Part shown: in pieces, positions 1 through 52,722 of the stretch
Layout: each line of letters begins with the position of its first letter
How positions within the stretch are numbered: position 1 is the stretch's first letter
Source of the DNA: an uncultured Bdellovibrionales bacterium
GTDB lineage: Bacteria > Patescibacteriota > Minisyncoccia > Moranbacterales > UBA2206
Assembly: GCA_964438025.1 (NCBI GenBank)
Contig: CAYTIK010000003.1
Span: 7,433-60,154, forward strand
Direction of reading: 5' to 3'
DNA length: 52,722 bases
The notes under the pieces: model-generated
What the model was told of the DNA's origin: nothing
Seen by the model: the letters and a program-made list of their open reading frames with translations, nothing else
Databases searched by the model: none
Position numbers and translations under genes: made by a program

Positions 1-1832
1 TCCTCTTTTGATTCGCCTTCTCTCGGTCCAGTATCTTTGCCTCCTTTTTTGGAAACCGCCATAAAAATCGGATAATCTTTCGGGGTTTCTTCGTTTTCAT
101 CCCATTTTTTCAGAAATAAGATGGAAGTCTTTGTTCCCGTGTGCGGTTTGAAAGTATTGCCGTGTAGTCCAACCACCGCCAAAATTTTCGCTTTTTCCAA
201 AAGATAATCGCGGACGTATTCCATTTGAGTATTATTTAAAACGCCTTGCGGCAAAACAATAGCCATTCTTCCACCCGGACGCAACATATCTAAAGCGCGT
301 TCGATGAAAAGAATGTGCCGCTCCATTTTATTGCGCAATTTTCCTTTTTCATTTTTGGCCAGCTCATATTCCCGAAGCAGAGACGTTTCATGGATTTCTC
401 CCGCAAACGGCGGATTGCTCAATAGCATATCAAAGTCAAAATATTTAAAATTTTCCTGATTGAATTTATTTTTATCATAATCCTCGAATTTATGCAGCCG
501 GTCGCGAAGTTCCGCCCGCGCTCTCTCTTTTTCTCTGTCATCGCCTTGCCATTCTTTTGGATTCAAAGAATTCAAGCGCAAGATATGAGATTTGCCGTCG
601 CCGGCGATGAGCATCATCGCGCGGGCAATTTTGGTCGGCTTGTCGTCAAAATCAATTCCATAAATATATTTTTTCGCGTAATCTGTTTTTCCGGATCGGT
701 CAGATTTTTTTAAATCATTATTCCAGACATAATTCATTGCATGGATGAGAAAACCGCCCGAACCGCAAGCAGGATCAATTACATATTCCCCATCCTGGGG
801 ATTAAGCATTTTTACCGCCATATCAATGGCATGGCGGGGCGTAAAATATTGGCCGCGCTTACCCTTGGCGACATCGGGAAGCAAATATTCAAAAGCCGCA
901 TCAATCACTTCCAGATTAGAGTTTAGGAGTTTGATTTTTTGCAATTCCGAAATACAAACATCCAAATGCGACGGCGAAAGTTCGACCTTTTCATAGGCGG
1001 AAAATATTCCCGGCCATTCCTGGACAGCTTTTTGAAAAAGCTTGTTTATAACATCATAAGTAATATTGGGGTCTTTTGATTGCCTAAATAAAACTTCGTT
1101 TTCTTCCCTTTTTCTGGCTTCTTTTTCATCAAAAAGTTTCGCGTAAATGAGTTTGAAAATTTCCGAAAAAGAATCTTGTCCGGCATTAGCCAAAACCAAT
1201 TCTTCCAAAATTTTTATAATCCGCACCAGATCATATTTAATTTCCAGTTTATCTAAAGTCAATTTTTCTTCCAAAACATCTTCTATTTTCTGATCAACCT
1301 TGGGTATATCGCGAAGCGCTTGATATTCACGTGGATAAGGACGATAAAGAATAACTTTTTCCGTTCCGTTTGACCAAACGCCGATCGGCGCGCCTTCAGA
1401 ATTAATGTAGGTTTTCAATTGATCCAGCCCTTTCTTTTCGGAAGGATTTTTTGTTTCAATTATAATAAGCGGGGTTTCTTTGTCTTTTTGATAGACAACG
1501 ATATCCGCCGCCTTTGCGTGAATTTCATGGCCAAACCTTATATCTTTTTCCACATCAATGCGTTCCAGCGGATAATTATAATATTTCAAAAGTTTTTGTA
1601 TCCAAAGCTGGCGTATTATTTCTTCCGGTTTGGCCAGATTCTTTTCTTCGTTAAAAAGCAATATATCCTTGTCGCGCTTCAAGCATTTTATATAAAATTT
1701 GCCTTTTTCTTTTTCAAAAATTTCCAAAACTTGATCAGGTCGTATTACATCAAATTCTTTAAGACCGTATTGTACTTCCGGATCGCGAAAAATTTTATTT
1801 ATAATCTCATTCGCCAATTTTTGATTTGCCAT
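1..1832 (-). CDS. N6-adenine DNA methyltransferase (HsdM / type IIG-like) with an N-terminal PD-(D/E)xK HsdR_N-like domain; 3' end runs off the window
   Basis: Absent from the ORF track because it has no in-window stop. Manual reverse translation from the ATG at 1830-1832 gives MANQKLANEIINKIFRDPEV... The frame stays open to position 1. SAM motif I DPACGSGGFL lies at 747-776 and catalytic motif IV NPPF at 405-416. The nuclease-like AADIVVY...IIIETK motif ends at 1449-1457. Confidence 0.8.
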   Translation of the reverse strand, partial: MANQKLANEIINKIFRDPEVQYGLKEFDVIRPDQVLEIFEKEKGKFYIKCLKRDKDILLFNEEKNLAKPEEIIRQLWIQKLLKYYNYPLERIDVEKDIRFGHEIHAKAADIVVYQKDKETPLIIIETKNPSEKKGLDQLKTYINSEGAPIGVWSNGTEKVILYRPYPREYQALRDIPKVDQKIEDVLEEKLTLDKLEIKYDLVRIIKILEELVLANAGQDSFSEIFKLIYAKLFDEKEARKREENEVLFRQSKDPNITYDVINKLFQKAVQEWPGIFSAYEKVELSPSHLDVCISELQKIKLLNSNLEVIDAAFEYLLPDVAKGKRGQYFTPRHAIDMAVKMLNPQDGEYVIDPACGSGGFLIHAMNYVWNNDLKKSDRSGKTDYAKKYIYGIDFDDKPTKIARAMMLIAGDGKSHILRLNSLNPKEWQGDDREKERARAELRDRLHKFEDYDKNKFNQENFKYFDFDMLLSNPPFAGEIHETSLLREYELAKNEKGKLRNKMERHILFIERALDMLRPGGRMAIVLPQGVLNNTQMEYVRDYLLEKAKILAVVGLHGNTFKPHTGTKTSILFLKKWDENEETPKDYPIFMAVSKKGGKDTGPREGESKE

Positions 1833-1836
1833 TTTT

Positions 1837-2478
1837 TTACGTGTTAACTTTGGTTAAATTTAAAATTACTTTTCCTTCAAAAATCGTTTCAGGAAAAATT
1901 GGAATATTTTTATAATTGGGATTTTCCGGTTTTAAATACGTCCGGCCTTCTTCGGCTACAAATCTTTTTACAGTCGTTCCATCATCGCTTCGCGCGACGA
2001 CTATATCGCCGTTTTTATATTCTTTAGTTTTTTTTACGAGAAGCATATCACTATCGCAGATATCGGCGTTTATCATGGAATCTCCCCGAACCTGTATTAC
2101 AAAAACTTCATCTTGCGCTTGTTTTATTTCCTCGTTCTGCAAAACTTGCCCGGGTAATGTCATCCAGCTTGAAAAAGTATCAGCGAATGATTCCATATAA
2201 GAACCCGCCGCGCTTACGCCAGCTATTTTAATTAAAGAGTCTTTTCCAATTTCTTTATAGCCCAGCGGTAAAATTTTTATTCCCCGCGCTTGTCCTTCTT
2301 CGCGTTTTATACACTCCTTTTTTTCCAATATTTCCAAAAAATTCAAAACCGATTGATTGGAAGAAACTTTTAATTCCTCCTTTAGATCAGCTAATGTCGG
2401 CGGAAAACCTGAAAAATGTATAGAGTCATAAATTGACTCTAATGCCCTTTTTTGTTTTTCTGTAAGATAATTCTTCAT
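1837..2478 (-). CDS. lexA: LexA repressor (S24 peptidase)
   Basis: The N-terminal winged-helix region (LTEKQKRALESIYDSIHFSGFPPTLADL) matches LexA. It has an Ala-Gly cleavage region (IAGVSAAGS), the Ser motif GDSM and the Lys motif VKRF. The stop is 4 nt upstream of the methyltransferase ATG. Confidence 0.9.
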   Translation of the reverse strand: MKNYLTEKQKRALESIYDSIHFSGFPPTLADLKEELKVSSNQSVLNFLEILEKKECIKREEGQARGIKILPLGYKEIGKDSLIKIAGVSAAGSYMESFADTFSSWMTLPGQVLQNEEIKQAQDEVFVIQVRGDSMINADICDSDMLLVKKTKEYKNGDIVVARSDDGTTVKRFVAEEGRTYLKPENPNYKNIPIFPETIFEGKVILNLTKVNT

Positions 2479-2484
2479 ATTTCA

Positions 2485-2512
2485 ATTATATATGAACATT
2501 TTTACATGTCAA
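2485..2512 (-). promoter_or_regulatory. Candidate lexA promoter, probably giving a leaderless mRNA
   Basis: On the minus strand, TTGACA (2507-2512) is followed by a 16-nt spacer and TATAAT (2485-2490). Only 6 nt separate the -10 from the ATG at 2478. Confidence 0.45.
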
Positions 2513-2542
2513 GTAGCCTCGATTAAGCCATTTTATTTTTTT

Positions 2543-2561
2543 GCATTTTTGTACAAAATGC
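2543..2561. promoter_or_regulatory. Near-perfect palindrome abutting the -35 of the HNH promoter (candidate operator)
   Basis: The sequence is GCATTTTTGTACAAAATGC, with a perfect 12-nt core TTTTGTACAAAA. It lies in the lexA/HNH divergent spacer. Confidence 0.3.
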
Positions 2562-2589
2562 TTGACTTTTTTAGGGCATCTGCTATAAT
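2562..2589 (+). promoter_or_regulatory. Sigma-70-type promoter with extended -10 for the small HNH gene
   Basis: TTGACT (2562-2567) is followed by a 16-nt spacer and TGCTATAAT (2581-2589). Confidence 0.5.
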
Positions 2590-2598
2590 GGCCTATTG

Positions 2599-2608
2599 AG
2601 AGTACTCT
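2599..2608. promoter_or_regulatory. Perfect 10-bp palindrome AGAGTACTCT just downstream of the predicted HNH transcription start
   Basis: The sequence is self-complementary and sits about 10 nt after the -10. It shares a GTAC core with the 2543-2561 palindrome. Confidence 0.3.
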
Positions 2609-2674
2609 TCTGGTTCTCTAGAAACCTGATAACTAATCCGGTCTAAATCTAGGGCTAGACTATAAATTACTTTT

Positions 2675-2920
2675 ATGGCCTTTTCAGAAGAAACTATTCG
2701 CCAAGCATGGAATTTTGCTGGCGGAAAATGCGAATGCAGAAGGACTATGTGCGGTCACTCTTTCCGATGCAATAAAGAATTGCTTTGGGGTAGTAGAGGC
2801 GCTGAAACAGAATATGGATGGGAAGCCCATCATATTAACGCGGATGGTCCTGATTCCTTGAGTAATTGTGAAATCCTCTGCCAGAGGTGTCACAAAAACA
2901 CAGGGAATTATGGTGGATAG
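2675..2920 (+). CDS. Small (81 aa) Cys/His-rich HNH-nuclease-like protein
   Basis: It carries an HNH-like signature: WEAHHINADGPDSLSNCEILCQRCHKN, plus N-terminal CxC...C...C cysteines. It has its own promoter and terminator. Confidence 0.6.
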   Translation: MAFSEETIRQAWNFAGGKCECRRTMCGHSFRCNKELLWGSRGAETEYGWEAHHINADGPDSLSNCEILCQRCHKNTGNYGG

Positions 2921-2953
2921 AATTATTCAATTCTAACGCTAACCAAACAAAGA

Positions 2954-2983
2954 GAAGAGCTCGAGCTTTTCTTTTTGTTTTTT
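2954..2983 (+). terminator. Rho-independent terminator after the HNH gene
   Basis: The stem GAAGAGC-tcga-GCTTTTC (one G-U pair) is followed by TTTTTGTTTTTT. Confidence 0.55.
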
Positions 2984-3079
2984 ATCTTTTCCAATCGCCC
3001 AATTAAATAGCGCTTCTCAATTTAACGGGGTAAACTTTATTACATACCAAATTACGTAATTCCATAAAAGCCCTTGAAA

Positions 3080-3364
3080 TTATTTAAATTTAATTTCTTC
3101 AATCAACTTTCCGCCTAATTTTTCATTGATTTTCCGAATGATTTCTTTTTGCATGAGGCGCAATTCAGAAGCCCAGGCGGAGCTGGTGAATTTGACAAAG
3201 ATGGTTTTCTTGGAAAAATAATCTGGAATTAGTTTAGCCGCTCCTTGATTGCCAAATTCTTCTTTGATAACTTCGCGAAAAATATAAAAAGCGGTTTTTT
3301 CATCTAAGAACGTCTTTTTTTGCCGAACGTCTTTTTTTTGCAACAGCGCTCCTAATGACTTCAT
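3080..3364 (-). CDS. DUF721 / DciA-like protein
   Basis: The C-terminal pattern FVKFTSSAWASELRLMQKEIIRKINEKLG is typical of DUF721. It lies in the dnaA-dnaN neighbourhood and has a 4-nt ATGA overlap with the trxB stop. Confidence 0.55.
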   Translation of the reverse strand: MKSLGALLQKKDVRQKKTFLDEKTAFYIFREVIKEEFGNQGAAKLIPDYFSKKTIFVKFTSSAWASELRLMQKEIIRKINEKLGGKLIEEIKFK

Positions 3365-4332
3365 GGCTTTTTTTTCAGATAATTAAAAGCGCTGTGCGCC
3401 GCCACTGCCCCTTCAGCGGCCGCTATGATGGCCTGACGGAACTTATCCGATCCAGTAGTGATATCGCCGGCCGCCCAAATTCCTTCGACGCTAGTGGCGC
3501 CGTCTGCGCTTATTTTAATATAGCCGCCAGAATCTGTCTTTAAGCCTAATTTTTGGGCAAAATCCCAGCTAGGATCCGATCCCGCTTCAATAAAAAGACC
3601 ATCCAAGGGCATTTCCTTTTGGCCGTTAATTTCTTGGTCTATTTTTATTTTTTCGACTTTTTCCTGGCCGATAACTTCTAAAACATTAGTATTATAAATA
3701 ATCTTTATTTTCTGATTTTCAGCCAAAAGTTTTTTCCAATATTCTTCCGCTGGAAGTTCGGCTTTGCGGTAAATTAAAAAAGTCTCCTTGGCCACTTGAG
3801 CCAGATGGATCGCGGCCCCCACCGCGCTGTTGCCTCCGCCTACAACTGCCACTTTTTTATTTTTATAAAAAAATCCGTCGCAAGTAGCGCAATATGAGAC
3901 TCCCCTGCCTTCTAATTTTTTTTCCCCGGGAATATTCAAATGCCGGCGCTTGGTGCCTGTAGCCAAAACGATAGTTTTAACCCAAAGATCAGTTTTTTCT
4001 GAAATTTTTATTTCAAAAATATGTTTTTCTGCTATTTTTGCAATAGCTGCGACTTCACCGGTAATTATTTCTGGAGAATAACGCTTGGCATGTTCTACCA
4101 TTTTTTGGGAAAGCTCTGTTCCTGTTAAGCTTTCTATTCCCAAATAATTATCTACTTTGTGGCTTTCAGAAATTAAGCCGCCCGGAACCATCCCGATTAC
4201 TACGTGCTTTATCCCATAGCGAGAAGCATAAACCGAAGCTGAAAGACCAGCTGGACCCGCACCAATTATTATCAAGTCCCAGATTTTTTTATTTTCTTCC
4301 ATGAAAGTTTCCCAGTTAAATTTGTCCGCCAA
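3361..4332 (-). CDS. trxB: Thioredoxin reductase
   Basis: It has the motifs GAGPAGLSA, the redox centre CATCDG, and GGGNSA. The track start at 4332 is a TTG; the ATG at 4302 (MEENKKIWDLIIIGAGPAG) is an equally plausible start. Confidence 0.9.
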   Translation of the reverse strand: MADKFNWETFMEENKKIWDLIIIGAGPAGLSASVYASRYGIKHVVIGMVPGGLISESHKVDNYLGIESLTGTELSQKMVEHAKRYSPEIITGEVAAIAKIAEKHIFEIKISEKTDLWVKTIVLATGTKRRHLNIPGEKKLEGRGVSYCATCDGFFYKNKKVAVVGGGNSAVGAAIHLAQVAKETFLIYRKAELPAEEYWKKLLAENQKIKIIYNTNVLEVIGQEKVEKIKIDQEINGQKEMPLDGLFIEAGSDPSWDFAQKLGLKTDSGGYIKISADGATSVEGIWAAGDITTGSDKFRQAIIAAAEGAVAAHSAFNYLKKKP

Positions 4333-4341
4333 GGCGGACGA

Positions 4342-4371
4342 CCCCGCTCTACGGGGATTTAACGGGGTAAA
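4342..4371. repeat. Short GC hairpin plus the ATTTAACGGGGTAAA motif (short-motif family)
   Basis: The hairpin CCCCG-ctcta-CGGGG is followed by ATTTAACGGGGTAAA. The same 15-mer (one variable base) recurs at 3020-3034 and 24265-24279. Confidence 0.5.
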
Positions 4372-5538
4372 TTAATTTTTAATCGGCATAATAATATAAA
4401 TATAATCTGAGACTGGAGCTTCTTTTTCTTCTCCTATCTCCTGCAGAGCGGCTGGAGAAGAACCGCTATTAATCAGCAAGGTCACCCGCAAAGTGTTGAG
4501 CGTATTTAAGCCCTCCAAAAGATACTTGGAGTTAAAAATAATTTCCTGGGACGGCCCTTGTATTTCTAGGCTGAGTTCTGAAAAATTTTCACCCACTTCT
4601 ACGCTCTTAGCTTCAAAAACAACCTGCTGTTTCTCACTCTCGGCTTTTATTTTAATCTCTCCCGATCTGCCAGAAGTAAAGACACTGGCCATTTTAATAA
4701 CGCCCTGGAGCAATTCTTTCTCTCCTTTAATTATAGTTTTAAATTCCTTGGGAATAATGTTTTTGTATTCCGGATATTTCCCATTAATCAGGCGCGAAAC
4801 AATTTTAATGCTCTCCAAATCAAAAAAAATTTGGCTGTTTTCTATGGTTATTCTTATCATCCCTTCTTCGGTTTCATTTTGAATGATGCGCGCCAATTCT
4901 AACAACGTCGCAGAGGGAATAATAATGTTATTTTTTGCTTTAATAAATACTTCGTAAATTTCCTTATTCACATTGCCCGTGCCTAGTTTTAATCGGCTTT
5001 CGGCTAAACGAAAGCTGTCTGTAGCTGCTAAAAAAAGTTCCTGGGGATGAAAAATTACATTTACTCCAGTCAGTTCCTGCCGAGTTTCATTAAAACCAAC
5101 ACAAGGAATTACTTTATTTATAGCTTTTTTAAAAACAAACTTAGGAAGATTAATTAAAAAATCAGCGGTTTTTTGCGGAATTAGGGGAAAATCGTCAGCG
5201 GGTAAGCCTTTAATTACCGCCCTGGAGTGCCCGCTTTTTATTTTTAAATTCTGCTCAATTACCTCCAAATTTAAATTATCTTCTTCTGAGGGAGGTAAGT
5301 TAGCAATAAAATTTCCAATTAATTTAGCTGGGATGGTTATTTTTCCTTCTTTTTCTATTTTAGCGCTAAGTTTGATTATAACTCCAATTTCTAAATTAGT
5401 GGCGGAAAGTTTTAAACTGCCTTTTTCTGTTTCAAAAAGGATATTATTTAAAATTGGCAGGGTATTTTGCTTAGAAACTACTCTTTCTAAATTAAGAATA
5501 GATTTTTTAAATTTTTCTTGATTGCAAATTAATTTCAT
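4372..5538 (-). CDS. dnaN: DNA polymerase III beta sliding clamp
   Basis: It is 388 aa with a typical DnaN N-terminus (MKLICNQEKFKKSILNLERVVSKQNTLPILNNILF). It lies immediately downstream of dnaA. Confidence 0.9.
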   Translation of the reverse strand: MKLICNQEKFKKSILNLERVVSKQNTLPILNNILFETEKGSLKLSATNLEIGVIIKLSAKIEKEGKITIPAKLIGNFIANLPPSEEDNLNLEVIEQNLKIKSGHSRAVIKGLPADDFPLIPQKTADFLINLPKFVFKKAINKVIPCVGFNETRQELTGVNVIFHPQELFLAATDSFRLAESRLKLGTGNVNKEIYEVFIKAKNNIIIPSATLLELARIIQNETEEGMIRITIENSQIFFDLESIKIVSRLINGKYPEYKNIIPKEFKTIIKGEKELLQGVIKMASVFTSGRSGEIKIKAESEKQQVVFEAKSVEVGENFSELSLEIQGPSQEIIFNSKYLLEGLNTLNTLRVTLLINSGSSPAALQEIGEEKEAPVSDYIYIIMPIKN

Positions 5539-5793
5539 AAAAATTAATTAAATTTAATTTATTAGAATATAATTTTAAAATTATTATTATTAGGATTTTT
5601 AAATAAGGGGAAAAGGGGGTGAGTGGTTTTAAATAAGGCAATAATTAAGTGGATAAGAAGGAAAAAATATTGACTTTTAAGAGGTATTTTTTTAATAGTC
5701 TTTTTTAATTTTTTTAATTAACTAGTTAAATGATTTTAAAAACGAGTTTTTAAGGGGTTGTGCGGCCCTTTTTAAAGGCTTTTCCACAACTTA
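5539..5793. promoter_or_regulatory. AT-rich dnaA-dnaN spacer; candidate oriC module
   Basis: It contains DnaA-box-like 9-mers AGTGGATAA (5648-5656) and TTTTCCACA (5780-5788), each 8/9 to TTATCCACA or its complement. Long A/T tracts are present. Confidence 0.4.
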
Positions 5794-7164
5794 TTAACTA
5801 ATAGAATATAATTGTTTTTTCAAAACCTCAAGCTCTTCTACTAATTTTTCATTTAATAATAATTCTTTTTTAATTTTTTCAAAAGCATGGATAGCGGTGG
5901 TGTGGTCTCTGCCGCCCAGACGCTCGCCAATCCCTGGATAAGAATAATTAAGCTCACTTCTCATCAGATACATAATAATCTGTCGCGGCTTAACAATTTC
6001 CCTCTTGCGAACCTTAATCAACAGATCATCTGGCTTGATTTCATAAAAATCCGAAACGATTTTAATAATATGCTTATAAGTGATGCCTTTTTTTCGGCTA
6101 CTGGAAACTATCTCTGAAAGCAGAGAAGAGACAAACTTTAAAGTAATTTTTTCCTGAGTGAGTTGAGCCGAAGCAGAAACTCGATTTAAAGCGCCCTCCA
6201 ACTCCCGGATGTTGCTTGTAATATTGGAGGCGATAAATTCTAGCGCCTCATTTTCAATTTCCAAGCCTTCATTTAAAGCTTTTTTCCTTAAAATAGCCAT
6301 ACGGGTTTCAAAATCAGCCTGGCCGATATCCGCGATCATCCCGCCTTCAAAGCGGGAACGCAGCCTTTCTTCCAGGGTTGGAATCGCCTTGGGCGGGCAA
6401 TCGCTGCTTAAAACAATCTGCTTGTTTAATTGATAAAGAAAGTTAAAAATATGAAAAAATTCTTCTTGGGTTTTTTCTTTTCCAGAAAGAAATTGGATAT
6501 CGTCGATAATCAGCAGATCGATTTTTTGATACTGCTCTTTAAATTCACTTATTTTTTGATTTCTTATTGATTCAATCAAATCGCCAGTGAATCTTTCTGA
6601 AGAAGTATATTTTACCTTGCAACCGGGGTCTTTTTTAAAAACTTCATTGCCGATGGATTGTAAGAGATGGGTTTTTCCCAAACCCACTCCGCCATAAATA
6701 AAAAGCGGATTGTATATTTTTCCCAAATTTTGAGAAACTACATAGCAAGCAGCTCTGGCCAGCTCATTACTTCCTCCGACAATAAAATTTTCAAAAGTAT
6801 AGCGGGGATTAAGGTTGTTTTCCTGGTTAATCCCAGAATCCCTCGAGATTTTAAAATCGGGGCCTTTTTTTGGCGGTAAAATAGCATCCAATTTGTTTTC
6901 CCGGAAAGAATTTGGATGGTTGGTGATGATGGAACAATAAACCTCTTTAACGTCGCCCTGGATATTACGCAGGGCTCGCAAAATGTAAAGCTTATATTTG
7001 TTTTCTAACCACTCTTTCGCAAATCCATTAGGAACCCCAATAAAAACTTTACCATCTTTATTAGATAAGATAGAGGTGTTTTTAAACCAAGTAATAAAAT
7101 TAGCTTTAGAAATAGAAAGTTCTATTTCCCCCAAAACTGCTTGCCAAAGTTCCTCATTGGTCAT
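5794..7164 (-). CDS. dnaA: Chromosomal replication initiator DnaA
   Basis: It has the AAA+ Walker A motif GGVGLGKTHL, a Walker B motif LLIIDDIQF, and a C-terminal DNA-binding helix (GGRDHTTAIHA). The track extends to a TTG at 7245, but the ATG at 7164 (MTNEELWQAVL) matches canonical DnaA N-termini. Confidence 0.93.
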   Translation of the reverse strand: MTNEELWQAVLGEIELSISKANFITWFKNTSILSNKDGKVFIGVPNGFAKEWLENKYKLYILRALRNIQGDVKEVYCSIITNHPNSFRENKLDAILPPKKGPDFKISRDSGINQENNLNPRYTFENFIVGGSNELARAACYVVSQNLGKIYNPLFIYGGVGLGKTHLLQSIGNEVFKKDPGCKVKYTSSERFTGDLIESIRNQKISEFKEQYQKIDLLIIDDIQFLSGKEKTQEEFFHIFNFLYQLNKQIVLSSDCPPKAIPTLEERLRSRFEGGMIADIGQADFETRMAILRKKALNEGLEIENEALEFIASNITSNIRELEGALNRVSASAQLTQEKITLKFVSSLLSEIVSSSRKKGITYKHIIKIVSDFYEIKPDDLLIKVRKREIVKPRQIIMYLMRSELNYSYPGIGERLGGRDHTTAIHAFEKIKKELLLNEKLVEELEVLKKQLYSIS

Positions 7165-7236
7165 AAAGGTTTTATTTAAGCCCCACTCATTGTTTAAAAA
7201 GTATAACATAAAAAATAATCTCCAGTCCAGAGCAAC

Positions 7237-7257
7237 TGTGGACAAGAGTGTGAATAA
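7237..7257. promoter_or_regulatory. Two tandem DnaA boxes upstream of dnaA
   Basis: The boxes are TGTGGACAA (7237-7245) and TGTGAATAA (7249-7257). The latter fits TGTGNATAA exactly. They lie in the rpmH/dnaA divergent spacer. Confidence 0.5.
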
Positions 7258-7315
7258 GCTGTTTATTAATATAAATCAGTCAAAGCCGCTAATTAAGAAA
7301 AGCGGAATTTTTTAA

Positions 7316-7344
7316 TTGACTTCATCTAAGATAATTGGTAAGAT
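7316..7344 (+). promoter_or_regulatory. Candidate rpmH promoter
   Basis: TTGACT (7316-7321) is followed by a 17-nt spacer and TAAGAT (7339-7344). Confidence 0.35.
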
Positions 7345-7385
7345 TTTAAATAGCTAATTAATGAATTTTTAGAAAAATAAACCCT

Positions 7386-7523
7386 ATGAGCCAGACATAT
7401 AAGCCTAAAAGCCTTAGAAGAAAAAGAAGGCATGGTTTTAAAAAGAGAAGCCAGACGAAAGATGGTCGCGTGGTGATGCAAAGACGCAGAAGAAAAGGCC
7501 GAAAAAGAATAACTACAGTGTAA
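7386..7523 (+). CDS. rpmH: Ribosomal protein L34
   Basis: It is too short for the ORF track. Manual translation gives [45 protein letters not shown], a classic L34 sequence. It lies directly upstream of rnpA. Confidence 0.9.
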
Positions 7524-7546
7524 ATTTGTTTAAACTGCTTTTTTAA

Positions 7547-7891
7547 ATGCTTCCTTTTAACAATAGATTGTTTAAGAAGAGAGACTTTACTAAAGTTCAA
7601 AGACTGGGTTGTTTTTTTAATTCTGACCAAGTAAGCCTAAAGGTTTTAGAAAATGGCTTAAATGATGCAAGAATTGGTATTATTGTGGGTAAAAAATTCT
7701 CCGTGAAAGCCGTTGAAAGAAATAGTTTAAAAAGAAGATTAAGGGAAATCGCCCGCCAAAAAATTAAGCAAATAAAAAAAGGCTGGGATGTGGTAATTAT
7801 GGCTAAACAGAGCCAAGATAAGGTAAAATCTAGCGAGACCCTGGAGGTGGCGCTGGAAAAGATGCTTAAAGAAGCTAATTTAATTAATTAA
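7547..7891 (+). CDS. rnpA: RNase P protein component
   Basis: It is a basic 114-aa protein whose N-terminal region reads NRLFKKRDFTKVQ. It occupies the conserved rpmH-rnpA-yidC position. Confidence 0.85.
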   Translation: MLPFNNRLFKKRDFTKVQRLGCFFNSDQVSLKVLENGLNDARIGIIVGKKFSVKAVERNSLKRRLREIARQKIKQIKKGWDVVIMAKQSQDKVKSSETLEVALEKMLKEANLIN

Positions 7892-7922
7892 TTACCCGCT
7901 TTTCAATAGGCAGGGAAGAAAA

Positions 7923-8705
7923 ATGGTTATTTTTGATCAATTAGTGTATGTCCCCGTTTACAATTTACTCATTTTTGTTTATAATCTGTTGCCTTTTCAG
8001 GATTTTGGGATTGCGATTATTGTAATTACTCTGATTATTAAGTTTTTATTGATTCCTCTCAGCCGCAAACAAATTGAATCTCAGAAGAAAATGACTGAAT
8101 TGCAGCCTAAAATCAAAGAACTTCAAAAAAAATATAAAGACGATAAAGAAAAACAAAGCCGAGCGCTGATGGAACTGTATAAAACCAATAAGTCCAATCC
8201 TTTTTCCGGCTGCTTGCCAATGATTGTACAGCTAGTCTTTTTGATTGCTATCTACCGGGTGTTGTTTAATATTTCGCAGGCTAATTTGATGGTTGAGGGT
8301 AATATTTTGTATGGTTTTATTCAAAATCCCGGACAAATAGATAAAATGTTTTTAGGCCTGATAGATCTTTCTACAGCCGTGAATTTGGGCGAAATAACTC
8401 TGGCGGAAATGCCCAAGATAATTTTAGTAATTTTAGCCGCTCTCTCGCAGTTTTTCCAAAGCAAGATGCTTATGGCCAAGCAAAAAACAGCCGCCAGTCC
8501 TCAAAGTAATGAAAAAATGGATTTTTCCCAAATGCTCTCCAAGCAGATGCTGATTCTGGGGCCCTTATTGACTCTTTTTATCGGAATAAAATTCCCTTCC
8601 GGTTTGGCGCTTTATTGGCTTGTTTCAACAGTTTTCATGATTATTCAGCAATATTTTCTGGAGAAAGAAATAAAACTGACATCTTCCCCAAAACAAATTA
8701 AATAG
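7923..8705 (+). CDS. yidC: Membrane protein insertase YidC/Oxa1 (short form)
   Basis: It has a multi-TM profile and the conserved segment NPFSGCLPMIVQLVFLIAIYRVL. Synteny supports the call. Confidence 0.85.
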   Translation: MVIFDQLVYVPVYNLLIFVYNLLPFQDFGIAIIVITLIIKFLLIPLSRKQIESQKKMTELQPKIKELQKKYKDDKEKQSRALMELYKTNKSNPFSGCLPMIVQLVFLIAIYRVLFNISQANLMVEGNILYGFIQNPGQIDKMFLGLIDLSTAVNLGEITLAEMPKIILVILAALSQFFQSKMLMAKQKTAASPQSNEKMDFSQMLSKQMLILGPLLTLFIGIKFPSGLALYWLVSTVFMIIQQYFLEKEIKLTSSPKQIK

Positions 8706-8721
8706 TAACTGCATTAAAAAA

Positions 8722-9201
8722 ATGGAAGGATCGCAATTAGACAGTATTAAGTCTTTAATAAATGAGACTATAGCCAAAATGGGCTTTTCTTGCCAGGAAG
8801 TAGAAATCAGTCAAACTAATGATTCCAAAGAAGAGAGCAGTTTTAGTGTAAATATTAAAACTCCAGACTCTAATTTTTTAATCGGCCAATACGGAGTCAA
8901 TTTGCAAGCGCTGCAACATTTAATACGTCTTTTGGTGCGAGAAAAATTAAAAGAAAGAATCTGCTTCGTCTTAGATATTAACTCCTATCGAAAAGAAAAA
9001 AATGAAAGCATGGTCCGCTTGGCTAAAGAGGCGGCCGAACAAGCCATTAGGGAAAAAAGAGCGATCGTGATGCGTCCCATGTCTCCTTATGAAAGAAGAT
9101 TGGTGCATATGGAATTTTCTGGAAACGAACAGGTCCAGACCGAAAGTATTGGTGAAGGCGAAGAAAGGAAAATTGTGATTAAACCTCTAAATTTAGTGTA
9201 G
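8722..9201 (+). CDS. jag: Jag/KhpB-like KH-R3H RNA-binding protein
   Basis: The R3H region reads MRPMSPYERRLVHMEF. It lies downstream of yidC. Confidence 0.8.
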   Translation: MEGSQLDSIKSLINETIAKMGFSCQEVEISQTNDSKEESSFSVNIKTPDSNFLIGQYGVNLQALQHLIRLLVREKLKERICFVLDINSYRKEKNESMVRLAKEAAEQAIREKRAIVMRPMSPYERRLVHMEFSGNEQVQTESIGEGEERKIVIKPLNLV

Positions 9202-9206
9202 TCTTT

Positions 9207-10655
9207 ATGGCGGAAGTGGTGGGGAAAAAAATAGCACTCAACGTCTTAATCAACAGCTGTGCCAAAGTGCTGTCTACGATTTTAGCCTTGGTTTCAGTGG
9301 GGCTGATTACGCGTTATCTAGGCACAGAAGGTTTTGGTAATTATGCGACCGCCGTAGCTTTCTTGTCTCTTTTTTCAGCTTTGGCTGATCTGGGCCTCTA
9401 TAATATTTCTACGCGGGAAATTTCTCGCTCTGGAGCGGACGAGAAAAAAATCATGGGGAATGTTTTTTCCTTGAGGATTATTTCTTCAACCACGGTTTTA
9501 ATTTTAGCGCCGTTGGTAATCTTTTTTTTACCCTATTCGCGAGAGATTAAAGAAGGCATCGTTATTGTCGCCTTGGCCTTTTTGTTTTCTTCCGGATGCC
9601 AGGCATTTAATGGGATTTTTCAAAAAAATCTAGCGATGTATAAAGTGGCGATGGGCGAGTTAACGGGTAAAATTGTCCAAGTCGCTACGGTTATTTTGAC
9701 AATTATTTACGATTGGGGCTTTGATTGGATAATTATGGCTATGCTGTTAAATATGCTGGTTAGTTTTGGGATTATTTTTTTCTGGTCTCGGAAATATATT
9801 CAGATAAAATTACAAGTTGATTTTACTTATTGGAAAGAATTTTTAAAAGAATCTCTGCCAATGGGGGCGGTGGCCATTATCTCTTTTGTTTATTTTAAGA
9901 TGGACACGATCCTGCTTTCTGTGATGAAAAACGGAACAGATGTCGGTATTTACAATGCCGCCTACAAAGTCCTGGAAAATGCCACCTTTTTCCCAGCGCT
10001 GGTCTGTGGCCTAGTCCTGCCTATAATGTCACGGGACATTTTTACCAATCGGAAAAATTTTCAAATAATTTCCGACCAAACCTTGAAATTCTTTATTTTA
10101 TTAATTGTTCCATTGACAGTTGTTACTTTATTCTTAGCTGAAGGCATTATTAATCTGATCGGTGGTTCCGGTTTTGCCGAATCAGCATATGTCTTAAGAA
10201 TTTTGATTTTTGCCCTGGCTTTGATATTTTTAGGGCATTTTTTTAACGCCATCCTAATTGTTTCCAATTTGCAAAAAAAACTAATGCTGGTTTTGTTAGT
10301 GGCGGCCGTAGTTAATATTTCTCTGAACGCCATTTTTATCCCCCGCTTTTCCTATTTGGGCGCCGCCTATGTTTCGGTGGTTACGGAATTGATCGTGGTT
10401 TTTTTGACGGCCTATTTGGTTATTTCCCGGGTAAAATATTACCCCCGGGTAGACAAACTAGCCAAGATTATTTTAGCCGGAGGGGCGATGGGGCTTTTCC
10501 TTTTTGTTTTTCAAGGAAAGAATTTTTTTCTGCTGGCGGCAGCCAGTTTTTTAATATACTTCTTAGCTCTTTGGGCGCTGCGGGTGATAAAAAATTCGGA
10601 ACTTATGAGCCTAATCAGCCAGAAAGGAGTGGAAGAATATGAAGAAACGCCCTAA
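9207..10655 (+). CDS. Polysaccharide flippase (Wzx / MOP superfamily)
   Basis: It is 482 aa with about 12-14 TM segments and a polysaccharide-biosynthesis-protein-like N-terminus. It is followed by glycosyltransferases. Confidence 0.7.
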   Translation: MAEVVGKKIALNVLINSCAKVLSTILALVSVGLITRYLGTEGFGNYATAVAFLSLFSALADLGLYNISTREISRSGADEKKIMGNVFSLRIISSTTVLILAPLVIFFLPYSREIKEGIVIVALAFLFSSGCQAFNGIFQKNLAMYKVAMGELTGKIVQVATVILTIIYDWGFDWIIMAMLLNMLVSFGIIFFWSRKYIQIKLQVDFTYWKEFLKESLPMGAVAIISFVYFKMDTILLSVMKNGTDVGIYNAAYKVLENATFFPALVCGLVLPIMSRDIFTNRKNFQIISDQTLKFFILLIVPLTVVTLFLAEGIINLIGGSGFAESAYVLRILIFALALIFLGHFFNAILIVSNLQKKLMLVLLVAAVVNISLNAIFIPRFSYLGAAYVSVVTELIVVFLTAYLVISRVKYYPRVDKLAKIILAGGAMGLFLFVFQGKNFFLLAAASFLIYFLALWALRVIKNSELMSLISQKGVEEYEETP

Positions 10656-11496
10656 AGTCTTTATTATCATCTTAAACTACAATGGGCTGGAAGTGCTGAA
10701 AAAATGCTTGACCAGCGCCTTTAAGATTGATTATCCTAATTTCGAAATTGTGATAATCGACAATAACTCTTCGGACGGTTCCTTGGAAATGGCCAAAACT
10801 AATTTTTCCAAAGCAATTTTTATTAAAAACGAAGCTAACCTGGGTTTTGCGGCTGGCAACAACGTCGGAATTAAATTTGCCTTGGAAAGAGCGGCGGATT
10901 TCGTCTTAATTTTGAATAATGACGTAGAAGTGGAAAAAAATTTCTTGACGCAGTTAATGGACAATATGGCGGAAAATCAAAAAATTGGGATTGCTAGCCC
11001 GGTTATTTTTGATGCTCAAACTAAGGAAATCTGGTTTTCCGGGGGACGTATAGATTGGTGGCGAGTAAAAACGATCCATGAAAAAAAAATTCAGACGGAA
11101 AAGATTTTTTCTTCCCAGATTATTACCGGTTGCGCCATGCTGGTCAGAGCAGCGGTTTTTCAAAAAATTGGCCTGTTGGACGAAAGCTTTTTTCTTTATT
11201 GGGAGGATGCCGATTTCAGCTTGCGGGCTAAAAAAGCCGGCTTTCAAAATGTTGTCATTCCAGCCAGTTGGGTTTATCACTACGAAAAAAGCCGGGCCAA
11301 TCCCGAAAATAAAACCTATTGGCTGGTAATTTCCGGGCTGATTTTTTTCCGGAAAAATGCCAATCTTTTTTTTAAAACTTGGGGAAGCTTTTATTTGAAG
11401 CTGAGAATAATAAAAAACTGGCTCGATGTCAAATTTAAAAAAGATCAGATCTCTTTAGTGGTGCAAAAAGCTTACAGGGATTTTAAAAATGCCTAA
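10639..11496 (+). CDS. Family 2 glycosyltransferase
   Basis: It has VFIIILNYNGLEVLKKCL...IIDNNSSDGS and a DxD-like WEDAD motif. It overlaps the flippase by 17 nt. Confidence 0.8.
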   Translation: MKKRPKVFIIILNYNGLEVLKKCLTSAFKIDYPNFEIVIIDNNSSDGSLEMAKTNFSKAIFIKNEANLGFAAGNNVGIKFALERAADFVLILNNDVEVEKNFLTQLMDNMAENQKIGIASPVIFDAQTKEIWFSGGRIDWWRVKTIHEKKIQTEKIFSSQIITGCAMLVRAAVFQKIGLLDESFFLYWEDADFSLRAKKAGFQNVVIPASWVYHYEKSRANPENKTYWLVISGLIFFRKNANLFFKTWGSFYLKLRIIKNWLDVKFKKDQISLVVQKAYRDFKNA

Positions 11497-12280
11497 TTTC
11501 AAAAAACTGTCCATAATTATCGTTAATTATCAAAGCGAGCAATATTTAAAAAAATGCTTGGCCTCTTTTTTCCGATTTAATCCAGGAATAGATTTTGAAA
11601 TGATCGTGGTTAATAATGATCCGCAGGAAAAACTGGAAAAAATGAAAGAAAAGTTTCCCGAAGTAATCTTGATAAATTCTAATCAAAATAAAGGCTTTGG
11701 TGCCGCTTGCAATCTGGGTGTTAAGAATTCCCAAGGAGATTTGTTGTTTTTTCTCAATCCGGATACGGAAATTCTTGGCAGCCTGAAGCCAATTATTGAA
11801 GTATTTGAAAAAAATCCAGAAGTAGGTGCTGTCGGACCCAGGTTATTGGGAAAAGACGGGCGGACTCAAGAATGGAGTACGGGGGTGGAAGTTTCTTTTC
11901 TAGACTTGGTTAGAAATAATTTATGGCTATCGCGCAGTCGGAAAATTTGGGAAAGTCCGGTGCCGAGAGAAACTTTTTGGATAAGTGGAGCGGCGCTATT
12001 TGCGTCGCGAAAAGTTTTTTCTGAAATCAGAGGGTTTGATAAGGATTTTTTTATGTATTTTGAAGACAATGATCTTTGCCGCCGGATCAGGCAAGCTGGA
12101 AAAAAGCTGTTGTATTTCCCCAAAGTGACCATCCGCCACTTAGGTGGAAAAAGCAGCCATGACTATCAAAAGCAAAAAGAATATTTTTTTACTTCTCAGG
12201 ATTATTATTTTCAAAAACATTTCGGAAAATTTCAAGTTTTTTGTTTAAAGTTTCTCAGAAGAATTTTTTTAAGGAAATAA
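11489..12280 (+). CDS. Family 2 glycosyltransferase
   Basis: It has LSIIIVNYQSEQYLKKCL...VVNND and FEDND motifs. It overlaps the upstream GT2 by 8 nt. Confidence 0.8.
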   Translation: MPNFKKLSIIIVNYQSEQYLKKCLASFFRFNPGIDFEMIVVNNDPQEKLEKMKEKFPEVILINSNQNKGFGAACNLGVKNSQGDLLFFLNPDTEILGSLKPIIEVFEKNPEVGAVGPRLLGKDGRTQEWSTGVEVSFLDLVRNNLWLSRSRKIWESPVPRETFWISGAALFASRKVFSEIRGFDKDFFMYFEDNDLCRRIRQAGKKLLYFPKVTIRHLGGKSSHDYQKQKEYFFTSQDYYFQKHFGKFQVFCLKFLRRIFLRK

Positions 12281-12286
12281 AAGTCC

Positions 12287-13561
12287 ATGTTTAAACTTCT
12301 TTTATTATTGGCTCTCTATCTGCCCTTCCAAATCGCGCTCAATCCGAGTGAAGGTTTTGATGTGGCTTCTATTCGAGTAATTATTATAATCTTATTTCTA
12401 ATTTGGTTGGCAGGAGGCCTAAAAAAAAAGAAGATTGTTTTGCAAAAAAACATCCAAACCTTGCTAGTTAGTTCCTTTCTATTTTTGAGCCTTTTTTCTG
12501 TATTTTTTTCGGCTAACAGCGAATGGTCCGGGCGAAAAATTCTTTTTTTCTTTTCGATTTTCCCGATTTATTTTGTCGCCGCGAATATTTTAGACAGCCA
12601 AGAAAAAATATTAAAAATAGCCAAATATTTGGTGCTAGGAGGCAGTCTGGCAGCTTTTTTGGGAATAATCCAATTTTTCTCGCAATTTGTTTTTGGTCTC
12701 AAGACTGTTTATGGTTTTTGGGCGGATTATTTAGCGGTGCCGTTTTTAGGCCAAACTTTTTCTCAGGCGGTATTGCAAAATCCCAGCTGGCTGGTCAATA
12801 TTTCCGGCATTACTTATTTCCGAGCCACGGCTACCTTCCCTGATCCGCATATGTTTTCTTTTTTCTTGGGGTTGCTTATTCCTCTGGCCCTAGCTCTATT
12901 GATAGCCAGTCCTAAAAAAATTTGGTTTAGCGTAGTTTTGGGGTTATTAGTCTTGGCCGATTTGCTGACTTTTTCTCGCGGAGGATATTTAGGATTAGGA
13001 GCGGCACTAATAATAATGCCAATTATTTTTTGGAAAGAAATGAGTCAAAAATACAAAAAGATAATCCTGGGCGGATTGGTATTGGTGTTAATCTTTTTGG
13101 CGATACCCAATCCTTTTTCCGGACGATTTTTATCCAGTTTTAATTTCAAAGAAGGCTCAAATTTAGGCAGGATAGAAACTTGGAAACAAGCGGTAAGTGT
13201 TATAACAGAGCATCCGATTTGGGGAGTGGGTATCGGCAATTATCCTCTGGAGATAAAGCCGACGGCAGATTATCGCGAACCCATCTATGCCCATAATACT
13301 TATTTGGATATTGCGGTTGATTCGGGAATTGCCAACGCTTTAATTTGGATGGGAATACTGGCTTTTTCTATCCAGAGTTTTTTCCGGAGAGCCAAAGAAC
13401 ATCCGCTTTTCTGGGGGGCAGGCTTAAGCTTGATTATTTTTTCCGTGCATTCTCTGGTGGAAACGGCGATTTTTTCTCCGGTCGTGCTGACACTTTTTTT
13501 AATCATTCTCAGTTTTGGCAGTTGTCAGGGTGCTGAAAAATATAAATTTTCTCAAAATTAA
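12287..13561 (+). CDS. O-antigen ligase / Wzy-like polymerase family membrane protein
   Basis: It is polytopic, with the FSRGGYLGLGAAL and HNTYLDIAVDSGI motifs typical of Wzy_C. Its last two sense codons and its stop lie inside repeat family 2 copy A. Confidence 0.7.
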   Translation: MFKLLLLLALYLPFQIALNPSEGFDVASIRVIIIILFLIWLAGGLKKKKIVLQKNIQTLLVSSFLFLSLFSVFFSANSEWSGRKILFFFSIFPIYFVAANILDSQEKILKIAKYLVLGGSLAAFLGIIQFFSQFVFGLKTVYGFWADYLAVPFLGQTFSQAVLQNPSWLVNISGITYFRATATFPDPHMFSFFLGLLIPLALALLIASPKKIWFSVVLGLLVLADLLTFSRGGYLGLGAALIIMPIIFWKEMSQKYKKIILGGLVLVLIFLAIPNPFSGRFLSSFNFKEGSNLGRIETWKQAVSVITEHPIWGVGIGNYPLEIKPTADYREPIYAHNTYLDIAVDSGIANALIWMGILAFSIQSFFRRAKEHPLFWGAGLSLIIFSVHSLVETAIFSPVVLTLFLIILSFGSCQGAEKYKFSQN

Positions 13562-13680
13562 ACTCGAACTCCGAATTTTCTAGCCAAAAATTTTCCCACA
13601 CTCGACGGCATCCTTGGAAAATTTTTGGAGAAAATTCAGGTTCTCAAACAATAATTTTTCGAAAATTTATATTCTTCAAT
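13552..13680 (+). repeat. Repeat family 2, copy A (MITE-like, structured)
   Basis: It aligns without gaps, with most positions identical by eye, to the reverse complement of 31842-31980. The internal stem is CCAAAAATTTT / AAAATTTTTGG. The left terminal repeat has decayed into the upstream CDS. Confidence 0.6.
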
Positions 13681-13705
13681 AGTTTTAAATGTATAGCAGT
13701 ATTAA

Positions 13706-14869
13706 ATGAAAAAAGAAATTAAAAAAATAATCAATTTAGAAAATTTTGTAGGAGCAATTCTAACTCTTTTGCCATTGTATTTGGTAAAATTTATTTTTTT
13801 AGATATACCTTTGAATCTTTTGGAAATAATGATCCTTGCCGCTTTGGGCTGGTGGTTATGGGAAAAAAAATTTGGCAATCCAGAATGGAAGAGTTTTTTA
13901 AAAAACAATAAAACACTTTTGGGGTTAGTAGATATTATATTATTAAGCTTATTGCTTTCCACCTTTTTGAGCGGCAATTTAAAAATAGGGCTGGGCATTA
14001 TTAAGGGCTGGTTTATTTTACCACTTATCTTGGCCATAATTTCCGTGGATATTTTTCGAAATGAAAAAATACGCGCCTTAGAATTTTTTTATGGCGGCGC
14101 GGTCGGCGTGGCTGTTTTGGCGCTGCTGAGTTATAGCTTTAATCAAATTACTTATGACGGACGGTTGGCGGGAATTTTCAATTCGCCTAATTATTTAGCT
14201 ATGTATCTGGCTCCGGCAATTATCGTCGGCGCCGTATTATTTCAGGAAAACAGGAAAAATTACGCTCTTTCCTTGGCAATTATTTCCTTAGCTTTGTATT
14301 TAACTTATTCTTTTACGGCCTGGGCGGCTGTCGTGGCGGTTTTGGCCGGGTTATTTTTCTTAAGCGGTCAGCAGAGAAAAAATAAAAAATTATTGGCGGG
14401 GATTTTAATCTTGGGCGGGCTGGTATTTTTATTGCAAACCAAGACAGTCAAACTAAACGCCTTGCTGGATTTAAATGCTCGCTCTTCGCTAGTTTCCCGT
14501 TCAATGATTTGGGAATCAGCCGGAAAAATTATTACGGACAATCCGTTTTGGGGCATCGGGGCGGGCAATTTCCAAGAGAAATATCTGGAATATCAGAAAT
14601 ATTTCCCGCCTTATTTAGAATGGGCCGTCCCTCATCCGCACAATCTCTATCTGGCTTTCTATTTATATTCAGGAATTACGGGCTTAGTCTCATTCCTGTT
14701 GCTGATTTTTATTTGGATTAAAAAAATTATTTTACAAAAAAAAGGCGCGGTGTTCCTGATGGCTATAGGAATAATAATATATTTTCTCTTGCACGGGTTG
14801 GCGGATACGACTTATTTTAAAAACGATCTGGCGGTGATATTTTGGTTAGCCTTCTTTTTGCCGCTCTAG
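13706..14869 (+). CDS. Second O-antigen ligase / Wzy-like membrane protein
   Basis: It is polytopic and has the PHPHNLYLAFYLYSGITG motif. It is a paralogue-like neighbour of 12287-13561. Confidence 0.7.
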   Translation: MKKEIKKIINLENFVGAILTLLPLYLVKFIFLDIPLNLLEIMILAALGWWLWEKKFGNPEWKSFLKNNKTLLGLVDIILLSLLLSTFLSGNLKIGLGIIKGWFILPLILAIISVDIFRNEKIRALEFFYGGAVGVAVLALLSYSFNQITYDGRLAGIFNSPNYLAMYLAPAIIVGAVLFQENRKNYALSLAIISLALYLTYSFTAWAAVVAVLAGLFFLSGQQRKNKKLLAGILILGGLVFLLQTKTVKLNALLDLNARSSLVSRSMIWESAGKIITDNPFWGIGAGNFQEKYLEYQKYFPPYLEWAVPHPHNLYLAFYLYSGITGLVSFLLLIFIWIKKIILQKKGAVFLMAIGIIIYFLLHGLADTTYFKNDLAVIFWLAFFLPL

Positions 14870-14923
14870 CCTATGTCCAAACATATAACAAGGACGGTCC
14901 TTGAATTTAAGTTAAAAGATTTT

Positions 14924-16087
14924 TTAGAGGCTTATCCTGTAAAGTTTTCCGTCAACCCGGTTGACAAAAAACAGCAGGCTCTCGTCGGAATTTAAGAAAA
15001 GATTCTTAGCGTCAACCTGAGCGCTGATTTTTCCCAATTCAATCAGGCGGGTTTTTTCTCCGGTTAAAATATTTATTTTCCAGAAAGTATCGGTGGTGAA
15101 GAATTTCTGGGAATAATAATCGTTGGGCAAGATAGAGTTTTCCGGAATGGAGCCGGGTAAGGCGTAAAAAACGGTTTGGCCGTCTTTAGACCAGGCACAT
15201 TTGGAAATAAAGGTTGGAATTTCCAGGTTTTTGTATTCCCCGCCCCTCTCGTTGATAGTTGCCAGCTGCATTTTTTTGCCGGCTTTTTCCACGGAATGGC
15301 TGACTAAAGCCAAGGCTCCTTGGCTGTTCCATAAAAAATTAGCGCCGAATTTACCCTGAAAAATAATCTTTTTTTCCGCCGAAAGGGGCGAGACGGAATA
15401 AAAAATGGATTCTTCGTAAGCGTCTGACATTTTCCAGAAGGAAACTAATCCGCCTTGAGGAAGGCTGGCGGCGAAAACTTGGCTGAAATCCAGGCCGGTC
15501 AATTTTTTCCAATTACTGCCGTCTGGGTCGGCAACATTAAGAGTCGATTCTTTTTTGGCCGGATCGAAATACCGATAAATAATTTTGTTGGAATTTTGCC
15601 AGATCGGATTGCCGAGATTTTGGCTTAGATGAGCTTCTTTTTTGGTTGTAAAATTAAAAGAAATCGTTTGCGGCCCGCTATGGCTGGAAGAAATTTTAAA
15701 AAGAGCCTGTTTTTTATCGGGCGACCAGAGGATTTCTGCCGATTCCGGCAATTCTTTTTTTAAGATTAAAGTGCGGATTTGGCCGTCAAAAGAAAGTTCA
15801 TAAAAACCCTGGTCTCTGCGCGAATAATATTTCAAGGCTGAACCATCTTCGGCTAAAGTTGGACCCAGGGCTGGCTCATTAGCAAGTAGGGCCATTTTTT
15901 CTGCTGCCGCTTTTTTTTCTGCCGCAGGGGGTGTTTCAGAAACAGCAGATGGAGCGGCTGGCTTTTCCGGCGCCGGCTTGAAGATGAGGATATAAATTCC
16001 TCCAAAAAATAAAAGCAGGGCCAGGCCCAGGGAAGAGAAAACAAAAACTTTTTTGAGGGTGGACATGAAAAATATTTTTAAGTGCAA
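14924..16087 (-). CDS. Membrane-anchored TolB-like beta-propeller protein
   Basis: An N-terminal TM segment and Ala/Pro-rich linker are followed by PD40-like repeats (DPDGSNWKKLT, SKDGQTVFY). The likely start is the ATG at 16066, because the track start at 16087 is a TTG. Confidence 0.5.
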   Translation of the reverse strand: MHLKIFFMSTLKKVFVFSSLGLALLLFFGGIYILIFKPAPEKPAAPSAVSETPPAAEKKAAAEKMALLANEPALGPTLAEDGSALKYYSRRDQGFYELSFDGQIRTLILKKELPESAEILWSPDKKQALFKISSSHSGPQTISFNFTTKKEAHLSQNLGNPIWQNSNKIIYRYFDPAKKESTLNVADPDGSNWKKLTGLDFSQVFAASLPQGGLVSFWKMSDAYEESIFYSVSPLSAEKKIIFQGKFGANFLWNSQGALALVSHSVEKAGKKMQLATINERGGEYKNLEIPTFISKCAWSKDGQTVFYALPGSIPENSILPNDYYSQKFFTTDTFWKINILTGEKTRLIELGKISAQVDAKNLFLNSDESLLFFVNRVDGKLYRISL

Positions 16088-16926
16088 TTACAGCCAGGAG
16101 CGCTAGCATGGATATGATTCCCTTCGTTAATAGCTTTGCCGCCACAGCTAATTACTACTTGGCTAATTTGTGTGTTAGACGCGGAACTTCCCTTAGTAGA
16201 ATAATCCACGGCGCAAGATTGGCCTCCTCCAGTCACTCCGCCATAATGGCAGGAACCTTTTTTATGGAAACAACAGTATGTTTGTTTATTGGCAGTGCAT
16301 TGGATCCAGCTAGGGTGGGTGGCGTAGCAATCAACTCCTCCATTGCCATCGGAAATAGAAGATATCTGGACTTTTTTATTTATTTTGGCTAATTCTCCAT
16401 TAACACAGCTTATAAGATCATTAAGCTTGTCAGAAGCGTCCTGGCATTGGCCGGGAACCTGGTTGGAGGTTTTTTCACAACCGGTTTTTTCCGTCGGCGG
16501 CAACTCTGGCGGAGGGCCGGGAACAGTTGAAGGAGTTGGCGGGACTGCGGCGGCCATTTTAATCTTAACTAGCTCCGGATTGATAACATAAAGGATTAAA
16601 TAGGCCAGGAGGGCTAAAATTAAGCCCACAATAGCATCAGTAATGAATGTTTTGGCTTTTTCCATGCTGGCGTTATTGCCGCCCGAAGCGGCATACATAT
16701 AGCCGCCGATGACAATCATAATCAGAGCGCAAATGCCCACCGTCCAAATGCCGAATTTATAGAGATTGGAAATAAAGACCGTAAAATCAGCGGTTTTTTC
16801 AAAACCAGGGAGGGTTTCCATGGGGGTGTAATCTAAATTAGCCGCCGAAACAATCAGCCAGGGAAAGATAAAAATAAGTAACAAAGTCAGAAAAATAAAA
16901 AATTTAGTTTTTAGTCGGCTAGTCAT
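16078..16926 (-). CDS. T4SS-pilin-like (VirB2/TrbC-type) N-terminal module fused by a Pro-rich linker to a Cys-rich putative LAS/M15-type zinc peptidase domain
   Basis: The N-terminus reads LDYTPMETLPGF...FGIWTVGICALIMIVIGGYMYAASGGN...AIVGLILALLAYLILYVINP. The linker reads VPPTPSTVPGPPPELPP. The C-terminal domain has 12 Cys and the ordered motifs ISSISDG, SCHYGG..CAVDYS and GNHIHAS. Confidence 0.6.
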   Translation of the reverse strand: MTSRLKTKFFIFLTLLLIFIFPWLIVSAANLDYTPMETLPGFEKTADFTVFISNLYKFGIWTVGICALIMIVIGGYMYAASGGNNASMEKAKTFITDAIVGLILALLAYLILYVINPELVKIKMAAAVPPTPSTVPGPPPELPPTEKTGCEKTSNQVPGQCQDASDKLNDLISCVNGELAKINKKVQISSISDGNGGVDCYATHPSWIQCTANKQTYCCFHKKGSCHYGGVTGGGQSCAVDYSTKGSSASNTQISQVVISCGGKAINEGNHIHASAPGCNCT

Positions 16927-19900
16927 TTTTTTGTGTTTGAGGAAATAAAGCGAAAAGAATCCAAATAGTGGCTAGCAGAACGAAAGCCGTCATTACTAGG
17001 CGGAAAAGAAAAGCAAAATAAGCCGGGACGCTGGAAATAAAGCTGGCCAAAATTTTCCCTTGGCCCTTTTTGGCTGTAGTTAATCCGTCAAGATCATCAG
17101 TTAAAGTAAAGTCGATGGTTTGTGAAAGTAGCCGTTCATAATATTCATCCAGCGCTACGCCCCAATAATCGCGCAAAGCTCTTTTGGTATGGCGGTCCTG
17201 GGTATAAATCCCCTCGGCTTTCAATGAAAAAGATGAATCTAAATCTTTCGTGCTGAAACTCGGCAAGGAATAACCCTCATCTTCTAGTAAAGTGCCGTTC
17301 CAGTACCATTTTATCGATAAATCTTCTGCAATGGGAAAAGGATAAGCGGCAAATTGCGCTAAGGCCAATTCAACAGAAGAATCTTTCAGAGCCAGAAATT
17401 CCGTCTGACTATAATCCGGATATTCTTTTGTTTCATTATCCAGATCGATATAGCTGCCCAGAGTTTTCGGCTTGCTGGTCGAGTGATCAGTCGAAGTGAT
17501 TTTAAAAGTCGGTTCGGAAACCAGGAAAGTTTTAGCCAGGCTGATTTTTCGGCCGGAAACCTGGCTAGTCGCCGTAAGATTTAAATTCAAAGCCGAGCCT
17601 TTGGTGGCTAAAACGGGGAAATAAATCAATTTGCCCGGTTCAAAATCTTCTGCGGAATAATTAGGAAGACGGTTACCGGCGGAATCATTGGCCAGATATT
17701 TGTAAGAAAGCGGTTGATTATTAATTGTCCAGAGAAAATCAAAAGTTCCTGAAGTTTCATTGTCTTCTAAAGATATGCCAGCTTCCACAGCGATGATTTC
17801 ATCCGGAGCGATTTGGCAAATCGCGGCGTCCACGAGAGCAGTCGGATCTTCAGCGCCAAGAATTTTGCAAATTTCCGTGCTGGGAGATAAGACCAAGGTA
17901 TCGCTTACAGCCGCTCTTTTTATAGTCAACTTATTGTTAAAAGAAGACAAAGGAATAATGACTTCGGTATGGCCTTTGCGGGTGCCGTCATCGGTGCCGC
18001 TAGTGGTTCTTTCGGAAACATCCAAGCGGACCTTTAAATATTTAGGCGGGATAGTTCCGTTGCAATAAGAATCGAAATTAGCTTTAAATTTAAAGTTAGG
18101 CAGGCCGGCGCCGATAGTCTGTTCCACTCCAATTAAATCTTCTTTGGTGATTTCACTGGTGGTAGTGGCAGTGCACATCCAATTTTCCGGATCGGGATCC
18201 GCCGAATCCCCGCCATAAACCCTCCATTGGTAATGTAAGGAGTCGTTCTTGGTGGAATTTTCAATCGTGGAAACCACATTAATCCAGTCGGCATTATCGC
18301 CTTCCGTGCCAGTATCATTAACCGGATTGTCCGGAGAAAAAGAAAGGCTGACTTCGATTTTTTCATTCTTGCCGCCGCCTTCAGTCGGGGTCAGCAGATT
18401 TTTTTCCAGCAAACATTCATTAAAATCATCCTTGGTCATCGTAAAAAGGCTGTCTTCCGGGTCAGTGTCTAAATCGGTTATTTCCTCTGCGATAGTAACG
18501 GTAGTATCACCAAGACTGATTGAGCAGGCAGCAGTAGCGGGGTCATCTTCTTCATCAAGAAAATCAGGATCGCAACAAGAGGCATTGTTAGTTACGGCCA
18601 CTTGGTATTTTACATCACTATCCACTTCTGATTGAGTAAAAAAACCATTAGAAACCAAATCAGCAGTATCATTAGCATTGCAAACAGCCGCATCCACTTC
18701 AAAAGCAGGATGAGTGGTGGTTGTAATGGTGACACTTCCTCCAGTGGGAGCTGTGCCTCCTGTTCCTCCAGTGGCCGATCCGTCATTTCTCCGGCGGGAA
18801 GGCAAAGTGATTTTTTCAGTTTTAGTAAATAGCTTGTAAGAAGTATTTTCATAACTGGAAATGTCAGATTGGCTCTTGTCAATGGTCTTGCGTTTTGTGA
18901 CTGTCCGTGTAAAAGTACAACCGTCCGGACAATCCGGCCATTCTTCCGGCGAAACTACTGTAGTATAATCATCCTCGCTTTCCCCCGGTTCTTCAATATA
19001 GTCTTCCAAGCTTCCGCAAGTATTATTGGGAACTGCCCACATAATTTTATAACTGGAATCTTCATACAAAGTCGAATCAAAAGAAATTCCTTCGACCACT
19101 ACCCCAATGCTGTCTCCGGCTTGATAAGTCCAGGTAAAATTTTGGGCACCCAATCCGGTTATATTAGCCTCATCTGGATGGCCAGATTCAGCTGTGTCTG
19201 GATCATCGGGATTGGTGCGCCAAAAATATTCCTCGCCTTTGTCAAAACCTTCATCACCAGTTTCATAACCCGGTGCATCCGGAAAAAGATGGAAACAGTC
19301 TTGAAAAATATATTGTTTACCAAGCTCGACATCGTGAAAATAACAATAGTTAGGTTTGCCTTGCTGGTCTTCGCCTCCCCGAATGGCCTTGTAAGCACTT
19401 TTTCCGTCAGACTTGGAATAATTGGCTTCAGTAAATTCAAAATCATTGCTGGCGTAAAGGCGCATCGCCTTGATTTTAAAATCTTCAACATCGACAATAT
19501 CTACTCCGTCATCATCGTAATCCTTATTCAGATTGCAACGAACCCGATTTTTTATGCCATTAACCTCTTTATCTAGATTTTCTTCCCGGCAATATTCCGG
19601 CTGGAGATACCAAGTGTAATAAAGCGACTTAGGCTGGTTGGAAAAATTGAGCGGCAGGGCGTTGGCGGTCAACTCTTCTCCCGGATTGGGATTGGTGGAA
19701 GAAAAGGTAATGGTTACCTGCGGATTAAGTTTTTTCAAGTTGGAGACATTTAAATATTGGATATTTTCTTTAATCATCTCTTCATCAATGCCATATTCAT
19801 CAAGCATGCACTTGATAGCATGGGAAGGACTAATAAATCCAATAAGGCCGCAATTGGAAGCCCAAACAATGCGAGCATTAACAAATACAAAAACAATAAT

Positions 19901-19942
19901 CAGAAGGATAATGAAGCGATTTTTAGGAGAAAAGAGAGGCAT
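16919..19942 (-). CDS. 1007-aa acidic surface protein with an N-terminal signal/TM and a C-terminal TM anchor; function unknown
   Basis: The N-terminus reads FIILLIIVFVFVNARIVWA and the C-terminus reads VPAYFAFLFRLVMTAFVLLATIWILFALF. It has D/E/T-rich low-complexity patches. It overlaps the pilin-fusion gene by 8 nt. Confidence 0.6.
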   Translation of the reverse strand: MPLFSPKNRFIILLIIVFVFVNARIVWASNCGLIGFISPSHAIKCMLDEYGIDEEMIKENIQYLNVSNLKKLNPQVTITFSSTNPNPGEELTANALPLNFSNQPKSLYYTWYLQPEYCREENLDKEVNGIKNRVRCNLNKDYDDDGVDIVDVEDFKIKAMRLYASNDFEFTEANYSKSDGKSAYKAIRGGEDQQGKPNYCYFHDVELGKQYIFQDCFHLFPDAPGYETGDEGFDKGEEYFWRTNPDDPDTAESGHPDEANITGLGAQNFTWTYQAGDSIGVVVEGISFDSTLYEDSSYKIMWAVPNNTCGSLEDYIEEPGESEDDYTTVVSPEEWPDCPDGCTFTRTVTKRKTIDKSQSDISSYENTSYKLFTKTEKITLPSRRRNDGSATGGTGGTAPTGGSVTITTTTHPAFEVDAAVCNANDTADLVSNGFFTQSEVDSDVKYQVAVTNNASCCDPDFLDEEDDPATAACSISLGDTTVTIAEEITDLDTDPEDSLFTMTKDDFNECLLEKNLLTPTEGGGKNEKIEVSLSFSPDNPVNDTGTEGDNADWINVVSTIENSTKNDSLHYQWRVYGGDSADPDPENWMCTATTTSEITKEDLIGVEQTIGAGLPNFKFKANFDSYCNGTIPPKYLKVRLDVSERTTSGTDDGTRKGHTEVIIPLSSFNNKLTIKRAAVSDTLVLSPSTEICKILGAEDPTALVDAAICQIAPDEIIAVEAGISLEDNETSGTFDFLWTINNQPLSYKYLANDSAGNRLPNYSAEDFEPGKLIYFPVLATKGSALNLNLTATSQVSGRKISLAKTFLVSEPTFKITSTDHSTSKPKTLGSYIDLDNETKEYPDYSQTEFLALKDSSVELALAQFAAYPFPIAEDLSIKWYWNGTLLEDEGYSLPSFSTKDLDSSFSLKAEGIYTQDRHTKRALRDYWGVALDEYYERLLSQTIDFTLTDDLDGLTTAKKGQGKILASFISSVPAYFAFLFRLVMTAFVLLATIWILFALFPQTQKND

Positions 19943-19946
19943 AAAA

Positions 19947-20606
19947 TTATTTAGTGAGGAAAATTATATAAGTATCTAAAGTGATTAAAAAAACAAAACT
20001 CGGCAGATAGGAAAAAAAGAAAGTCCGGCTTTTATAAGCCGTTAGTCCGCCTAAAAGGGAAATAACAACCATGGGCAATGTTTCAAAAAAATAAGAGTTG
20101 TAAATAAAAAGCGGGAAAAGGAAAACCGTGGATTGGATAAAGATTGACCAATAGCCCAGTTTTTCCCGCAAAGCGGCCAGCAGGAAGCCCTTGAAAAAAA
20201 TTTCTTGCGCTAAAAAGAGCAGATTGACCAGAACCAATTCGTAGAGCAGAAAATACCAGAAATTTATCTGTGCGAAAACCGGCAGGGTATAAATCTTCTC
20301 AAATCCAGTATAGCGGATTATGAGAAAAAAAAGAATTACTAAAAAAAGAAACATAATTCCTCCCCACCACAATCCGATTTTTTTGTTTTCCCAATTGACA
20401 CCAAAATCGCGGATATTTTTTTGCAGCACAAGTTTGACGTATAACCCGGGAATTACTAAAAGAAAAAAAGCATTTCTGGTGATGTTTTGCAGGTAATCGT
20501 CGGCCGGGAAATAATAAACCATGAAAAAGCAAAAAACCGCGACCAAAAAACTAGTGAGCGTTTCTTTCCATTGCCCGAATGTTTGTTTTTCGATGTTTAA
20601 AAACAT
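19947..20606 (-). CDS. CPBP/Abi-like polytopic membrane protein with degenerate catalytic motifs
   Basis: The QEIFFKGFLLAAL segment occupies the position of the EExxxR motif. Canonical His motifs are not evident. It lies 4 nt from the downstream gene. Confidence 0.4.
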   Translation of the reverse strand: MFLNIEKQTFGQWKETLTSFLVAVFCFFMVYYFPADDYLQNITRNAFFLLVIPGLYVKLVLQKNIRDFGVNWENKKIGLWWGGIMFLFLVILFFLIIRYTGFEKIYTLPVFAQINFWYFLLYELVLVNLLFLAQEIFFKGFLLAALREKLGYWSIFIQSTVFLFPLFIYNSYFFETLPMVVISLLGGLTAYKSRTFFFSYLPSFVFLITLDTYIIFLTK

Positions 20607-20612
20607 AAGTTT

Positions 20613-21107
20613 CTAATTATAAGCTGGTTCAACTTCGGCAGGATAACCTTTTTTATTTTCTTCAAGCGCTTTTTCCAGAGCGGCCGCTTTTCTTTCTTGA
20701 AGGGTAAAATAAAAAACTAAAACAACAACGAGGGTTTGTGTGGGGAAAAAATTTATTCCAAAAAACATTTCCAATGCCGAGCCAATAACTAAGGTGCCAT
20801 ATCTTTTTACTAAAAATCTAATTACCCCTTTTTTTAGCATGCCTGCTGATCTAGTGAGAAACATAACCATCCATATAATAAAAGCGACAAAAAAAGTAAT
20901 CAACATACCGATGACTGGCAATGAACCTAAGCCGGTAAAATCAGCAATATCTTTAAATATGGCTAGAGTTAAAGCAATGCCATACATAAAATCCATAAAA
21001 GGATCGATATACTCTCCCAAAGAGGAACGTTTAAAAAGAGCCATTATTTTTTCTTCGGCAGATTTAGCTGTTTTGTAAGTTGAGCGGATTTGGCTTAAAA
21101 CAGGCAT
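20613..21107 (-). CDS. Small polytopic membrane protein, unknown family
   Basis: It is 164 aa with about 4 hydrophobic segments. It is tightly packed between the VirB4 gene and the CPBP-like gene. Confidence 0.5.
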   Translation of the reverse strand: MPVLSQIRSTYKTAKSAEEKIMALFKRSSLGEYIDPFMDFMYGIALTLAIFKDIADFTGLGSLPVIGMLITFFVAFIIWMVMFLTRSAGMLKKGVIRFLVKRYGTLVIGSALEMFFGINFFPTQTLVVVLVFYFTLQERKAAALEKALEENKKGYPAEVEPAYN

Positions 21108-21119
21108 AGTTTTTTGTAA

Positions 21120-22952
21120 TTAAGCTTCTTCTTGGGCTAATTCTTTTTTGGCTTGTTCGATTTCCATAATTTGCGAAGGGTCGGTAGTAATAATTTGGTC
21201 TTCGCTGTAAGAAGCGACCACTTTGATGGCGACGTGCTTGGTGCCGGCGAAGAAAATGCCCTCGCCCACGTTGCTTTCCAGCAATAAAAATTTTTCCTGA
21301 TCGGTCAGATAAAAAGTTTCCGCGATGACATCGATGGCGGCCGGCGACTGCTTAAGCAGAATCTGGATGGAAGAATTGGTGACAATCGGTTTACCGAAGC
21401 GCGAAGACAAGAAATCGTTCACGTCTTGGGTGATGGTTGTGAGGCCGGTATAATATTTACGGCAGCGTTTCGCGATGCCGAAAAGGAAAGAAGCGGCATC
21501 GTCGTATTTCATCATCACCCACGCTTCATCCACCAAAACAATTCTTTTACGGATATTAGTGCGCATTTCATTCCAGATGAATTGCAAAACGACATACATG
21601 GCGATCGGGCGCATTTCTTCTTCCATATCGCGGATATTGAAAACTACCATTGGATTGTCGATATTGATATTAGTAAGGTTATTCAAAAAGCCGGCAAAGA
21701 TGCCTTCCGTGTATTTTTCCAGCCGGGTGGCCAAATCTTCCCCGCCTTCCATATTGCGCAGCACTTGGTAAAGGTCGGACATCGTGGGAAAATCTTCCTT
21801 ATTCAGAGCGTTTAGATTGGCCTGGGCGGTGATATCTTTGATTTCATAAGTTTCTCGGATGGAGCGATCCAGCACGGACTCTTCTTCCGGCGTAATACTG
21901 CCCAGCATCAGATGCAAGAGGCCGATAAGTCCGGCAATATTGTTGCGCAAAATATCGGCCGGATCCTCGTCTTCGCCGACTTTCGGCAGATCAAAGGGGT
22001 TGAGATGATTTTTGGAATTGAGAGAAATTTTAAAGAAAGTTCCGCCGACCGTATCGCACAAATGCTTGTATTCATTTTCCGGGTCGATAATAATGACTTC
22101 CGTGCCGATCATCAGGGAACGCAAAACTTCCAATTTGACCAGATAGCTTTTGCCGGCGCCGGATTTGGCGAAGACCACCATATTGCCGTTTTCCATGCCA
22201 AAACGGTCGAAAATCACCAAGCTGTTGTTGTGGCGATTGATACCATAGAGGATGCCTTCATCGCTGGAAAGATTAGAAGAAACAAAAGGAAAAGTGGTTG
22301 ATAAGGGTGAAGAATCCATGCTAGTACCGACATCCAGTTCGTCATTAGCTAAAGGCAGAGACGAATTGAAACCCTGTTCAGTTTTAAAAACCGCCGGCTT
22401 GGTATAGACCAGTTGGGCTTCCAAAATAGCCATAATCGCCTTAACTTGTTTGTCCAGCTCTTTTTCATCCTGGGCATAAACAGTGATATATAAGCCAAAG
22501 CGGAAGAATTTTTCCGTCCCTTGTTGGAGCTTGTCGCGCAGCTCATCCACATCGCGCATAGCGGTTTCCAAAACCGGATCGCGCACCATGCCGCGCTCGG
22601 ATTCAATATGGATTTGTGACTGGACTTGTGTGGCGGTCTTGCGCAGGTTTTTCAATATCGTATTGGTATCGATCGGATGGACAAACATGGAAATATCCAT
22701 CGGCATATCGATGTTGATGATGGGAGAGAACCAGTTACTATGCAGATAGCGGGGATAAGTGATAACGAAAATGGTCTGGGCCAAAGTCTCGCCCACGCGG
22801 ATATAACGGGGCGTGATTTTAACAGCCGCCGGTGCGATCAAATCTTGCAGCTTAGCCAAGCCTTCCTGATAATATTTTTCACTGAGGAGCACCTCATCAG
22901 TCGGCAGTTTTTCCTGAGGACTAGCGTTTTTCTTTTTTAAAAAATCCAGCAT
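21120..22952 (-). CDS. virB4: VirB4/TrbE-family T4SS ATPase (central and C-terminal part)
   Basis: The Walker A motif is VVFAKSGAGKSYLVK and the Walker B motif is RIVLVDEAW. The upstream VirB4-type segment is YIRVGETLAQTIFVITYPRYLHSNWF. The gene is visibly more GC-rich than its neighbours. Confidence 0.85.
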   Translation of the reverse strand: MLDFLKKKNASPQEKLPTDEVLLSEKYYQEGLAKLQDLIAPAAVKITPRYIRVGETLAQTIFVITYPRYLHSNWFSPIINIDMPMDISMFVHPIDTNTILKNLRKTATQVQSQIHIESERGMVRDPVLETAMRDVDELRDKLQQGTEKFFRFGLYITVYAQDEKELDKQVKAIMAILEAQLVYTKPAVFKTEQGFNSSLPLANDELDVGTSMDSSPLSTTFPFVSSNLSSDEGILYGINRHNNSLVIFDRFGMENGNMVVFAKSGAGKSYLVKLEVLRSLMIGTEVIIIDPENEYKHLCDTVGGTFFKISLNSKNHLNPFDLPKVGEDEDPADILRNNIAGLIGLLHLMLGSITPEEESVLDRSIRETYEIKDITAQANLNALNKEDFPTMSDLYQVLRNMEGGEDLATRLEKYTEGIFAGFLNNLTNINIDNPMVVFNIRDMEEEMRPIAMYVVLQFIWNEMRTNIRKRIVLVDEAWVMMKYDDAASFLFGIAKRCRKYYTGLTTITQDVNDFLSSRFGKPIVTNSSIQILLKQSPAAIDVIAETFYLTDQEKFLLLESNVGEGIFFAGTKHVAIKVVASYSEDQIITTDPSQIMEIEQAKKELAQEEA

Positions 22953-22963
22953 AGAATTTTATG

Positions 22964-23023
22964 ATTAGATCCCGCACCCGCTCTGCCATAGCTTTAGCGA
23001 GGCGAGTCAAGTGCGGGATGACA
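22964..23023. repeat. Repeat family 1, solo half-unit between the two VirB4 ORFs
   Basis: ATTAGAT + hairpin CCCGCAC...GTGCGGG + ATGACA follows the same grammar as the right halves at 27983-28013, 29060-29097, 33929-33974 and 51560-51591. Confidence 0.55.
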
Positions 23024-23026
23024 GGG

Positions 23027-23713
23027 TTATTTTAAATCCAAATTACGCGTGTCTTCCAGCTCGGTCAGGTTAAAAACGTTGGAATTGTAGGAATTATACA
23101 GCAGTTCGATCAGCTCTTTAGTCTTAAGCTGGACCATTTTTATTCCGATGCCGGATAGGCTGGCCATAATATGATCCAGGCGCTGAAAAAGCTGATTGCG
23201 GCAAGTTTCAAAAAGCTCTCTTTTTTCCACGATGCTTTTTCTGGGATTGAATAAGGAGCTTAAGCTGTCGAAAATTCCTTTTTCCCGGTTTTCAATGGAG
23301 GAAAAAGGCACGATGATGTAGAAATTCTTATCCATGATATTGGAAACGGAAACCAGCTGCTTGATGAAATTTTTGTATTCGGAGATTTGGAAGCGCAGCA
23401 GTTCGCTCGCTTGGTCTTTTTCTTTGCGTTCGATAAAATTGAGATATTTTTCAATATTGATCTTACGAGAGTTGATTAAGATTTGGATGGGAAAATCCAG
23501 GGAATTGAGGAAATTTTTATACTGCTGGATGATGGCTTCCTGCTCCTGAGTGGACTTCAAGTCGTAATTGATGGCGGAAACGTTCAAGACGCCGCGCAGC
23601 GTGCCATTTTTCAGCACGATGACATCATCCCTAACTTCCGCTACGTCCACAAACTGCTGGCTGGTGGCGCTGGAACTGGGCTTGGTAATTTTTTTCGAAT
23701 TTAATATTTCCAT
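23027..23713 (-). CDS. VirB4 N-terminal-domain-like protein (split from the ATPase ORF)
   Basis: The pattern FVDVAEVRDDVIVLKNGTLRGVLNVSAINYDLKSTQEQEAIIQQYKNFLNSLDFPIQILI resembles the N-terminus of Gram-positive VirB4/TrsE/TcpF-type proteins. The combined length is 228+610 aa, about that of a full VirB4. Confidence 0.55.
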   Translation of the reverse strand: MEILNSKKITKPSSSATSQQFVDVAEVRDDVIVLKNGTLRGVLNVSAINYDLKSTQEQEAIIQQYKNFLNSLDFPIQILINSRKINIEKYLNFIERKEKDQASELLRFQISEYKNFIKQLVSVSNIMDKNFYIIVPFSSIENREKGIFDSLSSLFNPRKSIVEKRELFETCRNQLFQRLDHIMASLSGIGIKMVQLKTKELIELLYNSYNSNVFNLTELEDTRNLDLK

Positions 23714-24123
23714 GTAGTTGTCGGATTATCCAGCAAGCTGGAAATTTCTTGGATCTTGTTTTGATTAAGAGCTTTTTTCCGGAGATTTTCTCCAGCCGCT
23801 GGTTTTTTAGCAGGAGCTTTTTTGAGAATTAATCCGGATTGGATGTCTCTTTTCCAAACGTAAATCTTAGGGCGGAAGCCGAAAAAAACCATCGAGGTGA
23901 CAAATTTAAGGAAAGATTGTCCGTTAGGACGGTAAAAAGCGAAAGCGCCAGCCAGTGCCAAGACAAAAAGAGCGGCAATCACAAAATAAGCAAAATCCAG
24001 CAAATTCCACAGGACCAGCAAGATGCCGCCGGCGCCGAATAACCAGCCTAATTGTTTGGCGGTGAGAGGTCCGACGATCTTGTCTTCGGTGTCGATAAAT
24101 TGGGGAACATTGTACATTGCCAT
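23701..24123 (-). CDS. PrgI / VirB3-like small membrane protein
   Basis: The N-terminus YNVPQFIDTEDKIVGPLTAKQLGWL is followed by two TM helices and a basic tail (FRPKIYVWKRD). It overlaps the next gene by 13 nt. Confidence 0.55.
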   Translation of the reverse strand: MAMYNVPQFIDTEDKIVGPLTAKQLGWLFGAGGILLVLWNLLDFAYFVIAALFVLALAGAFAFYRPNGQSFLKFVTSMVFFGFRPKIYVWKRDIQSGLILKKAPAKKPAAGENLRKKALNQNKIQEISSLLDNPTTTWKY

Positions 24124-24140
24124 AAACTTTCTTTTTTATC

Positions 24141-24149
24141 ATTATAGCA
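24141..24149 (-). promoter_or_regulatory. Extended -10 element TGCTATAAT upstream of the PrgI-like gene
   Basis: The plus strand reads attatagca. It lies 17 nt from the ATG at 24123 and is identical to the 9-mers at 2581, 30185 and 44407. Confidence 0.4.
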
Positions 24150-24167
24150 TACTAAAATAGAACTTCT

Positions 24168-25538
24168 TTAGTGTTGATCTATATTTTTTAAATCAACCAC
24201 ATTTTTCGGCAAATTCTGCGGCTTGCCCTGTGAAATGCGCTCCGCGCCCCGGCTTCCAGCCGGGATTTCACGGGGTAAAGCAGGAGTGGGTAATGTTTTT
24301 TCGTAAGGCAATTTCTGGCGGTAGGAAAATTCCATGGAATTAATATTTTTTTGTTCTGTTTCCGGTGCGGCCGCCGGGCGGAATTGGTCAGTCAGGCCTT
24401 TGGGCAAATTGGAACTTGCTGGAGTTGTATCAGTCCCGCCCGCCCCACTACGCCAGTCCGCATTGCTACGCGAAGCGTTGCTGGCGGGCGTAGCGTTGTG
24501 GGCGGGGAAAATGATTTGCTGGGTGTTTTTATTGAGAGTGATGGGAGAATTTTCATCGAAGGATTTCAAGATATAAGCCAATTTTTGCCTTTCCGGAGCG
24601 GATAAATTTTTAGCGTTGGCTCCTTGGAAAAGATATTGGGAGCGCGCCATGGACGCGTGTTTTTCATAGCCTAGGTTGAAAGTATAATCCGCCAGCCAAT
24701 TTTTGATGGAAGGCCGGACGGGGTAAGGAAAACTCCGCAAACTGATTTTATTGGAAGTAATTAATTGCTCCCCTACTTCCGAATAAATCCGTAGAGCTTC
24801 GGAAAGGGGCAATTTAGTCAGACTAGCCTCTTCCCGGAAAGAAGCTGGTGCTTTTGTAAAAGGTTGAGAAGACGGACGTTGATAACGGGATTGAGGTTGA
24901 AATTGAGATACTGATGGCGCCGATGAGAAATCGGTATTTGCACCTACCCTATTCAAGTTTTTAAGCATCTCCACGGCATCAAAAATGTCTATAAGCTCGG
25001 TTGCAATGAGCGTGTCATACGTATGCAAAATTGATTTGAGGATGGCTTTTTCCATTTCGCCAAGCAGAACCGCGTCCTTGTCCGTCAAAAAGAAATTAAT
25101 AATATCTTGGTCCTCCCTTTCATCAACATTGTATTGCTGGTCGAATTTTTGTAGCCATTCTCCAATGGTAAAATTACCTAATTTTTCTTGGTTTTCCAAA
25201 ATCGCTTGCTTGATGATTTTCCGTTGGTTATTTTTTTCAGTCATTCCCTGAAAGACGTAGCGAGCCGTCAGCCTTTGCTCAAAAGGCACATCAATTTTAA
25301 AAAATACCAAGAGATGATTTTTGATAATCTCTACGGCCTCTGAATCGGGAAGGTCGAGAAAATCGACAACTTGGAGCTTGATTACGGAGTCATTGTAAGC
25401 GTTGCCCAGAGAAGATCTTTCTTCCGATAAAAAAGAAGCAAGCTTTCTTAAAAGTTTACTAGCCGCAGCGACATCAATGCGATCGATGATGTCATCAACT
25501 TGTTTAGCTAAAATAGTTGTTGTATTTTTACTAATCAT
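24168..25538 (-). CDS. 456-aa soluble protein of unknown function, translationally coupled to the VirB6-like gene
   Basis: It has an ATGA overlap with 25535-27901 and no TM segments. A helical N-terminal half is followed by a Q/P/S-rich linker. The C-terminal tail includes translated repeat sequence. Confidence 0.55.
   Translation of the reverse strand: MISKNTTTILAKQVDDIIDRIDVAAASKLLRKLASFLSEERSSLGNAYNDSVIKLQVVDFLDLPDSEAVEIIKNHLLVFFKIDVPFEQRLTARYVFQGMTEKNNQRKIIKQAILENQEKLGNFTIGEWLQKFDQQYNVDEREDQDIINFFLTDKDAVLLGEMEKAILKSILHTYDTLIATELIDIFDAVEMLKNLNRVGANTDFSSAPSVSQFQPQSRYQRPSSQPFTKAPASFREEASLTKLPLSEALRIYSEVGEQLITSNKISLRSFPYPVRPSIKNWLADYTFNLGYEKHASMARSQYLFQGANAKNLSAPERQKLAYILKSFDENSPITLNKNTQQIIFPAHNATPASNASRSNADWRSGAGGTDTTPASSNLPKGLTDQFRPAAAPETEQKNINSMEFSYRQKLPYEKTLPTPALPREIPAGSRGAERISQGKPQNLPKNVVDLKNIDQH
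24248..24279. repeat. Short-motif family copy inside a CDS
   Basis: The hairpin CCCGGC-ttcca-GCCGGG is followed by ATTTCACGGGGTAAA. On the minus strand it is translated as LPREIPAGSRG. Confidence 0.45.
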
Positions 25539-33876: not shown

Positions 33877-33974
33877 TTGTCATCCTGAGGATCCGCTGGC
33901 TGGCGGAGACGTGAGGATCTAATTAAAATTAGATTGCCACGGTCGTTCCAAGGTGGAACTCCCTCGCAATGACA
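33877..33974. repeat. Repeat family 1, full unit (chimeric halves)
   Basis: The left half TTGTCATCCTGAGGATC...AGGATCTAAT carries an inserted TCCGC..GCGGA hairpin. The right half ATTAGATTGCCACGG...CTCGCAATGACA is highly similar by eye to the reverse complement of the left half at 29001-29052. Confidence 0.7.
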
Positions 33975-33990
33975 TATACAAGAGTTAAAT

Positions 33991-35517
33991 CTACTCTGTC
34001 TTAAAGCGGTATTGAATCGCTTCGGCGATATGGTTGGCGCTGATATTAGCGCTGCTTTCCAGATCGGCAATAGTCCGTGCGACTTTGATAATGCGATAGT
34101 AAGCGCGGGCGCTTAAATAAAAGCGGGAAACGGCATTTTTCATAAGTTCCTGGCAGGCTGGATCCAAAGGACAATATTTTTTTATTTCCAAACTTTCCAT
34201 TTCGCTGTTGGCAATAGTTTTTGATCCAATAAATCTTTCTTTTTGGATGGCGCGGGATTTTTCCACGCGCTCCCGGATAATAGCGGAACTTTCATAATTT
34301 TTTTCCTCATTGAATTTTTCAAATTTTATGCGTGGCACTTCGATGTACAAATCAATCCGATCTAAAATCGGTCCAGAAATTTTCCGCTGATATTTAATGA
34401 TGCTGCCGGGACTGCAGGAACAAATTTTTTCCGGATCAGTGGCATTGCCGCACGGGCAAGGATTCATGGCGGCAATCAGCGTAAAACGGGCGGGAAATTC
34501 CAACGTGCCTTGGGCGCGGGAAACGGTAATAATGCCGTCTTCCAACGGCTGGCGGAGGTTTTCCAAGACCGAACGGGAAAATTCCGGGAATTCATCCATA
34601 AAAAGAATTCCCCGATGTGCCAAGCTAATTTCGCCAGGCTTAGGGAAAGTACCTCCGCCCACTAATGAAACTGCGCTGGCGCTGTGATGCGGGCAGCGGA
34701 ATTGGCGCCCTGTGATGAGCGGAGTTTTGGGCGGCAGTTTTCCGGAAACCGAAAAAATTTTGGTGATTTCCAGAGCCTCCTCGATAGTTAACCTGGGTAA
34801 AATGGATGGCATGGCTTTGGCCAGCATCGTTTTTCCTGATCCAGGCGGTCCGTTTAAAATAAGATTATGCCCTCCGGCGGCGGCGATTTCTAAGGCTCTT
34901 TTGGCGTGTTCCTGACCTTTGACGAAAGACATGTCCACGGCGTGATTTTCTTCCCGGAAAAGATTTTTCAGCTGGACCGGCGGTGTAGCAATAATGGGTT
35001 TTCTTTCCAGCAGATGCAAGATTAATCGAGGCAGGTCATCCAGAGGAAAAACATTAATTTCTTTAACGATGGCAGCTTCCAGGGAATTTTCCCGTGGAAC
35101 AAAAACATCCCGAATACCCTTTTCTTTAGCCATCAAGGCCATGGGGAGAACGCCTTTGACCGGCCGGATCTTTCCGTCCAGAGAAAGTTCACCGAGAAAA
35201 AGTTTGTTAGTAAAAGCAAAATCAATCTGTTTAGTGGCGAGGAGAAATCCTAAAGCGATCGGCAAATCATAAACTGGCCCTTCCTTTTTGAGGTCGGCTG
35301 GAGCCAGATTGACTGTTACCCTGCCGCATTGATGGGGCGGCTTAAAGAGGCTGTTTTTAATGGCCGAACCAACTCGGTCTCGTGATTCTTTGACAGCCAA
35401 ATCCGGCAAGCCGACAATATTGAATTGGTGTAATCCACCGGAAACAATATCCACTTCCACTTCCACCACTTCGCTTTGCAAACCTAAAGTGGCAGCCGAT
35501 AAAACCTTAGCAGACAT
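33991..35517 (-). CDS. comM: YifB/ComM Mg-chelatase-like AAA+ ATPase
   Basis: The Walker A motif is GPPGSGKTM. An arginine-finger region and overall ComM architecture are present across 508 aa. Confidence 0.85.
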   Translation of the reverse strand: MSAKVLSAATLGLQSEVVEVEVDIVSGGLHQFNIVGLPDLAVKESRDRVGSAIKNSLFKPPHQCGRVTVNLAPADLKKEGPVYDLPIALGFLLATKQIDFAFTNKLFLGELSLDGKIRPVKGVLPMALMAKEKGIRDVFVPRENSLEAAIVKEINVFPLDDLPRLILHLLERKPIIATPPVQLKNLFREENHAVDMSFVKGQEHAKRALEIAAAGGHNLILNGPPGSGKTMLAKAMPSILPRLTIEEALEITKIFSVSGKLPPKTPLITGRQFRCPHHSASAVSLVGGGTFPKPGEISLAHRGILFMDEFPEFSRSVLENLRQPLEDGIITVSRAQGTLEFPARFTLIAAMNPCPCGNATDPEKICSCSPGSIIKYQRKISGPILDRIDLYIEVPRIKFEKFNEEKNYESSAIIRERVEKSRAIQKERFIGSKTIANSEMESLEIKKYCPLDPACQELMKNAVSRFYLSARAYYRIIKVARTIADLESSANISANHIAEAIQYRFKTE

Positions 35518-35520
35518 AAA

Positions 35521-35952
35521 TTAGCGTTTAATTTTTAGATGCCCGGTTATTAACATTATAGTACCTAGTGTTATAAAAAAATCCGCCGGATTAAAAATCG
35601 GTCCCCAGCCCAGGTTGATGAAATCAACTATACAGCCATGCCAGAGCCGATCCAATAAATTGGAAAAAGCGCCAGCGAAGATGAGAACGAGGCAGAAGGT
35701 GTTGTAAATTACGCGTTCCTTGCAGATAAGGTAAAAAAATAGCAAAAATATCCCCAGCCACAAAATCCAAAACGTAATTTCCGGGATTTTTAGGCCAAAG
35801 GCAATATGCGGATTGCAAAGATAAAATCCGCCTCGGAGGCGGATTAAAGCTTTGGCTAATTGATCGCTGGCTAAAACCAATCCGAAAGAAGATAAAAACA
35901 GGAATAATTTTTTTCTGAAAAAATGTTCCATTAGTTGGCGCATTTTAGGCAT
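35521..35952 (-). CDS. lspA: Lipoprotein signal peptidase II
   Basis: It has the motifs NLLDRLWHGCIVDFI and FNPADFFITLG. The ATG at 35931 would give a TAATG stop/start junction with the upstream gene. Confidence 0.8.
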   Translation of the reverse strand: MPKMRQLMEHFFRKKLFLFLSSFGLVLASDQLAKALIRLRGGFYLCNPHIAFGLKIPEITFWILWLGIFLLFFYLICKERVIYNTFCLVLIFAGAFSNLLDRLWHGCIVDFINLGWGPIFNPADFFITLGTIMLITGHLKIKR

Positions 35953-36290
35953 TTTTTAGCTGAAGGGGAAGCTTTGAGCCGGTCAAGGTCGATGGCTTGC
36001 TGGCATTTTTCACAAGTTCCGTAAGTTCCCTCTTTGATTTTTTGTAAAGCGCTGATTACATTTTGTAATTTTTTTTCTAAAATTACTTCTACGGAAAAAT
36101 TATCCGAATATTGTTCGATTTCTGTGGCATTATCTTCTTTGCCGGTGCCGATTTCTTCAAAACTGGTTTCGTAGTCCCCACCTTTTTTATCTAAAGGTTT
36201 AGCGATTTGCTCCAAATTTTTTTCCAATTCAGCTTTTTCTTTTAATAAAGCATCTTTTAATTCAGTTAATGTTTTTTGTTCTAGACTCAT
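35931..36290 (-). CDS. DksA/TraR-type C4 zinc-finger protein
   Basis: A coiled-coil N-terminus is followed by the zinc finger CEKCQQAIDLDRLKASPSAKKCLKC. Confidence 0.7.
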   Translation of the reverse strand: MSLEQKTLTELKDALLKEKAELEKNLEQIAKPLDKKGGDYETSFEEIGTGKEDNATEIEQYSDNFSVEVILEKKLQNVISALQKIKEGTYGTCEKCQQAIDLDRLKASPSAKKCLKCAN

Positions 36291-36295
36291 ATTTT

Positions 36296-36715
36296 TTATA
36301 AATAAATATTTTTTAAATGGCGGATTTGCGCCTGGCGATTTTCTTTATCCAATAAAATGGAAATAGCGTCAAAGCGATAGTCAGCAGCGGATAAATGGCT
36401 TATTCTTAAATAAAATTGGGCTATTTTTTCCAATTTCCGAAGTTTGGCATGAGTGATATTTTCTTCTGGCAGAGTGTTTTTGTATTTTTGGAAATCGCGC
36501 GTTTTCACTTCCACAAAAACAATCTGGCGTGTATTTTTTTCTCGAGCAATGATATCGATTTCTCCCAAACGGCGGCCGAAATTATTTTTAAAATTAAGAG
36601 CCAGAGTCTCATAGCCGCGCTCTTTTAAAAAATTGGCTGCTATTTTTTCTCCGATTTGCCCGGTGGTTTTCCCATCCATGAATTTATTATACCATTTTGG
36701 ACAACAAAAAAACAC
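36296..36715 (-). CDS. yraN: YraN-family (UPF0102) endonuclease-like protein
   Basis: It reads GEKIAANFLKERGYETLALNFKN...GEIDIIAREKNTRQIVFVEVKTR. The likely start is the ATG at 36679 (MDGKTTGQ). Confidence 0.75.
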   Translation of the reverse strand: MFFCCPKWYNKFMDGKTTGQIGEKIAANFLKERGYETLALNFKNNFGRRLGEIDIIAREKNTRQIVFVEVKTRDFQKYKNTLPEENITHAKLRKLEKIAQFYLRISHLSAADYRFDAISILLDKENRQAQIRHLKNIYL

Positions 36716-37044
36716 CTCTCCTGGTGCCGTGTTTTAGATTGGGAAACCAGGGCGTTCTACGCCCAAAAAAAATAATTTAAAGGCTGAACGCCCCAGCGTT
36801 CTTTCATGTACTAACATATAATATGGAGACTAATCCGCCCGGGTGAGAGGCAAATTTTGTCATAATATATATGTATTTTATGTACATGTTTTTGTTTTCT
36901 CTTACCATTCTCTGGCTTTCGCCTTTTTAAAAGAACTTTTTATTTTTTATTTTTTTGTCGAAATAAAAATTTTTGTTTTTGTTTTGGGGTCTCTAATTTT
37001 TTTATATATTTAGAGCGGCTCTGATATGTTAATCAGAACACTTG

Positions 37045-37105
37045 AACAGCAAGAGAGTTTCAATCGCAAATAGGGGGAAATTGCGATTGAAACCCCGTTG
37101 CTGTT
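37045..37105. other. 61-nt extended hairpin in a 640-nt non-coding interval
   Basis: The outer stem is AACAGCAA / TTGCTGTT (8 bp). It flanks a 4x4 internal loop and a perfect 13-bp stem, GTTTCAATCGCAA / TTGCGATTGAAAC. The loop is ATAGGGGGAAA. Confidence 0.6.
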
Positions 37106-37355
37106 GCGGATTAATTTGTAAAACAACACAACTATGTACTTATTATATCAGAAAAATAGATCATAGTCAATCAGTTTTAGCCAAATAGGCTTTAAATCAA
37201 GCAAAATAACGGAAAATTGTCCTTGTTTAAATTTTTTTTGCCGGATTAGTTTAAAGGATAAATTTAAAAATAAATCTCTTTTTTACTTAAATTGGCTAAA
37301 AAAGGCTATTTTTTAGAAGTTATCCACAGGAAATCCCCCAAAAGTTGAAAAATAA

Positions 37356-38486
37356 TTACTGGACAGTGGATTTGAGTAAAAGCCAATCGTAAAAAGCAAA
37401 AAAAGTATTTTTAGTAGTTCCGATAATTAATTTATTCTTGGCTACAGCATAATCGACCGTAAGTTTTTCCGGAGAAATCAAATTAAAATATCTCAGAGGC
37501 AGATCCTTGTAGGTAAAATTAGAAAAAGAAATTTTCTTTGTTTCCTTTGGCGCTGCGATTAGAAAGATAATATCTAAATCTTTGGGCAAAGCCGCTTCTT
37601 TTTTAAGAAGAGCTTGCGTCAAAAGCACATCATTTTTAGATTCAATAACCAAACCGGTTCCGAGATTGGGGCCGTCGCTAAAAACCAATAAACTAAAAGA
37701 TTCTCCCAGATAAGCGGAAAGAGTTTGAGCGAAAGCTATCCCACTTTTTTGGGCAAATTGTGAAAAGTTCAGCAGGTTGTTTTGCGGATCTTTCAGCTTA
37801 AATTCAACCGGCTGAGAAAAAGAATCTCTGGGCAATTTTTCAATTTGGCTTTTAATTTCCGTTTTTATTTCAGCCAGGCTAGAATTAGTCAGATCCAAAA
37901 CGATGGTATTTTCTTTAGGCTGTTCAATTTTTATTTCTGGCGTTGGAGTTTTTATTTCTGGCTCAACGACGGCTGCGGGTGAAGCAGGTTCTTTAATTGG
38001 TAAGGAACCAGAGACAGGTTCTGCAACTGTTGTTTCAGGGTTTTCTCCTCTAATAAGCCAAAAATAATAACTGCCGATGACCAGAGCTATTGCGGAAAGA
38101 AAAATTGTAGAGAAAATAAAAACTTTTTTTAAATCAAATTCATTGCCAGAATTGGCTGATTCTTGCTCGGGTAGCGATTTTTTAGTCATAGGGGCAATTA
38201 TTTTTTCAGGTTTTTTCTGAAAAGCAGGCGTTGTGGGAGGTAGTGCAGTTTTTTCCAAGAAAGGACTGATTTTTGGCGCCGGAGTTAGTGGTTGTGGACC
38301 GGAAGAAATTGGTAAAGAAGCAACTTCTTGCTGGCGAAGTAAAGCCGGGTTGTTGATTATTTCCAAATCTTTTTTCATGGAATAAACAGGAATGTTTTGC
38401 ACTGGCAGTTCGTTGGCCGGCTGACTGTCGGTAAAATTATTTCTCGACCCGTCAGTATCAATATTGAAGATAGTTTTGTTTAGCAT
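37356..38486 (-). CDS. Single-pass membrane protein with Pro-rich regions, unknown function
   Basis: It is 376 aa with a central TM segment (VFIFSTIFLSAIALVIGSYYFWL). No recognisable motif was seen. Confidence 0.5.
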   Translation of the reverse strand: MLNKTIFNIDTDGSRNNFTDSQPANELPVQNIPVYSMKKDLEIINNPALLRQQEVASLPISSGPQPLTPAPKISPFLEKTALPPTTPAFQKKPEKIIAPMTKKSLPEQESANSGNEFDLKKVFIFSTIFLSAIALVIGSYYFWLIRGENPETTVAEPVSGSLPIKEPASPAAVVEPEIKTPTPEIKIEQPKENTIVLDLTNSSLAEIKTEIKSQIEKLPRDSFSQPVEFKLKDPQNNLLNFSQFAQKSGIAFAQTLSAYLGESFSLLVFSDGPNLGTGLVIESKNDVLLTQALLKKEAALPKDLDIIFLIAAPKETKKISFSNFTYKDLPLRYFNLISPEKLTVDYAVAKNKLIIGTTKNTFFAFYDWLLLKSTVQ

Positions 38487-38549
38487 TTTTTTATTTTTTA
38501 GAAAAACAAAGGCATTTAATAATAGTATACAATAAAAAGATTTTATTGG

Positions 38550-40655
38550 CTACAATTTTTTGGCAGCGGCTTTCATGGAAAGATTGATGCGCCCTTGAGA
38601 ATCTATTTCCTTGACCTTGACCGGCACAATGTCTCCGATTTTAACTATATCTTCAACTTTTTCCACTCGCCGGTCGGCCATTTCGGAAATATGGATCAAA
38701 CCTTCTTGTCCGGGTAGGATTTCCGCAAAGGCTCCAAAATTCATCAGGCGAGTCACTTTGGCGTTGAAAATTTCTCCAGCTTTGACTTCGTGAGTCAAAT
38801 TATCGATCCATTGCACTGCCTTTTTGGCGGAAACATCATCGGTGGAGGTGATAAAAACCGAACCGTCGTCTTCAATATCGATTTGGACTCCGGTTTCATC
38901 AATAATCGCATTGATGATTTTGCCTCCTGGACCAATGACATTTCTGATTTTGTCCGGATGAATATGCAAAGTGATAATGCGCGGAGCGTATTGGGACATT
39001 TCTTTTCTCGCTTCCGGCAAAACCGCCGTTATTTTTTGGAGTATTTCCAGGCGGTTTTGATGGGATTGTGTAAGGACGGCCTGCAGCATATCTAAAGTTA
39101 CGCCATCTACTTTGACATCCATTTGCAGGGCGGTTATGCCTTTGGCGCTACCGGCCGCTTTTAAATCCATATCGCCATAATGGTCTTCTAGGCCCTGGAT
39201 ATCGGTCAGAACTTTAAAGTTATTTTCTTGGCCGACAATAATTCCCATGGCAATGCCACTGACTGGACGAGTAATGGGAACTCCGGCATCCATCAGGGAT
39301 AGCGTTGATCCGCAAGTAGAAGCCATTGAAGAAGAACCATTGGAAGACAAAACTTCAGAAACCAGCAAGATAGTATAAGGAAAAGTTTCTTTAGATGGTA
39401 GGACGGGCATTAAGGCTTTTTCCGCGAGTGCCCCGTGGCCGATTTCCCGGCGTCCCGGACCACGCATCGGCTTGACTTCGCCGACAGAATAAGGCGGAAA
39501 ATTATAATGATGGATATATCTTTTTTTCATATCCACTTCCATAGTGTCAATAATCTGTTCGTCGCCGGGAGAGCCCAAAGTCGTAACAGTCAGAGCTTGA
39601 GTTTCTCCGCGGGTAAAAAGGCCGGTGCCATGAGTGCGAGGCAGAATACCGACACGGCATTCGATGGAACGGATTTCATCTAATTTTCGGCCATCCGGTC
39701 TTTGTTCTTTTTCCAAAATATTCTGGTGGACAATTTCGTCAGAAGCTTCTTCAAAAACTTGTTCGGCCACTTCTTTGAGCTTATCAATATCTTCGGAAAA
39801 ATTCTTTTTGATATAGCTTTCCACTTTTTCTTTGATGGTTTTAGTTTTAGCTTCGATGACTTTTTTATCCGAAGCATAGAGGGCTTCAGTAAGTCTCTCG
39901 GAAAGCAAAATTTCTTTGACTTTGGCTTCAAATTCCGGCGAACTTTGGAGTAAGGCCGGTTGGGATTTTTCTTTGCCAGCTTCTTTGGTGATATTCTCAA
40001 TAAAGATTGCAATTTTAGCAATGGCTTCCTGTCCAAAAGCAAAAGCTTCAATGATTTCTGCTTCCGGCACTTCTTTGGCACCCGCTTCTAGCATATTAAT
40101 CTTGTCTTTGGTTCCGGAAATGACTAAGTCCAGATTGCTTTCCTGCAATTCTCCATTAACGGGATTAAGGGCTAATTCACCTTTGACTTGCCCCACGCGG
40201 ACAGCGGCTACCGGTCCGTTCCAAGGGATATTGGAAATAGACAGGGCCGTAGAAGCGGCAATAACTGCCAAAATACTGGGATCATTTTCTCCATCATAAG
40301 AAAGAACGGTGGCCACTACTTGTACGTCATTCCGCATGCGAGAATTAAAAAGCGGGCGGATTGTCCGGTCGACTAAGCGTCCGGAAAGGATAGCCTCATC
40401 AGAAGGGCGGCCCTCTCTTTTAATGAAGCGGGAGCCTTTAATTTTTCCGGCGGCGTAATATCTTTCTTCAAAATCCACCATCAATGGAAAATAACCACTG
40501 ATTCTGGAAGCGTCTTTGCTCATGACCGCCGTAGCTAAAACCACCGTATCGCCATAACGGGCCGTAACTGAACCTCCAGCTTGATTAGCCAAGAGTCCGG
40601 TTTCAATTTCCAAAATCCTGCCACCGATCTGGAGGGACCATTTTTTTTGTTCCAT
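38550..40655 (-). CDS. pnp: Polynucleotide phosphorylase
   Basis: It is 701 aa with two RNase PH-like domains and KH and S1 C-terminal domains (GEIFNAKVTRLMNFGAFAEILPGQEGLIHISE). Confidence 0.93.
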   Translation of the reverse strand: MEQKKWSLQIGGRILEIETGLLANQAGGSVTARYGDTVVLATAVMSKDASRISGYFPLMVDFEERYYAAGKIKGSRFIKREGRPSDEAILSGRLVDRTIRPLFNSRMRNDVQVVATVLSYDGENDPSILAVIAASTALSISNIPWNGPVAAVRVGQVKGELALNPVNGELQESNLDLVISGTKDKINMLEAGAKEVPEAEIIEAFAFGQEAIAKIAIFIENITKEAGKEKSQPALLQSSPEFEAKVKEILLSERLTEALYASDKKVIEAKTKTIKEKVESYIKKNFSEDIDKLKEVAEQVFEEASDEIVHQNILEKEQRPDGRKLDEIRSIECRVGILPRTHGTGLFTRGETQALTVTTLGSPGDEQIIDTMEVDMKKRYIHHYNFPPYSVGEVKPMRGPGRREIGHGALAEKALMPVLPSKETFPYTILLVSEVLSSNGSSSMASTCGSTLSLMDAGVPITRPVSGIAMGIIVGQENNFKVLTDIQGLEDHYGDMDLKAAGSAKGITALQMDVKVDGVTLDMLQAVLTQSHQNRLEILQKITAVLPEARKEMSQYAPRIITLHIHPDKIRNVIGPGGKIINAIIDETGVQIDIEDDGSVFITSTDDVSAKKAVQWIDNLTHEVKAGEIFNAKVTRLMNFGAFAEILPGQEGLIHISEMADRRVEKVEDIVKIGDIVPVKVKEIDSQGRINLSMKAAAKKL

Positions 40656-40689
40656 ACAAACGTATCAGCCTTGCGCTAACGACAAGAAG

Positions 40690-40733
40690 AAGTCAAAAGT
40701 CTAAAGTCTAAAGTCAAAACTACAAGTCAAAAC
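40690..40733. repeat. Heptad repeats (AGTCNAA) upstream of pnp
   Basis: AGTC occurs at 40692, 40699, 40706, 40713 and 40726. On the minus strand these read as repeated TTGACT / TAGACT. Confidence 0.55.
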
Positions 40734-40870
40734 TTAAAAATTAAGTTCTAAATTGTGGCTTTGCGCTTCAGGGGCTTCAACTTGAGCCATTCTTAGCGCG
40801 CCAACAAAAGCTTAGTTATAAATTATTAAGGTGATTTTAGCTTACTTTATTTTTCCGGTTTTGTCAAAAG

Positions 40871-40902
40871 AATAAAAACACTCCCTTAATTAACGGGAGT
40901 GT
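40871..40902 (-). terminator. Rho-independent terminator after the DUF4234-like gene
   Basis: The stem ACACTCCC / GGGAGTGT has a 9-nt loop. A T-run follows on the minus strand, and an A/T run also follows on the plus strand. Confidence 0.6.
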
Positions 40903-40926
40903 TTTAAAAATAGTTTTTTATTCAAA

Positions 40927-41256
40927 TTAAGCAATCGTATTACCAGGGGTGGCAACTGAGGCTATTTTATTTAATTCCGATTGGATGATGGCTGGCATGA
41001 TAATGCCGACAAAAAGATCCAAAACAAACCACAGGATGGTATTGTTATCTTTTTTGACATAAACTGCAAAACCTTCGCAATATTTATACATCCAATAAAT
41101 ATTGGCGATCGGAACAATTAACAGCCAAGCGGTCGGGATGGTCGCTCCCAAGCGATTCATTTCGTCCTTAGTGGAAACTGTCCAATAAAGGGCGTAAATC
41201 CCAAAAGTTATAAAGGAAAACAAATAAACTAAAAATATATTTCTGTGTTTTACCAT
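40927..41256 (-). CDS. DUF4234-like small membrane protein
   Basis: It carries the signature FGIYALYWTVSTKDEMNRLG and is 109 aa. Confidence 0.55.
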   Translation of the reverse strand: MVKHRNIFLVYLFSFITFGIYALYWTVSTKDEMNRLGATIPTAWLLIVPIANIYWMYKYCEGFAVYVKKDNNTILWFVLDLFVGIIMPAIIQSELNKIASVATPGNTIA

Positions 41257-41286
41257 TTTTCCACCCCCCTTCTTCTTTAAAAAAAT

Positions 41287-41784
41287 TTAGATTAAAAACT
41301 TTTTCTTGTTTTCACTGATATTGGTGAACTCATCCACTCTTTCAATTAGCTTGGAACTGGTGGATTCTTTAAAAGCGATGACTTCCACTCGGCAGCCGGT
41401 GGTATTTTGGATATATTCTACTACCGGAATGTAATCGCCGTCTCCGGAAACTAAAATAACAGCGTCGAGGCTTTTAGCCATTTTGATAGCATCAACTGCG
41501 ATGCCCACATCCCAATCACCCTTTTTGGCTCCGCCGGGAAAAATTTGCAAATCCTTGGTTTTAACTTCAAAACCTTGTTTTTCCATGGCTTCAAAAAATT
41601 TTTCCTCCTGGCCTTCCAGAGTTTTAATGCCATAAGCGATGGCGCGGATTAATTTGCGATCGCCAACTCCGTGGCGCAATAACTGTCCGAAATTAACCTT
41701 TTTTTGATAGAGGACTTTGGCGGAGTAATAAAGATTTTGGATATCGACTAAGACTCCCACCCGTTGTTCTTTAAAGATAGACAT
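41287..41784 (-). CDS. NYN-domain (LabA-like) putative RNase
   Basis: It reads VGVLVDIQNLYYSAK...ILVSGDGDYIPVVE. Confidence 0.7.
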   Translation of the reverse strand: MSIFKEQRVGVLVDIQNLYYSAKVLYQKKVNFGQLLRHGVGDRKLIRAIAYGIKTLEGQEEKFFEAMEKQGFEVKTKDLQIFPGGAKKGDWDVGIAVDAIKMAKSLDAVILVSGDGDYIPVVEYIQNTTGCRVEVIAFKESTSSKLIERVDEFTNISENKKKFLI

Positions 41785-41833
41785 ATTTTTTCTGTATAAA
41801 AACAGGTCAGGCGACCTGTCTTTACAATTAAGA

Positions 41834-42103
41834 TTATTCTTTTAAATCAAGTTTTTTAGCCAGTTTTTTATAAGCTTTTTCATCGGTCTTTTGGAGATAC
41901 AGCATCAATTTTTTTCTTTTGGAAATCATTTTTAAGAGTCCGCGGCGGGAAGTAAAATCCTTGGAATTTTTTTTGAGATGGGTAGTGAGCTTTTTAATCT
42001 TTTCGCTGAAAAGAGCGATTTGATATTCCGGCGAGCCAGTATCTTTATCGTGCCTTTTGACTTCCTTAGTGACGCGTTCCTTTTGTTTGTTCGTGAGAGC
42101 CAT
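41834..42103 (-). CDS. rpsO: Ribosomal protein S15
   Basis: It is 89 aa and contains TGSPEYQIALFSEKIKKLTTHLKKNSKDFTSRRGLLKM. Confidence 0.92.
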   Translation of the reverse strand: MALTNKQKERVTKEVKRHDKDTGSPEYQIALFSEKIKKLTTHLKKNSKDFTSRRGLLKMISKRKKLMLYLQKTDEKAYKKLAKKLDLKE

Positions 42104-42114
42104 ATTGTTCGGCG

Positions 42115-42150
42115 AAACGTGCGTTCCCTTTTAAAGGTGAACCAACGTTT
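42115..42150 (-). promoter_or_regulatory. Hairpin in the rpsO 5' leader (candidate S15 autoregulatory element)
   Basis: The hairpin is AAACGT-gc-GTTC, a 12-nt loop, then GAAC-ca-ACGTTT. It lies 11 nt upstream of the rpsO ATG. Confidence 0.3.
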
Positions 42151-42190
42151 GCTATTTATTGTTTACAAAAAATAGCATATCATAAAAAAA

Positions 42191-42219
42191 TTGATTTGTC
42201 CAGGAATTTAAGGTATATA
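42191..42219 (+). promoter_or_regulatory. Candidate promoter for tRNA-Ser
   Basis: TTGATT (42191-42196) is followed by a 17-nt spacer and TATATA (42214-42219). Confidence 0.4.
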
Positions 42220-42240
42220 TGATTTAGGGTATTTAATTTG

Positions 42241-42327
42241 GGAAGAGTGGCCGAGCGGTTGAAGGCGCAGCTTTCGAAAAGCTGTAAGGAAGCAATTCCT
42301 TCGTGGGTTCGAATCCCTCCTCTTCCG
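42241..42327 (+). tRNA. tRNA-Ser (anticodon CGA), class II
   Basis: The acceptor stem is GGAAGAG / CTCTTCC and the anticodon arm is CAGCT-TTCGAAA-AGCTG. It has a long variable arm and the T-loop TTCGAAT. One U-U mismatch is present in the T stem, and CCA is not encoded. Confidence 0.85.
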
Positions 42328-42361
42328 CAAAAGGTTCTGGTCCTGCGGACCATCAGCCGTA

Positions 42362-42407
42362 GGCTGAGAATCCCTGCCTACCGGCAGGCAGGCTCCCGCT
42401 TCCGCCA
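42362..42407 (+). pseudogene. tRNA 3'-end-like fragment 1
   Basis: A T-loop-like GAGAATCCCTGCC is interrupted by the hairpin CTGCC-tacc-GGCAG. It is followed by the acceptor-like CTCCCGCTTCCGCCA. Confidence 0.45.
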
Positions 42408-42431
42408 AAATTCAAAATTATTGCTTTTGGT

Positions 42432-42459
42432 GTGGGGTGAAAATCCTCCCGCTTCCGCA
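42432..42459 (+). pseudogene. tRNA 3'-end-like fragment 2
   Basis: GTGGGGTGAAAATCCTCCCGCTTCCGCA parallels the genuine GTGGGTTCGAATCCCTCCTCTTCCGCA. It shares the 13-mer CTCCCGCTTCCGC with fragment 1. Confidence 0.5.
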
Positions 42460-42489
42460 ATTTTTAAAAATTAAAATTAAAACAAAATT

Positions 42490-42651
42490 ATGCTCACAGA
42501 AATAGAAAAACATAAACAAACCAGGAAAAAATTTCAAGATAAAATGGCTTCTTTGAGAAAAAGAAGAATTGAAATTTTAGCCAATATTTCTAAAAAATTT
42601 GATCAACAGCAGCTAGAGTCTTTAAGAAAAAAATTGAAAGATTATGATTGA
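42490..42651 (+). CDS. 53-aa Lys/Glu-rich helical small protein (hypothetical)
   Basis: It is not in the track. The translation is MLTEIEKHKQTRKKFQDKMASLRKRRIEILANISKKFDQQQLESLRKKLKDYD. Its stop overlaps the next ORF by 8 nt. Confidence 0.4.
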   Translation: MLTEIEKHKQTRKKFQDKMASLRKRRIEILANISKKFDQQQLESLRKKLKDYD

Positions 42652-43867
42652 AAATCAATCGAAAATTGAAACTCCAAAAAAGTCTGAAGCACTAGAGATT
42701 AAGGAAGTTTTGCATAATGTTGAATCGTCTGAAGAATCTTGTCAGCAAATAACGAGCGAATCAGAAAAAGAAACAGATCAGTTTAAGAAAGATGGAGCAG
42801 ATGATCTTGCGCAAGTTGAAAATAGAGCCAGTAAAAATGAATTGTCAGTTGATAATGCAGACAAGGATGCATTACTTGATTTGGATAAGGAAGCAGAAAC
42901 GGCACAAGCCGAATTATCATCGGAAATCAATCTTTCGTCACTTCTAGATCGAGAAAAATCAGAAGCTCCTGATATTAATTTTCCGTCGCCATCTCCCGAA
43001 GAATATCATACTACGCCTACACTGCCAGATAAAACGGAAAATAAAGTGACTTCGCCTCCAATTAAAGAAGTACGGAGTAATTTGTCTGTTGAAAATAAAT
43101 CTTCGATAGAATTAAAAAATGATTCAATGTTTGCAGAAAAAGAATTAGAGCAGGATTTTCTAACCAGCAGAGAACAAATACCAGAAGAAGAAAATCTGGG
43201 TAGAATAGCGGAAAAATTTTTTCCTGCAGACGAAACAAAAGAAAGAAGCGTAAAAATTTTAAATCATTTCCAAAACGGAACACTACTTGCTCATACTGCA
43301 AATATAGAGCAGATTGATTCGCTTTTAGATGTATTTAATCGTGAGAGAGAGATTAAAAATCTTTCGACATCATTGATTGCTGAAGGTGGCTATAATGCTC
43401 TTTATGGAGCGAGAGGAACGGGATTATTATTTGACGGTGAGAAAGTAAATCTTGAGCATATTTCAAAAGAAGATAGTAGCTCAAGTGGGCAAAGCAATGA
43501 ATTCCATGCATCTAATCATGCTAAGGTCGAATCATTAAAAGAACTTGCAGATTACCTTAAATCATCAGAGGCAACTAGCATTAGTGAAGTGAATATAAGC
43601 CTTGATTCACCCAAGGAGTTATTAGGTATTTTAAGCAGAAATTCTGTTAGTGGCAAACTAGATGCAGTAATAATGCATATCAAAATGGGAGGTAGATTGC
43701 CACTTTTTGTTTTGGTAGAAAAAACCGGAACTCAAAATAAAAACGGTAATTTAATTAATATTGAAGAATGGAAACCATCAAGAAACGAAGTGGCTCAGCT
43801 TATTGAAAAATATCCCGTAAAAAGAGCACGCGCAAGATATGAAAAAATTCTAAAATATATACAATAA
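42644..43867 (+). CDS. 407-aa ORFan with an acidic disordered N-terminal half
   Basis: No recognisable motif was seen. The N-terminal roughly 190 aa are E/S/D-rich, and the gene looks AT-rich. Confidence 0.5.
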   Translation: MIENQSKIETPKKSEALEIKEVLHNVESSEESCQQITSESEKETDQFKKDGADDLAQVENRASKNELSVDNADKDALLDLDKEAETAQAELSSEINLSSLLDREKSEAPDINFPSPSPEEYHTTPTLPDKTENKVTSPPIKEVRSNLSVENKSSIELKNDSMFAEKELEQDFLTSREQIPEEENLGRIAEKFFPADETKERSVKILNHFQNGTLLAHTANIEQIDSLLDVFNREREIKNLSTSLIAEGGYNALYGARGTGLLFDGEKVNLEHISKEDSSSSGQSNEFHASNHAKVESLKELADYLKSSEATSISEVNISLDSPKELLGILSRNSVSGKLDAVIMHIKMGGRLPLFVLVEKTGTQNKNGNLINIEEWKPSRNEVAQLIEKYPVKRARARYEKILKYIQ

Positions 43868-44003
43868 GTTTATTTTAAATGTAAGAATCTCTGTAAGGCA
43901 ATCCTAAATACTCATGACTGTTTTTATATCCAATAAATATTTTCTAAGGATTCTTTTTAAAAACCAAAAATAAAATCATCGGCTTAAAGTTTTTAGATAT
44001 TTT

Positions 44004-44378
44004 TTACTTTTTCCACAAACCGTGGATGTTGCAATAAGCGCGGACTTGAAAGTCGGTGGCGGATAGTTCAAATTCCACTTCCGGTGCATTGCCGGGTTTC
44101 AGAAATTTTCGCAAACACTCATTGGTGGTTTCAATTTCGATCCATTCGATAAAATGCTTCTCTTCCATCGGGTGAGGAATGGAGCCAATTTCGACAGTCA
44201 CTTTTTGACCATCAACTTCCACGACCGGCAAATGTTTTTCTTGCCCCTCGTCTTGGCTTTTTTCCGTCATTTTTTCCATCGGTTGGCCGCAGCAGACCAA
44301 CTCACCTACTCCCGCGTGGAGCACTTCCACGATATTGCCGCAGAAATTACATTTGTAAACTTCCTTTTTTTGCGTCAT
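44004..44378 (-). CDS. dfx: Desulfoferrodoxin (superoxide reductase)
   Basis: The N-terminal desulforedoxin motif is CNFCGN...CCGQPM. The C-terminal SOR domain has HPMEEKHFIEWIE and CNIHGLW. Confidence 0.85.
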   Translation of the reverse strand: MTQKKEVYKCNFCGNIVEVLHAGVGELVCCGQPMEKMTEKSQDEGQEKHLPVVEVDGQKVTVEIGSIPHPMEEKHFIEWIEIETTNECLRKFLKPGNAPEVEFELSATDFQVRAYCNIHGLWKK

Positions 44379-44406
44379 AAATTTTCTTTTAATTGATTAT
44401 GACTCT

Positions 44407-44415
44407 ATTATAGCA
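44407..44415 (-). promoter_or_regulatory. Extended -10 element TGCTATAAT upstream of dfx
   Basis: The plus strand reads attatagca. It lies 28 nt from the dfx ATG. Confidence 0.45.
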
Positions 44416-44428
44416 AAAAAAATGCTTT

Positions 44429-44458
44429 ACCCCCATACCAATGTATTGGTGTGGGGGT
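44429..44458. promoter_or_regulatory. 30-nt near-perfect palindrome over the predicted -35 region of dfx (candidate operator)
   Basis: ACCCCCATACCAAT-gt-ATTGGTGTGGGGGT forms 14 bp with one T-G pair. It lies in the dfx / DUF4446 divergent spacer. Confidence 0.4.
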
Positions 44459-44522
44459 TTACATAAGTAAGGATAAATGCTAGGCTCAAATAAGCATTAG
44501 AATTAAAAAAAAGCTATTTTAT

Positions 44523-45026
44523 ATGTCAGACGTTTTAAATTTTTTGGGAAACAATTGGGCGCTAATTCTAGCTTTTATTTTAATTTTGAGTGAAGTCATT
44601 TGGATAATTATCTTGCAAGTTAGTTTGAGAAAAATAAAGAAAAATCAAGCTTCTATTGGCGGAGGCAGTAAAAGCTTGGAAGAAACGGTTATTGAGCAAG
44701 CGAAAAATCTCAAGGTTTTGGATAAAGATATCCACGAATTGTATAATATTTCCAATCAAATAAATGCTTTAGCGCTCCGCAGTTTGCATAAAGTCGGCAT
44801 GGTGCGGTTCAACCCCTTTAACGATATGGGCGGAGATCAGAGTTTTGCCCTGGCCTTGCTGAATGGTAAAAATAACGGACTAGTAATTTCTTCGCTCTAT
44901 ACCAAAGAAGGCACGCGAGTTTTTTCTAAGGCGGTAAAAGAAGGAAGAGCGGAAAAACATCCACTGACAGAGGAAGAGGAAGCGGCCATAAAAATTGCTC
45001 TGGCCAAAGAAGAGAGAAAGGTTTAA
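44523..45026 (+). CDS. DUF4446-like protein
   Basis: An N-terminal TM segment is followed by MVRFNPFNDMGGDQSFALALLNGKNNGLVISSLY. Confidence 0.55.
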   Translation: MSDVLNFLGNNWALILAFILILSEVIWIIILQVSLRKIKKNQASIGGGSKSLEETVIEQAKNLKVLDKDIHELYNISNQINALALRSLHKVGMVRFNPFNDMGGDQSFALALLNGKNNGLVISSLYTKEGTRVFSKAVKEGRAEKHPLTEEEEAAIKIALAKEERKV

Positions 45027-45044
45027 ATTTTATAAAGTTTTTTA

Positions 45045-46820
45045 ATGGAACCAACACCCAAGAAAATTGTCAAAGTCCCAGCCAAGATATCAGTCAAAAA
45101 ACTGAGCGAGGTTTTAGGCTTGCCTATTGGGACAGTCATTGGGGAATTGATGAAAAATGGCATTCTGGCTACAATTAATGAGCAAATTGATTTTGAAACC
45201 GCGGCCATTATCGCTCAATATTTAGGCTTTGAAGTTGAGGAAGAAATTCTGGCCAAGGGTGAAGCGATGACCTTGGAAAAACTTTTAGAAATTTTGAAAA
45301 AAGAAAAAGAAACAGGAGAAAACTTGCAATCGCGGCCGCCGGTGGTAACTATTCTGGGCCACGTGGATCATGGCAAGACCACGCTTTTGGATAACATCCG
45401 CAAGACCAACCTGGTGGCCAAAGAATCCGGCGGAATTACGCAGCATATCAATGCTTATCAAGTTAAAAAGAAGGGTAAATTAATTACTTTTGTAGATACG
45501 CCTGGACATGAAGCCTTTAGCGCGATGCGGGAGCGCGGAGTCAGTTTGGCAGATATTGCTATTCTAGTCGTTGCCGCCGACGATGGCGTCCGTCCGCAGA
45601 CCAAGGAAGTTATTGAATATCTTTTGGAGAAAAAGATTCCCACGATTGTGGCCATTAATAAAATTGATAAACCGGAAGCGAATATTCCCCGGGTGAAAGA
45701 AGAATTGGGAAAAAATGGCATTATGGTGGAAGAATGGGGCGGACAGGTCTTGTGTTCCGAAGTCAGCGCCAAAAACAGTCTGGGCATGGATGGACTCTTA
45801 GAAAATATTTTGCTGTTAATGGAAGTGGAAGATTTTAAAGCGGATTATAAGAGGGAGGCTCTGGGTATAGTTTTGGAATCTCATTTGGACGCACAAAAAG
45901 GTGCGGTCGCGACGATTTTAGTTAAAACTGGAATTTTAAAAGAAGGCCAGGACATTGTGGTTGGCTCAACTTTTGGCCGAGTCAGGCGCTTGGAAGACTG
46001 GTCAGGAAAAAGGCTTAAAGAAGCCGGACCATCTACGCCGGTAAGCCTGTTTGGTTTAAGCGCGACTTGTCAGACGGATGATGTTTTACAAGCTGTCTCT
46101 AGCCGGATTATTGCTAAAACCAAATCAGATCAAAGTTCTGATGCCCAAGACTCAGCGAAAACAGGTCAAATGCAAAGAAGCCACAAGAGAATTTTGGATG
46201 AAAAAGTCAAAAGACTGCCGGTTATTCTCAAGGCAGATGTACAAGGCTCTATCGAAGCTATCGAACAGATCCTTAATGAAATAAAATCGGACGAAGTGGC
46301 GATTGATTATATTTATCTGGGCATTGGCAACGCGACGGAATCGGATGTGCGTCTGGCGCAAGCTTCCAAGGCGATTTTGTTGGGCTTTAACGTAGAAATT
46401 ACGCCCGTCGCTAAAAGAATGGCTGAAGCGAGCAAGGTGGAAGTAAAAAATTATAAGATAATTTATGAGTTGATTGAAGAAATTAAAAAACGCTTATCGC
46501 AAATGTTACCCCCGCTTAGCGAAAGGACGGATTTTGGCAAATTGAAAGTTTTAGCTATTTTCAAAAACGGCAAAAAAGATATGATTGTCGGAGGTAAAGT
46601 AATTTCCGGTAAAATGATTAATAGCTCCCAAGTAGAAGTTGTAAGAGGTGAAAATATTATCGGTTATGGTCAGCTGGCTAATTTACAGCAGAATAAGGTT
46701 GATACCAATGAGGTGGAAGAAAATCAAGAATGTGGGATTACTTTCTTGGGTGAGACTAAGATCAAAGAAGGCGATATTTTACATTCCTACAAGGAAGAAA
46801 TTAAATTGAGAAAATTATAA
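45045..46820 (+). CDS. infB: Translation initiation factor IF-2
   Basis: The G-domain motifs are GHVDHGKTTLLD, DTPGHEAF and NKID. It is 591 aa and is followed by rbfA. Confidence 0.93.
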   Translation: MEPTPKKIVKVPAKISVKKLSEVLGLPIGTVIGELMKNGILATINEQIDFETAAIIAQYLGFEVEEEILAKGEAMTLEKLLEILKKEKETGENLQSRPPVVTILGHVDHGKTTLLDNIRKTNLVAKESGGITQHINAYQVKKKGKLITFVDTPGHEAFSAMRERGVSLADIAILVVAADDGVRPQTKEVIEYLLEKKIPTIVAINKIDKPEANIPRVKEELGKNGIMVEEWGGQVLCSEVSAKNSLGMDGLLENILLLMEVEDFKADYKREALGIVLESHLDAQKGAVATILVKTGILKEGQDIVVGSTFGRVRRLEDWSGKRLKEAGPSTPVSLFGLSATCQTDDVLQAVSSRIIAKTKSDQSSDAQDSAKTGQMQRSHKRILDEKVKRLPVILKADVQGSIEAIEQILNEIKSDEVAIDYIYLGIGNATESDVRLAQASKAILLGFNVEITPVAKRMAEASKVEVKNYKIIYELIEEIKKRLSQMLPPLSERTDFGKLKVLAIFKNGKKDMIVGGKVISGKMINSSQVEVVRGENIIGYGQLANLQQNKVDTNEVEENQECGITFLGETKIKEGDILHSYKEEIKLRKL

Positions 46821-46821
46821 A

Positions 46822-47154
46822 ATGTCGGAAGAACGAGCGGAAAAATTAAGCGCAGCGGTCCAGCGAGATATCAATGAAATTTTGCTTCGGGAGTTTAGTT
46901 TCAAGCCCGGAGTTTTTATCACTATTTCTCGAGTTGACACCAGCTCGGATCTTCGCTATACTCACCTATTCTTGAGTATTTTCCCGGAGAAAGAAACGCA
47001 GTATGTTCTGCAGAGCCTCAAGAAAGAAATTTATAAAATCCAAGGCTTGCTCAATAAAAAATTAAAAATGCGGCCGTTGCCTAAGATAGTTTTTAAGCTG
47101 GACACTTCAGAAATTGAAGCGGAAAAGATTGAAAAACTTTTGCAGGAGAATTAA
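46822..47154 (+). CDS. rbfA: Ribosome-binding factor A
   Basis: It is 110 aa with the region RAEKLSAAVQRDINEILL. The infB-rbfA synteny supports the call. Confidence 0.85.
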   Translation: MSEERAEKLSAAVQRDINEILLREFSFKPGVFITISRVDTSSDLRYTHLFLSIFPEKETQYVLQSLKKEIYKIQGLLNKKLKMRPLPKIVFKLDTSEIEAEKIEKLLQEN

Positions 47155-47156
47155 AA

Positions 47157-48152
47157 ATGCGGCTAAAAGGCTCGCATTTTTTTAAGGCTTTTATGGAAAA
47201 ATTTTTAAAAGAATTTAATACTTTAGGTTATGTCATTAAAGAAGCGGATAAGATTCTACTTTTTGCCCATTCTCGACCGGATGGAGATACGGTCGGTTCA
47301 GTTTTAGCGCTTAAGGAATATTTTACAACTCTTGGCAAAGAAGCCGTTATCGCCTGTTTTGATCCTATGCCGGAATATTTAAATCTTTTAACCAAGGAAA
47401 CTTTTAGTTTTCCTGGCCAGTTAAATTTAGGAGAATTTAAACTGATTATTGCCTGCGACAGTGTGGAGAGAGGCTTTAAAGAGATTAAAAAACAATTGCG
47501 GGAAAATCAGGTGGTGGCGCTCCTGGATCATCATCCGGATATTTCTCTTAAAGGAGACATCAACATTATCGATGCGGAATATTCTTCGGTTTGTGAAATT
47601 GTCTTTGATTTCTTTTCTCTAAATCGAGTAGAAATCAGTAAAAAAATCGCCAATTGTTTGCTTTTAGGTATCGTGGGTGATACGGGAATCTTCCAGCATT
47701 CCAATACCACGCCGAAAATAATGCAAACGGCTTCAGAACTCATGAAAAAAGGTGCTTCTCTTTCCAAATTAGTGGAGGCGGTTTTTGTCAATAAAAAAAT
47801 ATCCACGCTCAAGCTCTGGGGCCGGGCTTTTGAAAAGGCCAAGCTTAATCCGGAAAACGGCATGATTACTTCCGTACTGACAATTAAAGATTTGGCAGAA
47901 TGCGAAGCCTCTCTGGAAGATATTAATCAAGTGGCGGGAATTTTAGATACCGTTCCGGGAGCCAAATTTGCTCTGGTATTATCCGAAAGGGAGGGCGGCA
48001 TAGTTAAGGGTAGCTTAAGGAGTGAAGAATATAAAGGGGTGGATGTTTCCAAAATTGCGGCGGAGTTCGGCGGCGGCGGACATAAGTTAGCCTCGGGATT
48101 TGAGGTTAAAGGTCGGATAGTGGAGGTGGAAAATGGGTGGAAAATAGTATAA
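47157..48152 (+). CDS. nrnA: DHH/DHHA1 phosphoesterase (NrnA-like)
   Basis: It has HSRPDGDTVGS, DHH and GGGGHKLASG motifs. The likely start is M13 (MEKFLKEF). Confidence 0.75.
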   Translation: MRLKGSHFFKAFMEKFLKEFNTLGYVIKEADKILLFAHSRPDGDTVGSVLALKEYFTTLGKEAVIACFDPMPEYLNLLTKETFSFPGQLNLGEFKLIIACDSVERGFKEIKKQLRENQVVALLDHHPDISLKGDINIIDAEYSSVCEIVFDFFSLNRVEISKKIANCLLLGIVGDTGIFQHSNTTPKIMQTASELMKKGASLSKLVEAVFVNKKISTLKLWGRAFEKAKLNPENGMITSVLTIKDLAECEASLEDINQVAGILDTVPGAKFALVLSEREGGIVKGSLRSEEYKGVDVSKIAAEFGGGGHKLASGFEVKGRIVEVENGWKIV

Positions 48153-48153
48153 T

Positions 48154-48183
48154 CATGGAACATAAAACATAAAACATAAAACA
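48154..48183. repeat. Heptad repeat (CATAAAA) x3-4; left arm of an imperfect long-range inverted repeat
   Basis: The sequence is CATGGAACATAAAACATAAAACATAAAACA. Positions 48155-48178 match the reverse complement of 48281-48304 at 20/24 positions. Confidence 0.55.
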
Positions 48184-48222
48184 GATATTGGATATTTTTT
48201 GTTTATAACTTCCAAGAATATT

Positions 48223-48231
48223 TGCTATACT
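48223..48231 (+). promoter_or_regulatory. Extended -10-like element TGCTATACT upstream of nfo
   Basis: It belongs to the same 9-mer family as the other predicted promoters. It lies 78 nt upstream of the ATG at 48310. Confidence 0.4.
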
Positions 48232-48270
48232 TAGTAGCAAGAATTAAAAAATTTCATGGAGTAGGTCATC

Positions 48271-49137
48271 TTGGTTGTTACATGTTCCATGTTTTATGTT
48301 TCATGCTTTATGAACATCGGTTGTCAGGTCTCCATTGCTGGCGGAATCCAGAATGCTCCCCAAAGAGCCAGTGAACTTGGCTGTGAGTGCTTTCAAATGT
48401 TTACTCGCTCTCCTCAGGGCGGCAAAGCGTCAACTCTCACGCCGGAAATTTGTGAGGAATTTAAAATTTTAAATTTGAAATTTAAAATTAAAGCAGTTTA
48501 TATCCATACGCCATACTATATCAATTTCGCTTCGGTCAATAATCGTATCCGCTACGGCTCGATGAGCGTAGTGCGCGATGAATTGGAAAGAGGTAGCCTC
48601 TTGGGCGCTAAATATGTGATAACCCATTTGGGAACAGCCAAAGATTTGGGCGAAGAAGAAGCCAAAGCCAAAACCGTTGAGATGCTGAAAAAAACCTTGG
48701 CGAGCTATAAGGGAAAAACCCGCTTGCTTTTGGAAAACAGCGCCGGTGCTGGTGCGATTATTGGCGATGATTTGAAAGAATTAAAGGAAATAATTCGAGG
48801 CGTGGATAATCCTAAAATTGTCGGTATCTGTCTAGATACGCAACACAGCTTTGCTTCCGGCTACAATTGGAATGATTTTTCTCCTACCTTAAAAAGAATA
48901 TCCAACGAATTAGGTTTGGGCTTGATTAAATTAATCCATATCAATGACAGCCAGAGCGAATGTGGTTCTAATAAAGATCGCCATGAACATCTTGGCAAAG
49001 GGAAAATAAATCTGGAAGCTTTTGCCAAAATCGTAGAATTCGCGCCCCAAAATGGCGTCGATTTGATTTTGGAAACCGAACATGATGAAGTCAAGGAAGA
49101 CATTGCGCTTTTGAAAGAATTGCGGACTAAAAATTAA
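48271..49137 (+). CDS. nfo: Endonuclease IV (AP endonuclease family 2)
   Basis: It reads IGCQVSIAGG...IHTPYYINFAS...ITHLG...HINDS. The likely start is the ATG at 48310, because the track start is a TTG. Confidence 0.85.
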   Translation: MVVTCSMFYVSCFMNIGCQVSIAGGIQNAPQRASELGCECFQMFTRSPQGGKASTLTPEICEEFKILNLKFKIKAVYIHTPYYINFASVNNRIRYGSMSVVRDELERGSLLGAKYVITHLGTAKDLGEEEAKAKTVEMLKKTLASYKGKTRLLLENSAGAGAIIGDDLKELKEIIRGVDNPKIVGICLDTQHSFASGYNWNDFSPTLKRISNELGLGLIKLIHINDSQSECGSNKDRHEHLGKGKINLEAFAKIVEFAPQNGVDLILETEHDEVKEDIALLKELRTKN

Positions 49138-49148
49138 GGGGAAAATTT

Positions 49149-49655
49149 ATGCAAATTGCGATTATTTCCGACAGCCATGATAATATTCCGAATCTCAAGA
49201 AGGTTTTGAGTTATTGTACGTTGAATAAAATCGAAGGAATAATCTGCTGTGGAGATTTGGCATCTTTGGAAACTCTGGATTTTTTGAATGATAATTTTCA
49301 GGGCGAAATTTTCTTTACTTTTGGCAATATGGATAATGATTTTTTAAAAAATTATCCTTTTGAAAATAATCAATACAAGAAAACTAAAATATTCAAAAAT
49401 TTTGGAGAAGCTGAATTTGAGGGTAAGAGTATAGCTTTTATTCATTTTCCTAAAGAGGCCGAAGAGTTATGTCAAACTGAAAAATATAATTTTGTTTTTT
49501 ATGGTCATACGCACAAACCCTTCGAGGAGACTGTAAATGATTGTAAGATGCTAAATCCAGGGAACGTGGCCAACCAGTTTTATCCGCCGACTTTTGCGGT
49601 CTGGGAGACGGAAGAGGATAAATTTAGCTTGATAAGAATAAATGATCTGAAATAA
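49149..49655 (+). CDS. YfcE/MJ0936-type metallophosphoesterase
   Basis: It has the motifs IAIISDSHDN, CGDL, GNMD and YGHTH. Confidence 0.75.
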   Translation: MQIAIISDSHDNIPNLKKVLSYCTLNKIEGIICCGDLASLETLDFLNDNFQGEIFFTFGNMDNDFLKNYPFENNQYKKTKIFKNFGEAEFEGKSIAFIHFPKEAEELCQTEKYNFVFYGHTHKPFEETVNDCKMLNPGNVANQFYPPTFAVWETEEDKFSLIRINDLK

Positions 49656-49684
49656 TTTTAAATTTTAAGTTTTAAATTTTAAAT
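49655..49684. repeat. Heptad microsatellite (TTTTAAN) x4
   Basis: TTTTA starts at 49656, 49663, 49670 and 49677. Confidence 0.55.
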
Positions 49685-49773
49685 CAATTTCAAATTACTA
49701 AATTAATAAATTTTTAAAATTTGATCATTAAGATTTCATTTTAAATTTAAAATTTGTAATTTAAAATTTCCAG

Positions 49774-50367
49774 ATGTCTAAACAAGAACAATTAAATAAT
49801 CTTAACGTAGAAATGAAGGCTTGTAATAAATGTGCTTTGCGCAAATATTGTATTCAAGTTGTCCCGGGAGATGGCAGCGCCCAGGCGCAGATTATGTTTA
49901 TTGGCGAAGGGCCGGGAAAAAAGGAAGATGAGTTGGGCAAGCCTTTCGTGGGCGCGGCGGGAAAATTTTTGGATGAGATGCTAGCCATAATAAATTTGAA
50001 GCGGGAAGACGTTTACATCGTCAATACGGTCAAATGCCGTCCGCCGGAAAATAGAGATCCCCTTCCGGAAGAAAAGGAAACCTGCTGGCCTTGGCTCTTG
50101 GAACAGGTAAAGATTATCCAACCGAAATTGATTGTGACGTTGGGCAAGCACAGCATGGAAATATTTTTGCCAACTTTTAAAATATCACAAATCCATGGTC
50201 AGGCGCTGCGGAGGGAAATTCCCGAAATTGGCAAACAAATATTTTTCGCGCTCTATCACCCGGCCGCCGCTTTATATAACGGCAGTATGCGGGAAGTTTT
50301 AATTAAAGACTTTAAAAAAATTCCGAAAGTTTTAGATTTGATTGAAAAAGAGGAAAATAAAAAATAA
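49774..50367 (+). CDS. Family 4 uracil-DNA glycosylase
   Basis: It has an Fe-S Cys pattern CNKCALRKYC and the segment FIGEGPGKKEDELGKPFVGAAGKFLD. Confidence 0.85.
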   Translation: MSKQEQLNNLNVEMKACNKCALRKYCIQVVPGDGSAQAQIMFIGEGPGKKEDELGKPFVGAAGKFLDEMLAIINLKREDVYIVNTVKCRPPENRDPLPEEKETCWPWLLEQVKIIQPKLIVTLGKHSMEIFLPTFKISQIHGQALRREIPEIGKQIFFALYHPAAALYNGSMREVLIKDFKKIPKVLDLIEKEENKK

Positions 50368-50400
50368 AAAAGAAAAGACTCGGAGATTTCTCCCCGAGTC
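50362..50400 (-). terminator. Minus-strand rho-independent terminator, overlapping the UDG stop
   Basis: On the minus strand, GACTCGGGGA-gaaa-TCTCCGAGTC is followed by TTTTCTTTTTTATTTTTT. Confidence 0.55.
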
Positions 50401-50406
50401 GAGTTT

Positions 50407-50426
50407 GCCGCTAGGCGGCTTTTTTT
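50407..50426 (+). terminator. Plus-strand rho-independent terminator for the UDG gene
   Basis: GCCGC-tag-GCGGC is followed by TTTTTTT. Confidence 0.6.
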
Positions 50427-50585
50427 AGTGCATAATTTTTGCGTTCCGGACCACAATGTCCCCACTCCGCCCTGGCATTACGGACTCTATCGATGATAGG
50501 TATGCCGTTAGGGGTTGTTCCCTGGGCTGTGCAATTACCTTCCTACCATTTAGGGAAAAGGGAAGTGTCTAAATGGACGCATTTT

Positions 50586-50741
50586 TCACAACTTTCGATC
50601 AGATCGATTTCCAATAGATTCACCTCCTTTTTCTTTTTTTGGCCTGCGCTTGCCAGTGAGTCGCCATTCATCAGCGAATGGACAGTAGTGATATTTAGGA
50701 ATTATTACACCTTCTTTTTTAAGGTTCAGATTTTCTTTCAT
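50586..50741 (-). CDS. 51-codon ORF with a strong Shine-Dalgarno sequence (hypothetical)
   Basis: AAAGGAGGATGAAAA precedes the ATG at 50741. The translation is MKENLNLKKEGVIIPKYHYCPFADEWRLTGKRRPKKEKGGESIGNRSDRKL. It is not in the track because it is shorter than 60 aa. Confidence 0.3.
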   Translation of the reverse strand: MKENLNLKKEGVIIPKYHYCPFADEWRLTGKRRPKKEKGGESIGNRSDRKL

Positions 50742-50777
50742 TTTTCATCCTCCTTTTTGTATTTGAATTTTTTTGGG

Positions 50778-50860
50778 TGGGCGGAGCGGGACTCGAACCC
50801 GCATGCTTTGTGAGCGCGACATTTTAAGTGTCGAGTGTATACCAATTTCACCATCCGCCC
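50778..50860 (-). tRNA. tRNA-Leu (anticodon TAA), class II
   Basis: The acceptor stem is GGGCGGA / TCCGCCC and the anticodon arm is CGACA-CTTAAAA-TGTCG. It has a 14-nt variable arm and the T arm GCGGG-TTCGAGT-CCCGC. Confidence 0.88.
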
Positions 50861-50865
50861 GTAAT

Positions 50866-51384
50866 TCATTTCTTTTTCCTATTGCGTCCTCTATGCGTGG
50901 GTTTGAGGCTGTGACAGTTTGGACAAAGAACTCTTAAATTTTCAATCCTATTATCCATACTATCTCCGTTTATATGATCAAGCTCTAAAGGAATTCTTCC
51001 ATCTTTTGATTTTTCTTGCCAGCCACATTCTTCACAATATTGTGGTTTCAACTTAGCTGTAAATAATCGTTTTTTTAATTTATAACTCTGGAAAGAAATG
51101 TTCTTTTTTAAAATATCTTTTAACTTAATTTGTGGTTTACCGATTCCTCGTAAACCTTTATTCCATCCTTGTCCTGTAAAATGTTTAGTATCGATTCTAT
51201 ATTCCCCAATGTATTTATGAACTTGAGAATAATTGCCTCCAGCCATTCTTAAATTTAAAAATCTAAGTACTTGTCGAATACTCTTTGATTTTTTTACGGC
51301 CTCTCTGAGATTATTTTCATTCCATCTTCTTTTTCTATTCATAAGGGTATACATGTAAGATATATCACTATATAAGTATACCAC
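50866..51384 (-). CDS. Free-standing HNH endonuclease
   Basis: It has the motif CEECGWQEKSKDGRIPLELDHINGDSMDNRIENLRVLCPNCHS and an N-terminal helix-turn-helix-like region. The likely start is the ATG at 51342 (MNRKRRW), because the track start is a GTG. Confidence 0.8.
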   Translation of the reverse strand: MVYLYSDISYMYTLMNRKRRWNENNLREAVKKSKSIRQVLRFLNLRMAGGNYSQVHKYIGEYRIDTKHFTGQGWNKGLRGIGKPQIKLKDILKKNISFQSYKLKKRLFTAKLKPQYCEECGWQEKSKDGRIPLELDHINGDSMDNRIENLRVLCPNCHSLKPTHRGRNRKKK

Positions 51385-51405
51385 TTTTTGTTAAAGAATA
51401 AAAGG

Positions 51406-51476
51406 AGGTCCGAAGCGGAGTTGAACCGCTGTGAAAGGTTTTGCAGACCTTTGCCTAACCGCTCGGCCATCGGACC
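51406..51476 (-). tRNA. tRNA-Cys (anticodon GCA)
   Basis: The acceptor stem is GGTCCGA / TCGGACC and the anticodon arm is AAGGT-CTGCAAA-ACCTT. The T arm is AGCGG-TTCAACT-CCGCT. It is 71 nt long. Confidence 0.88.
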
Positions 51477-51508
51477 AAAATATAAATAAGACACTTAATA
51501 ATAATATT

Positions 51509-51591
51509 TTGTCATCCTGAACTTGTTTCAGGATCTAATGAGGAATAACTTATTTTTAGATTAGATTCCGGTTCGGAGGCCGGAATGACAA
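51509..51591. repeat. Repeat family 1, full unit
   Basis: It reads TTGTCAT-CCTGAA-cttg-TTCAGG-ATCTAAT, a loop, then ATTAGAT-TCCGG-ttcggagg-CCGGA-ATGACAA. Confidence 0.7.
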
Positions 51592-51638
51592 TTATTGAAA
51601 TAACAAATTTAGCTTAACAAAAACCACTCTCTTGGTCA

Positions 51639-51669
51639 ATAAAAAATCACCCCGATTAATCGGGATGAT
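51639..51669 (-). terminator. Rho-independent terminator after the 3D-domain gene
   Basis: The stem ATCATCCCGAT / ATCGGGGTGAT forms a G-U pair only in the minus-strand RNA. It is followed by TTTTTT. Confidence 0.6.
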
Positions 51670-51675
51670 TTTTCT

Positions 51676-52248
51676 TTATTGCACCACTTCCGCTAAAAGA
51701 TTTCTGCGACCAAAAGCGAAAGCTTGTTTTTTAGTCTGCATATAGATGTCGAAGTGGTTGCCTTTGATAGCGCCACCACGATCTTCACAGACATAAGTTC
51801 CCATACCCTTGATTTTAATCTTGACTCCAAACGGGAATCCTGGAGGGCAAGCAATAGTGCGGTTTTCTTGAACCATAACTCCACTCGCCGTAATACCATC
51901 GCTTTTGCCGCATTCATCCGCAGCCGCCGTATAAGCGGAAGCGTTAATAGCGAACTCTTCTTTCGGCAAAATCGCGTTTTTGAGTCTGCTGGCAAAACGA
52001 GATAAAGTTTTTTCTCTTTTTAATTCTTCCGGAGTCTTAACTGGTTCATAACCTTCGAAGTTATAAGGAATTCCAGATAAGGATGGAGACCCTATTCGCA
52101 ATTTACCATCAACAATATGCAAGCTGTTAGACATCGTAAAATTTATTTTTGTTTCATTAGTGTTTTGGATACCCACTGCCAGAGCATGTTGTGGAGCTAC
52201 CATCGTCCAAATCATCGGCAGGGCTACTAAAAGCCTAATGATACGCAT
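51676..52248 (-). CDS. Secreted 3D-domain (MltA-like) cell-wall protein
   Basis: A signal peptide is followed by the C-terminal segment GKSDGITASGV...CPPGFPFGVKIKIKGMGTYVCEDRGGAIKGNHFDIY. Confidence 0.7.
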   Translation of the reverse strand: MRIIRLLVALPMIWTMVAPQHALAVGIQNTNETKINFTMSNSLHIVDGKLRIGSPSLSGIPYNFEGYEPVKTPEELKREKTLSRFASRLKNAILPKEEFAINASAYTAAADECGKSDGITASGVMVQENRTIACPPGFPFGVKIKIKGMGTYVCEDRGGAIKGNHFDIYMQTKKQAFAFGRRNLLAEVVQ

Positions 52249-52270
52249 AAATTGAATTTAATTGTTAAGT

Positions 52271-52302
52271 GGTTATCATCAGAAAGACTTTCTATGATAA
52301 CC
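52271..52302. promoter_or_regulatory. 32-nt palindrome at the predicted 5' end of the 3D-gene transcript
   Basis: GGTTATCAT(C)AGAAAG-a-CTTTCTATGATAACC forms 15 bp with one bulge. It lies just downstream of the extended -10-like TGCTATACT (minus strand, 52307-52315). Confidence 0.4.
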
Positions 52303-52410
52303 GAACAGTATAGCAAAAACCAATCTGATTGTCAAAGGTTTTCCACATAACTTGGCTCAAATAAGCCAAAGTATTTTTGAACAGGAGTGATTTGGGGCTT
52401 AAAAATGGAA

Positions 52411-52444
52411 TAAAAAAGCAATATTCTCTCGAAAGAATATTGCT
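52411..52444 (-). terminator. Rho-independent terminator after 52471-52698
   Basis: The stem AGCAATATTCT / AGAATATTGCT has a 6-nt loop. It is followed by TTTTTT on the minus strand. Confidence 0.6.
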
Positions 52445-52470
52445 TTAAATAAGCTAAAAATATGCTTTTT

Positions 52471-52698
52471 TTACGGCTTGGATTTTAAAATTTTATTGAT
52501 TTCATTTTCATCCTGGCAAGAGTATTGCATGTCTGGGGAATAAAAGCCTTTTTTTGGCCCGTAACAGCCATTATTGGTCTTGTCTAGGACAGCAAAATAA
52601 GGCATTAGGAAGGCCATATTCTTTCCTGTAAAGTATTGATAAAGATTTTCTAGGGTTTTATTGCGAGTTTCCTGATCCATTCTGGCGAAAATGCTCAT
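52471..52698 (-). CDS. 75-aa hypothetical protein
   Basis: It is supported only by the ORF and its dedicated terminator. No motif was recognised. Confidence 0.35.
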   Translation of the reverse strand: MSIFARMDQETRNKTLENLYQYFTGKNMAFLMPYFAVLDKTNNGCYGPKKGFYSPDMQYSCQDENEINKILKSKP

Positions 52699-52722
52699 AT
52701 CATCGCTTTTAATTCCACTCCA

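What the first reader, a model, noticed from the sequence alone, without database searches (positions are those of the whole stretch)
16078..16926. T4SS-pilin-like module fused to a 12-cysteine putative LAS/M15 zinc peptidase domain
What the sequence shows:
- Residues 1 to about 125 have the hallmark layout of the VirB2-like pilins common in CPR and Firmicutes: LDYTPMETLPGF, then FGIWTVGICALIMIVIGGYMYAASGGN, then AIVGLILALLAYLILYVINP.
- A Pro-rich linker (VPPTPSTVPGPPPELPP) follows.
- The C-terminal 130 aa contain 12 Cys and the ordered motifs ISSISDG, SCHYGG...CAVDYS and GNHIHAS.

Established knowledge: LAS enzymes (peptidase M15, D-Ala-D-Ala carboxypeptidase and L-Ala-D-Glu peptidase folds) bind zinc through an S-x-H-x-x-G-x-A-x-D pattern plus an H-x-H pattern in that order. 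T4SSs normally carry a separate peptidoglycan hydrolase such as VirB1, PrgK or TcpG.

Inference: a pilin-anchored, disulfide-rich cell-wall peptidase would place a lytic activity on the secretion filament or membrane stub. It could act on the cell's own wall or on a host's wall.
Basis: partly seen in the sequence, partly recalled or inferred. Interest (0 to 1): 0.7.

Follow-up and report, generated by a model that had tools for sequence, protein, structure and literature searches.

The report
Pilin-anchored zinc cell-wall peptidase
A gene in the type IV secretion operon of an ultra-small (CPR, Moranbacteria-like) bacterium joins a pilin-like membrane hairpin to a disulfide-rich, Hedgehog/M15-type zinc peptidase domain, which is probably this machine's missing cell-wall-cutting enzyme and belongs to a large family that no domain library yet describes.

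Summary
It has four parts:
- a Sec signal peptide;
- a VirB2-like two-helix hairpin (Pfam T4SS_pilin, 26.9 bits against a cut-off of 26.6);
- a disordered Pro-rich linker;
- a 135-aa C-terminal domain with 12 Cys.

Pfam, NCBIfam and PHROGs do not recognise the C-domain. Three lines of evidence place it in the LAS (Hedgehog/DD-peptidase, M15) fold:
- Family profiles hit only Hedgehog N-domains in the PDB (E 0.013; hhalign 90%).
- A pLDDT-93 model best matches M15 endolysins, VanX and LdcB, though weakly (TM about 0.45-0.55).
- The residues aligned to the Shh zinc and catalytic residues (H221, H227, D241, E268, H271, H273) are 96-100% conserved in 189 relatives.

The domain departs from the canon: the spacing is H-x13-D, not H-x6-D.

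The family has at least 703 clusters at 50% identity. Nearly all are CPR, and about 90% are fused to the same pilin module. In relatives that module instead carries SLT, SLT_3 or NlpC/P60 domains. The gene sits in a conserved VirB6/PrgI/TrsD/VirB4 operon near dnaA that has no other recognisable hydrolase.

Best reading: a T4SS-tethered peptidoglycan peptidase that does the job of VirB1. This is a new variant of a known kind. Enzymatic activity and pilus incorporation are untested.

The parts
16078..16926 (-). Complete gene for the 282-aa fusion protein (stop codon at 16078-16080). Its start overlaps the upstream gene by 8 nt. Its end overlaps the downstream gene by 10 nt.
   Evidence: ORF list. 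The same 8-nt overlap with the upstream gene occurs in homologous loci L001-L004.
16843..16926 (-). Sec-type signal peptide, residues 1-28: basic n-region, hydrophobic core, VSA|AN cleavage-like site.
   Evidence: Read directly from the sequence. Predicted helix 3-26 in the model. The cleavage site itself is inferred.
16558..16842 (-). VirB2-like pilin module, residues 29-123. It comprises the conserved YTPMExxPGF head, helix 48-80, the short basic loop SGGNNASMEKAK, helix 85-115 and the INPxLV tail.
   Evidence: Pfam PF18895 T4SS_pilin, residues 48-115, 26.9 bits. AF2 pLDDT 86-93. Foldseek hit 8dfu, the conjugative pilin of A. pernix, TMt 0.67. The module recurs in 245 of 261 collected relatives.
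16486..16557 (-). Pro-rich flexible linker, residues 124-147.
   Evidence: Sequence AAVPPTPSTVPGPPPELPPTEKTG. pLDDT <50 for residues 125-139. Length and sequence vary among homologues.
16081..16485 (-). C-terminal LAS-type (Hedgehog/DD-peptidase-like) putative zinc peptidase domain with 12 Cys, residues 148-282.
   Evidence: AF2 pLDDT 93.4, pTM 0.87. PDB profile hits are Hedgehog-N only. hhalign 90%. Foldseek hits to M15 and Hedgehog-like proteins. 703 clusters in the 1.84-billion-protein representative library.
16345..16365 (-). ISSISDG strand motif, residues 188-194. S190 and D193 are 98% conserved.
   Evidence: Its role is unknown. By position it may be the counterpart of the substrate-binding strand upstream of the zinc motif in M15 enzymes (inference).
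16204..16272 (-). First active-site block, C219-x-H221-x3-S225-C226-H227-Y-G-G ... S237-x-A239-x-D241. H227 and D241 are the putative zinc ligands. H221 is the counterpart of Shh H134/135.
   Evidence: H221, H227 and D241 are 100% conserved in 189 sequences. They align to Shh H134, H140 and D147. The spacing is H-x5-H in 181 of 188 sequences and H-x13-D in 116 of 185.
16102..16125 (-). Second active-site block, E268-G-N-H271-I-H273-A-S275. E268 is the putative general base and H273 the third zinc ligand.
   Evidence: Conservation: E268 96%, H271 99%, H273 100%. These residues align to Shh E176, H180 and H182.
14924..16087 (-). Downstream, translationally overlapped gene of 387 aa. It has an N-terminal TM helix and a weak TolB-like beta-propeller signal. 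It is a conserved partner of the fusion gene.
   Evidence: TIGR02800 at E 0.033 only. The gene lies directly downstream on the same strand in at least 25 of 35 loci that have a homologue, across several CPR classes.
16919..19942 (-). Upstream 1007-aa protein with a signal-like N-terminus and a C-terminal TM helix. It matches no known domain and is syntenic in all close relatives.
19947..20606 (-). 219-aa polytopic membrane protein with a weak Rce1/CPBP intramembrane-protease signal. It is a candidate processing protease.
   Evidence: NF041647 CPBP at E 0.076. Orthologues in L005 and L006 carry PF02517 Rce1-like (weak).
21120..22952 (-). VirB4-family T4SS ATPase.
   Evidence: PF19044 at 6e-29, plus AAA_10 and CagE_TrbE_VirB.
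23027..24123 (-). Genes for TrsD/TraC-like protein (23027-23713) and PrgI/VirB3-like protein (23701-24123).
   Evidence: NF041427 TrsD at 5e-8. PF12666 PrgI at 4e-10.
25535..27901 (-). VirB6-like polytopic membrane protein (CD3337/EF1877 family; orthologues carry TrbL_3).
   Evidence: NF046089 at 2e-5. PF19590 TrbL_3 in orthologues.

Best explanation

Proposed path of the protein:
1. A Sec signal peptide exports the N-terminus.
2. The VirB2-like hairpin then inserts with its short basic loop in the cytoplasm.
3. The C-terminal domain therefore ends up outside the cell, on a flexible Pro-rich tether.

Proposed chemistry. The C-terminal domain has a LAS (Hedgehog/DD-peptidase, MEROPS clan MD) fold stabilised by disulfides. 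H227, D241 and H273 hold one zinc ion. E268, helped by H221 and H271, activates the zinc-bound water that cleaves a peptide or amide bond in a peptidoglycan stem or cross-link.

Proposed role. The pilin-like module docks the enzyme at, or in, the T4SS. Wall cleavage is thereby confined to the site where the machine crosses the cell's own wall, and possibly the wall of the host cell it attaches to. The protein thus does the job that VirB1, PrgK or TcpG do elsewhere.

Shown here: the architecture, the fold class, the conservation of the catalytic constellation, the operon context and the modular swapping with other wall hydrolases.

Inferred: zinc binding, catalysis, the substrate bond, the topology, and docking to the T4SS.
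For: Architecture:
- Searches show signal peptide + hairpin + low-confidence linker + a confident C-domain (pLDDT 93, pTM 0.87).

Fold and active site:
- Family profiles hit only Hedgehog N-domains in the PDB: 23 of 23 hits for A3 (best E 0.013) and 23 of 24 for A2.
- hhalign against ShhN gives 90% probability. It places H221, H227, D241, E268, H271 and H273 on Shh H134, H140, D147, E176, H180 and H182. These are the zinc ligands and catalytic residues named in PMC6027127 (mouse numbering H141, D148, H183 and E177).
- The best whole-domain Foldseek hits are all LAS peptidoglycan peptidases. In the PDB: LysECD7 8q2g and Ply500 2vo9 (prob 0.85), LysB4 6akv (TMq 0.50), VanX 1r44, and LdcB 4jid/4mph. 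In BFVD: a Hedgehog-annotated microvirus protein (prob 0.99, E 0.035), MepK, M15B and DD-carboxypeptidases.
- These residues are 96-100% conserved in 189 sequences.

Extracytoplasmic location and disulfides:
- The Cys count is even in 176 of 189 domains.
- C150 and C161 appear and disappear together (63/1/7/118).

Functional class from domain swapping:
- Among 70 relatives that share only the N-module, 17 carry SLT, 10 carry SLT_3 lysozyme-like and 5 carry NlpC/P60 domains.

Context:
- The gene lies on the same strand as VirB6-like, PrgI, TrsD and VirB4 genes and overlaps its neighbours.
- The gene order is conserved at 38-66% protein identity.
- No other hydrolase domain is detectable in the operon.

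Precedent:
- In the only genetically tested CPR T4SS, SEML1_0007 lies next to virB4, is essential by Tn-seq, and has a C-terminal ECOD 'Hedgehog/DD-peptidase' domain (supplement of PMC10633639).
- PMC12102498 notes that VirB1 homologues are rarely linked to virB4 in CPR.
Against: - No curated family matches the C-domain: Pfam at E<=10, NCBIfam at E<=1 and PHROGs at E<=10 all find nothing relevant.
- Every structural or profile match is statistically weak: Foldseek E >= 0.035, TM 0.44-0.55, PDB profile E >= 0.013.
- The canonical H-x6-D spacing is replaced by H-x13-D. I could not inspect model coordinates, so I could not check that the three ligands converge on one site.
- Hedgehog, the closest relative by sequence, has the same residues but no generally accepted peptidase substrate.
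- The N-module profile finds no solved pilin by sequence. The Pfam pilin score is only just over threshold.
- No CPR T4SS pilus has been seen.
- Some conserved Cys (C219, C226, C279, C281) could form a metal site rather than disulfides.
Confidence: 0.6

Rival explanations
1. It is a true polymerising pilin, and the enzyme rides on the filament. The hairpin assembles into a VirB2-type pilus or a short stub. The C-termini of VirB2/TraA-type pilins face outward in solved pili (my recollection of those structures, not checked here). The LAS domains would therefore decorate the filament or its tip and digest the HOST cell wall on contact, opening a path for uptake or delivery during epibiotic growth.
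For: - This is the only protein with a pilin module in the whole 52.7-kb window. Family HMMs run with --max find no second hit. If this T4SS has a pilin, it is this protein.
- The module is well conserved (Y33, E37, G74, N116 and P117 are invariant). That is more than a plain membrane anchor would need.
- The long flexible linker would let the domain clear a filament surface.
- CPR T4SS and its pilin genes are essential for epibiotic growth (PMC10633639).
Against: - A 135-aa globular domain on every subunit is hard to reconcile with the tight helical packing of known conjugative pili.
- Known VirB2-like pilins of CPR are short: about 127-144 aa from the gene lengths of SEML1_0017-0019 and 0024.
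- No filament evidence exists for Moranbacteria.
- The genome outside the window was not examined for short pilins.
Confidence: 0.17
2. It is a non-catalytic Hedgehog-like binding module. The zinc site is structural or ligand-binding, as is argued for the 'pseudo-active site' of Hedgehog. The domain would act as an adhesin that recognises peptidoglycan stems or host-surface glycans and anchors the T4SS to its target without cutting.
For: - The closest sequence relatives are Hedgehog N-domains. Their peptidase activity is disputed (PMC6027127).
- The insertion in the H-x6-D loop could reshape the cleft.
Against: - The general-base Glu (96%) and both auxiliary His (99-100%) are conserved along with the three ligands. 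Lineages that lose catalysis typically lose these: Drosophila Hh has H-x6-T, H-x-Y and Val in place of Glu (PMC6027127).
- The sister fusions carry bona fide hydrolase domains (SLT, NlpC/P60), not binding domains.
Confidence: 0.12
3. It is a pro-pilin with a removable C-terminal domain. The protein would be cleaved in the Pro-rich linker, either by the neighbouring CPBP/Rce1-like membrane protease or by the LAS domain acting on itself. Cleavage would release a mature short pilin and a free soluble peptidase. C-terminal trimming of the RP4 pilin TrbC is the precedent (my recollection, not checked here).
For: - A CPBP/Rce1-like gene is conserved two genes upstream. It stays with the fusion gene even where VirB4 is elsewhere (L005).
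- The linker is disordered and variable.
- Near-identical N-modules carry different C-domains (P0020 is 87% identical over the N-module only). This shows that the linker is a modular joint.
Against: - No conserved cleavage motif is visible in the linker.
- The CPBP assignment is weak (E 0.076).
- There are no proteomic data.
Confidence: 0.08
4. It is not a LAS domain at all. It would be a Cys/His-rich metal-cluster or redox domain whose resemblance to the LAS motifs is coincidental.
For: - The domain holds 12 Cys and 5 His in 135 residues.
- All homology statistics are weak.
- No curated family matches.
Against: - Three independent libraries converge on LAS proteins only: PDB sequences, PDB structures and BFVD structures.
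- Six functional residues align in order with the right local spacing (H-x5-H, E-x2-H-x-H).
- Seven of the 12 Cys are variable and Cys counts are even, as expected for disulfides.
Confidence: 0.03

Closest known systems
Hedgehog N-terminal signalling domain and bacterial 'Hh/DD-peptidase' domains (MEROPS M15A-like; ECOD 'Hedgehog/DD-peptidase')
   Same: - These are the only PDB proteins found by family profiles. hhalign gives 90%.
- The block H-x5-H-Y-x-G...A-V-D...E-x(2-3)-H-[IV]-H-x-S-V aligns residue for residue with the Shh zinc ligands and catalytic Glu/His.
- Bacterial Hh-like domains are likewise C-terminal parts of larger membrane-associated proteins (PMC6027127).
   Different: - Only about 52-60 columns align.
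- The H-to-D spacing is x13 rather than x6.
- The Hedgehog calcium-site region does not align, so whether a calcium site is present is unassessed.
- There are 4-6 conserved and up to 12 total Cys.
- The Pfam HH_signal model does not match.
- Foldseek against the PDB ranks M15 endolysins above Hedgehog.
Peptidase M15 cell-wall enzymes: phage L-Ala-D-Glu endopeptidases (Ply500 2vo9, LysB4 6akv, LysECD7 8q2g), VanX (1r44), VanY-like LdcB (4jid/4mph), MepK
   Same: - These are the best whole-domain structural matches (TM 0.44-0.55).
- They share the same order of His, Asp, (Glu/Asp) and His ligands on a small alpha/beta sandwich.
- Their substrates are peptidoglycan stems, which fits the T4SS context and the sister SLT and NlpC/P60 fusions.
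   Different: - Sequence identity is 9-17%. No Pfam M15, VanY or M15_3/4 hit appears even at E<=10.
- The zinc loop carries an insertion.
- The domain is disulfide-rich.
- The bond specificity cannot be inferred.
T4SS-associated peptidoglycan hydrolases (VirB1; PrgK of pCF10 with LytM+SLT+CHAP; TcpG; CwlT; TraG of pIP501)
   Same: - They are encoded inside the T4SS operon and exported.
- They are expected to open the wall locally for the machine.
- PrgK already includes a LAS-clan (LytM/M23) domain (my recollection, not checked here). PMC12102498 describes the SLT+CHAP type.
   Different: - Those enzymes are anchored by a single TM helix or are soluble, and they use SLT, CHAP, NlpC/P60 or M23 folds.
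- Here the anchor is the pilin-like hairpin itself, and the catalytic domain is a Hedgehog/M15-like fold.
SEML1_0007 of Ca. Southlakia epibionticum ML1 (Saccharibacteria T4SS locus)
   Same: - It lies next to virB4 in a CPR T4SS cluster.
- Its C-terminal domain (residues 951-1105) is classed as ECOD Hedgehog/DD-peptidase.
- It is essential for epibiotic growth by Tn-seq (supplement of PMC10633639).
- Saccharibacterial ORFs of 900 aa or more that end in the present C-domain exist (L077).
   Different: - It is 1113 aa, and no pilin module is reported for it.
VirB2/TrbC/TraA conjugative pilins and CPR 'T4SS_pilin' (PF18895) arrays
   Same: - It has a signal peptide, two hydrophobic helices and a short basic loop.
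- It matches PF18895.
- It is encoded near virB4, as reported for 1,135 CPR assemblies (10.1101/2025.01.22.634366, the preprint of PMC12102498).
- Its fold resembles an archaeal conjugative pilin.
   Different: - It is about twice the size of the S. epibionticum pilins, with an added globular domain.
- It is a single copy here rather than an array.
- Polymerisation is untested.

Membership tests
LAS / Hedgehog-DD-peptidase fold zinc peptidases (MEROPS clan MD: M15, M74, Hedgehog) | Zinc ligands His, Asp, His in that order, in an H-x(3-6)-D motif followed by an H-x-H motif (PMC6027127). | tested here: inconclusive
   The order and identity of the residues are met and are 100% conserved (H227, D241, H273; H271-x-H273). 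The spacing is x13 (range about 9-19), never x6.
LAS / Hedgehog-DD-peptidase fold zinc peptidases (MEROPS clan MD: M15, M74, Hedgehog) | Catalytic general base (Glu or Asp) two to three residues before the H-x-H motif, plus an auxiliary His upstream of the first ligand. | tested here: met
   E268 is 96% and H221 100% conserved. H-x5-H spacing occurs in 181 of 188 sequences, as in Shh H134-H140. The residues align to Shh E176 and H134.
LAS / Hedgehog-DD-peptidase fold zinc peptidases (MEROPS clan MD: M15, M74, Hedgehog) | Fold: a central antiparallel sheet with helices on one face and the metal cleft on the other. | tested here: inconclusive
   The confident model (pLDDT 93) has 2-3 helices and a 4-5-stranded sheet. 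The best whole-domain Foldseek hits are all LAS enzymes, but with TM 0.44-0.55 and E 0.035-3. Coordinates could not be inspected.
LAS / Hedgehog-DD-peptidase fold zinc peptidases (MEROPS clan MD: M15, M74, Hedgehog) | Significant sequence-profile similarity to a member. | tested here: met
   hmmsearch of profile A3 against the PDB returned 23 hits, all Hedgehog N-domains, best E 0.013. hhalign against ShhN gave probability 90%, E 1.6e-6. The significance is modest.
LAS / Hedgehog-DD-peptidase fold zinc peptidases (MEROPS clan MD: M15, M74, Hedgehog) | Zinc binding and metal-dependent peptidase activity. | not testable with these tools
   Needs protein expression, metal analysis and muropeptide assays.
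Curated Pfam M15-type or Hedgehog families (VanY, Peptidase_M15_2/3/4, Peptidase_M74, HH_signal) | Score above the family's gathering threshold. | tested here: not met
   No such family is listed even at E<=10 for the full protein. NCBIfam and PHROGs also find nothing. The domain is therefore not filed under any of them.
VirB2-like T4SS pilin (Pfam PF18895 T4SS_pilin) | Match to the family model at or above the gathering score. | tested here: met
   26.9 bits against 26.6, E 5e-6. 64 of 70 N-module relatives also match.
VirB2-like T4SS pilin (Pfam PF18895 T4SS_pilin) | Signal peptide followed by two hydrophobic helices joined by a short basic loop. | tested here: met
   Sequence. AF2 helices 48-80 and 85-115 with the loop SGGNNASMEKAK. 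Foldseek hit 8dfu at TMt 0.67. However, no PDB hit by sequence profile.
VirB2-like T4SS pilin (Pfam PF18895 T4SS_pilin) | Encoded in a T4SS gene cluster with VirB4. | tested here: met
   VirB4 starts 4.2 kb upstream on the same strand, in a conserved gene order.
VirB2-like T4SS pilin (Pfam PF18895 T4SS_pilin) | Small protein that polymerises into an extracellular filament. | not testable with these tools
   The size criterion is not met (282 aa with an extra domain). Polymerisation needs microscopy or biochemistry.
VirB1-type T4SS wall hydrolase (functional class) | Lytic transglycosylase, lysozyme-like or CHAP catalytic domain. | tested here: not met
   No SLT, CHAP or NlpC/P60 hit in this protein. 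Sister proteins with the same N-module do carry them. The protein is an analogue of VirB1, not a member.

The most novel reading that the evidence does not exclude
The fusion protein is itself the T4SS filament subunit, or a tip or minor subunit, of Moranbacteria-like CPR bacteria. These episymbionts would then build an 'armed' conjugative-type pilus whose surface carries zinc peptidase domains. In sister proteins the surface would carry lytic transglycosylase or NlpC/P60 domains instead. The filament would enzymatically drill through the host's cell wall. That would explain why the T4SS and its pilins are essential for the epibiotic lifestyle even though relaxases and coupling proteins are missing.
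Probability: 0.15. Interest if true: 0.85.

Novelty: new variant of a known kind. Interest (0 to 1): 0.6.

Why it matters
- **A candidate for the missing VirB1.** CPR/Patescibacteria T4SSs are essential for growth on host bacteria, yet their mechanism is unknown. A recent survey (PMC12102498) found that VirB1-type wall hydrolases are rarely linked to virB4 in these bacteria. This finding offers a concrete candidate: a large, uncurated LAS-type domain family. It has at least 703 clusters at 50% identity and occurs in most CPR classes, including Saccharibacteria. It is almost always welded to the pilin-like module.
- **The module is a general carrier.** In relatives the same module carries SLT, lysozyme-like and NlpC/P60 domains. 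The hairpin therefore looks like a general carrier for wall hydrolases.
- **The question becomes testable.** One can ask whether CPR bacteria cut their own wall or their host's wall at the T4SS. The domain can be expressed. Four point mutants are obvious. Fusion-bearing genes occur in Saccharibacteria, the one CPR group with a genetically tractable member.
- **Link to Hedgehog evolution.** The finding adds a deep bacterial branch to the Hedgehog/DD-peptidase family, which bears on the origin of the Hedgehog ligand.
- **Annotation gap.** None of Pfam, NCBIfam and PHROGs recognises the domain.

Tried and rejected
- **Curated libraries.** The single-sequence searches of the C-domain or the whole protein found nothing relevant: Pfam at E<=10, NCBIfam at E<=1, PHROGs at E<=10, and PDB phmmer. 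Only family profiles gave signal.
- **Full-length model.** The Foldseek search with the full-length model was dominated by helical-hairpin noise such as histidine kinases. I repeated it with a domain-only model.
- **The search for related loci.** I replaced it with a degenerate DNA pattern.
- **N-module against the PDB.** The N-module profile returned no hit. The pilin assignment therefore rests on Pfam, fold, context and literature usage.
- **Gene fusion or fission with the upstream gene.** I tested whether the upstream 1007-aa protein is the split-off N-terminal part of the long C-domain-bearing proteins, as in SEML1_0007-like architectures. Neither phmmer nor an 8-sequence family HMM found it on any ORF that carries the C-domain. 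There is no support for this idea.
- **Paralogue C-domains.** I tested whether the C-domains of close paralogues (P0020 type) are detectably homologous to this one. hhalign aligned only 9 columns at 10% probability, and Pfam was silent. Their canonical STHYSGKAAD...DHIHV motifs are an eye-level observation only.
- **Cys as an Fe-S or Cys4 site.** I judged this less likely than disulfides, because Cys counts are even, seven of the 12 Cys are variable, and the predicted topology is extracytoplasmic. It is not excluded for C219, C226, C279 and C281.
- **Unrelated paper.** A 2026 preprint on a 'novel pilus system in CPR' concerns Ig-fold donor-strand pilins and is unrelated.

Full report
**1. The observation**

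The interval 16078-16926 holds one ORF of 282 aa with an ATG start, on the minus strand. The plus strand of the same interval is broken by stops. Residues 148-282 contain exactly 12 Cys, and the first 147 residues contain one. The gene start overlaps the end of a 1007-aa upstream gene by 8 nt. Its end overlaps the start of a 387-aa downstream gene by 10 nt. This tight packing recurs in homologous loci.

**2. Anatomy**

AlphaFold2 was run on a 41-sequence alignment. It predicts:
- an N-terminal helix (residues 3-26, the signal peptide);
- an extended conserved segment (YTPMExxPGF);
- two long helices (48-80 and 85-115) joined by the basic loop SGGNNASMEKAK;
- a segment with pLDDT <50 (125-139, the Pro-rich linker);
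- a compact C-terminal domain.

Modelled alone with an 86-sequence alignment, the C-domain reaches pLDDT 93.4 and pTM 0.87.

The likely topology follows from a cleaved signal peptide and a hairpin whose Lys-rich loop stays inside. The C-domain is then extracytoplasmic (inference). Two observations fit an exported, disulfide-bonded domain:
- The Cys count is even in 176 of 189 family members.
- C150 and C161 appear or vanish together (63/1/7/118).

**3. The N-terminal module**

Evidence for a pilin-like module:
- Pfam T4SS_pilin (PF18895) matches residues 48-115 at 26.9 bits, just over the 26.6 cut-off. 64 of 70 relatives of the module also match.
- The full-length model's best small-protein match is the conjugative pilin of Aeropyrum pernix (8dfu; TMt 0.67, rmsd 3.6 A over 75 columns, prob 0.89, E 1.6).
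- The literature treats PF18895 proteins next to virB4 as VirB2-like pilins of CPR T4SSs (10.1101/2025.01.22.634366 = PMC12102498; PMC10633639; PMC12857230).

Limits:
- A profile of the module finds no solved structure by sequence.
- No CPR T4SS filament has been demonstrated.

So 'pilin-like hairpin' is shown, and 'filament subunit' is not. In this 52.7-kb window it is the only such module. Two family HMMs, run with filters off, found no second copy.

**4. The C-terminal domain**

Single-sequence searches are blind to it (Pfam, NCBIfam, PHROGs, PDB). Family profiles are not:
- A 27-sequence profile hit 24 PDB sequences at E<=10. Of these, 23 are Hedgehog N-domains (best E 0.06).
- An 86-sequence profile hit 23, all Hedgehog (best E 0.013).
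- hhalign of that profile against the human ShhN sequence gave 90% probability.

The aligned columns, with human Shh numbering on the right:

| This protein | Human Shh |
|---|---|
| H221 | H134 |
| H227 | H140 |
| D241 | D147 |
| E268 | E176 |
| H271 | H180 |
| H273 | H182 |

Roelink (PMC6027127) names H141, D148 and H183 (mouse numbering) as the zinc ligands. He names E177 as the residue that activates the catalytic water. He defines the Hh/DD-peptidase motif as H-x6-D plus H-x-H.

Foldseek with the domain model agrees on the fold class, though only weakly:
- In the PDB, the best whole-domain matches are all M15-type wall peptidases. They are LysECD7 8q2g and Ply500 2vo9 (E 0.12, prob 0.85, TM 0.44-0.48), LysB4 6akv (TMq 0.50), VanX 1r44, and LdcB 4jid/4mph.
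- In BFVD, the top hit is a microvirus protein annotated as Sonic-hedgehog-like (E 0.035, prob 0.99). It is followed by MepK, M15B, DD-carboxypeptidases and an endolysin.

Three independent libraries thus converge on one clan, although no single statistic is strong.

**5. Conservation**

A profile search of 1.84 billion representatives found 703 clusters at E<=1e-3 and 445 at E<=1e-10. Conservation in 189 domain sequences:

| Residues | Conservation |
|---|---|
| H221, H227, D241, H273 | 100% |
| H271 | 99% |
| E268 | 96% |
| S190, D193 | 98% |
| C174, C219, C226, C261, C279 | 98-99% |

Spacings:
- H221-x5-H227 occurs in 181 of 188 sequences, the same as Shh H134-H140.
- E-x2-H-x-H is modal.
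- The H-to-D spacing is x13 in 116 of 185 sequences (range about 9-19), never the canonical x6.

A 7-residue insertion therefore splits the S-x-H-x-x-G / A-x-D motif. This defines a distinct variant. It is also one reason the curated models miss the domain.

**6. Architecture across the family**

- Of 191 collected proteins with the C-domain, 175 also carry the N-module.
Of those loci, 112 encode the full domain, and 90 of 113 ORFs also encode the module.
- The record titles span Moranbacteria, Paceibacterota, Yanofsky-, Doudna-, Nomura-, Falkow-, Azam-, Kuenen-, Vogel-, Komeili- and Gribaldobacteria, and many Saccharibacteria.
- Conversely, 70 relatives share only the N-module. Among them, 17 carry SLT, 10 carry SLT_3 (lysozyme-like) and 5 carry NlpC/P60 domains.
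- Some N-modules are 67-87% identical to this one yet carry a different C-domain (P0020, P0026, P0028). The linker is therefore a recent recombination joint.

A carrier whose recognisable cargos are all peptidoglycan hydrolases is strong indirect evidence that this cargo is one too. About half of the cargos remain unassigned.

**7. Genomic context**

The following genes all lie on the minus strand:

| Coordinates | Product | Evidence |
|---|---|---|
| 25535-27901 | VirB6-like | NF046089; orthologues carry TrbL_3 |
| 24168-25538 | unknown, 456 aa | no hit |
| 23701-24123 | PrgI/VirB3 | |
| 23027-23713 | TrsD-like | |
| 21120-22952 | VirB4 | |
| 20613-21107 | unknown, 164 aa | no hit |
| 19947-20606 | weak CPBP/Rce1-like membrane protein | |
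| 16919-19942 | 1007-aa protein | no known domain |
| 16078-16926 | the fusion gene | this report |
| 14924-16087 | membrane-anchored protein with a weak TolB-propeller signal | |

- This gene order is kept in loci whose fusion proteins are 42-66% identical (L001-L004, L006).
- In L005 (38% identical) the last four genes stay together while VirB4 lies elsewhere.
- The propeller gene lies directly downstream in at least 25 loci from several CPR classes.
- The cluster lies 8-21 kb from dnaA/dnaN and rnpA/yidC/jag. This matches the origin-proximal placement noted for CPR T4SSs.
- No other gene of the operon shows a hydrolase domain.
- The nearest other wall enzyme is a G5-DPBB protein at 32886-33845, outside the cluster.

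**8. Precedent**

In Ca. Southlakia epibionticum ML1 the T4SS locus is essential for epibiotic growth. SEML1_0007 (1113 aa) lies next to virB4 and is scored essential. Its residues 951-1105 are classed as ECOD 'Hedgehog/DD-peptidase' in the authors' supplementary table. The CPR T4SS survey notes that VirB1 homologues are seldom linked to virB4. It suggests that other enzymes take over that role. I found no paper that describes a pilin-hydrolase fusion or this domain family. The consecutive Pfam accession numbers of T4SS_pilin and SLT_3 hint that curators saw one such architecture; this is my inference.

**9. Mechanism and rivals**

- **Best supported (0.6).** A T4SS-tethered, extracytoplasmic zinc peptidase cuts peptidoglycan peptides where the machine crosses the wall. 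It is an analogue of VirB1, with the pilin-like hairpin as its docking or anchoring device.
- **Armed pilus (0.17).** The protein is a real filament subunit that displays the enzyme to the host wall.
- **Non-catalytic binding module (0.12).** This is disfavoured because the base Glu and the auxiliary His residues are kept. Drosophila Hh lost them.
- **Pro-pilin cleaved in the linker (0.08).** The neighbouring CPBP-like protease could do the cutting.
- **No LAS relationship (0.03).**

**10. Verdict**

- The gene is on the minus strand.
- By sequence the domain is closest to the Hedgehog branch.
- It belongs to no curated M15 family.
- It carries a split zinc motif.

It is a new variant of known kinds (LAS peptidase; T4SS wall hydrolase; VirB2-like pilin). 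It is widespread and uncurated, and it opens a testable route into how CPR T4SSs deal with cell walls.

Noticed in passing
window 14924-16087 (-): This 387-aa protein has an N-terminal TM helix and a weak TolB-like beta-propeller signal (TIGR02800, E 0.033). It overlaps the fusion gene's end by 10 nt. A homologue lies directly downstream of the pilin-LAS gene in at least 25 loci from Moranbacteria, Saccharibacteria, Nomura-, Vogel- and Doudnabacteria. This conserved gene pair has no known function.
   Followed up: partly
window 19947-20606 (-); L005 6067-6696; L006 6645-7292: A 219-aa polytopic membrane protein shows weak CPBP/Rce1-like intramembrane-protease similarity. It is conserved two genes upstream of the fusion. 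It stays with the block 'large protein - pilin-LAS - propeller' even where VirB4 is elsewhere (L005). It may be a pilin or linker processing protease.
   Followed up: partly
window 16919-19942 (-): This 1007-aa protein has a signal-like N-terminus, many Cys/Asp/Thr-rich stretches and a C-terminal TM helix. It matches no Pfam or NCBIfam family and is syntenic in all close relatives (894-1081 aa). I tested whether it is fused to the LAS domain in other lineages and found no evidence.
   Followed up: partly
P0020, P0029, P0034 (relatives; N-module 69-87% identical (P0034, P0029, P0020)): Their different C-terminal domains show, by eye, the canonical LAS motifs S-T-H-Y-S-G-K-A-A-D (H-x6-D) and D/N-H-[IV]-H-V-[AS]-C. 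P0040 and P0093 look similar. The pilin module may therefore carry at least two distinct LAS-type variants. Pfam and hhalign did not confirm this.
   Followed up: partly
L059 (Altiarchaeota MAG), L125 (archaeon MAG), L126 (Altiarchaeales ex4484_2): The same C-domain (HMM E 1e-27 to 6e-34) occurs near the N-terminus of ORFs of 312 aa (L125, cut at the locus edge), 492 aa (L126) and 642 aa (L059, also cut), without a pilin module, in archaeal MAGs. This is either horizontal transfer with a different architecture or misbinning.
   Followed up: no
L014, L015, L030, L032, L033, L062, L068, L072, L116 and others: Contigs titled 'uncultured Gammaproteobacteria' or 'Bdellovibrionales' (TPA_asm MAGs) carry typical CPR pilin-LAS genes. 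L030 is the 32,451-bp contig of P0009, which is 63% identical to the window protein. The taxonomic labels of these records look unreliable.
   Followed up: no
window 3361-9201: This is the replication-origin neighbourhood: a thioredoxin-reductase-like gene, dnaN (4372-5538, -) and dnaA (5794-7245, -), divergent from rnpA (7547-7891), yidC (7923-8705) and jag/KhpB (8722-9201). The T4SS operon therefore starts about 8 kb from dnaA. This matches the origin-proximal placement reported for CPR T4SSs.
   Followed up: yes
window 9207-14869 (+): A cell-surface polysaccharide block lies between the origin genes and the T4SS operon: a Wzx-like flippase, two GT2 glycosyltransferases and two Wzy_C/O-antigen-ligase-like proteins. 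It is syntenic in all six homologous loci (L001-L006).
   Followed up: partly
window 29120-30172 (-) and 32886-33845 (-): A 350-aa protein with bacterial TSP3 (calcium-binding) repeats lies just upstream of the T4SS cluster. A DUF348-G5-DPBB (RlpA/3D-like lytic transglycosylase) protein lies further on. The latter is the only other recognisable wall-active enzyme among the window genes scanned (3.4-33.8 kb).
   Followed up: no
L030 3799-7263; contigs of P0070/P0093 and P0110/P0118: Some genomes hold two or more pilin-module fusions with different cargos on one contig. In L030, about 1.5 kb separates the pilin-LAS gene from the propeller gene, room for the second fusion (P0033, weak SLT_3 hit) that maps to the same contig. 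These are short 'arrays' of armed pilin-like genes, reminiscent of the VirB2 arrays described for Saccharibacteria.
   Followed up: no
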